DNA of 64,000 nt from Clostridiales bacterium (GTDB lineage: Bacteria > Bacillota > Clostridia > Saccharofermentanales > DTU023), in assembly GCA_004556925.1 (NCBI GenBank), contig SFFI01000010.1, positions 8,512 to 72,511 on the forward strand, written 5' to 3'. Positions 1 through 64,000 of this stretch are shown here, piece by piece; within the stretch, counting starts at the first letter, position 1, and every line of letters begins with the position of its first letter. The position numbers and the translations under genes were made by a program. The notes beneath the pieces are model-generated. The model ran no database searches and was not told the DNA's origin. It worked only from the letters and a program-made list of their open reading frames with translations.

Positions 1-258
1 ACAGCCCAAGATTCTCCATATGCTCGCTTCCATGCCAATCAAGGCATGGTGCTCTTTATCTGTGCCTTTGCCCTGTGGGTAGTAGGGCGGATCTTTGCCT
101 TCCTAACGTGGATTCCCGTTTTGGGGGTAATCATCAAGGTGATCTTCCTTATCTTGGAACTGGCTATGTTTGCGGCCTTTATCTATGGCCTTCTGACCAG
201 CTCCAAGGGTAAGGCCATGAAGATCCCGTTTTTGGGTAATATCATTATTTTTGATTAA
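1..258 (+). CDS. small membrane protein, DUF4870-like, 5' end cut by window edge
   Basis: Frame 1 is open from base 1 (TAQDSPYARFHANQG precedes the listed Met at 46). An HANQ motif is followed by two long hydrophobic helices; stop at 256-258. Confidence 0.45.
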   Translation, partial: TAQDSPYARFHANQGMVLFICAFALWVVGRIFAFLTWIPVLGVIIKVIFLILELAMFAAFIYGLLTSSKGKAMKIPFLGNIIIFD

Positions 259-274
259 ACGCAGAAATAATAGC

Positions 275-1051
275 CTAGTTGAGAAGGGTGGCCTCTGCCT
301 CCTCAAAGCCCTCGGCCTGGTAGTCCAGATTCTGATAGCCCTGGCCCCAATAGGACCTTACTAAGAGGCAATGCATTTCTTGGCCTGGACGGTCCAGCCC
401 AGGATAGTCAACAAAACTTGAAGCCTTTAAGCTCTCGCCCTGGCGGGAGCTTTTTCCCTGCACTTGGTCGACAAACAGGAAATGCCATAAGGAACCATTG
501 GGAATGATTTCCTTGGACTCCAAATTGTGGCTCAAGCCAGGCACGAAAGAGAAGAGGGCAGATTTAATGGTGCCATAGTGGCCAAAAATATAGGCAGAAT
601 TCAGGCCCTTAGCCTTGAGCTCTGCTAAAAGATCTAGGCAACCTTTGAGCACTCGGATGCGCTGTTCGGAAAAGAGTTCTTCTCCTCCACCCTGGGAAAT
701 ATCATGGTAGAACTTATCATAAAAGGCCTCGTTCACCTGATAATCTTCCGGAACACTACCCTCCATGAGGCCGAAGTAGGATTCCGAAAACCGCCAATCC
801 TGCTGGGCGATATCTTCCTTGCCGCTCGTAATTTTGAGCGTATGGAGAGCCCTCGTAAGCCCCGAGTGCCGATAAAGATCGGCCTCGGGGTAGGGGATTT
901 GTGTTTTGAGGGCTTCGAGCTCTTGCTTGCCCTCCTCGGTGAGAGGAAGGTCCATCCAGCCACCAAAGATGCGGAAGTAGTTTCCCATGGATTGGCCATG
1001 CCGCACGAAGTAAAGATTATAATAGGGTGCTTGTAAAAACTTAGGGTCCAT
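275..1051 (-). CDS. histidine phosphatase family protein (phosphoglycerate mutase-like)
   Basis: LYFVRHGQSMGN catalytic RHG motif near the N-terminus. Start moved to Met23 of the listed ORF (MDPKF, codon at 1051) because the longer ORF overlaps the upstream peptidase gene, whose stop is at 1053. Confidence 0.8.
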   Translation of the reverse strand: MDPKFLQAPYYNLYFVRHGQSMGNYFRIFGGWMDLPLTEEGKQELEALKTQIPYPEADLYRHSGLTRALHTLKITSGKEDIAQQDWRFSESYFGLMEGSVPEDYQVNEAFYDKFYHDISQGGGEELFSEQRIRVLKGCLDLLAELKAKGLNSAYIFGHYGTIKSALFSFVPGLSHNLESKEIIPNGSLWHFLFVDQVQGKSSRQGESLKASSFVDYPGLDRPGQEMHCLLVRSYWGQGYQNLDYQAEGFEEAEATLLN

Positions 1052-1052
1052 A

Positions 1053-2834
1053 TTATGGGAGGGGGGCGCAGGCAGTCTTGAGGTCTGCCCTCTCTTCATC
1101 TGTTGCCATCTGGTCAATGAGGACGTCGTAGCATTGCTGGTGGTAGTGGTCTAGCCAGGCAATTTCCTGAGCGGAGAGCAGGTCAGGGTTAATCGCGTCG
1201 CGGTCTAGGGGGACAAAAGACATGACTTCCAGCTGGAAGAACCTATCCCCCATGAACTCACGGTCAAAGCTTACCACATAGTCGTTTTCCAAGCGGATGC
1301 CGTGTTTACCCTCTTTGTAGACCCCAGGCTCAATCGTGATGTGCATGCCTTCTTTGAGGGGGAGGGCGCTGTAGACCTTGGAAAAGCGTTGGGGCCCTTC
1401 ATGTACACCAGAAACGTAGCCTACGCCGTGGCCTGTACCGCACTTGTAATCCATATAATGCTGCCAGAGGGGCTGGCGAGCTAGGCAGTCTAGATAATAG
1501 CCCGTCGTGCCTTCTAGGAACTTGGCTGATGCTAGGGCAATATGGGACTTGAGGGTTAGGGTAAAGTCGGTTTTTTCTTCCTCAGTCAATTCGCCCAAGG
1601 CAATGGTCCGGGTAATATCTGTAGTCCCGTCCAAATATTGACCGCCAGAGTCGATTAAATAGAAGGACTTGGCTTCCAGCTTGGCCTTGTGGTCCGCAGA
1701 GGGGGCGTAGTGCATCATGGCAGCATTGGGGCCATAGGCGGAAATAGAGCTAAAACTCTCGTCCAAGAACTTATCCCCCTGAGACCGCCAGGCATGGAGC
1801 TGGTCGGCTGCCTGCAACTCATCTATGTCTTGGCGCTTGACTTCGCGCTTGAGCCAGAAGAGAAAGCGGGTAATGGCTGCAGAATCCCGTTTGTAGGCAG
1901 CCTTTTGGCAGGCAAGCTCTGTGGGATTAAGGCAGCATTTGGTCAAGTAGACGTAAGAGTTGCGGTCTAAAATCTCTATCGACTGAGGTAGGGACTTGAA
2001 GAGTTTGTAGGAAATCAGGCCCTTATCCAAAGCGATCTTTTTCGCATCCAAGCTGGCTAAAGCATCAGGGACTGCTGTGTAGTCCAGAAGCTCGATGCCT
2101 TCCTCTCGGAAAACATCCTGCATCTTTTGGTCCAATTTTTGCAGGTCAATAAAGAGCTGGGCCTGCTTGTCTGTAATCAGAGCGTAGGCTAAGCTAACTG
2201 GGTTATTGGGTACATCCCCGCCCCGGTAGTTGTAAAGCCAAGCGACGTCGTCCAGACCTACAATAAAAGTGGCATCCGCACCATCTTGCGCCATCTGCTG
2301 ACGGATATTTTGCACCTTCTCCTTGGCGCTGAGTCCCGTATAGGCCAGGTCATGGGCGAAGATTTTGGCGGAGGGTAGGGCAGGACGGTCTTGCCACAGG
2401 GGATCTAGGAGAGAGGGCAGAGGCTGTAAGCAGATCTCCTTTGCAGCCAGGGCTTCAGACATTTGCTCGTAGGCCTTTTGGGAGAGGGTTGCTTCATTCA
2501 TACCGACAAGGTCGCCTGCGGACAGGTTTTCCAAGAGCCACTCCTTCACATCGGGGTAACCTGGGGTAGCCATCTTCATGAGCTTGAATTCACTGTCGGC
2601 AATTTGCTGCTCGGCCTGGATAAAATAACGGCCGTCTGCCCACACGAGCGCCTGGTCCTGGGTCACTAAGCCAGTGCCCGCTGAGCCTGTAAAGCCGGTA
2701 AGCCAAGCTCTTTCCTTAAAGTGATCAGCTACATATTCGGACTGGTGGGCATCTGCCGTATTGACCACATAGGCGGCCAGGCCCTGGGCCTGCATGGCCT
2801 TTCTCAAAGCAGCAATTTTTTCGTTAGTCTGCAT
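1053..2834 (-). CDS. Xaa-Pro aminopeptidase, M24B family (long form)
   Basis: 593 aa. Pita-bread metal-ligand contexts are present: DSGGQY..DITRT, GHGVGY, ITIEPGVY, LENDYVV. GGGAGA lies upstream of ATG 2834. Confidence 0.85.
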   Translation of the reverse strand: MQTNEKIAALRKAMQAQGLAAYVVNTADAHQSEYVADHFKERAWLTGFTGSAGTGLVTQDQALVWADGRYFIQAEQQIADSEFKLMKMATPGYPDVKEWLLENLSAGDLVGMNEATLSQKAYEQMSEALAAKEICLQPLPSLLDPLWQDRPALPSAKIFAHDLAYTGLSAKEKVQNIRQQMAQDGADATFIVGLDDVAWLYNYRGGDVPNNPVSLAYALITDKQAQLFIDLQKLDQKMQDVFREEGIELLDYTAVPDALASLDAKKIALDKGLISYKLFKSLPQSIEILDRNSYVYLTKCCLNPTELACQKAAYKRDSAAITRFLFWLKREVKRQDIDELQAADQLHAWRSQGDKFLDESFSSISAYGPNAAMMHYAPSADHKAKLEAKSFYLIDSGGQYLDGTTDITRTIALGELTEEEKTDFTLTLKSHIALASAKFLEGTTGYYLDCLARQPLWQHYMDYKCGTGHGVGYVSGVHEGPQRFSKVYSALPLKEGMHITIEPGVYKEGKHGIRLENDYVVSFDREFMGDRFFQLEVMSFVPLDRDAINPDLLSAQEIAWLDHYHQQCYDVLIDQMATDEERADLKTACAPLP

Positions 2835-2961
2835 GTTCTATCTCCCTTACTCTTACTTATTCCATTTATGACGATGCTTTGCCGGTTAGCAAAGGACCGG
2901 ATTTCAACTTACGTATTCTATTTTATGCTTTTAAGCCTTATCTGTCCTGCATCCCTCTGGC

Positions 2962-4047
2962 CTAATTAATTCTTTCGCCGGAAGCCTTGTTGAAAAAATG
3001 CAGGGCGTCTGACTGGATATGGAAATCGTAGTTCTGGCCAGATTTAAATTCCAGATGGCCAGGAGCGGATACGACCAGCTCCGTGTGGTCAGCGAGCTCA
3101 CAATAGAGGATTTGTTCCTTGCCCAGCATTTCTACGACGTCCACAGTCAGTTGAAAGTTGTTGGCTTCAGCCAAACCTTGGCTGAGACGTTCACCTCTGA
3201 CGCCAAGCAGCACCTCCTCACCCTCGTGCGCTTTGAGTTTTTGGGCATCGTCTGGAGAGGGGTGGAGTTTAATCAGCTGATTATCACTGATGTACTGGCC
3301 CTGCACGATCTTGCCAGGGATGAGGTTCATTGCGGGGGTACCAATAAAGCCTGCGACAAATACATTGGCTGGCCGGTGGTATAGCTCAGAAGGGGCTCCA
3401 GCCTGCTGAATAATGCCCTTGTTTAAGAGGACAATCTGATCCGCCATGGTCATGGCTTCCGTTTGATCATGGGTGACATAAATGGTTGTGGTGCCTAGAC
3501 GTTTGTGTAGACGGACTAATTCCACCCGCATGTGTTCCCGTAACTTGGCATCCAAATTGGAGAGGGGTTCATCCATGAGAAAGACTGAGGGCTTACGGAC
3601 CATGGCCCGTCCCAGGGCAACCCGCTGCCTTTGTCCTCCGGAAATATCTGAAGGACGGGAGTAGAGGTACTCTTCAATTTGCAGAAGCTTAGCTGCTTCT
3701 AAAACCCTCTGGTGGATGACCTCCTTGGATTCTTTACGCATTTTAAGCGAGAAGGCCATATTGTCATAGACCGTCATATGGGGGTAGAGGGCGTAGGATT
3801 GGAAAACCATGGCGATATCCCGATCCTTGGCTGCAACCTTGTTCATGAGCTTGTCCCCAAAGACTAGTTCTCCTTCTGTGATAGAGTTGAGCCCGGCGAT
3901 CATCCGTAAAAGGGTAGACTTGCCACAGCCTGACGGACCTAAAATGGCGCAGAATTCCTGGCTGTGAATGTCCAGATTAATGTGGCGGATAGTGAATTCT
4001 TCTCTGCCTTCGTACTTTTTACCAATATTTTTCAAACGCACATCCAT
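2962..4047 (-). CDS. sugar ABC transporter ATP-binding protein (MalK/MsmK/UgpC type)
   Basis: Walker A GPSGCGKST, signature LSGGQRQRV, Walker B FLMDEPLS. A roughly 120-aa C-terminal regulatory domain is typical of MalK-type ATPases. Confidence 0.9.
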   Translation of the reverse strand: MDVRLKNIGKKYEGREEFTIRHINLDIHSQEFCAILGPSGCGKSTLLRMIAGLNSITEGELVFGDKLMNKVAAKDRDIAMVFQSYALYPHMTVYDNMAFSLKMRKESKEVIHQRVLEAAKLLQIEEYLYSRPSDISGGQRQRVALGRAMVRKPSVFLMDEPLSNLDAKLREHMRVELVRLHKRLGTTTIYVTHDQTEAMTMADQIVLLNKGIIQQAGAPSELYHRPANVFVAGFIGTPAMNLIPGKIVQGQYISDNQLIKLHPSPDDAQKLKAHEGEEVLLGVRGERLSQGLAEANNFQLTVDVVEMLGKEQILYCELADHTELVVSAPGHLEFKSGQNYDFHIQSDALHFFNKASGERIN

Positions 4048-4104
4048 GTGATTGCTCCTTGTTAATCTTTATGTCGTTTACCTAGCTTGCTTTAAAATGC
4101 TTGC

Positions 4105-5004
4105 TTAGCCCTTAACTGAGCCTTGGGCCAAGCCGGAAACCAGCTGACCTTGCAGGCTGATGAAGAGGATAATAATGGGGATGGCCGTTAGGAGGCCTCC
4201 AGCAGCAAAGGCTGGCTGGTTCATGGTTCTGACATCGTTAATGAGAGTAAATAGCCCAGTCGCCAGGGTATAGGACTGGGGGTTAGTCAAAAGAATCTTG
4301 GGCAGCATGTAGTCCATAAAAGGTCCTATGAAGGACCAGAGGCCAATGATGGCCAGCATGGGCCGGGCGATGGGCATGATAATCAGGCGGTAGACCTGCA
4401 TATTAGAACAGCCGTCGATACGGGCGGCGTCGTCGAGCTCCGTGGAGACGGAGTCAATGTAGTTCTTCAAGATCAAAGTGTTAGAAGCAATACCGCCGCC
4501 GGCGTAAATTAAGACCAGCAAAGCTTCCCGAGAAAAGAAGGGCAAGACCGAAGAAAAGATATTATGCATGGTGTAATAGGCCGTAATCCCTGCAAAGGTG
4601 GGAATAGACTGGATCAGCATAATGGTCATAAGGGAGGCCTTGCGCCCGGAGAAACGGTAGCGGGAGTAGGCATAGCCAGTAAAGGAGACAATCAAGAGGG
4701 TGACCAGGGCTGAAGCCAGGGCAATGATAATGGTATTTTTTACCCAAGAGAAAAAGTAGGTTTCCTCAAAGAGATAGCGGAAGTTATCCAGGGAGAAAAC
4801 ATAGGTCCCCGCCATAGAGATAGCCTTCCCTTGGTTGCCGTTAAAGCTGGATAGGACCATCTGGGCTAAGGGCCAGATAATAGCAAAAGCCCAGGCAATC
4901 AGAATCACATAGGACAGGGCCAGGAAAACTTTCCCCAGGCTGGTGAGGGGAGGCTTGTCGGACAGATAGAGGTCTGAGGATTTTTTGTGCTTGATGATAG
5001 ACAT
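4105..5004 (-). CDS. sugar ABC transporter permease (MalG type)
   Basis: 299 aa, six hydrophobic segments, EAA-type loop DDAARIDGCSNMQVYRLIIMP. Confidence 0.85.
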   Translation of the reverse strand: MSIIKHKKSSDLYLSDKPPLTSLGKVFLALSYVILIAWAFAIIWPLAQMVLSSFNGNQGKAISMAGTYVFSLDNFRYLFEETYFFSWVKNTIIIALASALVTLLIVSFTGYAYSRYRFSGRKASLMTIMLIQSIPTFAGITAYYTMHNIFSSVLPFFSREALLVLIYAGGGIASNTLILKNYIDSVSTELDDAARIDGCSNMQVYRLIIMPIARPMLAIIGLWSFIGPFMDYMLPKILLTNPQSYTLATGLFTLINDVRTMNQPAFAAGGLLTAIPIIILFISLQGQLVSGLAQGSVKG

Positions 5005-5015
5005 AAGGCAGCTCC

Positions 5016-7097
5016 CTAATCGTTAAAGGCCTTGGTCTTGCGGAAGCCAAGGAAGGAAACAAACATGAGGACCAAAGAGATCAGAATCGTGATGGCCGCA
5101 CCTAAGGCCTGGTATTGGTTCTCAATAGTTAATTTGAATATATAAGAAATCAATATATCCGAGGATCCAGCCAGGTTGCCATATTTGCTAGGCACAAAAG
5201 GTCCCCCGTTATTAAAGAGGGCAATGATGGAATAGTTGTTAAAGTTGAAGGTGTACTGGGTCACCAGAAGGGGGGCAATTTGGTAGAGCAGGAGGGGAAT
5301 GGTAATATGCTGCACCCGCTTCCAGGATCCTGCACCATCAATTTCTGCGGCCTCGTACAAGTCCTGAGGAATGGACTGCAAGATGCCGGTACACAAGAGG
5401 AAAATATAGGAAGACCCCAGCCAGCCCTGGAGCAGGACCAAGGCTATCCGGGTCAAAGTCGTATCATTTTTGACGTTCACCACATACCCTGCTAGGCCAG
5501 AAATCAGTTCGGTTAATATGCCGTTGGGGGCCAGCATGACAGAAAAGAACATGATGGTGATAAAGGCGGGAACTGCCCAGGGCAGGAGGTAAATTGTCCG
5601 CCAGAGTTTCTTGCCGCGAATGCGGTCCTGGTTAACCAGGAGGGCCAGGATAAAGCCGATTAAGATGGCCAGAGTAGTTGCCGCTAGGGTCCAGACTATG
5701 GTCCAGGAAAGGATATGCCAGAAAGCTTTTCCAGCAACGCCTTGCCCTAGGGCTATGACCTTGTAATTAGCCAGGCCATTCCAGGCAAATTTGGACTGGT
5801 GTTTGGGGTCCATGCTGGTAAAGGATAAGAGGATGGTGGTTACTACCGGCACGAGCACAATAAAAATAATCACCAAAAGGGCGGGGGTAGAGACAATGTA
5901 GGGGAAACCGTGGCTTTCCAGGCTTTCTTTAGTCTCAAACCAATTGTGGGGCCGGATGCCCTTGATACGTTTTTTCTCCACCCGGTAGGCGTCACGTATG
6001 GCAAAGTAATAAATAGCCAGGGCCAGGATTAAGAGGAAGATGGCCATAATACCTTCAATCATGAAGATAATGGACCGGTCCACCCGACGGCCGCCTTGGG
6101 CCAGGCTAATCAGTCCTGCCACGCCCTGCCCCTGATAGTTACCGTAACCTAGGGCATAGGGGATAGCGGCAAAGCCGATAAAGAGGGACCCCAAGAAAAA
6201 TAAAATTGCCTTGATATATTGCTTGTTGGCCAGTTGAGCTAAACCGGGCAAGACTAGATTTAAGAGAAATTTCCGCGGGTGCTTGGCCGTTACTTCCACC
6301 GGGGTGCGGCGGCGGAGATCAGAAATATCAGCCTGCATGACCCGGTATTTTTCCTTGATCCCCACCTTAAGGCTGTGCTTGATGGACCTTATTTGTTCTT
6401 CCAAGCCCTTAACGGGATCCTCCAGTTCTTTTAAGGCAAGATCTTCTTTTAGGGCCAGTTTTTCCATCTTCCGTTCGGAGGCTAGAGCCTTTGAGGAAAT
6501 TTGCCCCTGCCGCTCCTTGGCCTTGAGGTCAGCAAGCTTATTTTGGTAGACCTCTTGCCGCTGTTTTCGATAAGCAGCAATATCGGCTTTTACGGCTCCC
6601 CGGTCTTGCTTTTCCGCCTCCGCCTTGAGGGCCTCTTTTTCTGCTAGGCTTTTTTCTAAGTCTAGCTGTTGCTGGATAATCCCAGGTAGGTGGAGCTGTT
6701 GGCGCTGGCTGATGAGATAGGCTAACTCAGCATCATAGCTGAGCTCTTGGTAGGCCTGGTAGAAAGCGGACCGCTCTTCGGCAGCCTTGAGTTCAGCATC
6801 CAGCTTAGCCACGCGTTTGTCTTTATAAGGAGAATTATTCTGCCATTGGCTTTGCTTGTCCTTCAGGTCAGCCTCGAAGGCCTGGGCTTTTTGCTCAAAG
6901 GCCTTGAGTTTTTGGCTGTAAGGATGCTGTGCCAACTGGCGCTGTTTGCTGGCTAGACTGGCTTTAAGCCCTGCCTTTTGGTCAGGACGTGCACCTTCCA
7001 GCTGAAGCCCCAAGTCGGCTAATTCTGCCAAGGCCAGGTGCTTGCGAGGGTGGAGGTTGCCAATATCGTCTGCCACTTGAACCGGGTAATACTTCAT
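5016..7097 (-). CDS. sugar ABC transporter permease (MalF/GanP type) with about 270-aa N-terminal coiled-coil extension
   Basis: The C-terminal ~420 aa are polytopic with EAA loop EAAEIDGAGSWKRVQHITIPLL. The N-terminal ~270 aa are K/E/Q/A-rich with no hydrophobic segment. It is one uninterrupted ORF. Confidence 0.8.
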   Translation of the reverse strand: MKYYPVQVADDIGNLHPRKHLALAELADLGLQLEGARPDQKAGLKASLASKQRQLAQHPYSQKLKAFEQKAQAFEADLKDKQSQWQNNSPYKDKRVAKLDAELKAAEERSAFYQAYQELSYDAELAYLISQRQQLHLPGIIQQQLDLEKSLAEKEALKAEAEKQDRGAVKADIAAYRKQRQEVYQNKLADLKAKERQGQISSKALASERKMEKLALKEDLALKELEDPVKGLEEQIRSIKHSLKVGIKEKYRVMQADISDLRRRTPVEVTAKHPRKFLLNLVLPGLAQLANKQYIKAILFFLGSLFIGFAAIPYALGYGNYQGQGVAGLISLAQGGRRVDRSIIFMIEGIMAIFLLILALAIYYFAIRDAYRVEKKRIKGIRPHNWFETKESLESHGFPYIVSTPALLVIIFIVLVPVVTTILLSFTSMDPKHQSKFAWNGLANYKVIALGQGVAGKAFWHILSWTIVWTLAATTLAILIGFILALLVNQDRIRGKKLWRTIYLLPWAVPAFITIMFFSVMLAPNGILTELISGLAGYVVNVKNDTTLTRIALVLLQGWLGSSYIFLLCTGILQSIPQDLYEAAEIDGAGSWKRVQHITIPLLLYQIAPLLVTQYTFNFNNYSIIALFNNGGPFVPSKYGNLAGSSDILISYIFKLTIENQYQALGAAITILISLVLMFVSFLGFRKTKAFND

Positions 7098-7579
7098 GAA
7101 TGAGCCTCCTGCTGTTTTTTCAGGTAATACTTTTCCTCTCTCTGCGGTATTCTGGCCAGCTGCCAGAGAAGCACCAGGTAACAGAGTAAAGAGAGGTAGT
7201 AGAAGAGTGAGGAGAAATTAGCCTCTATGGCCTGCTTGACCAGGGCGGCAATCCCTAACAGCAGCCAGACCATGCGAAAGTAACGCGGAGTGCCATAACG
7301 CTTAATCGTCAGAGCTGTATACAGACACAAGACGACGGGATAGAGGATTTTAGCCAAAAAGTAGAAGATATGCGCATTGAGGTAGGTGGAGAAATCCAAA
7401 TCAGGGTAGGCTGCCTGCCATTCTGCAAACAATCCGGCATCCTTAACCATCATGAGGACCTCTAGGGCATAAAGCAAAATGAGAACTGCTGAAGGGATCA
7501 GGAGTGACAGCAGCTTTTCCTGGTCCAACTGGTTTTTATCTTTACTTGTTAGCGTAACTTGCTCACTCATAGATTTCAC
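7094..7579 (-). CDS. hypothetical 4-TM membrane protein inside the sugar ABC operon
   Basis: 161 aa with four hydrophobic helices. Its TGA overlaps the ATG of the downstream permease (ATGA at 7094-7097). Confidence 0.5.
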   Translation of the reverse strand: MKSMSEQVTLTSKDKNQLDQEKLLSLLIPSAVLILLYALEVLMMVKDAGLFAEWQAAYPDLDFSTYLNAHIFYFLAKILYPVVLCLYTALTIKRYGTPRYFRMVWLLLGIAALVKQAIEANFSSLFYYLSLLCYLVLLWQLARIPQREEKYYLKKQQEAHS

Positions 7580-7637
7580 AGATTGCTAAAAATAAAAGGC
7601 TCCCGGAGGAGCCCTTTATTCTTAAGGAACTTTCGAC

Positions 7638-8975
7638 TTATTGTTCTGCGGCCAGGGTTTCCATCATGGCGACGAAGCTGGCTTGGAGTTCTGCGTAAGC
7701 CGCTTCGGCAGATTCAGGTTTGACGGAGTTCCAGGAGAGGACGGCATTCTTGTAGGTATCCCATACACGGCCCCATTCATTGAAAAGGGGACGGGCAGGC
7801 GCATCTTGATAGGACTCGATAACTGCTTTAATGACGTCCTTATCGATGTCTTTCAGATCCTCAAATTTCTCATAATCCTCAGCCGGGACGTTTTCCAGAA
7901 TTTTGCCGGTAGCATTAAAGAGCTCAGCAGCGTGTTCAGGATTGACCAACTCAGCGATTAAAGCCTCTGCCAGGGCTACTTTTTCCTCATCCCCCTCGAT
8001 ACGGGAGTTGATGGCCAGGCCCCAACCGCCCTTCCAGTGGAGTAAGGGTTTGCCGTTAATGGTGATATCAGTAATGGGTTTGATGACCAGGTCTTTACCG
8101 TCGTTAGCTTTTTTGCTGATAGCGCCGGTATCCCAGGGGCCGCCTAAACGGTAGACGCCTGCTTGGCCACTGGTGAAGTTATCATCAATGTAGCCCCAGC
8201 CTGCTTCGGGGTCAAAGAGGGTTGTATTGGCATCAAAATTTAGCTTCCAGTAGTCATAGAGAGCAGTAAAGAAAGCTTGTTTTTCTTCGGGCAGGTCAGA
8301 CCAGTCGGAGGTGAGATCACTGAAGAAGGTATAATCTTCAGCAGCCTCTTCTTTTTCACGGCCGAGCAGCTCGATTTCTGCGGAGTTGCTGAGGGCTACG
8401 CCGTACCAAGCATCAAAGGCAGGCAAGAGAACCGTGGCAGGATCCTTAACTTCGGTCAGCTCGATGGGCTTTTCAATGTCAATCTCATGGGCTTCAGCAT
8501 TGGCGGAGTTAATGAAGACGATCAGGGTTTCAATGTTAAAGGGGAAGGCAAAGTATTCATCCTCAATCTTGAAATTGCCACCAATGCCTTCATTAAAGGC
8601 CTCGAAATCTTTCCAGCCGCCAATTTTTTCAACCAGTTTTTCCGCATCAATGGCACCCAAGACTTCAGCGTCTGTCAGGCCATAAATCCGGTCAGCAGGA
8701 ATGGCAAAAACATCTGCGACGTCGGGGTTACCCGCATCGGTATTGTCAATGGTGTCGAGATGGTCAAAAGCCCCCATTTCGATCAGGTTTATTTTGGCAT
8801 CAGGGTTGGCTTCCAACACGCGATCGATGGCCGCTTTGTAGTAATCCATCCAACCTTCCTCGGCTTGGACACTAATTTCCCCAGTCAGGGGGGCTTCTTC
8901 TGCGGCTACTCCGGCAAAGGGCAGTAGGGCAAAGGCAAGAAGTAGGCTTAGCACAAGGCATAAAGTCTTTTTCAT
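7638..8975 (-). CDS. extracellular sugar-binding protein of ABC transporter (family 1 SBP)
   Basis: Signal peptide MKKTLCLVLSLLLAFALLPFAGVAA. Its size and position as first gene of the ABC operon fit an SBP. Start set at ATG 8975, which follows GGAGG, rather than at 9005. Confidence 0.8.
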   Translation of the reverse strand: MKKTLCLVLSLLLAFALLPFAGVAAEEAPLTGEISVQAEEGWMDYYKAAIDRVLEANPDAKINLIEMGAFDHLDTIDNTDAGNPDVADVFAIPADRIYGLTDAEVLGAIDAEKLVEKIGGWKDFEAFNEGIGGNFKIEDEYFAFPFNIETLIVFINSANAEAHEIDIEKPIELTEVKDPATVLLPAFDAWYGVALSNSAEIELLGREKEEAAEDYTFFSDLTSDWSDLPEEKQAFFTALYDYWKLNFDANTTLFDPEAGWGYIDDNFTSGQAGVYRLGGPWDTGAISKKANDGKDLVIKPITDITINGKPLLHWKGGWGLAINSRIEGDEEKVALAEALIAELVNPEHAAELFNATGKILENVPAEDYEKFEDLKDIDKDVIKAVIESYQDAPARPLFNEWGRVWDTYKNAVLSWNSVKPESAEAAYAELQASFVAMMETLAAEQ

Positions 8976-9022
8976 AAAAACCTCCAAAGTGTTCTTTGCT
9001 TGCACATGGCAACAATATATTT

Positions 9023-9050
9023 CAAACAGACAGGTTTATCTGCTTGTTTG
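9023..9050. promoter_or_regulatory. imperfect palindrome upstream of the sugar ABC operon (candidate operator)
   Basis: CAAACAGACAG-gtttat-CTGCTTGTTTG with 9 of 11 arm positions complementary, about 50 nt upstream of the SBP start. Confidence 0.25.
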
Positions 9051-9113
9051 CACAAAGTATAACATAGAGCAAGCCTTAAAAGTGGCAATCTGCACTTCTC
9101 CTTCTGCATCCTT

Positions 9114-9412
9114 TTAGCCGGAGGAACGCTTCCGTTAAAATGAAAAAGTAAATTCCCCACCAAAAGCGTAAAAAAGAAAAGTTGCCATAAGTCTTGCTAG
9201 ATGCGTTGCTTAAGGCTTGTGGTATTTTTAGTTTTTACCTAAACTTTTCACCTCTGACAGTTCATTAAGCCCGACCCAAACAGTTAACAAGCCTCAAAAA
9301 CCTGTGGAGTGTAAGACTTAATTCTCAGCGGAATTTACTGTAAGGCTAAATGCAACTCCCCACCCTTTAGTGTGGAACTTACTTTTTCACTTTAGCGAGG
9401 AACGCTTCTTGG
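9114..9412. repeat. pair of ~32-nt inverted repeats flanking ~210 bp (MITE-like or regulatory structure)
   Basis: The reverse complement of 9132-9163 (ttggtggggaatttactttttcattttaacgg) matches 9366-9397 (ttagtgtggaacttactttttcactttagcga) with about 6 mismatches. Both copies also carry GAGGAACGCTTC in direct orientation. Confidence 0.4.
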
Positions 9413-9483
9413 CCAGCCCGCCATATCAGGAATATAGGGTCCATGTTATAATAAGCCCTAGTAATTTCAGGGGGTATAGCAAT

Positions 9484-10833
9484 TTGTCTGAAGAATTATT
9501 TGCCTTGATTAAGGATTACACTGAAAAATTTCGTGCCTGGCAGGACCTCTTAACCCAAGAGCGTACCGTGCGTGCTGATATAATTTCTGGCGCGGATGAG
9601 CGGGGTGAAGAACCCGAAAATCTGCGTGATCTTTTAGAAGAAAAAGTGGAAAACTCTGGCCTGCGTGAACAGCAAATGTCCACTTTAACTGCTTTGAAAG
9701 AAGCTGAACGCAAGCTTTTTGCCTTTAACTTTGAACATTGCGAAGATCCTGTCCTCCTAAGTGAATTAGAGCACTTAGCCCAAGATTATGCAGCGCGTAT
9801 CACTTGGCTGCAGCAATTCTTGGAGGTCTATGACAAGTTTGTCGCGGAATCTGGCCAGGAAACTCCTGAAGAGACTAAAGTTGCGGACGAAGCTAAAACT
9901 GCTGAGGTAGATAAAGTTACTGAAGAGGCTAAAGCTGTGAACCAAGCTAAAGCTCCTGAGGAGGCTCAAGTTAGAGCCGAAGCTAAAACTGCTGATGAGG
10001 CTCAAGTTATAGAGGCAGCTAAGACAGCGGAGGATGCTAAAGTGGAAGCAGGCACTTCAGTCGAGACTAAAACTAAAGCAACAACCAAGCCTAAAAAAGC
10101 TACCGAAGCGAAAGCAGAAAGCAAGCCTAAAAAAGCTGCCAAAACTAAAACAGTAGCTGAGTCTCAAAAGGCAACAGAGCCAAAAGTAGTAGCTAAGCCT
10201 AAAAAAACTGTCGAAGCTAAAACAGCGGCTAAGTCCAAAACAACTGGTGAGTCAAAGACTGCAACCAAGCCTAAAACAGCGGCTAAGTCAAAAGTAACTG
10301 CTGAGTCAAAGACTGCAACCAAGCCTAAAACAGCGGATAAGTCCAAAGCAACTGCTGAGTCAAAGACTGCAACCAAGCCTAAAACAGCGGCTAAGTCCAA
10401 AACAACTGCTGAGTCGAAGACTGCAACCAAGCCTAAAACAGCAGCTAAATCCAAAGCAACTGCTGAGTCGAAGACTGCAACCAAGCCTAAAACAGAGGCT
10501 AAGTCCAAAGCAACTGCTGAACCGAAGGCTACAACGAAGTCCACAAAAACTGCTGCTAAAGCGAAGGCCACAAGTAAAAGCAGTCAGAAAACAAAGACTA
10601 GTATGACTACGCCAGCTACGACCAAGTCAGCTACGACTAAGTTAGCTACGACCAAGTCAGCAGTTGATAGTGCTAACAAGACAGAAGTTACGCCTGCCAA
10701 AATGGATAGTAGCAGCAGTACGAAGAAAAGCCCGGCTAGCAAGTCTAAAACGTCTGCCAGTAAAGCGAAAAAGCCAACCAGCAAGCAAGCACAAAAGGAT
10801 CAATCCAGTAAAAAAGCACCGAAGGATCAATAA
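9484..10833 (+). CDS. hypothetical cytoplasmic protein: alpha-helical N-terminal domain plus Lys/Ala/Thr-rich tandem-repeat tail (histone H1-like composition)
   Basis: The open frame has no early internal ATG. TTG at 9484 lies 8 nt after AGGGGG, with GTG 9370 as the alternative start. No signal peptide. The C-terminal ~300 aa are KPKTAAKSKATAESKTAT-type repeats. Confidence 0.6.
   Translation: MSEELFALIKDYTEKFRAWQDLLTQERTVRADIISGADERGEEPENLRDLLEEKVENSGLREQQMSTLTALKEAERKLFAFNFEHCEDPVLLSELEHLAQDYAARITWLQQFLEVYDKFVAESGQETPEETKVADEAKTAEVDKVTEEAKAVNQAKAPEEAQVRAEAKTADEAQVIEAAKTAEDAKVEAGTSVETKTKATTKPKKATEAKAESKPKKAAKTKTVAESQKATEPKVVAKPKKTVEAKTAAKSKTTGESKTATKPKTAAKSKVTAESKTATKPKTADKSKATAESKTATKPKTAAKSKTTAESKTATKPKTAAKSKATAESKTATKPKTEAKSKATAEPKATTKSTKTAAKAKATSKSSQKTKTSMTTPATTKSATTKLATTKSAVDSANKTEVTPAKMDSSSSTKKSPASKSKTSASKAKKPTSKQAQKDQSSKKAPKDQ
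10258..10527 (+). repeat. five near-identical 54-bp (18-codon) tandem repeats inside the CDS
   Basis: GCAACCAAGCCTAAAACAGC recurs at 10261, 10315, 10369, 10423 and 10477. Degenerate copies flank the array. Confidence 0.95.
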
Positions 10834-11243
10834 TGGCTATCAGCAGCGAACAGAAAGACCAACTTATTCAAGCTTGTCTCTATGCCCAGAGATTGGCCTA
10901 TGTCCCTTATTCCCAATTTCGGGTAGGAGCGGCCGTCTTGGCCCAGGATGGGCAGATTTATACGGGCTGTAATATAGAGAATGCGAGCTTTGGCGCAACC
11001 ATCTGTGCGGAGCGGGTTGCGATCGTTAAGGCGATTTCTACAGGCAACCGGAAAATTTTAGCCCTAGCGGTGGTCACAGATGCCAATGAATTTGCTCGGC
11101 CCTGTGGCATTTGCCGGCAAGTGATAGCGGAATTTGCCGCGGAGCATTTTGCTATTTTGGCCCTTAAACCCGACGGCAGTTATGAGGAAAAATCTTTGAC
11201 AGACGTGTTACCTGATGCCTTTACCTCGGCCTCCTTCGGTTAA
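10833..11243 (+). CDS. cdd: cytidine deaminase
   Basis: 136 aa with zinc-ligand motifs CAERVA and PCGICRQ. Its ATG overlaps the TAA of the upstream gene (TAATG). Confidence 0.9.
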   Translation: MAISSEQKDQLIQACLYAQRLAYVPYSQFRVGAAVLAQDGQIYTGCNIENASFGATICAERVAIVKAISTGNRKILALAVVTDANEFARPCGICRQVIAEFAAEHFAILALKPDGSYEEKSLTDVLPDAFTSASFG

Positions 11244-11249
11244 TACGTT

Positions 11250-11341
11250 CTGGCACCTGGACATTTCTGGACAATTCCTGGAGGACCATTCCTGAATAAT
11301 TCCAGGACAATTCCTGGACAATTCCAGGGCAATTCCAAGCC
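11250..11341. repeat. ~11-bp degenerate tandem repeat (GGACAATTCCT/A)
   Basis: ctggacatttctggacaattcctggaggaccattcctgaataattccaggacaattcctggacaattccagggcaattccaagcc, lying between convergent genes. Confidence 0.8.
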
Positions 11342-11394
11342 AGTTAACACGAGATCTCAGCCACAGAGTTGGGTCACTCAGAAGGTTTTCACTC

Positions 11395-11420
11395 GCCTCC
11401 GTCCCGGAGGCTTTATTTTT
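11395..11420 (+). terminator. intrinsic terminator after cdd
   Basis: GCCTCCG-tcc-CGGAGGC followed by TTTATTTTT. The T-tract overlaps the stop of the convergent gene. Confidence 0.7.
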
Positions 11421-13566
11421 CTGCCGGAGCCAAGTTAGGCTTGCTTAAAACGGTGATCACCCCATTAGCTGAGAGGTCCGGCCTTTCTACATAGCCTTGG
11501 GATCGGTAATTTTCCCACACCGGGCTTATCTCAGAGTCGGCACTGACCTGGTTTCCAGGATAGCGCGGAGCCCAAACTAGGAGGTCCAAGTCCCGTTGGC
11601 CTGTAGAGGCGCTTTCGTTAAACTTCAAGTCGTAAAGTTGGGGACAGTCTGCTAAAAAAGTTGTTGCAAAAGATTCGGCCCCTATCACTTTATCCCGAGG
11701 CAGGGATTCCAGGGCCTGACGGATTTCTTGGTAGAATGCGGGGTTGCCCTGATATTTGATGACATAAAAATCCTGCGTCTGAATGTAATGCAGGCTCAGC
11801 CAGGCTCCGGCCAGAAGGGCAACTGTAAGTAGGGAGCTGGCAAAGGCCAAGCCTAAGCGACGCTTTGTCCAAGGCTTGGGAGCTTTAGCTTGGCTGGGCC
11901 TTGGACCAGTCAGTCCTACCACAGCCAGCAGGAGGGCAATGACCAAGAAGCTGTGGCTACCAAAATTGTATTGAAAGAAAATATCGTATTGATAAGGGTA
12001 GTCTGTGGCTAGGTTCATCACCATCAGGGGGAGGAAAAGCAAGTAATGGCTACGAGCCGACTGGAGGAAGGGTAAAAATCCCGTAGCCAGAACGATGGTC
12101 ATTAGGTAAGGAAGCTTGGGCGAAGCCAACATGATCCCCAGGGCCTGGGCTGGGTTTTGGAAGATAGAGCGGAGAATACCCAGCAGACCTGCTCCTCCGT
12201 ATTGTTGCAGGACGTCAAAACGATAGGACATTAGCCCTTCACCAGTCTGCTCCAAGAAAGAAGAGATTAAGAGAAATCCCAAGAGTCCTAGGGCTACCAG
12301 CATAAGACCCAGCAGGGGGGCAGAAATCGCTAGCCCTCCGGAAGAGGCCTGATGCGCAAAAGGATGACCGGTCTGGGGAGGGCTTTGTTCGGTTTGCGTG
12401 TCAACGGATGCTTCCGCTTGAGGAGAGCCCTTTTTATCCCTTGGCCAGACCTGATAAATCTGCTGGCTCAAGAGGGGAGAGAAAAAGACAAAGAGCCCAG
12501 CGGAAATGAGGTAGAGGGCAGCATCTTCCTTTACCAGGAGGAGCAGAAGGCCAAAGCCTAGGCTAGCCCAAAATTTACCCTGGAAAAGAGCCCAGAAAAG
12601 CCAGCAGATGAGGGGAGCGAGAAAACAATTCTCGTGTAGGTCGTAAAAGCTTCCCAGCATAAGGCCTGGCTGGAGTAAATAGGCCGCCCCGACACCTGCT
12701 TGTAGCAGAAAAGGCAACTGGAAACGCCGGCCCAGGAACAGGAGAGGAATGAGTCCGGAACAGACAATGAGGAGTTGGGCAAGCTGCAGGGTCTCCGGTT
12801 TGGGGAAGAGGGCATAAAAGGGCAGGATCAGGTAGTAGATCGGTGAAAAATGCACCTGAAAGTGTGAATAGAGGCCATCCCTCTCCAGAGTGGTGAGGGG
12901 CAGACCCGTTTCTTTCATGTAGGCGAACATTTGATTAAAGAGACCAAAGTCAAAGCTAGGGGTAGAGAGGCCCCAGACCCGGCAGAGGGATAGCCGGCCC
13001 ATGAAAAATAAGTGTATAAAGAGGGCGGCCCCTAGCAAGGCAAGTCCGAGGGCTAGTTGCCACTTGGGGGTGGAGCCCGGGATTTCCTGGGGCTGCTTGT
13101 CTAAGGGGGCTGGCCATGTCGAACTGTTTTCCTGCTTAGGGTCTGTCAAAGGATGGCTGGTGGGGTAGGGAGATAGCAGACCAGGACGTAGAACCCGGGG
13201 CCCCAGATTTGTCCAGAGGAGGCAGGCAAGGCAGACCAAAATCCCCACGCTAAAACTGAGATCAGCCCGCAAGACCATAAGCCAGATCAAATAACAGCTG
13301 ATGAGGACAGAGGTCAGGGGCCAGAACTTAAAGTGGGGACGCTTGACCCGCAAGCCCAAGGCCAAAAGAAAACAGACGCTAAAGAGGATGATTTGGCCAG
13401 GCAAGGCCCGACCAGGAACTGTTTCAGCTTGGACGAAAATAAGCGGGTTAGCCCAAAGGGACAGGGTTACCAGCTGCAAGCTGACAAAGGCCAAGAGTAA
13501 GAGCAAGGGCCAATCGCCCTTTTGCAGGTGAGCCTTCTGAAAATCTCTAAGCATAGATGTGAACAT
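11413..13566 (-). CDS. large polytopic membrane protein, DUF2079-like (GT-C-like fold suspected)
   Basis: 717 aa with more than 12 hydrophobic segments. The stretch FDFGLFNQMFAYMKETGLPLTT...HFSPIYYL resembles my memory of the DUF2079 signature. Confidence 0.5.
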   Translation of the reverse strand: MFTSMLRDFQKAHLQKGDWPLLLLLAFVSLQLVTLSLWANPLIFVQAETVPGRALPGQIILFSVCFLLALGLRVKRPHFKFWPLTSVLISCYLIWLMVLRADLSFSVGILVCLACLLWTNLGPRVLRPGLLSPYPTSHPLTDPKQENSSTWPAPLDKQPQEIPGSTPKWQLALGLALLGAALFIHLFFMGRLSLCRVWGLSTPSFDFGLFNQMFAYMKETGLPLTTLERDGLYSHFQVHFSPIYYLILPFYALFPKPETLQLAQLLIVCSGLIPLLFLGRRFQLPFLLQAGVGAAYLLQPGLMLGSFYDLHENCFLAPLICWLFWALFQGKFWASLGFGLLLLLVKEDAALYLISAGLFVFFSPLLSQQIYQVWPRDKKGSPQAEASVDTQTEQSPPQTGHPFAHQASSGGLAISAPLLGLMLVALGLLGFLLISSFLEQTGEGLMSYRFDVLQQYGGAGLLGILRSIFQNPAQALGIMLASPKLPYLMTIVLATGFLPFLQSARSHYLLFLPLMVMNLATDYPYQYDIFFQYNFGSHSFLVIALLLAVVGLTGPRPSQAKAPKPWTKRRLGLAFASSLLTVALLAGAWLSLHYIQTQDFYVIKYQGNPAFYQEIRQALESLPRDKVIGAESFATTFLADCPQLYDLKFNESASTGQRDLDLLVWAPRYPGNQVSADSEISPVWENYRSQGYVERPDLSANGVITVLSKPNLAPAEK

Positions 13567-13684
13567 ACTCGTGATTTTATAGCATTTGCCGTCTTAATGG
13601 GAGATTAGGGGATAGCTAGGACCTAGCCAGGCGGAAGCTAACAAGACCAGGCCCATATAGACTATAATGAATAGATAGTTTTTC

Positions 13685-15892
13685 GTGAACGTGAAACGGA
13701 CTAAGTATAAGGATTTTATCATGATGGATTGTGCGCATGAAGACCAAGAGCAGATGATTTTTCAAGCTGAGGCTGACCACTTAGCCAAGATCTTGGATTG
13801 GCTGGACCAGGAGATCAAGAGGCTTCAAGCTCAGCTAGATGGTCTAGACGACTGGGAGGTTCAGGTCAAGGCCATGTCTTGGGATGACCGGCTAGATGTC
13901 AAGAATTCCGCTAACACGGCTGATAATGCCGTGGCTCAAGAAGATCTGCGTCAGATCTTCGGCCGCCGCCAGGCCCTCAAAAAACAAATTGCTGAATATA
14001 AAAGGCTGGAAGACCGGCCCTATTTTGGCAAGCTCAGCTTTTCATATGAGGGAGAAAGCCGGGAGGAGGCAGAAGATTACTATATTGGCTTACGCAGCCT
14101 CTACGACAGCGACCAGGTGGAAAGCTTGGTGGTGGACTGGCGAAGCCCTCTCGCCAGCCTCTACTACGATGCCGAGCCCGGTCCGGTAACTATAGCTGGA
14201 CCTCAAGGCCCTATCCAGGGCCAGCTCTGGCAAAAGCAAATGCTCACGATTCGTAAGGGTCAGCTGGTCAAGCTTGCCGATTTTGACCAAGGCTCCTCAG
14301 ATGACCTTTTAAGAGATATCCTCTCCCAGACCTCCGCGCCGGAACTAAAAGAAATCGCCGCTAGCCTGCAAAAAGGGCAAAATGCCCTCATCCGTCTGCC
14401 AGAACACCAGTCCCTCCTCGTTTGGGGTGTTGCTGGCTCGGGTAAGAGCTCCGTCGCTGTGCACCGGGCAGCCTGGTTGCTCTACCGCCAGCGTTTCTCG
14501 GCTAAGAGGATCCTGTTTGTTAGCCCCAGTAAGCTCTTTGCAGACTATGTCAGCCTCGCTCTACCGGCCCTCGGAGAGGAAAGCCTGTCTCTGGCTACCT
14601 TGGTCGACCTGGCTAAGGACCAGGTGGAACTGTTAAGCCCGAAACTAGCCAGCTACAGCTATGATGAAGCCAGTCCAGACCGTCTTCGTCTTGCCACCAG
14701 CCCTCTTTTATCCCAAATCTTGGCAGCTTATGGCAAAAGCGTGGCTACCCGTTTCCCCCAAGATGGAATGGGAGCCAGGGACTTGTCTAGGGCAGGCCAG
14801 CTGGATTTTGACAATAGGTCAGGGGAGGACTATGAAAGTTCCGCGGAAACTTGGCAGGAAGGCCTGGATGACTACATGGACCAAGAAGCCCGTGACCAAG
14901 AGGCTGCCTGGGGTCCAGAGGATCAAGACCAGAAGGGCGGTGGACTGTCAGCTAGCTACAAGCTTAAGGCCAGCCTGGCTTCAGGCGGAACCATAGACTT
15001 GGATAAACTTTATAGGGAGTTCTTAGCCTCTCCCGCGCTTGAGGCTGCCTTACCAGGGCTCTATGAAAAAGAAGTTTTCCGCCGCTACGACCGTCTGGAC
15101 CTCGCTATATTGGCCAGGCTCAGCCTCTACTTGGGCCTTCGGCCCGCACAGAGGCCCTACTATTTTCTTTTGGTGGATGAAAGTCAGGACCTTCTGCCCT
15201 TAGAGCATGAATTTTTGGCGGAGCGTTTTCCCTGCCCGAGTAACCTTTTCGGTGACCCCAGCCAGGCCATCCGCTTTCCTCTGCCTTCGGACTATACGGA
15301 AAATCTGCTGAAGCTTTACCAGATCAATCCTAACTACGTATTCGAGCTTAAGACCAGCTACCGGTCAAGTTACGAGATCATGAATTTTGCCCGCCAGATC
15401 ATCCAGGACCCTGACCTGGTACCCTTTGAAAGGCACGGCCAGCCTGTCCAGCTCAAGCAGGTCAGGGCGGAAGCGTGGCGGGATAGCTGCCGACAGAGCT
15501 TAGCAGACTTCTACGCTAGGGGGGGCAGACGATTAGCCCTGATTTGTCGTGATATGGAAGAGACGCAGGCACGGGCGGCAGACCTGCTGGGAGAGGATCC
15601 CGCTCCCTATGCCACGGAAGAAGGCAGCTATGAAGTGGCCTGGCAGACCTTCCCTTGGCCAGACCAGTTAGACACAAACCGGGAGCAAGACCCTATGGAC
15701 CTCTACATTCTCCCGGTTCGACAAACGAAGGGCCTGGAGTTTGATGGAGTCGTGGTGTCCGATGCCAGCGGGGACCGGTATCAAGACCCGGAGGATGCAC
15801 ATTTACTCTACCTGGCCGCCACCCGAGCCCTGCATGAGCTCCAACTTCTTTACCAGGGGGAAGCCAGTAGCCTGATTCCCTCGGCATATTAG
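13685..15892 (+). CDS. helD: HelD-type UvrD-like helicase (RNA polymerase recycling ATPase)
   Basis: N-terminal coiled coil; PYFGKLSF...DYYIGLRSL...VVDWRSPLASLYYD block; Walker A GVAGSGKSS; LLVDESQD; C-terminal GLEFDGVVV. The start could instead be ATG 13721. Confidence 0.8.
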   Translation: MNVKRTKYKDFIMMDCAHEDQEQMIFQAEADHLAKILDWLDQEIKRLQAQLDGLDDWEVQVKAMSWDDRLDVKNSANTADNAVAQEDLRQIFGRRQALKKQIAEYKRLEDRPYFGKLSFSYEGESREEAEDYYIGLRSLYDSDQVESLVVDWRSPLASLYYDAEPGPVTIAGPQGPIQGQLWQKQMLTIRKGQLVKLADFDQGSSDDLLRDILSQTSAPELKEIAASLQKGQNALIRLPEHQSLLVWGVAGSGKSSVAVHRAAWLLYRQRFSAKRILFVSPSKLFADYVSLALPALGEESLSLATLVDLAKDQVELLSPKLASYSYDEASPDRLRLATSPLLSQILAAYGKSVATRFPQDGMGARDLSRAGQLDFDNRSGEDYESSAETWQEGLDDYMDQEARDQEAAWGPEDQDQKGGGLSASYKLKASLASGGTIDLDKLYREFLASPALEAALPGLYEKEVFRRYDRLDLAILARLSLYLGLRPAQRPYYFLLVDESQDLLPLEHEFLAERFPCPSNLFGDPSQAIRFPLPSDYTENLLKLYQINPNYVFELKTSYRSSYEIMNFARQIIQDPDLVPFERHGQPVQLKQVRAEAWRDSCRQSLADFYARGGRRLALICRDMEETQARAADLLGEDPAPYATEEGSYEVAWQTFPWPDQLDTNREQDPMDLYILPVRQTKGLEFDGVVVSDASGDRYQDPEDAHLLYLAATRALHELQLLYQGEASSLIPSAY

Positions 15893-15932
15893 GGGCTGGC
15901 CCGTTTTCCGCAGCTGGCTAAGCCAGCCCCAC

Positions 15933-16937
15933 TTGTATAGGCTACAAGAGATGTCTCACGCTAGTCATTTATCTCCTAAAATTCCCCCGGAAGGGTCAGC
16001 GCTAAAGGCCTATGAGTCCTGCAGAATCTGTCCTAAGTCTTGCGGGGTTAACCGCCTTAGCGGGGAACGCGGGGCCTGTGGCATGACCGCACAGCTAAAG
16101 CTGGCCCGGGCTTCCTTGCATATGTGGGAGGAACCCTCCATTTCCGGTAGACGAGGTTCCGGGACCATCTTTTTCTCTGGTTGCAATTTGGCCTGCGTTT
16201 ATTGCCAGAATCGGCCTATTTCCCAGCAGGGGGTGGGGCAAGTGCTCAGCACGCAGGACCTCATCCAGGTTATGCTAAAGTTGCAAGATCTGGGAGCCGC
16301 TAATATCAATTTGGTGACAGGCGTGCACTTTATCCCCCACTTGAAAGTTGCCTTAGCAACCGCCAAGGCTGCCGGCCTAGCGATTCCAATCGTATACAAC
16401 ACATCGAGCTATGAATCTGTGGCTACCCTGCGGGAATTGGACGGCCTTATTGATATCTACCTGGCAGATTTTCGTTACTGGGAAGAAGAAAGCGCTCGAA
16501 AATATTCTCAGGCCCCGGGTTACGCAGATATTGCCCGAAACGCGATTGCCGAGATGTTCCGCCAGGTGGGCCCGTGTCGCTTCCAAAAGAGGAGGGAGGA
16601 GGGAGAAGCAGAATCCTTGCTCCAGCGCGGTCTGGTCTGCCGCCAGCTCCTCCTGCCTGGACTGCTGGACGAAGCCAAGGCCATCACCCATTATCTCTAT
16701 ACCTGCTATGGGAAGCAGATCTACCTCAGCCTGATGAGCCAATATACTCCTATGCCAGGCCTGGAGGCCTATCCAGAACTGCAAGCGAGTATCACTGGCG
16801 AGGATTACGAGGCCTGGCTGGACTACGCGGAGGCGCTGGGAGTGGAAAATGCCTATATTCAGGAGGGTAGTGCTGCCTCCGAGAGTTTTATTCCGGACTT
16901 CACTAGCTGGTCCCTGAATGATTTCTTGAGGTCATAG
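15933..16937 (+). CDS. radical SAM protein, PflX-like (pyruvate formate-lyase activase homolog)
   Basis: CNLACVYCQN radical-SAM CxxxCxxC motif plus an N-terminal Cys cluster, CRICPKSCGVNR..GACG. ATG 15951 is an alternative start. Confidence 0.8.
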   Translation: MYRLQEMSHASHLSPKIPPEGSALKAYESCRICPKSCGVNRLSGERGACGMTAQLKLARASLHMWEEPSISGRRGSGTIFFSGCNLACVYCQNRPISQQGVGQVLSTQDLIQVMLKLQDLGAANINLVTGVHFIPHLKVALATAKAAGLAIPIVYNTSSYESVATLRELDGLIDIYLADFRYWEEESARKYSQAPGYADIARNAIAEMFRQVGPCRFQKRREEGEAESLLQRGLVCRQLLLPGLLDEAKAITHYLYTCYGKQIYLSLMSQYTPMPGLEAYPELQASITGEDYEAWLDYAEALGVENAYIQEGSAASESFIPDFTSWSLNDFLRS

Positions 16938-17079
16938 CTGCGCCTGCCAACCGTATGCGGTTGCCCTACCTCTTGGCCCTGCAAATCCTCTAGCCCCAAG
17001 TGCCATTAGAAGTAAATATCTGTTCAAATGCTGATTCCTAGGCCTGAAGCAAGAATTTAATCTCTTTTTAATTTACATA

Positions 17080-17088
17080 TGTTATAAT
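17080..17088 (+). promoter_or_regulatory. extended -10 promoter element (TGtTATAAT) upstream of the GT2 gene
   Basis: TGTTATAAT at 17080-17088, about 110 nt upstream of ATG 17200. The -35 element is weak. Confidence 0.4.
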
Positions 17089-17199
17089 ACAGGTGTTCTA
17101 GCTAAGCTAAGACACCAAGTACAGCCGCCCAAGCGGCGATAGCTTAGTTAGAAGCGAAGTCTGACTACCTCTTAGGTCAACAAGGAGAAAAAGCCTTTT

Positions 17200-18468
17200 A
17201 TGTTTGATTCTTGGCGCGATTTCTTAGAGCTCATTCGATGGATCTGTAGCACTGCTATGGGCCTCATGATGTTGACTTTCTTTTATGACGTTTTTTTGAT
17301 TGCCTGTGGCATCCCCAAAAACCGCAAGTTGGACAGCATTTCTCAAGGCTATCAAGTCCCCAAGACCCGTTTTGCTATTTTAATTTCCGCCCGTGATGAA
17401 GAAAAGGTGATCGTCCGCTTACTCGATAGTTTGCATAATCTAGACTATCCGCGCGAACTCTACGAAGTTTTTGTGATTGCGGATAACTGCCAAGATAGGA
17501 CCGCTGCCATGGCTCGGGCGGCTGGCGCCCAGGTTTATGAGCGGCATGATCCCAGCAAAGCCACAAAGGGCTTTGCGCTTTCCTGGTTCTTCCAGAAAAC
17601 CTTGCAAGGCCCCCTACAAGAATTTGACCACTGCGTCATTTTTGATGCGGACAATCTTGTGGATAAGGATTTTCTAAAGATCATGGACCGGCATGTACAG
17701 TCTGGCAGTAGGCTGCTGGTGGGCTTTCGCGATAGTACCAATCCTGGCGCCAATGCCATTGCGGGAGCCAATGCCCTCTTCTGGTACTTCCAATCTCGCT
17801 TTATGCATCAGGCCCGGGGCCGCTTAGGGCTTTCCTTAACGTCCGTATCCGGCACTGGCTTTAGCTTTGACCTAGACCTCATCCGTGACCAGGGCTGGCA
17901 TACCCAATCCCTTACGGAAGACGTGGAATTCACCATGCAGATGATCCTGCGGGGAGTGAAGGGGGTCTATGTGCGCCAAGCGGTCTTTTATGATGAGCAG
18001 GTTACTGGTTTTAAGCAAATGATGCGTCAACGCCTTCGCTGGTCCGTCGGTACCATCCAAACCCTGCGTCTGTATGGCCCTGCCCTCTGGCGCAGGTCAC
18101 TCAAAGTAGACTGGCGCATTTTGGACAGCTTCTGGTTCTTAGCCCGCATTCCGGTCATGCTTGTCGCGACGATCTTTTATTTCATTGTTTTGCTGATCAA
18201 GCTTACAGACCCGCTCTTTGTGCCGGGCATGCTGATTTTTGACGTTCTGGGTCCGGTACTGGGCTATCTGGGCACGGTGGCCCTCATGGCCTACTTGGTC
18301 AAGTCAGAAAAGCGTAGCCTCAAAACTTTTAGTGCAGGTATTCTGGCCTTCCCCATCCTAGGAATGGTCTGGGGTGGCGTGCAAATAGCAGCGCTCTTCT
18401 TTTCCGATGTCTCCTGGCAGCCCATTTACCACGGCCAGGAAGTGGAGATCAGCTCCAACTACGACTAG
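17200..18468 (+). CDS. membrane-embedded family 2 glycosyltransferase (processive, IcaA/PgaC/cellulose-synthase-like)
   Basis: N-terminal TM, DAD motif (IFDADNLV), TED (SLTEDVEF), QRLRW (QxxRW) motif and four C-terminal TMs. Confidence 0.8.
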   Translation: MFDSWRDFLELIRWICSTAMGLMMLTFFYDVFLIACGIPKNRKLDSISQGYQVPKTRFAILISARDEEKVIVRLLDSLHNLDYPRELYEVFVIADNCQDRTAAMARAAGAQVYERHDPSKATKGFALSWFFQKTLQGPLQEFDHCVIFDADNLVDKDFLKIMDRHVQSGSRLLVGFRDSTNPGANAIAGANALFWYFQSRFMHQARGRLGLSLTSVSGTGFSFDLDLIRDQGWHTQSLTEDVEFTMQMILRGVKGVYVRQAVFYDEQVTGFKQMMRQRLRWSVGTIQTLRLYGPALWRRSLKVDWRILDSFWFLARIPVMLVATIFYFIVLLIKLTDPLFVPGMLIFDVLGPVLGYLGTVALMAYLVKSEKRSLKTFSAGILAFPILGMVWGGVQIAALFFSDVSWQPIYHGQEVEISSNYD

Positions 18469-18494
18469 GTTTTTGCCCTAAAAAATAGTTCTTG

Positions 18495-19373
18495 TTAGTT
18501 GCAGGTGTGGGTCTGCCTAGTATCTACTGGTATCTTACTAGTAATCCACTGGTAAATGTCCTGGTAAACCTCTTCCTTGCCCATCTCATTTAGGATTTCG
18601 TGCCGCATACCAGGGTAAAGCTTCTTCTCAACCTGGCTAAAGCCCAGCTTTTCCATTTTGGCATAAAGCTGGTTCACGGCCTTGCCTTGTTCGCCTACGG
18701 GGTCTTCTGCCCCGGAAACTAAGAGAATAGGCAGGTCGTGGGGAATTTTATTGATGTTTTTCTCGGGGCAAATATAGGCCGTCCCCTGAAAAATGCCCTG
18801 GAACATGGAGGCCGTAGGCAGGAAGTTGCACAGGGGATCAGCTAAATAACGTCTCTGAATTTCCGGATCGCGGGACAGCCATTCCACGCCTGTTTGTGCG
18901 GGTTCAAAAGGCTTGTTAAAATTGCCCAGGGCCAGCTTGCGCAAGAATTTGGACTGATACCGCTTCCCTCTAAAAGTGACAATGGCATGGGCTAAGGTTA
19001 AGCCCAGATTAGGGATGAAGCTTGGCATTTGCGCCGTGCCCATGATAATGAGTCCGTCTAATAGATCCCCTGCCACAGCGGCCAAGGTCCGGGCGGCAAA
19101 AGATCCCATGGAGTGGCCCAGGACAATCACTTTGGCATCTGGCTTCTCGGCCTTGAGTTTTTCCAAGAAATCAATCTGCTCCTGGACGAGATGGAACCAG
19201 TCTTCTGGGAAATAGCCTAGATCTCCTCTAGCCAGGGCGGCAGGCCCATGGCCCATGAGGTCTTGAGCCGCTGTCTTTATGCCTTTACCTTCCAAATAGC
19301 CTCTAAAGTTTTCATAACGGCCGGTATATTCCTGCATGCCGTGAATGATTTGAACAATGACTGGTGCTGACAT
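18495..19373 (-). CDS. alpha/beta hydrolase (lysophospholipase / monoacylglycerol lipase type)
   Basis: GHSMGS nucleophile elbow; HGMQEYTGRY N-terminal block. Confidence 0.8.
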   Translation of the reverse strand: MSAPVIVQIIHGMQEYTGRYENFRGYLEGKGIKTAAQDLMGHGPAALARGDLGYFPEDWFHLVQEQIDFLEKLKAEKPDAKVIVLGHSMGSFAARTLAAVAGDLLDGLIIMGTAQMPSFIPNLGLTLAHAIVTFRGKRYQSKFLRKLALGNFNKPFEPAQTGVEWLSRDPEIQRRYLADPLCNFLPTASMFQGIFQGTAYICPEKNINKIPHDLPILLVSGAEDPVGEQGKAVNQLYAKMEKLGFSQVEKKLYPGMRHEILNEMGKEEVYQDIYQWITSKIPVDTRQTHTCN

Positions 19374-19452
19374 AGTTAGTCCTCCATGCTTCTACTATGT
19401 TTCTGCCATTTATGCTTACTCTTCTATGTGTTTGCCGTGTCTGCCATTATGC

Positions 19453-20637
19453 TTACTCTTCTGGGCCTAGGGGCGTGTAATTCTCGTCTACGGTAATCAC
19501 GCTCCGGTAGTTGGGGTGTTGGGTTTTAACCCTACTCCTAAGCTCCGCTTTAAGCTCATCTCCAGACAAGTGTAGGTCAGGGGGCCGGACCACATCAAAG
19601 ATAAGATTGCTGTGGTGCTTGCCCTTGACGAGGCGGACGTCGTGAACACTTAAACGGGGGTCCAGAGTTTTTACCGCCTGCTCCAGCCAGGACCTTGCGG
19701 CTGTGACCTCTGGGTCGTGCGTAACAATGGGGTCCAGGTGAACGACCAGGTGCAAGCCATCCTGCTTGAGAAAATCTTGTTCGATGTCATCAATGATTTC
19801 ATGGCTAAGGATCACATCATGCTCAGCGGCCATTTCTACGTGCACGCTAGCAAAACGGTGGCCTGGGCCATAGTCATGGACCATAAGGTCGTGCAGGCCC
19901 AAGACACCGGGATAAGTCATCACCTTATCGTGTATATGCTGGACTAAATCAGGGTCTGGGGCCTCGCCTAAGAGCGGGCTCAGGGTATCTTTGATCAGGT
20001 TAATGCCAGAATAGAGTATGAATAGGGCAACCAAGAGGCCCATCCAGGCATCTAATTCCAGCTTGGCAAAGTGGGAAACTAAAGCAGCGACCAAAACAGA
20101 AGCTGTGGTGACCACATCGTTGCGGCTGTCTATGGCAGTTGCAACCAGGGTTTCCGAATCAATCAGCTGGCCGACCTTGTGGTTGAAAAACATCATCCAG
20201 AGCTTGACTAGAATGGAGACAAGCAGGATAGCCATGTTGAGCCAGGAGAACACAACTGGTTCAGGCTCGATCAGTTTCACGATGCTTTTACGGCCCAACT
20301 CATAGCCAATCAGCATGATAAAAAAAGCGACCACAAGTCCAGCCAGGTACTCGTAACGCGCGTGCCCGTAGGGGTGCTCGGGGTCTGCAGGCTTGCCCGC
20401 TAACTTAAAACCCAACAGGCTGACAATATTGCTGGAAGCATCAGAAAGGTTATTCACTGCATCTGCCGTAATGGAGACGGAACTGGATACTAGACCAGCC
20501 AAACCCTTGCCTGCAGCCAGAAGCAGGTTGCAAACAATGCCCACCAGGCCAGCCATTTTGCCATAGGCACGCCGGACCTCCGGCTCCTTGACTGCCTCGT
20601 GATTGGGCACAAATTTTCCTATAAGCCAGTCCGTCAT
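19453..20637 (-). CDS. cation diffusion facilitator family metal efflux transporter
   Basis: Six TMs, with ADAVNNLSDA and IDSRNDVVTT metal-site helices and a C-terminal cytoplasmic domain. Confidence 0.85.
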   Translation of the reverse strand: MTDWLIGKFVPNHEAVKEPEVRRAYGKMAGLVGIVCNLLLAAGKGLAGLVSSSVSITADAVNNLSDASSNIVSLLGFKLAGKPADPEHPYGHARYEYLAGLVVAFFIMLIGYELGRKSIVKLIEPEPVVFSWLNMAILLVSILVKLWMMFFNHKVGQLIDSETLVATAIDSRNDVVTTASVLVAALVSHFAKLELDAWMGLLVALFILYSGINLIKDTLSPLLGEAPDPDLVQHIHDKVMTYPGVLGLHDLMVHDYGPGHRFASVHVEMAAEHDVILSHEIIDDIEQDFLKQDGLHLVVHLDPIVTHDPEVTAARSWLEQAVKTLDPRLSVHDVRLVKGKHHSNLIFDVVRPPDLHLSGDELKAELRSRVKTQHPNYRSVITVDENYTPLGPEE

Positions 20638-20829
20638 GCCAGTAGTATAGCAAAGGCGGGTGGTTTGGACCGCCTAACTTATAATGGATTTTTAAGGGTG
20701 CCCCAGACACGTGGGTTCGATCTGGCAGTTAACCGCGTGAGCGCCTATACTAGTAAAGATTTCATGCAGATCAAACTGGTCAAGAAATAAGGACCTACTT
20801 GCCAATTATTCAGGGAGACCGTCGTTAAA

Positions 20830-21504
20830 GTGCAGGCAAAAATACTCATTGTTGAAGATGATACCAGTATTAATCATATGATCAAGGAGACCCTTGAACA
20901 GGCAGGTTTTTCCTGTAAGCAGGCTTTTTCCGGGACAGAGGCCCTCCTTTACGGTCAGGCTGAGCCATTTAGCGCTGTGGTTCTGGACCTTATGTTGCCA
21001 GGCTTGTCTGGTGAAGAAGCCATGGAAAAACTTAAGGATCTGCAGGATATGCCGATTCTTGTTCTGTCAGCTAAGGATAGTTTGGACTCTAAGCTTCAAC
21101 TGCTGCGTGGAGGGGCCGATGATTATATGACCAAGCCCTTTGCTTTGGAAGAATTGGTCGCCCGTCTGAATATTTTAATTAATAATCGTTTTCCCCATAC
21201 CTTGAAAACTGTCCTGCGGCACCACGATCTGGAGCTAGATGAAGCTAATTTTCAGGCTACGATAGCAGGCCAAGACTTAGGACTGACCCGAGCTGAATTT
21301 AAAATTTTGAGTCTTTTACTCCATAATCCGCAAAGGGTCTTCAGCAAGCAGGATATTTTTGACCAGGCCTGGGATGAATATTATATAGGTGGCGACAAGA
21401 CCATCAATGTGCATGTCTCCAATATAAGGAAGAAAATTAAAACATATACAGACCGGGAATATATTGAAACCGTTTGGGGAGTGGGATTTCGCCTGGCAAA
21501 CTAG
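20830..21504 (+). CDS. OmpR-family response regulator
   Basis: Receiver domain (VVLDLMLPGLSG) plus a winged-helix C-terminus (..TVWGVGFRL). GTG start. Confidence 0.9.
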   Translation: MQAKILIVEDDTSINHMIKETLEQAGFSCKQAFSGTEALLYGQAEPFSAVVLDLMLPGLSGEEAMEKLKDLQDMPILVLSAKDSLDSKLQLLRGGADDYMTKPFALEELVARLNILINNRFPHTLKTVLRHHDLELDEANFQATIAGQDLGLTRAEFKILSLLLHNPQRVFSKQDIFDQAWDEYYIGGDKTINVHVSNIRKKIKTYTDREYIETVWGVGFRLAN

Positions 21505-21534
21505 CCCTCAAAAATCAAACGGCTCAACTTTATA

Positions 21535-21556
21535 CTTTCTTTACGCTTTCTTTGCG
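21535..21556 (+). promoter_or_regulatory. two tandem 11-bp direct repeats (candidate OmpR-type response regulator box)
   Basis: CTTTCTTTACG CTTTCTTTGCG, followed 20 nt later by CATAAT (21577-21582), upstream of the ABC genes. Confidence 0.35.
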
Positions 21557-21673
21557 ATCTTTGAATAAGTCATCTTCATAATGACCATTGCCTAGCAGGA
21601 CAAAGGCCTAACGTAAACCACGATATCAGGGTGTTATCTCAGGCAAAATTATCCTGCGAAGAAAGGAAGAGCC

Positions 21674-22627
21674 ATGACGAGGATTTTAGAGACTAAAAAT
21701 CTAACCAAAGCTTACGGATCACTTAAAGCATTGGACCAGGTTTCAATTTCGATTAATCAGGGTGATATTTACGGTTTGATAGGCCGTAATGGAGCAGGTA
21801 AAACCAGCCTCTTAAAGATCATCTGCGGTATGACCCGGCAAAGCGCTGGGGACTATTTTATCTTTGGGCAAGCCAGCGCTAAATTAAGTCTAGCCAACGG
21901 CAGGATAGCCAGTTTGATTGAAAATCCTGGTATTTATCCCACGCTTAATGCCCGCGATCACATCGAACTCAGGGCCAAAGCTTTGGGGATAAAGGACCGC
22001 AACATTGCTACTAAGAGTTTAAACCAAGTGGGTTTGGGGCAAGTAGGGAAAAAACCTGTCAAGAGTTTTTCCCTGGGCATGAAACAAAGATTAGGTATCG
22101 CAATGGCTCTGGTAGGTTCTCCAGACCTGGTGCTCCTGGATGAGCCTATGAATGGCTTAGATCCGCAAGGGATTGTGGAAATAAGACAGCTAGTTCAGGA
22201 GTTAAATGCCACAGAGCATGTGACTTTTATGATTTCTAGTCACATCCTAGGCGAACTGCAAAAACTGGCTAATTGCTTCGGTATCCTGGAAGAAGGACGC
22301 CTCTTAGGCGAAATTGATAGCGAAAGTTTGGCAGAAAAGAATCGGGATCGCATCGAGCTGGTAACAAATGAAGCCAGCAGAGCTTTACCTGTATTGGATA
22401 GCCTGGGCCTAAAGCAATATAAAGTTGTCGATCCTCGCAAAATTTACATATTTGAAGGACTTAACCGGACTGGTGATATTGCCCTGGCCCTGGCTAAGGC
22501 AAACCTGCCGATTGAATCAATTAATTTTCACAGCAGAAGCCTGGAAGAATATTACCTTAGCCTAAATCGGGAATTCATGGCCACAAACGCAGACCAGGCA
22601 GGTGAGGAGGAGAATGAGCATGCTTAA
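21674..22627 (+). CDS. ABC transporter ATP-binding protein (ABC-2 / bacitracin-lantibiotic protection type)
   Basis: GRNGAGKTS Walker A, FSLGMKQRL signature, LLDEPMNGLD Walker B. Confidence 0.85.
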   Translation: MTRILETKNLTKAYGSLKALDQVSISINQGDIYGLIGRNGAGKTSLLKIICGMTRQSAGDYFIFGQASAKLSLANGRIASLIENPGIYPTLNARDHIELRAKALGIKDRNIATKSLNQVGLGQVGKKPVKSFSLGMKQRLGIAMALVGSPDLVLLDEPMNGLDPQGIVEIRQLVQELNATEHVTFMISSHILGELQKLANCFGILEEGRLLGEIDSESLAEKNRDRIELVTNEASRALPVLDSLGLKQYKVVDPRKIYIFEGLNRTGDIALALAKANLPIESINFHSRSLEEYYLSLNREFMATNADQAGEEENEHA

Positions 22628-23483
22628 TTTACTAAATATGGAAGCCAGCAGACTTTGGCGACAAAGATCAAGCTACCTGATCATCATTTCTATGCTTGTT
22701 ATTTTAATGATCTATAGCTTTATGTTGGATTACAGCTTCCGGGACTTGCAAGAAAGTATGCAAATGGGAGGCCAACAAGAACAGGTGCAGGATGAAGAAG
22801 AGCCACAAGCTGACGACATGACTCTTAACTTTACTGTCAGCCCCGAGCTTTTAGAAGCAAGTGGAGAGGAAGTTTTCCTAGAGCAGATCAGTGGCAGAGG
22901 CTATCTCGTTTTCCTGATTATTTTTTCAGCTCTTTTCTTTACAGCGCCCTACACTCATGGTTACATCAAAAATTTTATCGGTCTACAAAGGCGGCGCAGT
23001 CATTTTGTCTTAGCAACTTTTCTAGCGGCCTCTATCTTTTGTTGCTTGCTCTTCTTGTTTGGTAGCCTGATCCAAGTTCTTATGCAAAATGTGTGGATGT
23101 CGGATACCTTCAAAATCATACAATGGAAACATTTACTACCCCTGCTTGGCACACAATTTCTGCTCCACCTCGCCACTCTGGCCGTAAGTCTATTCCTCGC
23201 TACCTGGCTTGAGAATACAGGTCCAGTGATGGCCATCAATCTGCTCTGGTCCCTAATCTTTTATCGACCTATATTGGACCTCATCCAAACTGTCCTTAAT
23301 CAAACCCTGCGCTTGCCAGAAGATTTTTCTCTCTATAGCTACAGCCTAGCAGGATCTATTTCTTTAACCAGTTGGGGAGCGTCAGGCGCTATAATGAGGC
23401 AGTCACTGATTGTAGCTTTGCTATATCTAGTTCTGGCCCTAGTTGCGAGCTCCTGGCTCTTACAAAAAAAGGATATTCGTTAG
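22614..23483 (+). CDS. ABC-2 type permease
   Basis: Six hydrophobic segments with a large first loop. It overlaps the end of the ATPase gene. ATG 22614 or 22620 follows GGAGGAG. Confidence 0.6.
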   Translation: MSMLNLLNMEASRLWRQRSSYLIIISMLVILMIYSFMLDYSFRDLQESMQMGGQQEQVQDEEEPQADDMTLNFTVSPELLEASGEEVFLEQISGRGYLVFLIIFSALFFTAPYTHGYIKNFIGLQRRRSHFVLATFLAASIFCCLLFLFGSLIQVLMQNVWMSDTFKIIQWKHLLPLLGTQFLLHLATLAVSLFLATWLENTGPVMAINLLWSLIFYRPILDLIQTVLNQTLRLPEDFSLYSYSLAGSISLTSWGASGAIMRQSLIVALLYLVLALVASSWLLQKKDIR

Positions 23484-23513
23484 GCCAAAAGCAACAGTGA
23501 GGGAGGAGAGTTC

Positions 23514-24425
23514 TTGCACGCCTTGGAGCTTATTCTAATCGGCGGAGTCCTTGGACTTGCAGCCTATCTGATCTCTCTGCTTAAACAGCTTAGAGAGATA
23601 AAAAAACAGCTGGATTTTCTGGAACATAGGGAGAGCAGGATGCGAATCCACTCTCCCTTACGACAAAAGGACCTGCAAAATTTAGTGCAAACCCTTAACA
23701 GATTTATTGATGAGGACCACGAAAGGAAGATCCAGCTGCTGGAGCAGAAGCAGCGCTCACAAGAGGTCTTGGTGGGCCTATCTCACGACATCAGGACGCC
23801 TCTAACTTCCTTGAGTGGTTACCTTCAGCTCTTGGCTAAAACGGATGAGCCTGATAAAAAAACTTATTATTTGAAAATCATGGAGGAGAGGCTGACCAGC
23901 CTTTCGCATAATTTGGAGGACCTTTTTACCTACGCCAAGCTCAACCAAGAGGATTATCCCCTGACGTTGGAACCCTTGGACTTCAAAGAATTTTTCCTCC
24001 ATGAGCTTTTTGCCTACTATGAGGATTTTAAAATGCAAGGGTTGGAGCCGCAGCTCGATTTGCCTGAAGAGCCTTTAGCGATTACAGCGGATCCCAATGC
24101 CCTGGCCAGGGTCATCCAAAATATACTCAAAAATGTACTCCACCATGGTGCAGGAGATTTAAGGGTTAGAATGGGGCAGCAAAGCAAAGCCGGGCCGCTA
24201 TACAATTACCTCGAACTCAGTAATGGCTTGGCGGAGGGGAGTAGGCCAGATGCTAAACAACTCTTTGAAAAGTTTTATAAGGCGGACCAAGCCAGAACGG
24301 AGAACTCCACAGGCCTCGGACTCTCCATTGCCCAAAGTCTCGTTGACCTGATGGGTGGAGAAATTCAAGGACATGTTGAGGGCGATAAGCTTTTTACCAT
24401 ACAAATTTCTTTTCCTGCCTGCTGA
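23514..24425 (+). CDS. sensor histidine kinase (short, single N-terminal TM)
   Basis: H-box SHDIRTPLTSL, N-box NILKNVLHHG, G-box GLGLSIAQSLV. Confidence 0.85.
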   Translation: MHALELILIGGVLGLAAYLISLLKQLREIKKQLDFLEHRESRMRIHSPLRQKDLQNLVQTLNRFIDEDHERKIQLLEQKQRSQEVLVGLSHDIRTPLTSLSGYLQLLAKTDEPDKKTYYLKIMEERLTSLSHNLEDLFTYAKLNQEDYPLTLEPLDFKEFFLHELFAYYEDFKMQGLEPQLDLPEEPLAITADPNALARVIQNILKNVLHHGAGDLRVRMGQQSKAGPLYNYLELSNGLAEGSRPDAKQLFEKFYKADQARTENSTGLGLSIAQSLVDLMGGEIQGHVEGDKLFTIQISFPAC

Positions 24426-24501
24426 AATGCTTGATCTTGGCTTGTTTATCGCTTTTATGAATGTTCATTGTGCCTAACCCTTCACATGCTAAAATAAGCC
24501 T

Positions 24502-26673
24502 ATGTCGCAGAAAACAGTAGGACCTTTCCTCAGGGAAATCCCCGGGCCAGCTAGGCCCTCTAGACGGCCTTCCGCCTCCTCCAGACATACAGGCTCAGAC
24601 GGCTTGCGGGTCTTGGCTCTGTTAGGAGTCGCTGCCTTCCACATCCGGCCAGATTTTGTGCCCGGAGGTTTTTTGGGTGTGGTGATTTTTTTAACCCTAG
24701 CAGGCTACTATACGACTCGCTCTTTTCTTCGGCAACCGTCCTTTAAGCTTTTGCCCTATTATGGCCGCAAGCTGATGAAACTCTGGCCCCCCTTACTTTT
24801 CATGCTGGTCTTGGTGGGTGTTTTTTCAGCCCTAGTCCTGGCCACTGCCTTTGCTTATTATCAAGTCTCTTTGCCTTCTGCTGCCCTTGGCTGGCACAAT
24901 ATTGCCGAGATCTGGCGAGAAAGGTCCTATTTCGACCGGTCAGGCTTCTTTGATCCCTTAACGCATCTATGGGCCCTGTCTTTGGAGTGGCAGTATTATT
25001 TAGCCTTTCCCTTGCTCTACATGCTGCTAGTAAAAATTGTGAAAAAACTGCCTGGCCAGCTTCGCCCTTACGGTCGTACATTCAGCGGCGGGGTCTTGCT
25101 GGTCCTAGGTCTCTTTTCTGCGGCCTATATGGCTGGTGCCTATCAGGCGGGTGGCGATCCCACGCCCTATTATTACAATAGCTTCATGCGAGCCCAAGCC
25201 TTCCTAAATGGAGCAGGGATTTGTCTCGTGACGTCATCTCGGAAGGTGGGTAGGGCTGGTAGACAATCGCAGACTAGACCATATTCTGGCCTTTCCTTGG
25301 CCTGGCGAATTACGCTAGTCTGGCTTTCCTTTCTCCTGCTTTTGCTTTCCTATTTTATCTGGGACTATCAATCGGTTTTTCTCTACAAGGGGGGCTTCTA
25401 CCTCTACAGCTTATTGGCCTGCCTCTATATCTCTCTAGGTGGGGCAAAGCCTGTGCCTGGCTTTGCCTTTATGGAGATGAAGCCTTGGCGCTATCTAGCG
25501 GAGCGGTCTTATCCTATCTATCTCTGGCAATATGCCCTCATGGTACTCTTGGACGTGGCCTTGCGTTTTTCTCGCCTGACCTTCTTCCCCCGCCTCTGCA
25601 TCCAGCTTATCTTAGTTTGGGCCTTGTCTGAGCTCACTTATCAACTTTTCCGGCGCTACGACACACTTCCCTTTGATCTCAAGTGTGCGTTTACAAGCTT
25701 GTTAGCCCTCCTCCTTATCTACCTCTACCTGCTTCCTTTGCCTGTAGAAGCAGGTCCAGCAAAATTGGAACAAGAGGCGTTGGAGGATGCCATTCGTGCA
25801 AATGTTGCCATTCAAGAAAGCCTGGCAGCAGCGCGGAAGTCAGACTCGCCCCCCATACAGCAGTCTTCGGCCCCTGGGGTTAGCGATGAGATAGGATCAG
25901 ACAACACACTTCCCCAAGTGCCTCAGGAGAGCTTTGGCCCCACGCTACCAGCAGGTTTCAAGCCTCAAGTCAATTTCCAGCCTCCCTCTGACTTCCTGGA
26001 TCAATCTGCGGCCTGGGCTAGCTTGGCCAACCCCTTTGGCTATGCAGAGTCCGCTGTTCAAACGCTCGCTGATCTCAATTTAGTCATGATAGGAGACTCT
26101 GTTACGGCCTTGGCCCTACCCAGCCTCCGCACCTACATGCCCCGTATGTATGTGGATGCCGCTGCTGCCCGCAAATTTCCAGAGGGCCTGCCCCTAATTG
26201 AGGCTCTGGACCAGTCGGGGGCCAGGGCAGACCTCCTAGTAGTCGCCCTGTCCTCTAACGGTTGGGTGGAAGAGACGGTTATAGACGCTTATGTCAATTT
26301 GGCAGCTGGCCGACCCCTCCTCTTCGTTAATACTGTAGTCCCCTTCGTGTGGGAACCCTCCAATAATCAATTGCTAGCCCAGGCTGCCGAAAAATATGAC
26401 AATGTCTATGTGGTGGACTGGTACGGCGCGGTAAAGGGGCGGGCAGATTATTTTTATGAAGATGCCTTCCACCCTCTGCCGCCGGCGGCTGAAATCTACG
26501 ATAGCCTTTTGCTTGATCAAGTGCTGAAAGCCCTATCTTCTGGCCACTATAGACTGAATTCCCCTGTAGATTTTCCTGCTGCCCCACCGGTCATTTATCC
26601 CATTATCGGCCAGTCCCCAGAAGCGAGCGAGGAAACTAGCGAAGAAACGGCAAACAGCCAGCCTGATGATTAG
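24502..26673 (+). CDS. acyltransferase-3 family membrane protein with C-terminal SGNH domain (OatA-like O-acetyltransferase)
   Basis: N-terminal block GLRVLALLGVAAFH, about 10 TMs, and a C-terminal MIGDSV (GDS) block. Confidence 0.8.
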   Translation: MSQKTVGPFLREIPGPARPSRRPSASSRHTGSDGLRVLALLGVAAFHIRPDFVPGGFLGVVIFLTLAGYYTTRSFLRQPSFKLLPYYGRKLMKLWPPLLFMLVLVGVFSALVLATAFAYYQVSLPSAALGWHNIAEIWRERSYFDRSGFFDPLTHLWALSLEWQYYLAFPLLYMLLVKIVKKLPGQLRPYGRTFSGGVLLVLGLFSAAYMAGAYQAGGDPTPYYYNSFMRAQAFLNGAGICLVTSSRKVGRAGRQSQTRPYSGLSLAWRITLVWLSFLLLLLSYFIWDYQSVFLYKGGFYLYSLLACLYISLGGAKPVPGFAFMEMKPWRYLAERSYPIYLWQYALMVLLDVALRFSRLTFFPRLCIQLILVWALSELTYQLFRRYDTLPFDLKCAFTSLLALLLIYLYLLPLPVEAGPAKLEQEALEDAIRANVAIQESLAAARKSDSPPIQQSSAPGVSDEIGSDNTLPQVPQESFGPTLPAGFKPQVNFQPPSDFLDQSAAWASLANPFGYAESAVQTLADLNLVMIGDSVTALALPSLRTYMPRMYVDAAAARKFPEGLPLIEALDQSGARADLLVVALSSNGWVEETVIDAYVNLAAGRPLLFVNTVVPFVWEPSNNQLLAQAAEKYDNVYVVDWYGAVKGRADYFYEDAFHPLPPAAEIYDSLLLDQVLKALSSGHYRLNSPVDFPAAPPVIYPIIGQSPEASEETSEETANSQPDD

Positions 26674-26788
26674 GCCCTTATTATCGTTTTTCCTGATTTC
26701 GATTGTCCAAAATATTCGAAAGCTCTATTCTGAATAGGCTATCGTCAGTAAGTGATTTGCGCCGGTGCTTAGTTGGGAGGCCCCCCTC

Positions 26789-27754
26789 ATGCTGAAATAC
26801 CTGCTGAAGAGGCTGGTGATTGGCTTAATTACTATTTTGATTGCCTTTACCCTGACCTTTTTTCTTACCAGGGTGGCCCCCGGCAATCCTATTCGGGTCT
26901 TGGCTGGTAAAGAGAGTCCCAACCCGGAACAAATCGCTTATTTGACTGAATATTATGGCTTAGACCAGCCCCACCATATCCAATTTGTGTCTTATGTACG
27001 GGGACTATTACAGGGGGATTTTGGCCGGTCTATTGTGAACAACCGGCCAGTTACCGAGATCATTCGGGAGCGGATTCTCCCCACACTTATTCTTTCACTG
27101 ACTGCGATGATTATTTCAACCCTCCTGGGGACTTTTCTGGGCCTGTTCGCGGGTAAACGCGCAGGTAGCCGGCTGGACCGGATTTTATGTAATATTTCCT
27201 ATGTCATTGATGCGATCCCTAGCTTTTGGCTGTCTATGATGTTCATTATCTTTTTCGCGGTTAGGCTGGGTTGGTTCCCCACCGGTGGCATGTACAGTTT
27301 TAGGGAAACTTACACAGGCATGGCCCGCGTAGGGGACCTGGTCCACCACATGTTCCTACCGGTAAGTGTTCTGGTAATCATCCAAATCCCCTATTATTTC
27401 CGTGTGTCCCGGGCCTCTGTCCGCTCCATTCTCAATGAAGACTTTATCAAGACCCTGCGGGCGGGGGGCGTCTTGGAAAATAGAATTTACCATAAATATG
27501 TGTTGCGCAACGCGATCATTCCTGTTATTACCGCCTTTAGCCTGTCTTTGTCTTTTGTGCTGGCCGGTGCAGCCATGATTGAAATTGTCTTTGCCTGGCC
27601 AGGCATGGGCCGGGTCATCATTGATGCGGTCACCAAGCGGGACTATGCTGTCCTGTCTGGAATCTACCTCATGCTCTCCATTTCTGTGACCTTCTTCATG
27701 ATTTTGTCAGATGTTATTTATGCCCTTGTGGATCCCCGGATCCACTTAAGCTAG
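26789..27754 (+). CDS. peptide/nickel ABC transporter permease (OppB/DppB/NikB type)
   Basis: MLKYLLKRL N-terminus and six TMs. ATG 26789 follows GGGAGG. Confidence 0.85.
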   Translation: MLKYLLKRLVIGLITILIAFTLTFFLTRVAPGNPIRVLAGKESPNPEQIAYLTEYYGLDQPHHIQFVSYVRGLLQGDFGRSIVNNRPVTEIIRERILPTLILSLTAMIISTLLGTFLGLFAGKRAGSRLDRILCNISYVIDAIPSFWLSMMFIIFFAVRLGWFPTGGMYSFRETYTGMARVGDLVHHMFLPVSVLVIIQIPYYFRVSRASVRSILNEDFIKTLRAGGVLENRIYHKYVLRNAIIPVITAFSLSLSFVLAGAAMIEIVFAWPGMGRVIIDAVTKRDYAVLSGIYLMLSISVTFFMILSDVIYALVDPRIHLS

Positions 27755-27762
27755 GAGGACTT

Positions 27763-28629
27763 ATGGACGCTTATTTAGCTAGAGCAGAGCAAGTCCTCGC
27801 CCAAGGCAAGCGCAGAAAAGAGTTGCGCTTGCCCAGACCCTTTAAGGTCAGTCTAGCTATTCTAACCTTCTTAGCCTTTATTGCGGTCTTTGGTCCCCAC
27901 CTGGCCCCCTACGGGGTGAATGAGATGACGGACGCATTATTAGTCCCTCCCAGCCCGGGCCACTGGTTTGGCACAGACGATATTGGCCGCGATATTTTTA
28001 CCATGGTTCTTTATGGGGCCCGCACGTCACTCTTGGTGGGTATCGTTGCCGCCTTAATTTCCATGTTTATTGGCACCAGTTTGGGCGCTGTGGCTGGCTA
28101 CTATGGGGGAAAGCTGGACCGTTTTCTCAATGAACTGATTAATATTTTCTTGATGCTGCCTACTTTTTTCCTGATTATCATGGTGGTGGCTATCTTTGGC
28201 TCTAGCATGGGAAAGGTGACCTTGGTCATAGGCCTAACCTCCTGGATGGGGACCGCCAAGATTATGAATGCCCAGACCAAGTCCCTCAAGGAAAGGACCT
28301 TTGTCAAAGCCGGTAAGGTCCTGGGTGAAAATGATCGCGCAGTTCTCTTTCGCTATATCGTTCCTCACGGCATCTTCCCCGTCCTGGCTAATGTCTCCCA
28401 ATCTATCTCCTCGGCGATCCTCTTTGAGGCCAGCCTCTCCTTTTTGGGTTTAGGGGATCCCAATGTCATGAGCTGGGGCCAGATTATCTACCTGGGCAAG
28501 GCCTACATGGGGCGAGGCTGGTGGGTCGCGGCTTTTGGCGGTCTGGCTATTGTCATCACCATGTTTGCCTTCCACCTCTTAGCCGAAGGCCTTAACCAAA
28601 TCCTGCAACCTCAGGCCGGAGGACGCTAA
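27763..28629 (+). CDS. peptide/nickel ABC transporter permease (OppC/DppC/NikC type)
   Basis: HWFGTDDIGRDIF N-terminal loop motif and six TMs. Confidence 0.85.
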   Translation: MDAYLARAEQVLAQGKRRKELRLPRPFKVSLAILTFLAFIAVFGPHLAPYGVNEMTDALLVPPSPGHWFGTDDIGRDIFTMVLYGARTSLLVGIVAALISMFIGTSLGAVAGYYGGKLDRFLNELINIFLMLPTFFLIIMVVAIFGSSMGKVTLVIGLTSWMGTAKIMNAQTKSLKERTFVKAGKVLGENDRAVLFRYIVPHGIFPVLANVSQSISSAILFEASLSFLGLGDPNVMSWGQIIYLGKAYMGRGWWVAAFGGLAIVITMFAFHLLAEGLNQILQPQAGGR

Positions 28630-29627
28630 TGCTTAACATCAATAAGCTTAATTTGTATTACCAGACAGAAGATCGGCCAGTTTGGGCCCTCAGGGACCTT
28701 AACCTGCACTTGGAAGCGGGTAAGTCCTACGGAATTGTGGGAGAATCAGGTTCGGGAAAAACAACTCTTGCTATGGCGATTCTTGGCTTGCTGCCGGCCA
28801 GCGCACAGGTCGAGGGGGAGATTTTCTTTGAAGGCGACAACCTGCTTGAACTGCCAGAAGAGAGCCTACGCCAGCTACGTTGGACCAAGCTAGCCGTTGT
28901 ATTCCAAGCCTCTATGAACAGCTTTAGTCCTGTCCACCGGGTATCAAGTAGCTTTGAGGATATTTACCTGGCCCACCGGCCGCGCGCCTCTAAACGTGAG
29001 GTAGCGGCTAGGGCCAAAGACTTGTTTGACTTGGTTAATCTCGATGACTGGGTGTACCGAGCTTACCCCCATGAGTTATCTGGCGGCATGATGCAAAGGG
29101 TTAATATCGCCTTAAGCCTCATGCTGGAGCCGGACCTCCTGATTATGGATGAAGCAACGACCGCCCTTGATGTGCTTACGGAAAAGCAGATTTTGGAAGA
29201 ACTCCTGGCTATTGAGCCGAAGGTACCTCTGACGCGGATCATGATTACCCACGATGTTTCTGTAGTCGCTAGCTCCTGCCAAGAGGTCTTGGTTATGTAT
29301 GCGGGTTGTCTCTTAGAGCAGGGGCCGGTAGACCAGGTTTTTGATCACCCCTGCCATCCCTATACAGAGGGTCTCTTGTCATCATTCCCCGACCTTAACC
29401 AACGGGGACAGCGGCTGCAAGGTATTCCGGGTAGCCTGCCTGACTTGAGAGAGGAAGGCCACGCCTGCCCCTTTGCCGACCGCTGCCCCCATGCGCAAAC
29501 GCTTTGCTATCAGGAAAAACCGCTTCTGACTCCCATCGCACAAGACCCGCAAACGTCAGCTGGCTGCCTGGTAGACCCAGGGCATTATGTCGCCTGTCAT
29601 TTCCCCCGGAGGTCCCAGGATGAGTAA
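28629..29627 (+). CDS. peptide/nickel ABC transporter ATP-binding protein (OppD type)
   Basis: GESGSGKTT, LSGGMMQRV, and a C-terminal extension with Cys/His cluster (CPFADRCPHAQTLC). Confidence 0.9.
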   Translation: MLNINKLNLYYQTEDRPVWALRDLNLHLEAGKSYGIVGESGSGKTTLAMAILGLLPASAQVEGEIFFEGDNLLELPEESLRQLRWTKLAVVFQASMNSFSPVHRVSSSFEDIYLAHRPRASKREVAARAKDLFDLVNLDDWVYRAYPHELSGGMMQRVNIALSLMLEPDLLIMDEATTALDVLTEKQILEELLAIEPKVPLTRIMITHDVSVVASSCQEVLVMYAGCLLEQGPVDQVFDHPCHPYTEGLLSSFPDLNQRGQRLQGIPGSLPDLREEGHACPFADRCPHAQTLCYQEKPLLTPIAQDPQTSAGCLVDPGHYVACHFPRRSQDE

Positions 29628-30450
29628 TTACGCAGATAGGCCCTTGCTCGAGGTCAACCACCTGGTCAAATACTTTTACGGGGGCCGGCAAAAGGTCATT
29701 AAGGCCGTAGACGGGGTTAGCTTCCAGCTGAGACCAGGGGAGAGCCTGGGCTTAATTGGAGAATCTGGCTGCGGGAAGTCTACCTTAGCTAGGCTCCTAC
29801 TTGGCCTAGAACAGGCGGACAAGGGGGAAATCCTGCTAGAGGGCAAGTCCAACCAAGAACTTTTACGCCAGGACCGCTTGGCCTATTATCGACGCGTCCA
29901 GACGGTCTTCCAGAACCCCTATGATGTCTTCGACCGACGGTTGACCATTGGTGATATCTTGCTACGTCCCCTCCAACTCCACGGCTTAGTGAAGTCTAAA
30001 GTAGAGGGCTTGGCCCGCGCTATGGAAGCCCTGGAACAAGCCGGTCTCCTTCCGGCAGAGGACTTTATCCGCCGTTATCCTTATGAATTATCTGGCGGAC
30101 AGCTCCAGCGTATTGCGATCTTGAGGGCCATGCTCTTGAGCCCCCGCCTTTTGATTGCCGATGAACCGGTCACCAACTTGGACGTATCTGTGCGGGCAGA
30201 AGTGATCAATATGCTCTTGGACCTCAAGGCGGCAAGCCATATGGCCTTGATTTTTATCAGTCATGACCTGGCGACAACCGCTTATATTTCTGACCGCCTC
30301 ATGGTCATGCAAGCCGGGCATATTGTAGAGGCAGGTTCTACCGAAGAAATTCTCGCAGGCCCCCAAGATCCCTATACCCGTTTACTCCTAGACAATTGCC
30401 AGGGACTCAAGCGGTCTCAGCGTCAACGCTCAATGACAGGCAAAGTATGA
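29620..30450 (+). CDS. peptide/nickel ABC transporter ATP-binding protein (OppF type)
   Basis: GESGCGKST, LSGGQLQRI. ATG 29620 follows GGAGG and overlaps the OppD end by 8 nt. Confidence 0.9.
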   Translation: MSNYADRPLLEVNHLVKYFYGGRQKVIKAVDGVSFQLRPGESLGLIGESGCGKSTLARLLLGLEQADKGEILLEGKSNQELLRQDRLAYYRRVQTVFQNPYDVFDRRLTIGDILLRPLQLHGLVKSKVEGLARAMEALEQAGLLPAEDFIRRYPYELSGGQLQRIAILRAMLLSPRLLIADEPVTNLDVSVRAEVINMLLDLKAASHMALIFISHDLATTAYISDRLMVMQAGHIVEAGSTEEILAGPQDPYTRLLLDNCQGLKRSQRQRSMTGKV

Positions 30451-30539
30451 GTGGAGGCCTGCATTAATAAGTGATAATTCTCCAGTGCAGCAGAGTGCGA
30501 ACTGGTTAATTATAAAAAATACGAATGGAGAAATAGTCA

Positions 30540-32117
30540 ATGAAACACATGCTTCAAAAACTAACGAGCCTATTCCTGACCCTCATCCTTATCCTGGGTG
30601 TAGCCGGCACGGCCGTCTTTGCTGAAGAAGAATCAGAACCTGTGGACGGAGGCACTTTTATAGTGGCAATCCCCAGCGAACCCGGAGCCTACATCCCCAG
30701 CTTTGGCAACCCTAATGAGGGTTACATTGTCGTACAAAATATCATGAACAAGCTGGTGAAGCTCAACGTCGATAACGAGGTTGTACCTGACCTCGCAGAA
30801 TCCTGGGAATTTTCCGAGGACGGTAAAACCTTGACCTTCCACCTGCATGAGGGCGTCAAATGGCACGACGGTGTAGATTTTAGTGCAGAGGACGTTGTCT
30901 TTACCTTCCAGAAAGCGATCGAAGTGAAGGGCTTTGCCTCGGGCTTCCTGTCTAAACTCGAAGCTATTAATGCCCCAGACGAAAACACGGTAGAACTCGT
31001 TTTAGCAGAACCTGATGTCTCTATCCTGGGCCGCTTGGCCTGGATGGGCACCTATATCATGCCCAAGCACCTTTATGAAGAGGGCGATGTGCTGGAGAAT
31101 CCCACCAACCAGAACCCCATTGGTACAGGTCCCTTCAAGTTTGTAGAACAGGTCGCAGGCGAAAGCATTACCATAGAGCGCAATGATGAATTTTTCGGTG
31201 AAAAAGCCCACCTGGATAAGGTAATCTTCCGGGTCATCCCTGACCAGATGGCTGCCCACCAAGCCTGGCTAGCTGGCGAAGTCGACGACAACCGCCTAGG
31301 CGTGCCTGCTGCAGAAATGGATACCGTCAAGGAAATGGAGGGTGTCATTAACTTCCCTATGGATTTCCCCAACATGGCAGGTATCCTCTTTAACATGGAA
31401 GAAGGCATTTTTACCGATGTCCGCCTGCGTCAAGCGATTGCTTACGCCATTGATGCCCAAGACCTCTTAACCCGTGTTTACAAGGATGAAGGTACAGTTG
31501 CTAAGTATTTTATCCCCTACCAATTTGCCTGGGCCATCAATGAAGACGCGACTATGCCTGAACATAATCCTGAAAAGGCCATGGAATTGATTGAAGAAGC
31601 CGGCTATGAAAAAGATGAAGACGGCTTCTACTTCACCGTGACCGTCGACACCTATCCTGGCTGGGATAACTTTGTGCCTGTACTCAAGGCCCAATTGGAA
31701 AAATGTGGAATCAAACTTGAGCATAACTCTATGGATGACCCCACCTACGACGCGAAGATCCTCGACGATTTCGACTTTGAAATGACCCTCCTGGGCGGCT
31801 ATATTGGTCCTGATGTCTCTGCTATCGACGCAAAATTCGGTACTGATGGCGGCATGAACTACGGACATTATAGCCGGGAAGAGGTTGATAAACTTCTGGC
31901 TGATGGCCTCAAGGAAACTGACCCTGAAAAACGTGCTGAACTTTATAAGGAAGTACAGAGCTACCTGCAGGAAGACCTGCCCATGGTTTTCTTCCGCAAC
32001 TTCGGTTATACCGGCTTCCTCAAAGACTACATCAAGGGTCACCCCTCGACAGAGGCCCGCAAGACCTCTTCAGAGTATGAGTTAACCTCCGTATGGCTGG
32101 CTCCCAAAGGTGAATAG
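30540..32117 (+). CDS. ABC transporter substrate-binding protein, family 5 (peptide/nickel)
   Basis: 525 aa with signal peptide MKHMLQKLTSLFLTLILILGVAGTAVFA. It is the last gene of the operon. Confidence 0.85.
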   Translation: MKHMLQKLTSLFLTLILILGVAGTAVFAEEESEPVDGGTFIVAIPSEPGAYIPSFGNPNEGYIVVQNIMNKLVKLNVDNEVVPDLAESWEFSEDGKTLTFHLHEGVKWHDGVDFSAEDVVFTFQKAIEVKGFASGFLSKLEAINAPDENTVELVLAEPDVSILGRLAWMGTYIMPKHLYEEGDVLENPTNQNPIGTGPFKFVEQVAGESITIERNDEFFGEKAHLDKVIFRVIPDQMAAHQAWLAGEVDDNRLGVPAAEMDTVKEMEGVINFPMDFPNMAGILFNMEEGIFTDVRLRQAIAYAIDAQDLLTRVYKDEGTVAKYFIPYQFAWAINEDATMPEHNPEKAMELIEEAGYEKDEDGFYFTVTVDTYPGWDNFVPVLKAQLEKCGIKLEHNSMDDPTYDAKILDDFDFEMTLLGGYIGPDVSAIDAKFGTDGGMNYGHYSREEVDKLLADGLKETDPEKRAELYKEVQSYLQEDLPMVFFRNFGYTGFLKDYIKGHPSTEARKTSSEYELTSVWLAPKGE

Positions 32118-32217
32118 GGCTGGTGGACCTAGCGTCTGAAGCGAGTCCTTTAGACTAGAGATAGGGTCTATTGGGCTAATGGCCCTGAAGGATAGGCCAT
32201 GACTCTAGATCTTAAAA

Positions 32218-32262
32218 GAGGGTATCTCTTTCACAGCTGTGAATGGAGATACCCTCTTTTTA
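32218..32262 (+). terminator. intrinsic terminator after the family-5 SBP gene
   Basis: GAGGGTATCTC-17 nt-GAGATACCCTC followed by TTTTTAT. Confidence 0.75.
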
Positions 32263-32376
32263 TGCTTAAATTAGAGATAAGTCCTAAGCTTGATGAGGTT
32301 AGGAGAACGGACTTCAAATGGTTAAATTTGCGTTAGAATGAAGGCAAAGCAGCTTGTCTGGATAAAGAGGTGGTGT

Positions 32377-33012
32377 ATGAATACTGTACCCTATTTGGTG
32401 GGCATTGCTGGTGGCAGTGCCTCCGGCAAAACGACGATCATCAAGAAGCTGAGAGATATTTTTCAGGATGATATTACCCTGATCAGCCATGATTATTATT
32501 ACTGGACCCATGATGACCTGAGCCTGGAAGAGCGGGCTAAATTGAATTATGACCACCCCCAGTCTTTTGAGACTTCCAAGCTAATTGAGGATTTAATTGC
32601 CTTGAAGCAAGGCCATGCAGTAGATGTGCCCATTTATGATTTTACCCTCCACACCAGAAAAAAGGAGACACTGAGGATTGAGTCCAAGCCGGTCATTCTG
32701 GTGGAAGGGATCCTCATTTTGGAAAATGCAGACTTGCGTGACCTTTTTGATTTGAAGGTCTTTGTGGATACAGATGCAGATGAAAGGCTGCTGCGCCGCA
32801 TCGTCCGAGATACCCAGGAAAGAGGCCGGAGTCTGGAAAGTGTGCTCAATCAGTACATTACGACGGTCAAGCCCATGCATGAGGAATTTGTAGCGCCTAG
32901 TAAAAAATACGCAGATGTGATCATTCCGCGCGGGGGCAAAAATGCTCCAGCCGTAAAGATGCTGATAGAGTATATTAACACGATGCTACAGAGCCAGGAG
33001 CAAGGACTCTAA
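32377..33012 (+). CDS. udk: uridine kinase
   Basis: P-loop GIAGGSASGKTT; 211 aa. ATG 32377 follows GAGGTGG. Confidence 0.9.
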   Translation: MNTVPYLVGIAGGSASGKTTIIKKLRDIFQDDITLISHDYYYWTHDDLSLEERAKLNYDHPQSFETSKLIEDLIALKQGHAVDVPIYDFTLHTRKKETLRIESKPVILVEGILILENADLRDLFDLKVFVDTDADERLLRRIVRDTQERGRSLESVLNQYITTVKPMHEEFVAPSKKYADVIIPRGGKNAPAVKMLIEYINTMLQSQEQGL

Positions 33013-33341
33013 TCCAGTTTGCGCGATAGACTCAGCCGTTCACGGAGAATCTGTAAGAATTCTAGGAAAAGCGAAATTTTAGACCGTCTTGACCAGCCAT
33101 TTACAGCAATCTTGTACACAAGTGTCCAAGACTGCTGGTTAAGCCTTTGTTTAAATTTAAGATTAAGTGCCCTGCGGAAGAGAGGGAGCAAGGGATTTAT
33201 AGTCTGTGAGTTTCCTTTGTTAACAATTGGCCCTTCTTAACTTGCTATCATTCTCTCGACAGTTGCTATTAAAAGGTATGAATCCCGATTGATAGTATTT
33301 CATGTTAATTGTATTTTACGTATTTAAGGAGAGTTTTAAGC

Positions 33342-33860
33342 ATGAAAAAAGGATTATTACTGAGCCTCGTTGCTGTACTGATCGTATCTCTAGCCGCTTG
33401 TGGCGCACCTGCTAAGGACGACACTAGCAAAGCTACTAAAGAAGATAGCAAAGTAGAGGCAACCAGTGCAGAAGCCAAGAAAGATGAGGCTAAAGAAGAG
33501 GCCACTACAGCCGAAGAAAAGCAAGATGACAAAAAGGCTGACGCCATGGAAACTGGTGTTTATACCCTCATCAACAAGACTGGCGAAAAAATTACTGAGC
33601 TCTATCACTATGAGAATGGCGCTAAGGATAAGGGCGCTAACTTAGCAGACAAGGGTTTAGCCGATGGTGATAGTGTTGACAGCACAGTAGAATTACCTGC
33701 AGATAAAACAGAAGGCTACGAGAGCACCTTGGAATTCACCACAGAGTCTGGCTATACTGCCAAGTATGAGACTTTACATTTTGAGACCGTCAAAATTGAG
33801 CTTATTGCTGAAGATGCGATGACGGGCGCTACTCCAATTGTGTTTGTCACAGGTGAATAA
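33342..33860 (+). CDS. lipoprotein, unknown function, acidic/Lys-rich linker
   Basis: MKKGLLLSLVAVLIVSLAACG carries a lipobox. AAGGAG lies upstream of ATG 33342. Confidence 0.7.
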   Translation: MKKGLLLSLVAVLIVSLAACGAPAKDDTSKATKEDSKVEATSAEAKKDEAKEEATTAEEKQDDKKADAMETGVYTLINKTGEKITELYHYENGAKDKGANLADKGLADGDSVDSTVELPADKTEGYESTLEFTTESGYTAKYETLHFETVKIELIAEDAMTGATPIVFVTGE

Positions 33861-33900
33861 GCCTAGCTAAATTTTGCGGCCTACTATTTGGCCATATACG

Positions 33901-33937
33901 GGGCTGCGCCGGAAGGAAATCCGGCGCAGCCCTTTTA
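33901..33937 (+). terminator. intrinsic terminator
   Basis: GGGCTGCGCCGGA-aggaaa-TCCGGCGCAGCCC followed by TTTT. Confidence 0.8.
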
Positions 33938-34019
33938 AGTCCAGCTTTTTGCTTAGATGAAAGTCTTGGAGGAGACTCAAGCTTTGTAGTTTACAGGCTC
34001 GAACGGGCTAGCTTTGCCC

Positions 34020-35744
34020 TTATTGGGCCACTGTGTAGAGGGAGTAGAAGTAGTCCTTTCTGGCCATCAGCTGGTCAAAGGTCCCTTCTTCTGCAACCCT
34101 ACCATTTTTCAGCACGACAATGCGGTCATAAGCGCTGAGCAGGGAGGCCTCCAAGCGGTGGGTGATGACCAGCCTTGTGAGATCCTCTAGGTCGAGGATC
34201 GACCGGGTAATTTTGGCGGAGGTTTCCGCATCTAAGGCCGAGGTAGCTTCATCTACCAGGAGGATGGAGTTTTTATGCAGGAGGCTGCGGGCGATGGCAA
34301 TCCGCTGACGCTCACCACCAGATAGTTGGACGCCGTTTTCGCCGCAGAGATACCCTTGTCCCTTGGAGGCAATGAGCTGGTCCAAGCCCGCGGCCTGGAT
34401 GGCCTGGTTCACTTCGTCTTGAGGAAAGTCTCTATAGAGGGTGATGTTGTCCCTGATGCTAGCATTAAAAATAAAGACATTTTGTTGAATTAAGGTCAGC
34501 AAGTCGTACAGGGAGTGGGTGCTGATACTCCGCAATTCTTGCTGATCATAGAAGATCTCCCCCCGATAATTGCGGTCTGCCCCCATGAGGAGCTGGAAAA
34601 GCGTGGACTTACCACTTCCAGATGCCCCTACCAAGGCTACGCACTCACCGGCAGCCACCTTTAAATCGAGGCCGCGCAGGACCTCATCTTCCTCGTCTCC
34701 TTGGTCATAAGCGTAATGCAGTTGACGAATATCCAAACTATCCTGCAGGACTTTATCTACCACCTGGCCTTCATCCTCAACATTTTCTTTGAGGATGTTT
34801 TCCATCTTGTGCATAAGGCTAGCTGCTGCCTGGCGCTTGGCCCAGAGATCTGGCAGCTCTTGGATCGACCGCAAGAGGATCCCTGTTAAATTAACGAAAG
34901 CCATGAGCATGCCTACGGTGAGGGCGGACTGGCTATGAATGATCAGGGCACCGATCAGGAAGACCCCCATCTGGGCGCTGATCCCTGCCGTAATGCTGAT
35001 CATCTGGACCCAGGCTTCCGCCCGCCGCTTGGCACGTTTAGTGCCTTCTAGTTCCTGGTTGCTCTCAGCAAATTGTTGGAATAGGGCTTCTTCCGCCTGG
35101 AAAGCCTTGATAACTGAAAAACCACTCAGGCTATCCTTGAGTTGGGCAATAAAGGCGGCATTCTGGTCAGAACTGGCCTTTTCCCACTGGGCCACCTTGC
35201 TCCCGCTCAAGAGAGCTGCCAGGATTGGCAGCGACAAAAGCCCAATCGCTGTCAGGGTCATGAGGGGATTGTAGTAGAGCATGAGGGCTAGGCTTGTGCA
35301 AAAGACTAGGGCGTGTGAGACTAGGACAAAACTTCTCTCTAGATAATTTTGCTCGATGCTGGCAACATCATTGGATAAGGCCGACAAGTAGAGGGAAGTA
35401 TCCTCCCGCGCAAAAGAGGCCAGGTTTTTCTGGGTCAGGTCTTGGTAGACCCGATTTTTGTATTGGATCATGGCCCGCTGCAGGAAGTTGGGCAAAACGT
35501 GCCGCCTGAGGCTCAAGGTGATAACTACCAAAGCTACGAGCCCCAAAGTCAGCCAGGAGAGCAAGGGGAGGGGCAGGGCCGTTGGGCTGCCTACCGCGGC
35601 ATCCATGAGTTGCTGGATGAGCCATGACAGGAGGACATTTAAGAGCCCCATGATGACCTCGCAGCAGAGACAAAGGGTCCAATTCAGCTTGTTGTGCTGA
35701 AACAAGCTAGCTGAAAGCTTATTTTTCTTCTGCATTTTCTTCAT
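34020..35744 (-). CDS. ABC exporter, fused TMD-NBD (MsbA/multidrug type)
   Basis: Six TMs then GASGSGKST, LSGGERQRI, ILLVDEATS. ATG 35744 follows AGGAGG and lies 26 nt inside the upstream regulator gene. Confidence 0.85.
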   Translation of the reverse strand: MKKMQKKNKLSASLFQHNKLNWTLCLCCEVIMGLLNVLLSWLIQQLMDAAVGSPTALPLPLLSWLTLGLVALVVITLSLRRHVLPNFLQRAMIQYKNRVYQDLTQKNLASFAREDTSLYLSALSNDVASIEQNYLERSFVLVSHALVFCTSLALMLYYNPLMTLTAIGLLSLPILAALLSGSKVAQWEKASSDQNAAFIAQLKDSLSGFSVIKAFQAEEALFQQFAESNQELEGTKRAKRRAEAWVQMISITAGISAQMGVFLIGALIIHSQSALTVGMLMAFVNLTGILLRSIQELPDLWAKRQAAASLMHKMENILKENVEDEGQVVDKVLQDSLDIRQLHYAYDQGDEEDEVLRGLDLKVAAGECVALVGASGSGKSTLFQLLMGADRNYRGEIFYDQQELRSISTHSLYDLLTLIQQNVFIFNASIRDNITLYRDFPQDEVNQAIQAAGLDQLIASKGQGYLCGENGVQLSGGERQRIAIARSLLHKNSILLVDEATSALDAETSAKITRSILDLEDLTRLVITHRLEASLLSAYDRIVVLKNGRVAEEGTFDQLMARKDYFYSLYTVAQ

Positions 35745-36813
35745 GTTGTTCCTCCTGAATTTGTTTCCAAAGCGTATAGCTGGCATCAGCTGACAAGGCG
35801 AGTAGGGTCTCGCCGATAGCCTCTAAGCTATTTTGACCAAAGTCGTCATACACAAAGTAATTGTCTTCTAAAAAGAAATGCGGCAAGCCCTGCAGGTTAA
35901 AGTTAGGTTCTTGATCAAAACGCAGGGCGGCTGTTTTTGCTTCTTGCAGAGCCTGAGCAGTCTGGTCTATCTGGCCCAGCCCTTGGAGGATAACCGCTTC
36001 ATGTGTTTTATAAATTACTAGGAGCTTATCGAAAATAGACACCCGGTCGGGCTGGAGGAAGGAATCCAAGAGAGGCCAGGCGCGCTGTAAAATATCGCCC
36101 GCCTCCTCTAAGCGTCCCAAGTGATAGTAGGCCTGGGCGAAAGTAAAGCAAACTTGGAAGAATTTAGAGACCAGGACATAAAATTCCTGGGATAGTAGGG
36201 GGAGGGCCTGGTCACTTTGCCCCAGGTAATGAACCATGGTTTCCGCAATGGCGAAGTCATTAATGCTGTAACTATTATTCTTCTTGAGTATCTCTAGGGC
36301 TTCTGTATATTTTCCTACTTCAATCAAGAGTTTCGCGATGATGTTCTCTACAACCTCCTGATTCACATGTGGATTATTATTTTGCTCAATAAAGTGTATG
36401 GCCTTGCGGTAGAGGAAGATGGCCCGCTCGAGGGAAGGCTTATCTGTCTCCTCTATGCCTTTTAGTTGGAAAAAACGTGCGGAATCAAAAAGTACTTGAA
36501 AATCATTGGGATAGCTTTTGAGGATGTCTTTAACTTCCTCTAATCCGTCTTCATACTCCTTAGCCCGTGTCAGGTCTTTGAGCCTTGTAAGACACATTTC
36601 CCGATGCTGGCTGTTGAGCTCAAAGCCTGTGAGGGCGTCCAGAGATACTTGGAAAGTTTGGGCCAGGCGGAGGAGAAGAGGAAGTTCTGGGCAATTGGCA
36701 CCCGATTCCCACTTGGACACCGCCCCCACGGACACCCCCATTTTCTCTGCTAATTTCTCCTGGGTCAATCCCTGCTTATTGCGGTAGTATTTGATGTTAT
36801 TTCCTAAATCCAT
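35719..36813 (-). CDS. XRE-family HTH regulator with TPR-like C-terminal domain (RNPP-like architecture)
   Basis: NIKYYRNKQGLTQEKLAEKMGVSVGAVSKWESG HTH, followed by about 290 aa of helical repeats. ATG 36813 follows GGAGGT. Confidence 0.75.
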   Translation of the reverse strand: MDLGNNIKYYRNKQGLTQEKLAEKMGVSVGAVSKWESGANCPELPLLLRLAQTFQVSLDALTGFELNSQHREMCLTRLKDLTRAKEYEDGLEEVKDILKSYPNDFQVLFDSARFFQLKGIEETDKPSLERAIFLYRKAIHFIEQNNNPHVNQEVVENIIAKLLIEVGKYTEALEILKKNNSYSINDFAIAETMVHYLGQSDQALPLLSQEFYVLVSKFFQVCFTFAQAYYHLGRLEEAGDILQRAWPLLDSFLQPDRVSIFDKLLVIYKTHEAVILQGLGQIDQTAQALQEAKTAALRFDQEPNFNLQGLPHFFLEDNYFVYDDFGQNSLEAIGETLLALSADASYTLWKQIQEEQHEENAEEK

Positions 36814-36991
36814 GTGTACCTCCATGTATTCCCTCTACATTGTTCCTTCTATGTCTTCGCTCGAGGTCCAGTAAATTATGTAGGCCTCTTGGTCCCGAAA
36901 CAATAGGTCGCAAGTAAAGTTAATCAAGAAATATTTTTACTTCTAGTCAACTCTACGGAGGAAAGAATCATATCTGAGAGGAGCACATCGA

Positions 36992-37447
36992 CTGAGAAGA
37001 AGCGAGCCTTGGCGGCAAATCAAGAAAACGAGCACTTTGCCACCAAAGACACAGCCGAGTAAAAAATTTATATTGGGTGCAATTCCGAGAAAAGGCGATT
37101 TTGCCGCCAATGACTACGCAGTTGAGGAAGCGAGCCTTGGCGGCAAATCAAGAAGACTAGCACTTTGCCACCAAGGACTCAGCCGAGTTAAAAATTTATA
37201 TTGGGTGCAATTCCGAGAAAAAGCGATTTTGCCGCCAATGACTACGCAGTTGAGGAAGCGAGCCTTGGCGGGAAATCAAGAAAACAAGCACTTTGCCACC
37301 AAGGACTCAGCCGAGCAAAAATTTTATATTGGATGCAATTCCGATAAAAGGCGATTTTGCCGCCAAGGGCTATTCATCTGGGGGCAAGAGCATTGGTGGC
37401 AAATCAAGAAAACAAGCATTTTGCCACCAAGGGCTACGCAGTTGAGG
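36992..37447. repeat. 3.5 copies of a 128-bp tandem repeat with internal hairpins
   Basis: Unit starts at 37001, 37129, 37257 and a partial unit at 37385. Each unit holds CTTGGCGGCAAA-16 nt-TTTGCCACCAAG plus a third TTTGCCGCCAA. Confidence 0.95.
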
Positions 37448-37463
37448 CTAGGTGATCTCAAAA

Positions 37464-37500
37464 TGTAAAAAAGAGATGATCTGTGTCTCAGATCATCTCT
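37464..37500 (-). terminator. intrinsic terminator of the hyp-containing operon
   Basis: 12-bp stem AGAGATGATCTG / CAGATCATCTCT with a 5-nt loop. On the minus strand it is followed by TTTTTTAC. Confidence 0.8.
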
Positions 37501-37523
37501 AAAATTATTGCTATGAATATGTT

Positions 37524-37595
37524 GTTTGCCAGAAGCCTCGGGTTTGTCAGAAGTCTCGGGTTTGCCAGAAGCCTCAGGTTTGCTAGAAGGCTTAG
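37524..37595. repeat. four 18-bp tandem repeats between the hypA stop and its terminator
   Basis: gtttgccagaagcctcgg / gtttgtcagaagtctcgg / gtttgccagaagcctcag / gtttgctagaaggcttag. Confidence 0.9.
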
Positions 37596-37617
37596 GCTCG
37601 TGCGACGTCCATACGGG

Positions 37618-37962
37618 TTAAATGACTTTAATATCCTTGACCGTTAACTGGTTGCCAGTTACTAGGTAGGTGTTCAGGCTACCGCAGTGGGGGCAGGTCT
37701 TGCCATAGGCGGTTGTTCGGAAGGTTTCCTTACAGTCCTGACAATAGGATTTGCCTTCTATGATCACCATGTCCAGCTCGCAATCTTGCATGTATTGGGT
37801 TTTCTTGATGGCCCACTTGTAGCAGTCGCGGAAGTATTCTGGAATGATGGTGGAGACTTCTCCGACCTCCAGGGTTACCCCCACGACCTTTTGCACGTCG
37901 TGGGCTTTGGCGGTGGCCTCCACCATGTCAATGAAGTGCATGACCAGACCTAACTCATGCAT
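37618..37962 (-). CDS. hypA: nickel metallochaperone HypA
   Basis: 114 aa with MHE N-terminus and zinc ribbon CQDC-x12-CPHC. Start moved to Met57 of the listed ORF. Its ATG overlaps the upstream TGA (ATGCATGA). Confidence 0.85.
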   Translation of the reverse strand: MHELGLVMHFIDMVEATAKAHDVQKVVGVTLEVGEVSTIIPEYFRDCYKWAIKKTQYMQDCELDMVIIEGKSYCQDCKETFRTTAYGKTCPHCGSLNTYLVTGNQLTVKDIKVI

Positions 37963-40843
37963 GGTGAGCGTTTCCTGTATAGGGATTTTCCCGGTTGAAT
38001 GCCTTGTTGTCACGCTTATAGGCTTTGCGCTTTTTCCGCATGGCTCGGGCTTCTGCACTTCCAGCATGGGCCAGAATCTTGAGACCGCGCTTGATGGTAT
38101 ACCGCATGATGGGTCCCACTTTTTCTTCACCGGCGATCATCTTGGTCATTTCAGGATGGTCGCGGTAAATATGGATGGCATCAAATTCGCAGCGGGTGGT
38201 GCAGAGACCGCAGCCGATGCACTTGTTTGCATCTACCTCAGCAGCCCCACAGCCCAGACAGCGGCCTGTTTCGATTTTGACTTGTTCTTCGGTCAGGGTC
38301 AGCTGGCGATCACGGAAGGGATCGGTCACTGACGCATCCTGGGGCTCTTCTTGGCGTCCGGCCGTATCGTAGGAGTTGGGTAAGCTAATATCATCCCTAT
38401 TGAAGGGCTTATAGTTATGCCGCTCCCTGCCGATAGTCATGTGGCCGTCCTGGACGTAGCGGTGTAAGGACTCGGCGACGAAGTGGCCTTGGGCGATGGC
38501 ATCAATGACAAATTTAGGTCCGGTGAAGTCATCACCGCCTACAAAGATATCAGGCTCGTCGGTCTGGAAGGTGAAGGAGTCTGCCATGGGGTATTTGCCG
38601 TGGTGGAATTTAACCTTGCTACCGTCCAGCAAGCCGTCCCAAATAATATCCTGACCAATGGCGAAAATGACGAAGTCTGCCTCTAGCTCTTTGAGGTCGT
38701 TTTCATCGTATTGGGGAGAGAAGCGGCCGCTTTCGGGGTCAAACACCTGGGTGCAGCGCTTGAGCTTAATGCCTTTAACCTGGTCCTGGTCGTCAACTAG
38801 CACTTCCAGGGGGCCCCAGCTATTCAAAATCTGGACATTCTCCGCCTTGGCCTCAGCAATTTCCGACTCGCTGGCTGGCATTTCTTCACGTTTTTCCAGG
38901 GAAATCATGGTGACTTCCGCAGCGCCGCGCTTGGCCGCAGTCATGGCGCAGTCAATCGCAACATTTCCGCCGCCGATGACGACAACCTTGCCTGTGAAAG
39001 GCTCATGGCCCTTGGTGAGAGCGTCTTGTAGATAGTGGACAGCGTAATCCGTGCCCTTGGCGGTTTCATTTGGAATGCCGGGTAGTTTGCCACCCTGGCA
39101 ACCCACAGCGACGTAGAAGGCTTGGTAGCCCTCATCCCGCAGCTGGTCCAGGGTCACATCGCGGCCCACCTGGCAGTTGGTCTTGATTTCTACACCTAGC
39201 TCACGGATGACGTCAATTTCTGCCTCAATGACATCTTTTTCCAGCTTATAAGAAGGAATGCCATAGGTCATCATGCCGCCTGGCTTGTCGTTCTTTTCGA
39301 AGACGACAGGTTTGTAGCCCAGGAGGGCTAGATAATAAGCGCAGGACAGCCCCGCAGGACCAGCACCAATAATGGCGATCTTTTCATCAAAACCCCCGTA
39401 GACCTTGGGTACAACCTTGGCGGGGATATAGCGATTTTCTGCCTTCAGTTCCAGATCTGAGACAAATTTTTTCACTGCATCAATAGAGATAGGCTCATCT
39501 ACAGTACCGCGGGTGCAAGCATCCTCACAAGGCTTATTACAGATCCTACCGCAAACAGCAGGGAAGGGGTTCTCCTTCTTGATTATCTCCAGGGCCTCAT
39601 CATATTTCCCTTCGTGGGCTTTCTTCAAATAGCCTTGAATGGAGATATGGGCGGGGCAAGCGGCCTTACAGGGGGCAGTACCACTTTCATAGGTATTAGT
39701 CAGGCGAGCAGTATCCCGGTAGTTTTCGTCCCAAGCATATTTGCCCCAGAAAATATTGTCGGGTAAGACAGCCTTGGGATAGTGTTGTTCTGAGCCATCC
39801 TTTTTACAGAGCTTTTGTCCCAGCTTCACAGCTCCGCAAGGACAGATTTCCGCGCACCCCCCGCAGGCGACACAGTTCTCTTTAGTCACTTTGGCAGTGT
39901 AGGCGCTCCTGACCATATTAGGTGTATTAAAGAGGAGGGCGGTTCTTAGGGCATAGCAAATCTTGACGTCGCAGTTGCAGATATCAAAGATCTTATTCTC
40001 GCCATCAATATTGGTGATCTCATGGACAAAGCCGTTGTCTTCTGCTTTCTTCATGATGCGGAGGGCTTCGTCTGCATCAATATAATGGGCGCGATCTGTT
40101 TCGACCGCGTAGTCTGCCATATCCCCGACCTGGATGCACCAGTTTTCCGAGTCGTCTGCACAGCCTTGGCCCAGCTTTTTCATGGTGGCCCGGCAGGAGC
40201 AGATCCCGCAAGAAATATGGCCTTCATATTTTTTTAGCCAATAGGAGATTTCTTCCAGGTCTACAGATTGATTTTCAAAACCGATGGCCTTTTCTACGGG
40301 GATGACGTGCATGCCAATGCCCGATCCTCCCGGAGGCACCATTTGGGTGACCCCTTGCAGGGGAATAAAGGTCATCCGTTCAAAAAAGTTGCCGGCCTCT
40401 GGGTGGCGGTCTACCCGGTCTTGACTAGAGTTAAAGAGTTCAGCAGCGCCAGGAACGAAGTAGGGAACCCGGTAACGCTTAATGCGAGGCTTGTCCTTGA
40501 GTTCGCCATAATGGTCGTAGTTGTCACCATAGTCGTACTCAATAATGCCGATGTAGGACATTTCGTCCAAGAGCTTTTGCAGTTCTGCTGCATCAAAGCG
40601 AGGATTCTTTTTCAAGAGTTCTTCAAAGGTATAGAAAGCCCGCAATTTCATGGTGTTGGCAATTTCCACCATATCGTCGGTGAGAAGTTCGCGCAGGCCC
40701 CAGTATTCGGGGTCTTCCGTAGTTAGACCCTTAATCTTATGGGGGAGACAGTCGGTAATTTTACGCCCCAGTTTGGCATAGGGCTTTTTGAGAACGGCTT
40801 CTCCCTGGTATTTTGATCGGTGTGTCTTAAATTGTTCAGGCAT
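37955..40843 (-). CDS. 962-aa multi-domain Fe-S flavoprotein (Cys-rich N-terminal region + ferredoxin motif + GltD/PreT/AegA/YgfK-like NAD(P)H-FAD module + C-terminal 2x[4Fe-4S])
   Basis: CVACGGCAEICPCG; CGRICNKPCEDACTRG; IAIIGAGPAGLSCAYYL; VVVIGGGNVAIDCA; CLGCG..CIGCGLCTTRC. Its ATG directly abuts the hypB stop. Confidence 0.75.
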   Translation of the reverse strand: MPEQFKTHRSKYQGEAVLKKPYAKLGRKITDCLPHKIKGLTTEDPEYWGLRELLTDDMVEIANTMKLRAFYTFEELLKKNPRFDAAELQKLLDEMSYIGIIEYDYGDNYDHYGELKDKPRIKRYRVPYFVPGAAELFNSSQDRVDRHPEAGNFFERMTFIPLQGVTQMVPPGGSGIGMHVIPVEKAIGFENQSVDLEEISYWLKKYEGHISCGICSCRATMKKLGQGCADDSENWCIQVGDMADYAVETDRAHYIDADEALRIMKKAEDNGFVHEITNIDGENKIFDICNCDVKICYALRTALLFNTPNMVRSAYTAKVTKENCVACGGCAEICPCGAVKLGQKLCKKDGSEQHYPKAVLPDNIFWGKYAWDENYRDTARLTNTYESGTAPCKAACPAHISIQGYLKKAHEGKYDEALEIIKKENPFPAVCGRICNKPCEDACTRGTVDEPISIDAVKKFVSDLELKAENRYIPAKVVPKVYGGFDEKIAIIGAGPAGLSCAYYLALLGYKPVVFEKNDKPGGMMTYGIPSYKLEKDVIEAEIDVIRELGVEIKTNCQVGRDVTLDQLRDEGYQAFYVAVGCQGGKLPGIPNETAKGTDYAVHYLQDALTKGHEPFTGKVVVIGGGNVAIDCAMTAAKRGAAEVTMISLEKREEMPASESEIAEAKAENVQILNSWGPLEVLVDDQDQVKGIKLKRCTQVFDPESGRFSPQYDENDLKELEADFVIFAIGQDIIWDGLLDGSKVKFHHGKYPMADSFTFQTDEPDIFVGGDDFTGPKFVIDAIAQGHFVAESLHRYVQDGHMTIGRERHNYKPFNRDDISLPNSYDTAGRQEEPQDASVTDPFRDRQLTLTEEQVKIETGRCLGCGAAEVDANKCIGCGLCTTRCEFDAIHIYRDHPEMTKMIAGEEKVGPIMRYTIKRGLKILAHAGSAEARAMRKKRKAYKRDNKAFNRENPYTGNAHHA

Positions 40844-41515
40844 TTATTTCCTCCAAGTCTCGATGGCTTGATCCAGCCAAGCGGCGGCCTTATCCATACC
40901 TTCGCCCGTAAGTGCGGAAACAGGGAAAATTTGGATCTTGGGATTGCGTTTTTGCAAATATTGGGTGAATTTCTCTAGATTAAAATCGAAGTAAGGGAGA
41001 ACGTCAATTTTATTGACCAAAACTACATCTGCCTTTTCAAACATTAAGGGATATTTGAGGGGCTTGTCATCTCCTTCGGGTACGGAGAGGATAACCAGGT
41101 TCTTGCTGGCACCCGTATCAAACTCTGCCGGGCAGACCAGATTGCCGACATTCTCTAAAATATAGAGGTCATAGAGATCTCCCCCCACTTCGTCCAAGCC
41201 TTGTTTTGTCATCCCTGCATCCAGGTGGCACATGCCGCCCGTATGCAGCTGGATGGTGCGGACCCCTGTCGCTTCGGCAATGGTCCGGGCATCTACATCA
41301 CTATCGATGTCAGCTTCCATGACTGCAATCTTATATTTATCTTGCAACTGAGGGATCAAACTCTTCAGGACGGTTGTTTTACCAGACCCGGGGCTAGACA
41401 TGACGTTAAGCAGGAAACTACCTTGCTTTTTGAGGCTTTCGCGTAACTCCTGGGCCTTTTGGTCATTGTCTGCATAAATGCTCTCTTTGACTTCAATTAT
41501 TCTAATTTCATCCAT
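40844..41515 (-). CDS. hypB: nickel-binding GTPase HypB
   Basis: SSPGSGKTT P-loop, TGGMCHLDA Cys-His metal site, ENVGNLVCPAEFD, NKID. There is no N-terminal His-rich or CxxCGC extension. Confidence 0.9.
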   Translation of the reverse strand: MDEIRIIEVKESIYADNDQKAQELRESLKKQGSFLLNVMSSPGSGKTTVLKSLIPQLQDKYKIAVMEADIDSDVDARTIAEATGVRTIQLHTGGMCHLDAGMTKQGLDEVGGDLYDLYILENVGNLVCPAEFDTGASKNLVILSVPEGDDKPLKYPLMFEKADVVLVNKIDVLPYFDFNLEKFTQYLQKRNPKIQIFPVSALTGEGMDKAAAWLDQAIETWRK

Positions 41516-41541
41516 GATGTCTTGATCTTTCTTTTATAAAT

Positions 41542-41569
41542 CCAGCTTCAGACCAGGGTCTGAAGCTGG
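41542..41569 (-). other. 11-bp-stem hairpin in the 98-nt spacer between the flavoprotein gene and hypB
   Basis: CCAGCTTCAGA-ccaggg-TCTGAAGCTGG with no clear U-tract (ATTTATAAAAG on the minus strand). It may be a partial terminator or an mRNA stabiliser. Confidence 0.4.
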
Positions 41570-41613
41570 TTCCCAAAGGGGATCTTGGCTATGGGATATT
41601 GGTTTCTGGGATC

Positions 41614-42993
41614 TTAGGCTGGGAAGAAGCGTCTCACCAGATCTCTAGAGTATTCTACGGTTTCTTCCATATCACCAAAGGCCATGACTTCACCAGCGTA
41701 GAAGGTGTTCTTTTCACCCTGCATGCCCTCTACTTTATCGTACCAGCCAGCGGCATAGTCCTCAGAGCTGACATGGGGGAAATAGTACCAGTCGTCAATC
41801 CGTTCGATCTTTTCGACGGGCAGGCCAGATTTTTCCATATCCTTGAGGGTTTTTTCCTTGGCCTCTTCAAAGGGGACATCCTCCATCCCAGCATGGTTGC
41901 GTAGGGTGAAGGTGACTAGGGGCTGAGGGCCGCAGTCAGGCCAGCGGTGGTAGAAAACCATCATGTGGCCGCGGGTCTCTGGTGTCATATTTTGGAAGTA
42001 ATAGTAGGAAATATCAGGGGCCTTGTCTTCTGCGGGACGGACCGCCATGGTGAAATACTTCTTGGGGGTAATCTTGGAGAAGAGCTCTGTTTCTTGGTCT
42101 GTGGGGTCACCGTAATTCAAGAAAAGCTCTAGGGGGGTGCAGATGATCAGCTTATCAAAGCGCTCGGTTTTCTGGCCGTTGATTGTGACCAATACGTGGT
42201 CTTCTTCCCGCTGAATGGCTGTAATTTCACTGTTAAGCTGGGCCGGATGTTTGAGGTGGGTATTGACCCCTTCCCAAATGGACTGGGTGCCGGTTTTCCA
42301 GGTCCAGAGTTTACCAGTAGACAGGAATTGACGGACCGTAAAGGCGTCCAAATATTTTAAAACATAGGCAGCCGGAATTTCGCTGAAGTAGCCATAACCA
42401 AAGGCGGTGAAGGGGCCCTTCCAAATGAGTTCTACATCTTCGCACTTGTTCAATTTCAAGAAGTCGGCGAAAGGCATAGACAGGTCTTTCAGATTGGGGT
42501 TCTCACCTTCAATATGGGCCAGTTTCATTTCGGGGGAAGGGCAGGGACCTTCATAACGCCCTTGGGCGACACCCCTGTGGCCATTGACATCATAACCGCG
42601 ATATTTGGTTTCTAGCAGCTTGCTGAGTTTACGAAGCTTCCATAATTTTTTTAACATCTCAGTGGGCTTAGTTTTAATCGGGGTACCGTCCGTATTCATG
42701 AATTTCCGCCCCATGGGAGGGCCATCCTTGTGGGTGGTGCCCCCAAATTCTTCGCATTCAGCTACGGCAAAATAGGTGTCGCAACCCATAACCGCACCCA
42801 TTTCAATGGTACGGTCCTCCCATTGGCCGTTTTGGTTTTTAACGGCCATCTTGGGGGAGGTGCACTTGCCGCCGACCCGGTCAGCCTTTTCATAAATGAC
42901 ATAATTGTCGTAGCCATTTTTCTCCAGATACATGGCTGCGGAAGTTCCGGCGGGGCCGCCACCGATAATGCAGATGCGTTGATTTTTGTCCAT
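41614..42993 (-). CDS. FAD-dependent oxidoreductase (amine oxidase / desaturase-like fold)
   Basis: ICIIGGGPAGTSAAMYL ... YEKADRVGGK dinucleotide-binding signature; 459 aa. AAAGGAG lies upstream of ATG 42993. Confidence 0.7.
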   Translation of the reverse strand: MDKNQRICIIGGGPAGTSAAMYLEKNGYDNYVIYEKADRVGGKCTSPKMAVKNQNGQWEDRTIEMGAVMGCDTYFAVAECEEFGGTTHKDGPPMGRKFMNTDGTPIKTKPTEMLKKLWKLRKLSKLLETKYRGYDVNGHRGVAQGRYEGPCPSPEMKLAHIEGENPNLKDLSMPFADFLKLNKCEDVELIWKGPFTAFGYGYFSEIPAAYVLKYLDAFTVRQFLSTGKLWTWKTGTQSIWEGVNTHLKHPAQLNSEITAIQREEDHVLVTINGQKTERFDKLIICTPLELFLNYGDPTDQETELFSKITPKKYFTMAVRPAEDKAPDISYYYFQNMTPETRGHMMVFYHRWPDCGPQPLVTFTLRNHAGMEDVPFEEAKEKTLKDMEKSGLPVEKIERIDDWYYFPHVSSEDYAAGWYDKVEGMQGEKNTFYAGEVMAFGDMEETVEYSRDLVRRFFPA

Positions 42994-43119
42994 AATAACG
43001 TCTCCTTTATGGCTTTTGTTTACTTATTTTTGTATTCACATTACTTATTGTTTAAATCTTGTTCGTTCCATATAGGCAAAAACAATCCTCTGTGATTTTT
43101 TATTAATTTACTATAACAC

Positions 43120-43150
43120 AAAATACAATACGTAACGTATATTTTATCGG
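43120..43150 (-). promoter_or_regulatory. candidate promoter (extended -10 TGtTATAGT) with a perfect 13-bp palindrome over the -35 region
   Basis: On the minus strand, TGTTATAGT spans 43128-43120. ATACGTAACGTAT at 43138-43150 sits in a 590-bp AT-rich divergent region. Confidence 0.35.
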
Positions 43151-43581
43151 ACGAATTTAACGATAGCGCTCTCTTGTTTTGCAGATTTTGAACTCGTTTT
43201 TTATATGATTGCTATTCTGGTGGTGTTGTTGCAACCATATTTGCGCATTTTCTAAAATTAAGTCAGCTTGCCAATTTACATGACTGCGCCTATGTGTTAG
43301 AGTCATTTTAATATGGGGCAGGAGTTGCTTATATTTATACGTTCGCTCGAGGTGGTTCCGCTCATTTTCATAATAGACATTCTAGCGTTACGGCTATTGC
43401 AACTCTTATACTTATCCTAATTAAAAATTATGATCTTTAGCTTATCTAGGTCAAGGTATCCTTGACAGCGCAACTCAAGCACAACTTGCTTCCTTAAGTT
43501 TGCCTCTTGCCTTATGCTGGCGGCAGCTAGTTCAGAAGGTTGAACAAACTGCTAAAATACAATCAAGTAGGGAGACTTAAG

Positions 43582-44577
43582 ATGCAATTCAACATGACAA
43601 AGATTGGCCAGAGAATCTCAGAACTCAGAAAAGCCAAGAATATGACGCAAATGCACCTGGCAGATCAAATGGGTATTAGTTACCAGGCTGTGAGCAATTG
43701 GGAGCGTGGAGAAACGATGCCGGACATTAGCAAACTCCCCGAACTCGCAACGATTTTTGACTGCAGCATCGACGATATCCTCGGCAACTCAAGGGCTAGT
43801 GAAGTAGTGGAGTATGTGACTACGGGAAATGCGCCAGCGGATGCTCTCAGCGGCGGAGAAATTGTGGATCTGGCGCCCCTCTTAGCACCTCAGACCACAG
43901 AGCGTCTCGTCGCACAAAGTGGCCAGGGTAGAGAAGTGGCTGCTTTTGATATCCAGGATTTGGTGGAACTCTCACCTTTCGTCGAAAGCCGCTTTCTAGG
44001 TGAGCAACTCTTAAAATTTCCACTTGAGAAAGTAACCTCGGATATATTAGCCCAAGCTGCACCCTTTCTTCATAAGGAACATATAGATCTTCTTGTGGAC
44101 CGTTTGCTTGCTTCTAACCAGGCAATGTGTTTGGACCAACTTTCTACATTAGCCCCTTTTATAGGGCGCGAAAAACTGAATCAGCTAGTGGATAGATTTG
44201 TAGAATCAGGCCAGGAAGTAGACTTGGAATATCTGTGTTCTTTGGCGCCCTTTGTCAGCCAGACAAAGCTTGACCAGCTTGTAGAAAAGTTTATTGCTTC
44301 TGACCAAGAAGTACACTTGGAATTTTTACCGTCACTTGCCCCCTTTGTGAGTCAAGCAAAGTTAAACCAACTTTTTAACCAAGCCATGGCTGCTGAAAAG
44401 ATGAATGAGGACATACTGGTGAGCCTAGCTCCTTTCATAAGCCAGAATATCCTGGAACAAAGCATACTTGACCATCTTGACTCCCTTAAATCTAAAAGAA
44501 TACTGGTGAGTTTGGCGCCTTTTATAGATCCCAAAGTTTTACAATTCCTGCTTACCCATGGATCAAACGAGGCCTAG
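43582..44577 (+). CDS. XRE-family HTH regulator with about eight ~30-aa LAPF repeats
   Basis: The HTH is IGQRISELRKAKNMTQMHLADQMGISYQAVSNWERG. Repeats run LAPF(V/I)SQxKLxQLVxxF.... ATG 43582 follows GGGAGA. Confidence 0.75.
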   Translation: MQFNMTKIGQRISELRKAKNMTQMHLADQMGISYQAVSNWERGETMPDISKLPELATIFDCSIDDILGNSRASEVVEYVTTGNAPADALSGGEIVDLAPLLAPQTTERLVAQSGQGREVAAFDIQDLVELSPFVESRFLGEQLLKFPLEKVTSDILAQAAPFLHKEHIDLLVDRLLASNQAMCLDQLSTLAPFIGREKLNQLVDRFVESGQEVDLEYLCSLAPFVSQTKLDQLVEKFIASDQEVHLEFLPSLAPFVSQAKLNQLFNQAMAAEKMNEDILVSLAPFISQNILEQSILDHLDSLKSKRILVSLAPFIDPKVLQFLLTHGSNEA

Positions 44578-44633
44578 GAGATTCACACAAGTTAGCAAAT
44601 AATGGAATGTTACGTCTGGCTGAGTTTTGGGCT

Positions 44634-44818
44634 GTATTTCGGTTTTTCTAGAATCTGGACAAATTCGCAAGTAATGGATGGGTGCTTTCTTAAAAATAGA
44701 GTCGAAACCACCCATTACTTGCAGTCTTGCCCGAATTCCCATCCACTAGTTGCAAATTTGACCACTGGCCCACCCAAAACCTGCAACAATGTCCGAAAAT
44801 CAGGAAATCCAAAGTAGG
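44634..44818 (+). repeat. dispersed ~180-bp intergenic element, copy A
   Basis: About 75% identical over its length to 55487-55659. It contains three ~31-bp sub-repeats (CCCACCCATTAgTTG...) and the inverted pair GCAAGTAATGG / CCATTACTTGC. Confidence 0.8.
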
Positions 44819-44844
44819 AGTGGTCTCGTTATGGTTGCCATGTA

Positions 44845-46791
44845 CTACCTGCAAGCCGACACAATATCGGTCCAGCCATAGCAGCCGGCTAGTCCGCCTG
44901 GACGTTGGAGGTAGGGGAGGGCTGGCTCCTTGAGTTCTGGGAGACTTTCATCTGCTTGGTTGTAGGCCCAGGCGAGGACGCGGCTGTGGGCTGTTTCTAG
45001 GCGGGCGCGGAGGGCCCCCATGCGGCCGTCGATAATCTCAAAACCATAGGGCTTATTGATCTCTTGCCAGAGGGTCCGCCAGCTGACCCTCAGGGATTCT
45101 ACTTGTTGGATAGTTTCTAACAAACCTTCGGCCAGAGCCTTAGCCTGCTCTTTGTCTTCTTGAGTCACGGCTTCTTTAATGTTTTCATGCCAGGAGCATT
45201 TACTAGCCAGTACACGGGCTAGTTTGGCGTAAAAATCCATCACAAGGGCATAGCGCTTGTCTGCTTCAGCATGGGGTGCATGGGTTAGATGGGACATATT
45301 CTTTTCAGTAGAGTCACTGTCCTTATATAGAGAGCAGGCTTCTGCGGCATAGGCAGCATATTCGGTAGCCAATGCCTCATAATGGCGGGTCATGGCCAGG
45401 CCTTGGGTATCTTGGGCAAAAAGCTGGACTAGGGGATCCTGATAAAGAAGAAATTTAGCGGCGTTAACCGGCATGCGCAAGGGGGACTCCATGCCAGGTA
45501 CACGGTTAAATCTGGACAGGCCCCAAAAAGGATGAATATCCATCCCGCAGCAGGTTTGAAAACGCTGGGCTAGCCAGTCCGGGTCATAGCTGCCGGTATA
45601 GGCAAATTCTGCATAGACTTGCATACCTGGCAAGGCAGTGAGAAGGTTGGTCTCTGCCCCGTCATCGCCCCATGCGGTGGCCAGGACAAAGGGCACACCG
45701 GCCTTTTGACAGGCGGTGAGAGCTGGTATGGTAGTGGCCAGGGTTTTTTCATAATCCGGAGCGGGACCGGCCCAGGTCCAGATTCCACCTGCAAAGAGAG
45801 GCTTGGGGGTCAGCCGTTGATGCTTGTCCAGCATAGCCGCATAGTCGCTCTCCTTGTGATGGTAATAATCCCAATAAACCAGGTCGACGCCAGGGACTAG
45901 GCCTGCAGTCTCGGGCTGGGGGTCGCCGTCGTAATAGCCATTGGTGGGGGAGCTGAGGCGGAAATACATATCGCTCCACATCATGGGCTTCAGGCCAAGA
46001 TCATCTGTGATCTCCTTTACCCGGAGGAGGTGGCGCCGCATGATAGCGTGGGGGTCTTCGTAGCCATGGGTGGCTAGGTGAGTCCCCAGGCCAATGCCGT
46101 CTGCCTCATCCATGCCGATATGAATTCGCCGGCTCCGGAAGGGGGCGCTAGCGGCCTGGACCATCCGACGCAAAAGCGCGTAGCTTTCTTCGCTGTCGGT
46201 CAGGATGACCTCGTCATTATCTGCATAAGGGGCCATGGCAGGCCAATGCAGGACCCGGTTTAAATGTCCTAAAGTCTGGATGCAGGGGATCAGCTCGATG
46301 CCCAAAAGGGCAGCGTAACCATCCAGTTCGCCAAGTTCTTCCTGGGAATACCGGCCTCGCATATAGCCGATATAGGGCTCGTCGGGTACTTCGTAGGTGT
46401 CTTCTGTATAAAGCATGCCTACATCAAAACCCATGAGGGCCATGCAACGGAAAAAGTAACGTAGACTGTCGGGTCGCAAACAGGCATTACGGGAGACATC
46501 GAACATCATGCCTATTTCAAAGCAGGGCTCCTCTTCGCGGTGGTAGTCCTCGAGGTCCCAGGCCTCTCGAAGGAGGGAGAGGGCGCGATAGAGCTGGACC
46601 GGTTGATGCCAGCCCAAGCGGATATGCTGGCCCTGTTTCTCTACAAGAACCCCTTTTGCTCGACAAACTTCCACTGGCACTCCTTCAGAAGCAGACACAA
46701 AGCCCAGGAGGGGGCCTAATTCGGCCATGGCTTCTTCAAATTGTGCTGGTAGCTCGCCGTTGAACACCAAATAGTCGATTTCTTGCTTCAT
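44845..46791 (-). CDS. family 20 glycoside hydrolase (beta-N-acetylhexosaminidase), cytoplasmic
   Basis: MFDVSRN block, HIGMDEA catalytic Asp-Glu context, no signal peptide. ATG 46791 follows GGAGAGG. Confidence 0.75.
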   Translation of the reverse strand: MKQEIDYLVFNGELPAQFEEAMAELGPLLGFVSASEGVPVEVCRAKGVLVEKQGQHIRLGWHQPVQLYRALSLLREAWDLEDYHREEEPCFEIGMMFDVSRNACLRPDSLRYFFRCMALMGFDVGMLYTEDTYEVPDEPYIGYMRGRYSQEELGELDGYAALLGIELIPCIQTLGHLNRVLHWPAMAPYADNDEVILTDSEESYALLRRMVQAASAPFRSRRIHIGMDEADGIGLGTHLATHGYEDPHAIMRRHLLRVKEITDDLGLKPMMWSDMYFRLSSPTNGYYDGDPQPETAGLVPGVDLVYWDYYHHKESDYAAMLDKHQRLTPKPLFAGGIWTWAGPAPDYEKTLATTIPALTACQKAGVPFVLATAWGDDGAETNLLTALPGMQVYAEFAYTGSYDPDWLAQRFQTCCGMDIHPFWGLSRFNRVPGMESPLRMPVNAAKFLLYQDPLVQLFAQDTQGLAMTRHYEALATEYAAYAAEACSLYKDSDSTEKNMSHLTHAPHAEADKRYALVMDFYAKLARVLASKCSWHENIKEAVTQEDKEQAKALAEGLLETIQQVESLRVSWRTLWQEINKPYGFEIIDGRMGALRARLETAHSRVLAWAYNQADESLPELKEPALPYLQRPGGLAGCYGWTDIVSACR

Positions 46792-46808
46792 AGGTATAGC
46801 CTCTCCGG

Positions 46809-47369
46809 TCACGCGCAAGCACGCTCATTTTGCTGTCCATCATACACCCTTCGGACTTCTTTACGCCTGCCCAAGATCAATAACCAAGAGGCCAGCATGG
46901 CGATAGCACCGCCCAGGGTGACGCACCATCTATAGTCCATAATCTCGCCCAAAAAACCAATCAACAAGGAAAATATACTTGCTCCTGACGTGATCAGAAC
47001 GCTATTAAAGGCGTTGACCCGTGCTCGAAGCTTTTCGGGGATATACCGTTGCACAGCGGCATTGCGCAGAATGGCGCTATTGCTACCAAGAAAACCGCAG
47101 ATCCCACGGTTGACCAGCATGAAAGGATAAGGCAGCCAGAGTAGGCACATATCCATGATTTCATACACTTGATAGACAAAAAATATGAACCCATATTTCT
47201 TTTTATCCGGGATTTTGATTCGGTATTGGAGAGCGCTTCCTATACTTCGCCCAAGGAACTCTACGACAGAAAAAGCGGAGTACATGCCTACAGTAAAGCC
47301 CGGAAAGGTGCGAAAAAAGGCCACTAATATGGGTGAAAAGCCTTGGGCAACTCCGTTCGTCACTGCCAT
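46809..47369 (-). pseudogene. MFS transporter, C-terminal six-TM half only (N-terminal half missing)
   Basis: The ORF begins in what reads as the central MFS loop (RKKRAPYSLQAWVGDIKEAAEYLKKERGL), followed by six TMs. Its upstream extension to 47537 overlaps the regulator gene end. No N-terminal six-TM half is present. Confidence 0.5.
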
Positions 47370-47469
47370 GTACTCGTAGATACTGCGTAGGCCACGCTCC
47401 TTTTTCAGATACTCTGCCGCTTCTTTTATATCTCCCACCCAGGCTTGCAGAGAATAAGGCGCACGTTTC

Positions 47470-48549
47470 TTACGCTTTCTTATATTGCCTGTTTGCCTTA
47501 GACCATTCGAGCACCCAAGGCAGGTGAAAAATGGCATAGCCAGCCGGCATGTTTTTTCGTAGCTGCATAAAAGTATCTAAGAGCAAGCTGCCATAGTCCT
47601 CTTGAGCCAGGTAATCTGAGTGGTCCAAGCGGTAACGCACGACTTGTAACAGCTGACCTGCCAAAGAGGGCTCCATCTGGTCGTTATCCATAACTTCTGC
47701 CTGCATTAAAGCCTGCAGGGCTTCCTCCCGGCGGCCTGTCTTCTCACAGCAGATGGCAAGTTTATGGAGGATCATCAAGGTGGGGTGCTGCTTAGAGAAC
47801 CAGGCGTAGGCATCCTCATAGCGCCCAATCTCAATCCAGGCCGAGGCGGTATTGTAGCCGATGGCTTGCAGGGCTCCCTCATCTTGTAAATCCTCAGCGA
47901 GTCGCTGTCCCACACGATAGTGCCGTTCCATATTGGGTAAATCTTGTAGGTTACAATAGGTGTTACCAAGGTGAAGCTTTGCTTTAAGCATAATCCTCAC
48001 TTTACCCTCGCGGCTAGCAAAGTTATAGGCCACCTGCAGGGTATCTATAGCCGCTGAATAATTCCCGGTTTTATACTCTGCAATACCCAGCATCAGGTAG
48101 GTGTAAGCGTCGGGCAGAAGTCGTACCGCTTCAGCCTCCTGGCCCTGTAAGATACGCTGCAAAGCCAGCTGACGTGTGTCCATACAGGACTCGAGTGCGG
48201 TCTCTAATGGCTTTTGGGACGTCAATAATGCCAAATCAAGCCAAGCAGGGACAGCCTCATAACGTTTAAGCTCTATGTCCTTTAGAAGCGCGTTTAGCTT
48301 AGCAAACCTACCCTCAAACAGCGCTTCCCAGCTTTGATCGGCGAGTTCAGCAGCCTCAGCTTCTATGGCCTTATCACTTTTCAAGCCCAGGCGTTCTAAC
48401 AGAAGCCGCAAAATATCTTCAGACGGCTCTGCCTTACCCGTCTCAATTTTTGACAAATAGGAAACGGTACAAATTCCTTTGCATAACTTTGCCTGACTCC
48501 AATGGCGTTGGATTCGAATGCGGTAAATGAGATAACCTTGGTAATTCAT
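47470..48549 (-). CDS. HTH regulator with TPR C-terminal domain (Rgg/PlcR/RNPP-like architecture)
   Basis: The HTH is IYRIRIQRHWSQAKLCKGICTVSYLSKIETGKAEPS, followed by TPR-like helices (..YKTGNYSAAIDTLQVAY.., ..IEIGRYEDAYAWF..). Confidence 0.7.
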   Translation of the reverse strand: MNYQGYLIYRIRIQRHWSQAKLCKGICTVSYLSKIETGKAEPSEDILRLLLERLGLKSDKAIEAEAAELADQSWEALFEGRFAKLNALLKDIELKRYEAVPAWLDLALLTSQKPLETALESCMDTRQLALQRILQGQEAEAVRLLPDAYTYLMLGIAEYKTGNYSAAIDTLQVAYNFASREGKVRIMLKAKLHLGNTYCNLQDLPNMERHYRVGQRLAEDLQDEGALQAIGYNTASAWIEIGRYEDAYAWFSKQHPTLMILHKLAICCEKTGRREEALQALMQAEVMDNDQMEPSLAGQLLQVVRYRLDHSDYLAQEDYGSLLLDTFMQLRKNMPAGYAIFHLPWVLEWSKANRQYKKA

Positions 48550-48713
48550 CTTTTTTCAACTCTCGAAAAATTTCTTAGGCCATTTCCCATGAAGCCTTGC
48601 CTTTTATGAATGGGCTATATTTTAGATGATGGGAAAAGACTTGTCTCCTAAGATAATACCATCCTTGCTTGGATTCACCTGCTATTTATAATCTAAATTA
48701 GTTGATCATTTGC

Positions 48714-48742
48714 TTGCGAATGTTTAACAATTGTCATACAAT
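48714..48742 (+). promoter_or_regulatory. sigma-A type promoter of the antitoxin-toxin operon with embedded palindrome
   Basis: TTGCGA, 17 nt, TACAAT. ACAATTGT lies inside the spacer. Confidence 0.55.
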
Positions 48743-48766
48743 TTCCTTATAAGGAGGCTTGTAAAT

Positions 48767-49051
48767 ATGGCTAAAACAGCAAACATCAATATCCGGATCG
48801 AACCTGCTGTCAAGCAAGATGCAGAAGACCTTTTTGCTAGCTTTGGTATTTCCGTTACCGATGCGATTAACATTTTTTTACGTACATCCATCATGGAAGG
48901 TGGCTTTCCTTTTGCCATTAAAAAGCCACGCTACAATGCTGAAACCTTGGCTGCTATGCAAGAAGCCCGTGACCTTATGTCTGGCAAAGTCCAAGGGCGG
49001 TCCTATAATTCGACTAAGGAATTATTTGAAGCTCTCAATGCAGAAGATTAA
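48767..49051 (+). CDS. dinJ: RelB/DinJ-family antitoxin
   Basis: The stretch NINIRIEPAVKQDAEDLFASFGISVTDAINIFLR reads as a ribbon-helix-helix N-terminus. AAGGAGG lies upstream. Confidence 0.85.
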   Translation: MAKTANINIRIEPAVKQDAEDLFASFGISVTDAINIFLRTSIMEGGFPFAIKKPRYNAETLAAMQEARDLMSGKVQGRSYNSTKELFEALNAED

Positions 49052-49056
49052 TTATT

Positions 49057-49335
49057 ATGCTTAAACTTCAAACGACAGCACAATTTCGTAAGGACTTTAA
49101 GCGTATCAAAAGGCGTGGTTTAGATCTTACTTTACTTCAGGATGTTCTTGATAAACTCTGTGCCCAGGAACCTCTGGGGGAAAGATATAAAGATCATGCT
49201 CTTTCAGGCCCTTATGTTGGCTTCAGAGAATGTCATATTCAGCCCGACTGGCTATTAATTTATTCTATAAATAGTAAGGAACTTATTCTGGTCGCTTCAC
49301 GTACAGGTAGTCACGCTGACCTATTCAACATGTAA
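49057..49335 (+). CDS. yafQ: YafQ-family type II toxin (mRNA interferase)
   Basis: FRKDFKRIKRRG..., KDHALSG, ECHIQPDWLLIY, RTGSHADLF. It starts 5 nt after the antitoxin stop. Confidence 0.85.
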   Translation: MLKLQTTAQFRKDFKRIKRRGLDLTLLQDVLDKLCAQEPLGERYKDHALSGPYVGFRECHIQPDWLLIYSINSKELILVASRTGSHADLFNM

Positions 49336-49355
49336 AGCACTCCAATAGAGAAACC

Positions 49356-50528
49356 ATGCATCCCACACTCAATCAACAAAGGATCTATAGAATCTACGCC
49401 CAGCTTATGGACTGGTTTAACCAGCAGAAGCGCGACTTGCCCTGGCGGACGCTGCCGCGTGAGGCTTATAAGGTTTGGATTTCTGAGATCATGCTCCAGC
49501 AAACTCAGGTGGAGACGGTGATTCCTTATTTTCAAGCTTGGATGGCTCAATGGCCCGCGGTACATGACTTAGCCCAAGCTTCTGAAGACCAGGTGCTTAA
49601 AGCCTGGGAGGGCCTAGGTTACTATGCCAGGGCTAGAAATATCCTCAAAACGGCCCAGCTAATTGCCAAGGATTACCAGGGCTGTATGCCCGAGACCTAT
49701 GAAGAACTTATCAAGCTGCCAGGTATCGGCCCTTATACCGCTGCGGCCATCGCTTCTTATACCTCTGGCCAAGCGGTCGGGGCTGTGGATGCCAATGTTT
49801 TGAGAGTTTTAAGTCGCCTGAACCAGATAGAGTGGACCGCAGGGGATCCCAAGTCTCTTAAGGACTGCCAACATGCCCTCAGTTCGGCCATGGAAGATCT
49901 ACGCAATAATCAGCCTGCTGAAGGGCCAAACTTCCAGGCCGGACCCCTCAATGAAGCCCTGATAGAGCTGGGGGCCTTAATCTGCCAAGCGAAAACCGCC
50001 TCTTGCCTGCTATGCCCACTTAAGAATGACTGCCTGGCCTGGGCCAATGATCGTATTTATGATTTCCCCCTGCCTAAAGAAAAAGTCTTTAAAAAGGATG
50101 TCTCCTACAGTTTGCTTATTCTCTATCGCCAGGACCTGCAAAGCTTTGCAGTAGAGCAAAGGTCCGTGGATGGCCTTTTGGGTGGGCTCTGGCAATTTCC
50201 CCTCCTGGAGGGTTTGCAAGAGCCAGAGGACTTGCGCAGGTCCCTAGAAGACCAAGGTTATCAGCTTGTTTCTCTCCGCAAGATGGCGGGTTACCGCCAT
50301 GTCTTTACTCATCTCATTTGGAATTTAGAACCCTATCTTGTGGTTTTAACAGGCAGGGAAGAGGAGGATGCACCTGGTTCGCCAGCCTGTGTCGTCAAAG
50401 AGAACACAGGCCAAGTCCAATGGGTTTCAGAAAAAAGCCTGATGGACCTGCCCTTTTCGTCCTCTATGACCCGTTTGAGAGATTGGGTTATTAATCAAGA
50501 CCTTACTAACGGCGCGTCCGCAAAATAG
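49356..50528 (+). CDS. mutY: A/G-specific adenine DNA glycosylase
   Basis: HhH LPGIGPYTAAAI; Fe-S loop C-x6-C-x2-C-x5-C (CQAKTASCLLCPLKNDC); C-terminal NUDIX-like domain. Confidence 0.9.
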   Translation: MHPTLNQQRIYRIYAQLMDWFNQQKRDLPWRTLPREAYKVWISEIMLQQTQVETVIPYFQAWMAQWPAVHDLAQASEDQVLKAWEGLGYYARARNILKTAQLIAKDYQGCMPETYEELIKLPGIGPYTAAAIASYTSGQAVGAVDANVLRVLSRLNQIEWTAGDPKSLKDCQHALSSAMEDLRNNQPAEGPNFQAGPLNEALIELGALICQAKTASCLLCPLKNDCLAWANDRIYDFPLPKEKVFKKDVSYSLLILYRQDLQSFAVEQRSVDGLLGGLWQFPLLEGLQEPEDLRRSLEDQGYQLVSLRKMAGYRHVFTHLIWNLEPYLVVLTGREEEDAPGSPACVVKENTGQVQWVSEKSLMDLPFSSSMTRLRDWVINQDLTNGASAK

Positions 50529-50577
50529 CGTAGCAAGCCGAAAAATGAGGAGCAAGTTATTTTTATTAACTACTCAC

Positions 50578-51453
50578 TTAAAGGTCAGATGCGCGGGGGT
50601 ATTTTTCGGTATCGAAGGTGTTAAACTCGGAGAGGTCTCCGGCTTCATAGCCTTTTTGAAACCAGCGTACGCGTTGCTCACTACTGCCATGGGTAAAGCT
50701 TTCTGGCTGGACATAACCTGCTTTTTGCTCTTGGATGGCATCGTCGCCAATAACCCAGGCTGCAGATATGGCTTCCTCAATATCGCCTTTTTCCAGATAG
50801 CCTGCATCCTCTTGATAACGGGCCACAACGCCAGCCAGATAGTCGGCCTGGAGTTCCAGTCTGACGGACAAGTCATTGGCAGCTTGGGAGGAGCTACTGC
50901 GCTGGGCCTTGTGCACTTGGTCGAGAATGCCCAGCTCATTCTGAACATGGTGGCCGACTTCGTGTGAGATCACGTAACTCAGGATAAAGTCGCCTTCGTC
51001 AGCCCCGAAATCTTCAATCAGAGACCGATAAAAAGCAAGATCCATATAAATACTGCGGTCAAGACTACAATAGAAGGGCCCCATACCGGCTGAAGCTATC
51101 CCACAGCCAGATTCCGTATTCTCCTGAAAAATCAGTAATTGAGGTTCCTGATAGGTATAACCTTCTTTGGCCAGGAGCGCATGCCAGGTATCCTCTGTAT
51201 CAGCCAGAACAACCGCGCTATACTCGTAGCGTTCCTGCTCTTCCGCACTCAGCTGCAACTCCTGCGTCTCGACTGTCCCGGGCTGAATTGCACCTCCGTT
51301 TAAGGCAACATCAATTGCAGTAGAAGGGTTTCTAGTAATCAGAAAGGCGATTAAGCCCAGGATTAGGCCAACGCTACCAAAGGCCACTCCTCCTCGGACA
51401 CCTCGGCCGCCACTTTGCATATTGCTACTTTGTCTTCTGCCTTGCCAACGCAT
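50578..51453 (-). CDS. neutral zinc metallopeptidase (YpfJ family)
   Basis: MRWQGRRQSSN N-terminus, one TM, HEVGHHVQ zinc motif. Confidence 0.8.
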   Translation of the reverse strand: MRWQGRRQSSNMQSGGRGVRGGVAFGSVGLILGLIAFLITRNPSTAIDVALNGGAIQPGTVETQELQLSAEEQERYEYSAVVLADTEDTWHALLAKEGYTYQEPQLLIFQENTESGCGIASAGMGPFYCSLDRSIYMDLAFYRSLIEDFGADEGDFILSYVISHEVGHHVQNELGILDQVHKAQRSSSSQAANDLSVRLELQADYLAGVVARYQEDAGYLEKGDIEEAISAAWVIGDDAIQEQKAGYVQPESFTHGSSEQRVRWFQKGYEAGDLSEFNTFDTEKYPRASDL

Positions 51454-51569
51454 CTCATCTCGCTCCTTTTTTTCTTTTAATTATAGAGCATAAAAAGACG
51501 ACTGCGCATAGGATGCGATCGTCAATGTTGCGATCCATATCGACCATATAAAATCAACAAGCGATTTCA

Positions 51570-52130
51570 TTACAGTTTTTTCATCATCCATATCCCGTCC
51601 GTATAACTTCCGGCACTTGATTTTATGAAATTGGGGAAACGTCCATATGTCTCAAAGCCCAACTTGTTATAAAGGGAAATGGCAGATGAATTCGTAGAGA
51701 CCACATCCAACTCAGCCTGCTCGTATCCTACTTTCTTTGCTATCTCTAGCACTGTTTTCAAGAGAATCTCACCAATTCCATTGCCCCAGTACTCCTGATA
51801 TAAAGCGATTGCTACATTGCAACGGTGTCTGAGTTTTCTATAGCTGCCTTTACTCATTAAGGAACAATTACCGACTAATTTGCCATTATAGGTAGCAATC
51901 AGAAACAGATCGCGTTCGGCCTCTATCTGACTTTGAATAAATTTAATTTCCTGATCACGCGTAAGCTTCACTTCGTCTGGTTCCCGCAACAAAAACGGTG
52001 TTTCTGCTGATGTTTTTCTTAGATACTCCAGCAGCATATCTGCATCTTCAGGCTCTGCATTTCGCAATACTAATGTTCTGCCAAGTTTATCTGTGGTTTC
52101 AATCGGTCCAAACTTCACAATAGACTCCAT
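51570..52130 (-). CDS. GNAT family N-acetyltransferase
   Basis: QEYWGNGIG acetyl-CoA binding loop (Q/RxxGxG type); 186 aa. Confidence 0.8.
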   Translation of the reverse strand: MESIVKFGPIETTDKLGRTLVLRNAEPEDADMLLEYLRKTSAETPFLLREPDEVKLTRDQEIKFIQSQIEAERDLFLIATYNGKLVGNCSLMSKGSYRKLRHRCNVAIALYQEYWGNGIGEILLKTVLEIAKKVGYEQAELDVVSTNSSAISLYNKLGFETYGRFPNFIKSSAGSYTDGIWMMKKL

Positions 52131-52388
52131 TCTAACTATTAGAATAGTTCTTCTAGTTCTTCTCTGTCAAAAATGATTATATCTTAAATTCGTTGAAGTC
52201 TCATATTCCGTAATACTGGGTTATGACCCGATAAGTAATACATTCAACGTTTTTGCATCTTGCTTTGTGTCACAGATGACTTTCTGCTTAAATTTGACAA
52301 GTGTGTTTCTTATTTTTCTTTGCGTGGTGTTGATATTGTCTTTACATTTAGCGATAATCTAATCCAATAAATGAAAGAAGTAAATTAA

Positions 52389-52649
52389 ATGGCAACGACT
52401 AATATTAACGTGCGAGTCGATTCTTCGCTAAAAAAAGAGGCTGAAAGTCTGTTTAATGATTTGGGTCTGAACATGTCCTCGGCTATCACTTTATTCCTCA
52501 AAAGTGCTGTTAGCTCTGACGGAATTCCCTTTGAGGTCAAACGCAGAAAGCCTAACCCGGAAACCCTTGCGGCTTTGGCAGAATACGAAGCGATGAAAAA
52601 TAATCTTGATGAGTATAAACGCTACGACTCCTTTGATCTACAGAATTGA
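52389..52649 (+). CDS. RelB/DinJ-family antitoxin (orphan)
   Basis: NINVRVDSSLKKEAESLFNDLGLNMSSAITLFLK parallels the antitoxin at 48767. Confidence 0.8.
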   Translation: MATTNINVRVDSSLKKEAESLFNDLGLNMSSAITLFLKSAVSSDGIPFEVKRRKPNPETLAALAEYEAMKNNLDEYKRYDSFDLQN

Positions 52650-52653
52650 GAGC

Positions 52654-52707
52654 AATGAACTTGCACTTTTTCTTTTTCGGACAGGTTCTCATTCGGATCT
52701 TTTCTGA
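52654..52707 (+). pseudogene. YafQ toxin remnant (last 17 codons only)
   Basis: It translates to NELALFLFRTGSHSDLF*, matching the C-terminus KELILVASRTGSHADLF of the intact toxin at 49057-49335. The rest of the gene is absent. Confidence 0.7.
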
Positions 52708-52880
52708 TAAGTTTTCCCATTAACAGCAGTTGTTGCATTATTTACAACATCTGAATCCTTCATAAGTTCGTCTTCATTGAAAATGTTCTTGATATTCTTA
52801 GAAATTGTTGATTTGTCTCTTTGGAATAATTCAGATGCGCATAAAAGGTTGGCAAAGTGCTGAATTGGTGGACTTGCCAA
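52689..52880 (-). pseudogene. RhuM-family gene fragment
   Basis: SELFQRDKSTISKNIKNIFNEDEL matches my memory of the RhuM N-terminal block (AELFQRDRTVITRHINNVFKEGEL). Only about 45 homologous codons remain, and both ends run into unrelated sequence. Confidence 0.6.
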
Positions 52881-52954
52881 TCAAAATCTCCTGCTAAGTC
52901 AGCTCAGCAAGCCGGAAAAAGGTTGGCAAAGTGCTGATTTGGCGGATTTGCCAA
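52843..52954. repeat. two copies of a ~38-bp palindromic unit related to the 128-bp repeat core
   Basis: AAAAGGTTGGCAAAGTGCTGAaTTGGtGGAcTTGCCAA occurs at 52843-52880 and 52916-52954. It shares TTGG..GCAAAGTGCT...GATTTGCC..CAA with the reverse complement of the 37-kb unit. The second copy is nested in the outer inverted repeat AGCAAGCCGG (52906-52915) / CCGGCTTGCT (52964-52973). Confidence 0.75.
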
Positions 52955-53149
52955 CAGCCCATACCGGCTTGCTCTATTTCGCCGGCTTTTCAGTCCAACT
53001 TTTAGGGGTCACCCCCGGCAGAGCTTGTCTAAGAAAGAAGTTAAAGAATGGCAATTACAAATTTGAACACTATTTTGGACTTAGCAAGTGTGTTTCTTAT
53101 GCTTAAGCTTGTTATTTCGCAATTATCCTAACTGGTACACGCTTAGCCC

Positions 53150-53189
53150 AATAGAAATAGGACAGAGAATTGTATTCGTTTCTCTGTCC
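53150..53189 (-). terminator. intrinsic terminator after the tRNA pair
   Basis: GGACAGAGA-12 nt-TCTCTGTCC; on the minus strand it is followed by TATTTCTATT. Confidence 0.65.
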
Positions 53190-53194
53190 TTAAA

Positions 53195-53269
<75 letters not shown>

Positions 53270-53306
53270 CTATATGAGAATGACCGCTACAAAGAGCGGT
53301 CATTCA

Positions 53307-53381
53307 TGGAGCGGGATACGAGATTCGAACTCGCGACTTTCACCTTGGCAAGGTGACACTCTACCACTGAGTTAATCCCGC
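53307..53381 (-). tRNA. tRNA-Gly (GCC)
   Basis: The reverse complement reads GCGGGATTAACTCAGTGGTAGAGTGTCACCTTGCCAAGGTGAAAGTCGCGAGTTCGAATCTCGTATCCCGCTCCA. Confidence 0.95.
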
Positions 53382-53445
53382 GCAAGCGCTCATTTTTGAG
53401 TGCTTGTGTATGGTATCAAGCTTTTAGGAAACTGTCAAGCAAAAA

Positions 53446-54069
53446 TTATTTTTCCTGGAGGAGCTTGCTGGCAACGGGAATGAGGAGGCCTCCGACAGCG
53501 TTACCCAGGGTGTTAACTAGGATGAATAGAAGGGCCTGGCCAGACCACATACCCGCAATGGAGATATAGAACATATTGGCTACGCAGTGCTCAAAGCCCG
53601 CAAGGATGAACACGCAAACACCAAAGAAGAGGGCTAGGTATTTGCCGATTGCGTTGGGATTGTTCTTGAAGCCGTCTACCGCAATAAAAATGAGAATATT
53701 GCAGAAGATAGAGAGTATGAAGATGGAAAAGAGAGTGTCTCCCAGTTTAACCTCACACATGCCTTGGGCTTTCGTAGCTAGGGCAGGGGCAAGTCGGGTG
53801 GCTTTTAGGGCCAGGGCAAAGATCCAGGTGCCAAGGAGGTTGCCCAGCCAAATGAGGGTGAGATCTCCCAGATAGCTACGGGGCTGGTCCAGGCTGTAGC
53901 ACACCTTGCCGGTAAAAAGGTTGTAGCCCCGAGTGCAGATGACAAAGAGGCCCACCGTAAAGAAGAGGGAGCCTACGACCTTGTTGTCTAGGGCCAGGAA
54001 GACGGTGCCTCCCAAGGCGATGCAAATGCCGGCGATAATGCCTTTAACGAAAGTTGTGAGATTATTCAT
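53446..54069 (-). CDS. formate/nitrite transporter (FNT) family protein, short form
   Basis: Six TMs, a GFEHCVANMF motif and an N-terminal block GIIAGICIALGG. Confidence 0.6.
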   Translation of the reverse strand: MNNLTTFVKGIIAGICIALGGTVFLALDNKVVGSLFFTVGLFVICTRGYNLFTGKVCYSLDQPRSYLGDLTLIWLGNLLGTWIFALALKATRLAPALATKAQGMCEVKLGDTLFSIFILSIFCNILIFIAVDGFKNNPNAIGKYLALFFGVCVFILAGFEHCVANMFYISIAGMWSGQALLFILVNTLGNAVGGLLIPVASKLLQEK

Positions 54070-54330
54070 ACAGTCACCTCAATGCGAGAAAATTTCCACT
54101 AGCCAGATGATAAACCTAAAGGGGAGAGGGGGCAAATGCTTATATGCAAGCAGTCCTGCCCGATCTTGTTCTGCCCTTATTTTAAGTTTGGTATATAATG
54201 CGTGGTTATTACGAGGAGAGAGGATGGGCTCTCGTTCATCCAAGATTCGAGGTGATTCTTATGAAGGAAGCAAGATGCGCAAGGCAAGCGGGACAAAAGT
54301 CCCAGGCAAGGCCTCCCCTTATAGGCCAAG

Positions 54331-54359
54331 ATCTCAAATTCTTAGCCCCATACTTTCAA
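54331..54359 (-). promoter_or_regulatory. candidate promoter for the FNT gene, giving a ~255-nt leader
   Basis: On the minus strand: TTGAAA, 17 nt, TGAGAT. Confidence 0.3.
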
Positions 54360-54373
54360 TTGCGTCTCATGAG

Positions 54374-54405
54374 AAAAGGATCCGCTCAATCGAGCGGATC
54401 CTTTT
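54374..54405 (-). terminator. intrinsic terminator after the PPIase gene (palindromic, potentially bidirectional)
   Basis: AAAAGGATCCGCTC-aatc-GAGCGGATCCTTTT. Confidence 0.8.
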
Positions 54406-54439
54406 GATAGCGCAAGGTCTTGCCTCGATTCGCTTTGGC

Positions 54440-55294
54440 TTACTGGGCCTCAATTAAGAAGTAGACCACCTGCATATGGGGAGGATCAAGGGGCCGGTCG
54501 TTTCCGTCTTTGTCCAGCTTAGCGATCCGGTCAACCTCTTCCATGCCGGAAAGAACCTCACCAAAAGCGGCATAAGACCCGTCCAAGAAAGTGCTGTCCG
54601 CATTGCAGATGAAGAACTGGGAACTTGCAGAGTTGGGATCTTGGGCACGGGCCATGGAGAGAACGCCTCTCTTATGGGAGAGGGGGTTGTCCACACCATT
54701 AGCGGAAAATTCACCTTTGATGTTTTCTTTAGAGCCGCCACGTCCGGTGCCCTCTGGATCGCCGCCCTGGATCATGAAACCATCTATCACACGGTGGAAG
54801 ATCAGCTTGTCGTAAAAACCTTGGCCTACCAGCTTTTGAAAATTGGCCACGCTTTCCGGGGCTGCATCAGGCCTTAGTTTTAGGACGATATCGGCACCGC
54901 TGTCCATATGGATGCATACAAGGTCTGTGGCGGTTTCAGCTAGCTGGTAGCCAGCGGGAGGGGTTATCTCGCCTAGGTTGGGGTTTTGGGATACTTGATC
55001 GGAAGTCATATTTGTGTCCTCACTTTGTTCTGTATTGGGGTCAGAGGTAGGCTTTTCCTGGCTTGCCTCTGGGGGATTTTCTGTATCCTGGCTGGGCTTC
55101 GTGCTACTTGGAGCGCTTGTGACTTGGTTAGCTTGGCTTTGATCGGTAGCCAGGGGACGAATAGTGATTTGCTGGGAGCAAGCAGTCAGGCCGATGCCCA
55201 AAAGCAATACGAGGCAAACCATACTAATCCCACTCAAGATTGCTATTGTCCTTGTTATGCTCGGATGCTTGATCCATTGGCTTGGTTTGAACAT
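54440..55294 (-). CDS. cyclophilin-type peptidyl-prolyl isomerase lipoprotein
   Basis: Lipobox LLLGIGLTAC, S/T/P/Q-rich linker, cyclophilin blocks FHRVIDGFMIQGGDP and SQFFIC. Confidence 0.85.
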   Translation of the reverse strand: MFKPSQWIKHPSITRTIAILSGISMVCLVLLLGIGLTACSQQITIRPLATDQSQANQVTSAPSSTKPSQDTENPPEASQEKPTSDPNTEQSEDTNMTSDQVSQNPNLGEITPPAGYQLAETATDLVCIHMDSGADIVLKLRPDAAPESVANFQKLVGQGFYDKLIFHRVIDGFMIQGGDPEGTGRGGSKENIKGEFSANGVDNPLSHKRGVLSMARAQDPNSASSQFFICNADSTFLDGSYAAFGEVLSGMEEVDRIAKLDKDGNDRPLDPPHMQVVYFLIEAQ

Positions 55295-55486
55295 ATATTG
55301 TAGTTGTTACTCCTTGTTTACACCGAATAGCTACGCGTGGAGTTGGTGTTATTCGGTCAGTTCACTCATCATAACAAAAAGCCCGCTAAAGTGGGACGGG
55401 AGGTAGATTATCTGCAAACTTGTAAGAAAATCTGGAAAGTTGAAAGTAGCTTGGGCCTTTGGCCCTTTTGCCGCCTACCTTAACCC

Positions 55487-55659
55487 TTATTTCGACTTTC
55501 TAGGATTTCAGACAATTTTACAAGTAATGGAGGCGTTTAGGCGGCCCAAGCACCCATTAATTGTAGAACTGCCCTCGATCCCACCCATTAGTTGAAAACT
55601 TGCCTGGTAGCCCACCCATTAGCTGAAATTTTGCCGGAGAATCTGGAAATCCCAAGTAG
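55487..55659 (+). repeat. dispersed ~180-bp intergenic element, copy B
   Basis: It aligns with 44634-44818. Sub-repeats lie at 55551, 55581 and 55611. Its terminal motif AATCTGGAAAtccCAAGTAGC is also found upstream at 55428-55450. Confidence 0.8.
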
Positions 55660-55920
55660 CATAGCCCTCTGGCCACCCACTACTCACAAATATGCATATC
55701 TATGGACAGTCCCCCATTGGGTACAAAAGCTCAGCAGAGTGTAAGGCTGAATTCACAATAGATTTTACTATATGACTAAATCCCGCTTCCTTTGGTGGGG
55801 AACTACTTATTCACTTTAGCCCGGGTGGGCCTTGTGGCTTAAGCTCTTGCAGGTACTTTGGCAATTTGCTAATATAAACAAGTTCAGCAAAGTTAACACC
55901 TTGCCCAAATTACATTCTTT

Positions 55921-55996
55921 GCGGGATTAACTCAGTTGGTAGAGTGTCACCTTCCCAAGGTGAAAGTCGCGAGTTCGAGCCTCGTATCCCGCTCCA
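55921..55996 (+). tRNA. tRNA-Gly (CCC)
   Basis: GCGGGATTAACTCAGTTGGTAGAGTGTCACCTTCCCAAGGTGAAAGTCGCGAGTTCGAGCCTCGTATCCCGCTCCA. Confidence 0.95.
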
Positions 55997-56001
55997 CTTT
56001 T

Positions 56002-56028
56002 GACCGCTGCTACAGCGGTCTTTTTTTT
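56002..56028 (+). terminator. intrinsic terminator after tRNA-Gly(CCC)
   Basis: GACCGCTG-cta-CAGCGGTC followed by T8. Confidence 0.9.
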
Positions 56029-56160
56029 GCGCCTTTTCTTTCAATCAGATCCGGAGGGGAGGTGAATCGAATTTTCCTTGTTCATATGCCTGCAAGAAAT
56101 GTTATCCTTATATTGTTAGGCTTTAACATAATCCATCAAAGAGCAAAGGAGTAATGTAGT

Positions 56161-57126
56161 ATGGAGTTTAATAAAGTTGTTGTAATGGGTGGCGGCGTAT
56201 TAGGTTCACAAATTGCCCTGATGAGCGCCTATACAGGACATGACACGACTATTTGGATGCGCAGTGAAGGATCTATTGAGAGAACCAAGCCCAAGCTGGC
56301 CGGTTACAGCGCCATGATGATCCAATCTCTAGAGCAAGCCCGTAAAATGTTGGGCAACCCTCTGGGTGCTTTTGTTTATCCCAAGGGCCTCATTAAGGAT
56401 TGGGCTGGGATGACAGAAGAAAAAATTGACGACCTAATTCAGCAGGTCAAAGATACCGCTGACAATAATCTCCATTTGGAGCTGGATATGGCCAAGGCTT
56501 TAGCTGGCGCGGATATCGTCATTGAAAGCATGTCAGAAGATCCCCAGGCCAAAATTGATCTGTACGAGAAGATGAAAGATGTGATGGATGAAAAAACCAT
56601 CCTCTGCACGAACTCCTCCACTTTACTGCCCTCTACTTTTGCTGACCATACCGGTCGTCCTGCCCAATACATGGCCTTGCACTTTGCCAATGAAATCTGG
56701 AAGCACAACACTGCGGAATGCATGGGACATGCAGGCACTGCCCCTGAGGTTTACGATGCAGTTGTAAGATTTGCTGAAGAGATCAATATGGTCCCGATTA
56801 AACTGCACAAAGAGCAGCCAGCCTATGTTCTCAACTCACTCTTGGTCCCCCTCTTGGATGCTGCCCAGCAGCTGTGGGGCAAGGGTGTAGCAGATCCTGA
56901 AACCATCGACTTGACCTGGCGTTTGGCTACGGGTGCTCCTGCTGGTCCTTTCCAGATTATGGACGTTGTAGGCCTAGAAACGGTTTACAATATCCTCATG
57001 ATGAAACCTGATACCCAGGATCCCGAGTCCGTGAACCACAAGATCGCCGCTATGATCAAGGAAAAAATTGACAAGGGAGAACTGGGTATCAACTCTGGCA
57101 AGGGTTTCTATGATTATAAAAAGTAG
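56161..57126 (+). CDS. 3-hydroxyacyl-CoA dehydrogenase family protein
   Basis: N-terminal Rossmann VVVMGGGVLGSQIA, with a C-terminal dimerisation domain of typical length (321 aa). Confidence 0.75.
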   Translation: MEFNKVVVMGGGVLGSQIALMSAYTGHDTTIWMRSEGSIERTKPKLAGYSAMMIQSLEQARKMLGNPLGAFVYPKGLIKDWAGMTEEKIDDLIQQVKDTADNNLHLELDMAKALAGADIVIESMSEDPQAKIDLYEKMKDVMDEKTILCTNSSTLLPSTFADHTGRPAQYMALHFANEIWKHNTAECMGHAGTAPEVYDAVVRFAEEINMVPIKLHKEQPAYVLNSLLVPLLDAAQQLWGKGVADPETIDLTWRLATGAPAGPFQIMDVVGLETVYNILMMKPDTQDPESVNHKIAAMIKEKIDKGELGINSGKGFYDYKK

Positions 57127-57163
57127 ACCCTAGCCTGACCCAAGGCATCATATTGCAAGTAAA

Positions 57164-57195
57164 AACCGACGGATGACTATCCGCCGGTTTTTTTA
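57164..57195 (+). terminator. intrinsic terminator
   Basis: AACCGaCGGAT-gact-ATCCGcCGGTT followed by TTTTTT. Confidence 0.75.
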
Positions 57196-57247
57196 TCTAG
57201 GGTGCTCATAAAAGCTAGCTGTCGATTTCCAGGGAACCCACTTAAAA

Positions 57248-57856
57248 CTAGCTGTCAAAGTCTGATAATAGTTCCTGGTTTTGCGGTAAATCAATGACTT
57301 CGGAGTAAACCTCTGTATAGACCTCTTCAATTGCCTCCTGCAAGACATCTGGCAGGACTTCTTCAGATATTTTCTGGGGAGAGCTGGCCAGAACGTGCAT
57401 GGGGATAGGGTCGGTATCTGGTCGAACTGCTGGCATGGCGTAGGGCAGGTCGAGGATTTGAAAGCCACAACTCTGGTGAAACTTGAGGCGTTTCTTAGCC
57501 GTCTCGGTATGGGGGAGCTCAGACTCAAACAAAATGGCTTTGTTGAGCGCCATGCGAAAATGCCGCATAAAGGCGCCACCCAGCCCCTGTCCGCGGAGCT
57601 CAGGGGATACAGCTAGATATTCAATAAAATAAAAGTCCTGCATTTTGTGGGTGATTAAGACCAGGGCGAGTTTGTCTTGTTCGTATTTTAGGAGCCAGGT
57701 CTCAGATTGTTCTTCCCGGAGATGGTCTGCCATGACCTCTTTTGCATAGAGTTCTTCTCTAGGAAAAGAACGTATGAGCAGCTGCCACACTTGTGGGAAA
57801 TCGCTGTCTTTGTATTTTTCTACTTGATAGGTGCGATGATGGTGAAATTCGCGCAT
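57248..57856 (-). CDS. GNAT family acetyltransferase
   Basis: RGQGLGGAFMRHF acetyl-CoA loop. ATG 57856 follows AAGGAG; the longer listed ORF has no ribosome-binding site. Confidence 0.7.
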   Translation of the reverse strand: MREFHHHRTYQVEKYKDSDFPQVWQLLIRSFPREELYAKEVMADHLREEQSETWLLKYEQDKLALVLITHKMQDFYFIEYLAVSPELRGQGLGGAFMRHFRMALNKAILFESELPHTETAKKRLKFHQSCGFQILDLPYAMPAVRPDTDPIPMHVLASSPQKISEEVLPDVLQEAIEEVYTEVYSEVIDLPQNQELLSDFDS

Positions 57857-58108
57857 AAAATAATTCTCCTTGCCTTTTACGATAAGCCAGGACCAATAAT
57901 TTTGTCTAGGTCCATGAAGCCGGGTCTTAGCCATAGGGAGACGTTTGGTGGAAAAAGAGGAGAAATTATTTTGCCCTTTCTACTTTCCCCTTAGCGATTA
58001 ATACGATTAATGCTAGTATAAAGAAAAGTTTGTTTGTGACTGATCATGATGAGCAAGAAAATGATCAACAAGAGCAATAAAGCAATAAGAAGAAAGTAGG
58101 GTAAATTT

Positions 58109-59383
58109 ATGACAACACTCAGCCGTGACCACGACAGCGAAATGCTCCGATATGCCTTGGACTATTTTGCAGACTACATTTCCTATGACACCACTTCGGA
58201 CCCGCATAACCCCGACTGCCCCTCCAACCCTAGGATTTTTGACCTGGCCCGCAAAATCGTCCAAGACTTGGAGGCCCTGGGTCTGGAAGCACGCGTAGAT
58301 GACCACGCATATGTATATGCAACCCTGCCTGGCAACACCCCAGCGCGCTATAGCCTAGGCTTGATTTCCCATATGGATACCTCGCCTGATATGAGCGGGG
58401 CAAATATCAAGGCCCGTCGTCTCAACTACACAGGAGACCCTGTGGTCTTAAATGCTGACCATCCAGACTATAAGGAGGGCAAGGAGGAAGCGATCCTTTT
58501 GGACGAAGCCACCTTCCCTGGCCTAAGTGATTTACGGGGTCAGGACTTAGTGGTGACAGATGGCCATAGCCTGCTTGGTGCAGATGACAAGGCTGGAATT
58601 TCCGAAATCATGGCTCTGGTCAAATACCTGGTGAAACACCCAGAAATTCCACATGGCGATATCCAAGTCGCTTTTACGCCGGACGAAGAAATTGGCCGAG
58701 GAGCAGACCTCTTTGATGTGGAAGGTTTTGGCGCTGACCTGGCCTTTACCATGGACGGGTCCAAGCTGGGTGAGATGGAGTGTGAGAATTTCAATGCGGC
58801 CTCTGCAAGAATTATGGTGCAGGGCCGTAGTGTCCACCCAGGTTCAGCTAAAGACCAGATGCGTAATGCCTTGACCCTGGCCGCGGAATTTATTTTGGCC
58901 ATGCCTGAGCAAGAAAAGCCAGAATACACAGAGCATTACGAAGGCTTTTACCACCTAACAGATGTTCAAGGTAGTGTAGAGCACGCCCAGCTGGACTACA
59001 TCATTCGTGACTTTGATAAGGAAAACTTTGCCCACCGCAAGCAATTTATGCAAGATCTTGTGGACCGCTTGAATGCGGAAAAAGGCGACAAGATTTTCAG
59101 CATTGCGCTTAAGGACTCTTACTTCAATATGAAAGAAAAGATTGAGCCTTATGCTTTTATGTTGGATTATGCCCGCGAAGCGATGGCGGAATGTGGAATT
59201 GAGACCTTAGAAGTGCCCATTCGGGGCGGCACAGACGGAGCCCAGCTTTCGTATAAGGGGCTGCCTTGTCCCAACCTTTTTGTGGGTGGGGATAACTTCC
59301 ACGGCCGCTATGAATACTTGGTAGTTCCTACGATGGAGAAGGCCTGCCAGCTGCTGGTTCAGCTCGTGCAGAAATTTATTTAA
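58109..59383 (+). CDS. pepT: peptidase T (tripeptide aminopeptidase, M20B)
   Basis: ISHMDTSPD, LLGADDKAGI and FTPDEEIGRGA blocks. Confidence 0.9.
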   Translation: MTTLSRDHDSEMLRYALDYFADYISYDTTSDPHNPDCPSNPRIFDLARKIVQDLEALGLEARVDDHAYVYATLPGNTPARYSLGLISHMDTSPDMSGANIKARRLNYTGDPVVLNADHPDYKEGKEEAILLDEATFPGLSDLRGQDLVVTDGHSLLGADDKAGISEIMALVKYLVKHPEIPHGDIQVAFTPDEEIGRGADLFDVEGFGADLAFTMDGSKLGEMECENFNAASARIMVQGRSVHPGSAKDQMRNALTLAAEFILAMPEQEKPEYTEHYEGFYHLTDVQGSVEHAQLDYIIRDFDKENFAHRKQFMQDLVDRLNAEKGDKIFSIALKDSYFNMKEKIEPYAFMLDYAREAMAECGIETLEVPIRGGTDGAQLSYKGLPCPNLFVGGDNFHGRYEYLVVPTMEKACQLLVQLVQKFI

Positions 59384-59420
59384 GGACAGGACAGACGCTG
59401 GATTACTTATAGCAACTTGC

Positions 59421-61166
59421 TTATGCCAGGCTGCTGAGGATGGCTTCGGCGACCCTCATGCCGTCGATCGCCGAAGAAACAATTCCTCCGGCATAGCCTG
59501 CCCCCTCTCCTGTGGGATAAAGACCGGGAAAACCCAAGGCCTGGAGGCTGGTTTTATCCCGTAAGAGGCGGAGGGGAGAGGAGGATCTGGCTTCCACACC
59601 GGTGAGCAGGGCTGAGGCCTGGTCAAAACCGGGCAGCTGCTGGCCGAGATGCTCGAGGCCTTCCTTGAGCGCAAGATAAAGGCTGGCCGGCAAGAGGTCG
59701 TGAAGGGGGGCGGGGACGGTTTGCGGCCCTGCACTCCCCCGATAGTCGCCCAGACTTGGGCGGCTAGATTTTTCCTTGAAGTCAGACCAGCTCTCAACCG
59801 GAACTGTGAAGGGAAGTGGAGGCCCTTGGAGGTTGCTAACGCTTTGCCCCAGCATGTAAGCCTTAGCCTCCAGTGCCTCTTGAAAGGCCAAACCCGCTAG
59901 GGCTTCTGTGCCAAAATCTTCCGGCCCCACGCTGGTGAGCAGGGCGGAGTTGGCGTAGGGGAGATTCCTGGCATGGTAGGACATACCGTTAACACAGAGC
60001 CGGCCCGGTTCGGAGGAGGCATTGACCACTAAGCCGCCCGGGCACATGCAGAAAGTGTAAACTGCGCGCCCGGTGGAAGCGGACCGGGTTTTGAGCTGAT
60101 AGGAAGCTGGAGGCAGGCTGGATAAGTCCTCGGGGGCGGGGGCATGGCCTAGGGCCAAGGGGGCTGCTTGGTGGTAGCGACCTTGATTAATGAGGCTTTG
60201 GGGATGCTCAATCCGGAGGCCCACAGCAAAGGGTTTGCCTGTCATCGCTAGGCCAAACTGCTGGAGCTGCTTAAAGAGGAGGCGGGAGGAGTGCCCTAGG
60301 GCAAGCACGAGGACCTTTGATGTTAAGACTGTATTGAGCCCAGGGTTTGGCATTTCGCAACTTTGCCCCTGGTGGCGGGGTACTTCTTGACTGGTATCTC
60401 TACACCTTAAGTGGTATTTCCCCGCAAGATAATCCAGGGCAGTCACTTGGGTATGAAAGTGAAAGCTTGCGCCCCAGGACTCCATCGTCTGGCGCATCCG
60501 GGGGACAATTCTTTGCATGAGGTCTGTTCCCACATGAGGATATTGGCGGTAGAGAATGTCTGCTGGCGCTCCCTGGTCTACTAAAAGTTCTAAATAGGCC
60601 CGCTGCCTGGGATCTTTAGACCGCGAGGTGAGTTTGCCATCAGAGAAAGTGCCGGCCCCGCCCTCCCCAAATTGCACGTTGGAACTAGGGCTAAGTTCCC
60701 CCGTCTCCCACAAGTGCTGGACAGTGTTAGCCCGGTCTGTAACCTCCTGGCCTTGCTCTAAGACGATCGGCCGGAGGCCTGCTAGGGCTAAACCGTAAGC
60801 GGCCATAAGGCCAGCGGGCCCGCTACCTACTACAAGGGGCCGGTCCAGATTCCTGCTTATGAGGCCAGCCGCGGCCTGGCGGATTTTGCCTTCCCAATCC
60901 ATAAGACCAGGAAGGTTTTGCCAAGCCACATCCTTGAGTCGCAGCTTTTGACTGGACACGTACTTGGTCAAGTCTGGCCCGAGAGCCAGACTGTAGTGAT
61001 ACATGAAGGGGGCTTTCCTCGCATCCAAGGACTGGCCTTCGATTTCATAATCTAATACAGGCCAGGCTAGCGGGTCCAGGCCCAGCTTTTTGCACAGAGC
61101 CTGGTCCAGGTCAGCCCGGCTATGGCCCAGGCCCAACTTAAGCTTTGTCACTAGCAGTTTTTTCAT
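59421..61166 (-). CDS. FAD-dependent oxidoreductase of the uncharacterised COG2509 type
   Basis: VVGSGPAGLMAAYGLA GxGxxG motif and a C-terminal GLYPTGEGAGYAGGIVSSAIDG block. Start set at MKKLLVT (61166). Confidence 0.7.
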   Translation of the reverse strand: MKKLLVTKLKLGLGHSRADLDQALCKKLGLDPLAWPVLDYEIEGQSLDARKAPFMYHYSLALGPDLTKYVSSQKLRLKDVAWQNLPGLMDWEGKIRQAAAGLISRNLDRPLVVGSGPAGLMAAYGLALAGLRPIVLEQGQEVTDRANTVQHLWETGELSPSSNVQFGEGGAGTFSDGKLTSRSKDPRQRAYLELLVDQGAPADILYRQYPHVGTDLMQRIVPRMRQTMESWGASFHFHTQVTALDYLAGKYHLRCRDTSQEVPRHQGQSCEMPNPGLNTVLTSKVLVLALGHSSRLLFKQLQQFGLAMTGKPFAVGLRIEHPQSLINQGRYHQAAPLALGHAPAPEDLSSLPPASYQLKTRSASTGRAVYTFCMCPGGLVVNASSEPGRLCVNGMSYHARNLPYANSALLTSVGPEDFGTEALAGLAFQEALEAKAYMLGQSVSNLQGPPLPFTVPVESWSDFKEKSSRPSLGDYRGSAGPQTVPAPLHDLLPASLYLALKEGLEHLGQQLPGFDQASALLTGVEARSSSPLRLLRDKTSLQALGFPGLYPTGEGAGYAGGIVSSAIDGMRVAEAILSSLA

Positions 61167-61322
61167 GTCTTCATTATGGCATGTGGAGCCAGAGCCTGCA
61201 CTCATCTGCACACAATATATACATTGTGTGCCTGCCTTAGTGCCCATACATGGCGTACTTGGGCTTAAACTGTTAAAATGATGAATATTCTATATTCCAT
61301 TCCGCGCTAGGAGGAGGCCCTC

Positions 61323-62906
61323 TTGTCAGTTTTAAGAGAAAAAGTTAGGGAAGTTATTGCCTCTGTCCTGCCGGTCAGCCTATTTGTTGTGATTTTGCAG
61401 CTCATATTTCACCCTTTGAGCAGCCTGCAATTTGGACAGTTTATCTTTGCTGCCCTGGTCCTTGTAGTGGGCTTGTCCATTTTCTTGCTGGGCATTGATA
61501 TCTCCATAACACCCATGGGAAGGTCGCTTTCCGCAGGTATTGTACGGCGGTCCCGCCTGTCTGGTATCCTAGCCGCCGCATTTGCCATGGGCTTTCTGAT
61601 CAATATTGCAGAACCAGACCTCATGATCCTGGTGCGGAATATTGAAAGCCTGACCCAGGGGGTTATCGGCTATAAGCAGTTGATTGTGGCAGTTTCCGTA
61701 GGCGTAGGCATCATGGTTATGTTTGGCTTCCTCCGCCTGATTAAACACCTACAACTAAAGTATATTTACCTCATCGTTTACGGCCTGATTTTTATCCTAG
61801 CCGTCTTTAGTCCTATAGAATATTTGGCCCTGGCCTTTGACTCCTGTGGGGCTACCACAGGGGCGATTACTACGCCCTTCCTGTTGGCCTTGGCCCTGGG
61901 TTTGTCTGCAGTTACCCACGATGCCAAACGCGATGGGTCCGAATCTTTTGGCCTGGTGGGGATGGCATCTTCTGGAGCGGTTGTGGCGGTCCTCCTAATG
62001 GGGATCATGTCCGGTGGCTCGGAACTGAATGGCCAATTAAGTTTTCCAGAACCGAGCGAAGACTTTTTTGCACCTTTTATCCACGCAATCTCCCCCATGT
62101 TCAAGGCTGCCCTCATGGCTATTTTGCCCCTGGCAATCATTTTCTTTGTCATTAACAGCTTCACGAAGGAAACCCGAAGACGGGATTATAGCAGGATTAT
62201 TGTCGGCCTCATTTACTGTATCTTAGGGCTCAGTATTTTTACCGTCGGCGTGGAGGGCGGTTTTATGTTGTCCGGCCACCTGATTGCCATGCATATCGTC
62301 CAGGAGTTCCAAGTCTGGTACCTCCTGCCTTTGGGCTTTTTCCTAGGGATGACAACAGTCTTGGCAGAGCCTGCGGTACAAGTTTTAACCAAGCAGGTCC
62401 AAAAGCAAACGGCTGGGGCGATCTCCCGCAAGTTAGTCATGATTTTCCTGGCTGCCGGGGTCGCCTTAGCGGTAGCCCTCGCCATGTTACGGATTTTAGT
62501 GCCGGGCTTAGAGCTCTGGTATATTCTGCTGCCAGCCTATATAATCGCCGTGGCTTTGACCTTTGTCACAGGCGACCTCTTTACCGGTATTGCCTTTGAC
62601 TCGGGTGGCGTGGTGTCTGGTCCGATGACCGCAACCTTTGTCCTGGCCTTTGCCCAAGGTGCGGCCTACGCCGTAGACCCCACAACAGTGATACGTAATG
62701 GCTATGGAGTTATTGCCCTAGTTGCCACCTCCCCCTTGCTGGCCTTGCAGATACTAGGACTTATCTATATGGCGAAAGCAAAAAAAGAAGCCCAGCTTGC
62801 GGTGGGAACCCAATTAGAGGAAACGGGACCCCAGGCGGAAATAGGGGCAGAGGCAAAGACCAATCATCATCAGGAGGCAGAACATGTCCATGACCGATCA
62901 AACTAA
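61323..62906 (+). CDS. membrane protein with two DUF1538-like halves
   Basis: 527 aa, about 12 TMs. AFDSCGATTGAITTPF in the first half and AFDSGGVVSGPMTATF in the second match my memory of the DUF1538 signature. Confidence 0.6.
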   Translation: MSVLREKVREVIASVLPVSLFVVILQLIFHPLSSLQFGQFIFAALVLVVGLSIFLLGIDISITPMGRSLSAGIVRRSRLSGILAAAFAMGFLINIAEPDLMILVRNIESLTQGVIGYKQLIVAVSVGVGIMVMFGFLRLIKHLQLKYIYLIVYGLIFILAVFSPIEYLALAFDSCGATTGAITTPFLLALALGLSAVTHDAKRDGSESFGLVGMASSGAVVAVLLMGIMSGGSELNGQLSFPEPSEDFFAPFIHAISPMFKAALMAILPLAIIFFVINSFTKETRRRDYSRIIVGLIYCILGLSIFTVGVEGGFMLSGHLIAMHIVQEFQVWYLLPLGFFLGMTTVLAEPAVQVLTKQVQKQTAGAISRKLVMIFLAAGVALAVALAMLRILVPGLELWYILLPAYIIAVALTFVTGDLFTGIAFDSGGVVSGPMTATFVLAFAQGAAYAVDPTTVIRNGYGVIALVATSPLLALQILGLIYMAKAKKEAQLAVGTQLEETGPQAEIGAEAKTNHHQEAEHVHDRSN

Positions 62907-63594
62907 TGACCAAGAAACCCTGTCTGCCTTTGAGACAAACTACGAACTCTTACTTTTTATCCTGCCCCAGAATAAATCGGCTGGACTCGTGGATTATGTC
63001 AGAAAAGAAGTCCATACGGGGGTAAGCGTATTTTTAGGCTCCGGTACCAAACCCGGCAAATTCCTCCGCCTCTTTGGCCTCAATGAGGTTCACCGAGATG
63101 TGGTCATGATTATCCAGACCCATGACCAGGTAGAAAAAATCCTAAACTTAGCGAGGACCAAACTGGAGTTGCATAAACCCGGACATGGTATTGCCTTTAC
63201 CATACCGCTGCAGTATCTGGCAGGCTTCCCTTCACAAAATCCTGGTGCCTCGCTTAAGGAAAAGCCCTTGGATTACAGTGGTGTCCAATATGCCGCCCTC
63301 TGCTGCATCTTGGATGAGGGCTTGGGCGAGGAAGCTGTAACTGTGGCAGAAAGCGCAGGTGCGCAAGGGGCGACTATCCTGGAAGCCAAGGGGGCTGGCC
63401 AAGCCTCCAGTCTGATTTTTGAATTTAATATTGAACCTCAGAAGGACTTCCTCCTCATGATCCTTAAAACAGACCTTTTGGACCAGGTTGAGGACGCCTT
63501 AGACCAGCATTTCACCATGGAAAACGAGAATACGGGGATTCAGTTTGCCTACCCCGTGACCCGAGTGGTGGGTCTTTACGAGCAGGAGAAATAG
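62884..63594 (+). CDS. protein with two P-II-like (beta-alpha-beta) halves
   Basis: 236 aa. Each half has the pattern hydrophobic strand, helix, G-x-T/S-hydrophobic, G-x-G loop (..GVSVFLGSGTKPG.. and ..GATILEAKGAGQ..). It overlaps the DUF1538 gene by 23 nt. AGGAGG lies upstream. Confidence 0.5.
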   Translation: MSMTDQTNDQETLSAFETNYELLLFILPQNKSAGLVDYVRKEVHTGVSVFLGSGTKPGKFLRLFGLNEVHRDVVMIIQTHDQVEKILNLARTKLELHKPGHGIAFTIPLQYLAGFPSQNPGASLKEKPLDYSGVQYAALCCILDEGLGEEAVTVAESAGAQGATILEAKGAGQASSLIFEFNIEPQKDFLLMILKTDLLDQVEDALDQHFTMENENTGIQFAYPVTRVVGLYEQEK

Positions 63595-63596
63595 CA

Positions 63597-63908
63597 ATGG
63601 ATCAAATATTACATGTCTTTATCCGTCCGGACCTCGTAGACGATTTGCTGAAGCTGGTAGAAGACCAAGGCTCTTGGGGGGCAACGATTTTACGGGGCCG
63701 CGGCTCTAGCCACCATCAAGAGCAGCGTTTTTTAAATGTGGCGATTGAGCGCCAGGTCTCCCTAGTGGTCCTCGTGGTAGACCAGGTCAAGATTTCTGGC
63801 CTCGTGGAAGCTCTTAAGGCGCACTTTGACTTTGACCAGGGTGGGGTAGGTTTGCTCTGCGCCCTGCCAGCCTATTCCGTCAGAGGGCTGGACCAACGGA
63901 GATCATAA
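63597..63908 (+). CDS. P-II-like small protein
   Basis: 103 aa with ILHVFIRPDLVDDLLKLVEDQGSWGATILRGRGSS. It starts 2 nt after the previous stop. Confidence 0.5.
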   Translation: MDQILHVFIRPDLVDDLLKLVEDQGSWGATILRGRGSSHHQEQRFLNVAIERQVSLVVLVVDQVKISGLVEALKAHFDFDQGGVGLLCALPAYSVRGLDQRRS

Positions 63909-63909
63909 C

Positions 63910-64000
63910 ATGGAGTTTCGTGTATTAACTTCTGCAGAAGTTGAATCTTTTCTAAGTGCTTCGAATGACTGGCTCTATAACCAGAGTCCTGCTTCCCTTG
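63910..64000 (+). CDS. start of a FemAB-like peptidoglycan branch aminoacyltransferase (3' end cut by window edge)
   Basis: MEFRVLTSAEVESFLSASNDWLYNQSPAS resembles Fem-family N-termini (LT..EF..F......Q). Only 30 codons are visible. Confidence 0.35.
   Translation, partial: MEFRVLTSAEVESFLSASNDWLYNQSPASL

Follow-up and report, generated by a model that had tools for sequence, protein, structure and literature searches.

The closest described counterpart of the locus analyzed here is the isr operon of Acetobacterium wieringae ISORED-2, which is induced by isoprene and consists of isrA, two hypA genes, hypB, and a ferredoxin gene. IsrA is a putative isoprene reductase, and its homologs are referred to as 'clade 9' (Kronen et al., 2023, mSystems, PMC10134865). 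In a neighborhood network of 988 homologs, the co-occurrence was 0.73 for HypA and 0.56 for HypB, while strain ISORED-2 contains neither a [NiFe]-hydrogenase nor hypCDEF and its other nickel enzymes have their own maturases (PMC10134865). The Cys6 'cluster V' of IsrA ends the predicted substrate tunnel and was proposed as a nickel site, and it also resembles double-cubane or P-cluster sites; terpenes and other unfunctionalized dienes were proposed as substrates of IsrA homologs, and electron bifurcation was discussed for the family (PMC10134865). In preprints of 2026, IsrA is still termed 'putative'.

For the present operon, we propose below that one double bond of linoleic acid becomes saturated by way of a conjugated or activated intermediate, which is also the overall result achieved in gut bacteria by the CLA-HY/CLA-DH/CLA-DC/CLA-ER enzymes of Lactobacillus plantarum and by the 'CLA reductase' of Butyrivibrio. 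The Lactobacillus plantarum route differs in its hydroxy, oxo, and enone intermediates, in the absence of Fe-S or Ni, and in its entirely different protein families. The purified Butyrivibrio 'CLA reductase' reportedly has a mass of ~53-60 kDa, compared with 107 kDa for the 962-aa protein described here. We know of no agreed gene for this enzyme, and reviews on biohydrogenation provided no sequence information for the purified protein. To our knowledge, no catalyst has been characterized that hydrogenates unactivated conjugated alkenes in biology. Such unactivated conjugated dienes include both isoprene and conjugated linoleic acid (CLA). According to a rumen study of 2026, the sequences of isomerases are better characterized than those of reductases.

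Organization of the operon

The window (the whole stretch of DNA analyzed, 64 kb) contains a minus-strand operon of four genes at 42993-37618, which encode, in this order, an isomerase homolog, HypB, a 962-aa Fe-S flavoprotein, and HypA (Table 1). The first-pass annotation had described four minus-strand genes, and all four open reading frames were found where it had placed them. The two gene junctions that it had reported were likewise read directly in the sequence: the TAA of hypB directly abuts the ATG of the 962-aa ORF (GGAGGAAATAAATG), and this ORF, through its TGA, and hypA, from its ATG, overlap by 8 nt (ATGCATGA). Both hypB and hypA are translationally coupled to the reductase gene.

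A hairpin with an 11-bp stem had been described in the spacer upstream of hypB. The hairpin was recovered, with the stem corrected to 12 bp (MFE -29.8 kcal/mol, z = -4.5, equally good folds in 0/200 shuffles), and may terminate transcription partially or stabilize the mRNA. The terminator previously placed at 37464-37500 was also found, with a 12-bp stem and the T run at 37500-37472. The putative promoter is a match to the consensus alone (10/12 positions, the top-scoring match in the scan). An Rfam scan of the window identified three tRNAs only and no riboswitch at the operon.

Table 1. Positions of the operon features within the window.
Feature	Position	Strand	Description
Sigma-70-like promoter match	43427-43454	-	TTGACC-16-CATAAT, upstream of the isomerase gene
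459-aa gene	41614-42993	-	52.6 kDa FAD protein, PAI homolog
Spacer hairpin	41542-41569	-	12-bp stem, within the 98 nt that separate the isomerase gene from hypB
hypB	40844-41515	-	223 aa, G3E GTPase nickel chaperone family, short type
962-aa IsrA-family Fe-S flavoprotein gene	37955-40843	-	107.5 kDa, predicted to reduce a conjugated C=C bond
N-terminal region, aa 1-310	39914-40843	-	Winged-helix-like head (aa ~20-130) and Cys-rich core
Ferredoxin-type motif CxxCxxCxxxCP	39689-39913	-	aa 311-385; C324, C327, C330, C334; C346
NfnB-like FAD/NAD(P)H module	38444-39688	-	PF14691 and PF07992; predicted electron entry
C-terminal region, aa 801-962	37958-38443	-	CxxC (862, 865), CxxCxxCxxxC (875-885), helical tail
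hypA	37618-37962	-	114 aa, counted from an internal ATG
Intrinsic terminator	37462-37500	-	12-bp stem, 5 GC pairs, then TTTTTT; closes the operon

Relationship to the IsrA family

Judged by its architecture, Cys landmarks, and gene neighborhood, the predicted 962-aa protein belongs to the IsrA 'clade 9' family. Features shared with 'clade 9' included a length of ~900-960 aa, a Cys-rich unannotated N-terminal domain, a pair of CxC motifs with a spacing of 74 residues, nearly ubiquitous hypA and hypB neighbors, strict-anaerobe carriers, and a gene cluster without hydrogenase genes. The domain order was also that of IsrA, with the ferredoxin motif followed by DPD-domain-II clusters, the FAD/NAD(P)H module, and a C-terminal Fer4 domain. 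In a comparison with IsrA (VUZ27132.1) that rests on the published description and landmark positions, three landmarks of the window protein were each offset by 35 residues (CxC at 215/217 vs 180/182, CxC at 289/291 vs 254/256, and the ferredoxin motif at 324 vs 289). A cluster look-up of ten representatives of ~850-945 aa returned no IsrA or Acetobacterium accession.

The two operons differed in several respects. The window operon contains one hypA instead of two, has no separate gene for the N-domain 'ferredoxin', and starts with a PAI-type isomerase gene, which is absent from the isr operon. The hosts of the window type are gut and rumen Clostridia, in contrast to the acetogen that encodes IsrA, and a conjugated fatty acid takes the place of isoprene as the predicted substrate.

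The hypAB-linked protein had been put forward in the first-pass annotation as a candidate new enzyme, a claim preceded by the 2023 description of IsrA 'clade 9'. The hypAB finding is not new, as Kronen et al. had already published the family, its neighborhood statistics, the lack of a [NiFe]-hydrogenase and of hypCDEF, and the concept of a nickel site rich in Cys (PMC10134865). The addition over this work is the PAI identity of the 459-aa protein and its linkage to a subclade of the reductases.

The isomerase homolog and a proposed function

The 459-aa protein matched the polyunsaturated fatty acid (PUFA) isomerase PAI of Propionibacterium (Cutibacterium) acnes over its full length (PDB 2b9w, E 1.3e-118, in the stretches aa 2-140 and 169-457), including the FAD-binding N-terminus. 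It also matched the Pfam family Amino_oxidase and contains a GxGxxG motif (GGGPAG). Residues R96 and F223, which align to Arg88 and Phe193 of PAI, were invariant in 14 homologs; in the 2006 structure paper, these two PAI residues reportedly form the carboxylate gate. PAI is reportedly an FAD-only enzyme, as given in that paper (PDB 2B9W), and its product in P. acnes is trans-10,cis-12 CLA. The earlier description as a GxGxxG flavoprotein stood, and the full-length PAI match identifies the protein by sequence as a PAI-type fatty-acid isomerase homolog instead of a generic amine oxidase.

Linkage was examined in a neighborhood survey that covered 80 genome loci at the species level, all coding for the N-terminal domain of the 962-aa protein. 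Fourteen of the 80 loci had a PAI gene no more than 4 kb away from the reductase gene, and the gene order took at least five different forms. When metagenome loci were anchored on PAI, the reductase gene was next door in 57 of 80, mostly 20 bp downstream, where the loci were highly redundant and far fewer than 80 were independent. The PAI-linked reductases were mainly members of one subclade, which includes the window protein. While the P. acnes isomerase stands alone and CLA accumulates, the gene of the window subclade is in an operon with the reductase and the nickel chaperones. Close PAI homologs that stand alone were found at 11 assessable loci.

We propose, at about even confidence, that the operon is a two-step PUFA biohydrogenation module, for detoxification or use, with a HypAB-matured reductase. 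In the first step, the PAI-type 459-aa enzyme would turn a methylene-interrupted cis,cis-diene (e.g., linoleic acid) into a conjugated diene, and in the second step, the 962-aa protein would reduce one double bond of the conjugated diene to give a monoene. Electrons would pass from NAD(P)H through the NfnB-like FAD module and about four [4Fe-4S] clusters to an acceptor site in the N-terminal region (C215/C217/C228/C236/C289/C291/C296 and H274). HypB, as the GTPase, and HypA would serve the reductase as dedicated maturation factors and insert nickel at this site. The nickel in the 962-aa enzyme, the electron path, the fatty-acid substrate, and the product are what we infer for the operon.

A further and more tentative reading, on which we place less than even confidence, is that the PAI-linked, HypAB-dependent IsrA subclade represents the missing CLA reductase of gut and rumen biohydrogenation, with a new nickel-iron-sulfur site at which unactivated conjugated C=C bonds are hydrogenated. 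If true, this reading would extend to the trans-10 pathway, which is linked to milk-fat depression, and it would establish a new type of nickel enzyme whose substrate is defined and of nutritional importance. The PAI linkage provides the first concrete and cheaply testable substrate for the IsrA-type family. It also supplies a candidate gene for the reductive part of fatty-acid biohydrogenation, which influences how much CLA, trans-fat, and stearate milk and meat contain and what becomes of dietary linoleic acid in the human gut.

It is possible, while rather unlikely, that the HypAB-matured IsrA-family reductase acts on a substrate other than a fatty acid, such as a terpene, a carotenoid-like compound, a sorbate-type diene, or a plant hydrocarbon, and that the PAI-like flavoprotein isomerizes or desaturates another polyene. 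Terpenes and unfunctionalized dienes are the substrates that Kronen et al. proposed for IsrA homologs (PMC10134865), the PAI fold lies within the amine-oxidase/phytoene-desaturase superfamily, and the identity to the characterized PAI is just 46.5% over 458 columns. In addition, no PAI gene was found nearby in 66 of the 80 reductase loci, so that the family as a whole must have other substrates or unlinked isomerases, and at the loci L022 and L033 the cluster additionally comprises a second desaturase-like flavoprotein along with an FNR-like reductase. A fatty-acid substrate, however, is favored by the full-length PAI similarity with its invariant Arg88 and Phe193 positions, and by the rumen and gut habitat of the carriers, where PUFA biohydrogenation is dominant and genetically unassigned.

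HypA, HypB, and the identity of the metal

Profile searches bore out the identities that had been claimed for HypA and HypB. HypB scored 242.2 bits against TIGR00073 (cut-off 121.2), two-fold over the equivalog threshold, and contains the motifs GSGKTT, GGMCH, NVGNLVCP, and NKID; it is of the short type, with neither an N-terminal CxxCGC nor a His-rich stretch. HypA matched PF01155 over its full length (103.7 vs 28.9 bits) and contains the MHE N-terminus and a CQDC-x12-CPHC zinc site. Judged by its profile scores, it is a family member, yet a divergent paralog, as it remained under the NCBIfam equivalog cut-off (TIGR00100, 76.9 vs 88.1 bits).

The two proteins are of the same families and have the same metal-binding motifs as HypA and HypB of [NiFe]-hydrogenase and Helicobacter urease, with HypB resembling the short form of H. 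pylori. In contrast to the hydrogenase systems, the client lacks large-subunit motifs, the locus lacks hypCDEF, and HypA is divergent. Pfam scans of essentially all large ORFs in the 64-kb window detected neither a hydrogenase nor hypCDEF, nor any gene for urease, CODH, or LarA, in agreement with the absence of known Ni-enzyme genes that had been noted before.

That these paralogs instead insert Zn, Co, or Fe, or assemble or gate, in a GTP-dependent manner, an all-iron Fe-S cluster of the N-terminal domain, such as one of the double-cubane or P-cluster-like kind, appears unlikely. The nickel signatures were conserved among the linked copies, where the MHE motif was present in 70 of 71 HypA and the zinc CxxC pair in 71 of 71, while the P-loop, CH, Cys, and NKxD motifs were present in 52-57 of 57 HypB and the CH...C site in 52-56 of 57. 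The HypB score at twice the equivalog cut-off also argues for nickel. On the other side, G3E GTPases serve several metals, weak matches to CobW/ZigA/MeaB were observed, and HypA lies below its own equivalog cut-off. Likewise, the Cys6 site resembles double-cubane/P-cluster sites (Kronen et al., PMC10134865), and profile scores identified no unambiguous nickel transporter nearby, with the Opp/Nik-type ABC importer near the operon scoring under the cut-offs of all Opp, Dpp, and Nik models. If HypA and HypB do load nickel here, the reductase would be a new entry on the short list of nickel enzymes.

Domains of the reductase and its N-terminal Cys site

The predicted reductase of the second step of the proposed biohydrogenation module contains Fer4_20 (PF14691) and Pyr_redox_2 (PF07992) domains of the GltD/NfnB type and a C-terminal Fer4 domain. 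No family in Pfam or NCBIfam matched aa 1-315, consistent with the Cys-rich N-terminal ~330 aa of unknown type that had been described earlier, and a profile of the N-domain matched PDB sequences only in the ferredoxin motifs of polyferredoxins. In the alignment of homologs, the N-terminal Cys core was the best-conserved part of the protein. Residues C215, C217, C236, C289, C291, C296, and H274 were invariant, and C228 was present in 30 of 34 homologs. The core residues were unchanged among homologs as distant as 34% identity, and the CxC pairs C215/C217 and C289/C291 were invariant in 120 close and 34 diverse homologs. The core is a candidate Ni/Fe-S catalytic site. The Cys residues of the adjacent ferredoxin motif (aa 311-385) were also invariant.

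At the C-terminus, PF00037 (Fer4) covers aa 869-890 and the Cys residues were conserved in homologs. Of the 2x[4Fe-4S] motif previously assigned to this region, one full CxxCxxCxxxC was found, while the second consists of a CxxC only. The first-pass annotation had seen neither RxCGxC nor DPCxxC in the ORF, and both motifs were indeed absent; the protein also had no NiFeSe_Hases match in Pfam, and it was rejected as a [NiFe]-hydrogenase large subunit.

The module at aa ~380-800 resembles NfnB/NfnABC/StnABC, the small subunit of glutamate synthase, and domains I-III of dihydropyrimidine dehydrogenase, and it consists of the helical domain with two [4Fe-4S] clusters and of Rossmann domains for FAD and NAD(P)H, as in Nfn-type enzymes (Foldseek E 6e-44). 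In a profile search against the PDB, it matched 9bov (E 2e-92) as well as 8oh5, 5jca, and 4ylf. The full-length AlphaFold model had a pLDDT of 91.2 and a pTM of 0.91, and its top Foldseek matches in the PDB were NfnABC, StnABC, NfnI, and DPD, where the Nfn/DPD module dominates the comparison. A model of the N-domain alone, built from a shallow alignment of 20 sequences, was of low confidence (pLDDT 58.6) and gave only weak winged-helix matches in Foldseek (best E 0.024).

These matches to NfnABC, StnABC, and NfnI, together with the winged-helix-like head and the bifurcation discussed by Kronen et al. (PMC10134865), would be compatible with an Nfn/Stn-type bifurcating transhydrogenase or a ferredoxin:NAD(P) oxidoreductase that has no organic substrate, in which the N-terminal domain is an extra electron-transfer or regulatory winged-helix module. 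Such an enzyme is highly improbable here. The Nfn-type matches are limited to aa ~380-870, and conservation is highest in the N-terminal core, whose invariant 2x CxC site is unusual. Nothing in Nfn-type enzymes corresponds to the N-terminal 310 aa, and they have no metal chaperones; a dedicated chaperone pair and a linked isomerase would be unexpected for a plain transhydrogenase. Every NCBIfam score of the protein also remained below the cut-off of its Nfn/GltD-type or other named family (PRK12771, 444.5 vs 516 bits; gltA, 281 vs 472; YgfK, 251 vs 835; AegA, 245 vs 1003).

Linkage of hypA and hypB to the reductase gene

Of the 80 species-level loci, 71 had hypA no farther than 1.5 kb from the reductase gene and 66 had it directly downstream (within 300 bp), and an adjacent hypA was missing in only three of the 70 fully assessable loci. 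The corresponding counts for hypB were 50 of the 80 loci within 1.5 kb and 42 directly upstream, with an adjacent hypB missing in 25 of the 70 assessable loci. The two genes were the only widely conserved neighbors of the reductase gene; [NiFe]-hydrogenase, urease, and hypCDEF were not among the conserved neighbors in the 80 loci, and hypCDEF was never in the cluster. The comparison of neighborhoods suggested in the first-pass annotation thus showed a recurrent co-occurrence of hypA and hypB with homologs of the 962-aa protein. The hypB-ORF-hypA arrangement is far beyond chance, and the pattern supports a functional tie between the chaperone pair and the 962-aa Fe-S flavoprotein.

Either the 962-aa protein or its 459-aa partner had been named as the client of the chaperones. 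The recurrent linkage favors the former. The latter was rejected as a nickel client, since HypA and HypB accompany the reductase gene in many loci that lack the 459-aa gene and since the family of the 459-aa protein reportedly uses FAD only. The target of the chaperones is the 962-aa protein.

Carriers of the Butyrivibrio group encode Ech-type [NiFe]-hydrogenases and hypABCDEF elsewhere in the genome (PMC4478896; bioRxiv 2021.10.08.463653), and the absence of another Ni client can therefore not be claimed for those lineages. Although these clusters exist and the inspected part of the window genome is 64 kb, it is barely credible that hypAB are adjacent by accident and serve the maturation of a [NiFe]-hydrogenase, a urease, or some other Ni enzyme whose genes lie elsewhere. 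This explanation was rejected, as hypA recurs across species while other neighbors vary, start/stop contacts occur on either side of the reductase gene, hypCDEF is never part of the cluster, and A. wieringae ISORED-2 has the operon without hydrogenase or hypCDEF and with separate maturases for its other Ni enzymes (PMC10134865).

The carriers were distributed among Clostridia, Erysipelotrichaceae, Anaeroplasmatales, and others, and they were overwhelmingly rumen and gut anaerobes, including Pseudobutyrivibrio. The family is abundant, with at least 600 species-level matches and thousands of full-length homologs. At 50% identity, 1,093 homolog clusters were found (E <= 1e-10), and one cluster at 90% identity comprised 5,810 member sequences.

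Organization of the operon

The locus in the window represents a new variant among operons of the already published IsrA/HypAB type, and it is set apart by a co-transcribed isomerase gene of the PAI type (PAI, the polyunsaturated fatty acid isomerase of Propionibacterium acnes; IsrA, the putative isoprene reductase of Acetobacterium wieringae ISORED-2). The ORF read-out recovered all four minus-strand genes of the first-pass annotation with identical coordinates, and the terminator that it placed after hypA was found as well. Both of its junctions were seen in the sequence: the hypB stop abuts the start of the 962-aa ORF (GGAGGAAATAAATG), and the stop of that ORF overlaps the hypA start (ATGCATGA). 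The hairpin noted in the 98-nt spacer 3' of the 459-aa gene was present and strongly folding (-29.8 kcal/mol, z = -4.5; none of 200 shuffles was as stable), but its stem comprised 12 bp rather than 11.

Coordinates of the operon and of features in its surroundings
Feature	Position	Strand	Remarks
459-aa flavoprotein gene	41614-42993	minus	ORF read
hypB, 223 aa	40844-41515	minus	ORF read
962-aa Fe-S flavoprotein gene	37955-40843	minus	ORF read
hypA, 114 aa	37618-37962	minus	internal ATG within a longer mechanical ORF
Terminator	37500-37472	minus	downstream of hypA, 12-bp stem and T run
18-bp repeat	37524-37589		between hypA stop and terminator, 3.7 copies
128-bp tandem repeat	36999-37432		intergenic, downstream of operon, 3.4 copies, 90% match
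XRE-type HTH gene	43540-44577	plus	divergent from the isomerase gene
XRE-type HTH gene	35719-36825	minus	
XRE-type HTH gene	47470-48549	minus	
Opp/Dpp/Nik-family ABC importer	26765-32117	plus	five genes

Every unit of the 128-bp repeat contained a GGCGGCAAAATCGCC hairpin followed by a T run, and the 18-bp repeat was distinct from it. The three XRE-type HTH proteins flanking the operon have long C-terminal repeat/TPR regions, and a similar HTH gene occupies the corresponding site of another contig (L166), which encodes an identical 962-aa protein. The divergently transcribed XRE-type HTH gene is a possible regulator of the operon.

Domain architecture and family of the 962-aa protein

Full-length homologs of the 962-aa protein (950-970 aa) number in the thousands, and their best annotation was 'FAD-dependent oxidoreductase'. 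Profile searches identified Fer4_20, an FAD/NAD(P)H module, and a C-terminal Fer4 domain, and returned no family match for the first ~315 residues. The C-terminus, initially read as two full 4Fe-4S motifs, contained one complete CxxCxxCxxxC and one CxxC. The N-terminal core (aa 100-300) was the most conserved region among 120 homologs of at least 64% identity, with a mean column identity of ~0.9 that exceeds that of the flavin module. In a deeper alignment reaching down to 34% identity, C215, C217, R218, C236, E268, H274, C289, N290, C291, and C296 were invariant, C228 was kept in 30 of the 34 sequences, and the ferredoxin-type cysteines were all kept. Clusters at 50% identity that matched a profile of the N-terminal domain numbered 2,545 with E <= 1e-3, of which 1,093 reached E <= 1e-10; they span fused forms of ~850-945 aa and stand-alone forms of ~390-430 aa.

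A confident full-length AlphaFold model built from the deeper alignment (pLDDT 91.2, pTM 0.91) matched only the Nfn/Stn/DPD/GltD module in Foldseek, over at most ~565 aligned columns, and sequence searches of the PDB concurred. The N-terminal head appeared weakly winged-helix-like in a low-confidence model, and the fold search with such a model detected no solved relative of the Cys-rich core. Electrons would pass from NAD(P)H through FAD and the two Fer4_20 clusters to the ferredoxin-type clusters (C324-C346 and C862-C885), and from there to the N-terminal Cys site.

The isoprene-induced five-gene operon of ISORED-2 encodes IsrA, a 901-aa oxidoreductase and putative isoprene reductase, together with two HypA, one HypB, and a ferredoxin (Kronen et al., 2023; PMC10134865). 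The N-terminus of IsrA comprises ~270 unannotated residues and a Cys6 site with two CxC motifs (C180/C182 and C254/C256), followed by a ferredoxin motif (289-300), DPD domain II, an FAD/NAD(P)H module, and a C-terminal Fer4 domain (848-877) (PMC10134865). The window protein has its landmarks in identical order, where three of them are displaced by an equal 35 residues (CxC 215/217, CxC 289/291, and the ferredoxin motif from 324) and the 74-residue spacing between the two CxC motifs is identical. Judged by architecture, motif positions, and neighborhood, the window protein very probably belongs to the HypAB-linked IsrA-type family. IsrA itself was still termed putative in two 2026 preprints.

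Linkage of hypA and hypB to the putative reductase gene

Profile searches assigned the small ORFs to the HypA and HypB families, as first annotated: HypB matched TIGR00073 with 242 bits (cut-off 121) and HypA matched PF01155 with 104 bits (cut-off 29), the latter falling short of the more stringent NCBIfam equivalog threshold (76.9 against 88.1 bits). The recurrence of the gene order was visible in the neighborhoods of two homolog clusters of 66-67% identity, one with hypB-oxidoreductase-hypA and the other with the 459-aa gene, the oxidoreductase, and hypA. A scan of one genome per species, in which the N-terminal domain alone served as the query and ordinary GltD/Nfn proteins were thereby excluded, yielded at least 600 matching stretches. 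The hosts of the best 80 of these were almost without exception anaerobes of the rumen or gut, including Clostridia, Oscillospiraceae, Acutalibacteraceae, Lachnospiraceae (with Pseudobutyrivibrio ruminis and P. xylanivorans), Erysipelotrichaceae, Christensenellales, and Anaeroplasma.

Among these best 80 of at least 600 loci, hypA was located within 1.5 kb of the reductase gene in 71 and immediately downstream (<=300 bp) in 66, and it was missing from three of the 70 that were fully assessable. Similarly, hypB was found within 1.5 kb in 50 of the 80 and immediately upstream in 42, an adjacent copy being missing from about a quarter to a third. All-against-all clustering of every neighboring ORF in the 80 loci identified only HypA and HypB as widely conserved neighbors, all others being variable. 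The linked copies retained their nickel signatures: the N-terminal Met-His-Glu in 70 of 71 HypA and the CxxC...CxxC zinc site in all 71, and the P-loop (55), CH (52), NVGNLVCP (56), and NKxD (57) motifs among 57 HypB. Given this recurrent linkage and the retained signatures, an incidental adjacency of hypAB to an unrelated gene is excluded for practical purposes.

The proposal that the chaperone pair serves the 962-aa protein was right in substance, as argued by the recurrent linkage, and HypAB probably load nickel into this protein. This central inference of the first-pass annotation was sound but rediscovers a hypothesis published by Kronen et al. (2023), and the hypB-ORF-hypA order, while confirmed, is not a novel linkage: a neighborhood network of 988 'clade 9' homologs gave co-occurrences of 0.73 for HypA and 0.56 for HypB (PMC10134865). 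The nickel site proposed there is the Cys6 'cluster V', in which a predicted substrate tunnel ends (PMC10134865). If the nickel reading is true, the class would represent a new nickel enzyme.

Other clients of the chaperones were also considered. In agreement with the initial reading, no hydrogenase, hypCDEF, urease, CODH, or LarA turned up when practically all remaining ORFs of appreciable size in the 64-kb window were scanned with Pfam, and the RxCGxC and DPCxxC large-subunit motifs were absent from the 962-aa ORF. ISORED-2 lacks a [NiFe]-hydrogenase and hypCDEF, and the remaining Ni enzymes of this organism come with maturases of their own (PMC10134865). Further Ni clients do exist in lineages of the Butyrivibrio group, where Ech [NiFe]-hydrogenases and hypABCDEF are encoded elsewhere in the genome (PMC4478896; bioRxiv 2021.10.08.463653), and HypB may be shared among clients there.

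The ABC importer in the window consists of two permeases, two ATPases, and a 525-aa SBP_bac_5 binding protein, which scored 168 and 154 bits with NikA models and 210 bits with Opp4A, all below cut-offs; nickel and peptide import are both candidate roles. In some Lachnospiraceae loci, a DUF5692 protein (348 aa, 471 bits) was encoded between hypB and the IsrA-like gene (L052 8890-9936 and L083 8850-9896), in agreement with Kronen et al., who noted DUF5692 among the co-occurring families (PMC10134865). Additionally, a conserved block was found 5' of the IsrA-like gene in seven species, Pseudobutyrivibrio included (loci L041, L054, L056, L058, L062, L072, and L082; for example, L058 4479-9996, from P. 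xylanivorans DSM 14809). It encodes a MinD/CooC-like ATPase, two HGD-D proteins (2-hydroxyacyl-CoA-dehydratase-like), a BcrAD/BadFG-type activase, and a 239-aa protein with a weak match to CdhC (acetyl-CoA synthase beta). The block may be a module that activates substrates in a different way, or a second system for the maturation of metalloclusters.

Association with a PAI-type isomerase

The 459-aa protein is not a generic amine oxidase. Among PDB sequences, its best match by far was 2B9W (E 1.3e-118, whole-length alignment, 46.5% identity), deposited as 'putative aminooxidase', which is a structure of the P. acnes PAI. Arg88 and Phe193 of PAI, reportedly its carboxylate gate, align to R96 and F223, both invariant among 14 homologs.

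Of the best 80 of at least 600 genome loci, 14 had a PAI-like gene no more than 4 kb away from the reductase gene, in several arrangements: PAI-hypB-reductase-hypA (the window and loci L006, L008, L013, L025, and L085), PAI-reductase-hypA with a 20-bp gap, PAI-hypA-reductase, PAI encoded on the other strand, and PAI with additional redox genes lying between it and the reductase. Among 80 PAI-anchored metagenome loci, the reductase N-domain gene was next door in 57 and absent in 11 assessable ones; these loci are highly redundant and mostly from one abundant human-gut lineage, so that independent cases are far fewer than 57. In a neighbor-joining tree, the PAI-linked reductases, including the window protein, fell mainly into one subclade.

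According to reviews, PAI is an FAD enzyme that forms trans-10,cis-12 conjugated linoleic acid (CLA) from linoleic acid. In the proposed pathway, the PAI-type enzyme would make a conjugated diene, which the IsrA-type enzyme would then reduce. Since isoprene and CLA are both unactivated conjugated dienes, such a two-step pathway is chemically coherent. Tentatively, the substrate could be the conjugated fatty acid from the adjacent isomerase, a reading somewhat less secure than that of nickel loading; we infer the nickel content, substrate, and product of the 962-aa protein alike. Most members of the reductase family have no PAI neighbor, and the fatty-acid reading applies to a subclade at most, or else needs unlinked isomerases. 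Some PAI homologs stand alone. For homologs, Kronen et al. suggested terpenes and other hydrocarbons as substrates, and mentioned in passing an oleate hydratase adjoining the A. woodii homolog (PMC10134865).

Our search of the available literature found no paper linking PAI, CLA, or biohydrogenation to HypA/HypB or IsrA. Historical purifications of the Butyrivibrio CLA reductase reportedly gave proteins of ~53-60 kDa, to which the PAI-like protein (52.6 kDa) is closer than the 107.5-kDa reductase. The isomerase link makes it directly testable which gene carries out the reductive step in biohydrogenation, a decades-old question; a 2026 rumen study describes isomerase sequences as better characterized than reductases.

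Four metagenome loci (L089, L118, L119, and L156) encoded PAI homologs of 77-82% identity to the 459-aa protein of the window, with no IsrA-like, hypA, or hypB gene within 8 kb. The two inspected, L089 and L119, were high-GC-looking contigs with many overlapping ORFs on both strands, which suggests that the isomerase gene has recently moved between hosts that are not related. In two rumen Clostridia MAGs (L022 5628-16825 and L033 2770-16236), a single cluster included two IsrA-like paralogs together with PAI, a second amine-oxidase/desaturase-like flavoprotein (513 aa), and an FNR-like FAD/NAD/2Fe-2S reductase (400 aa).
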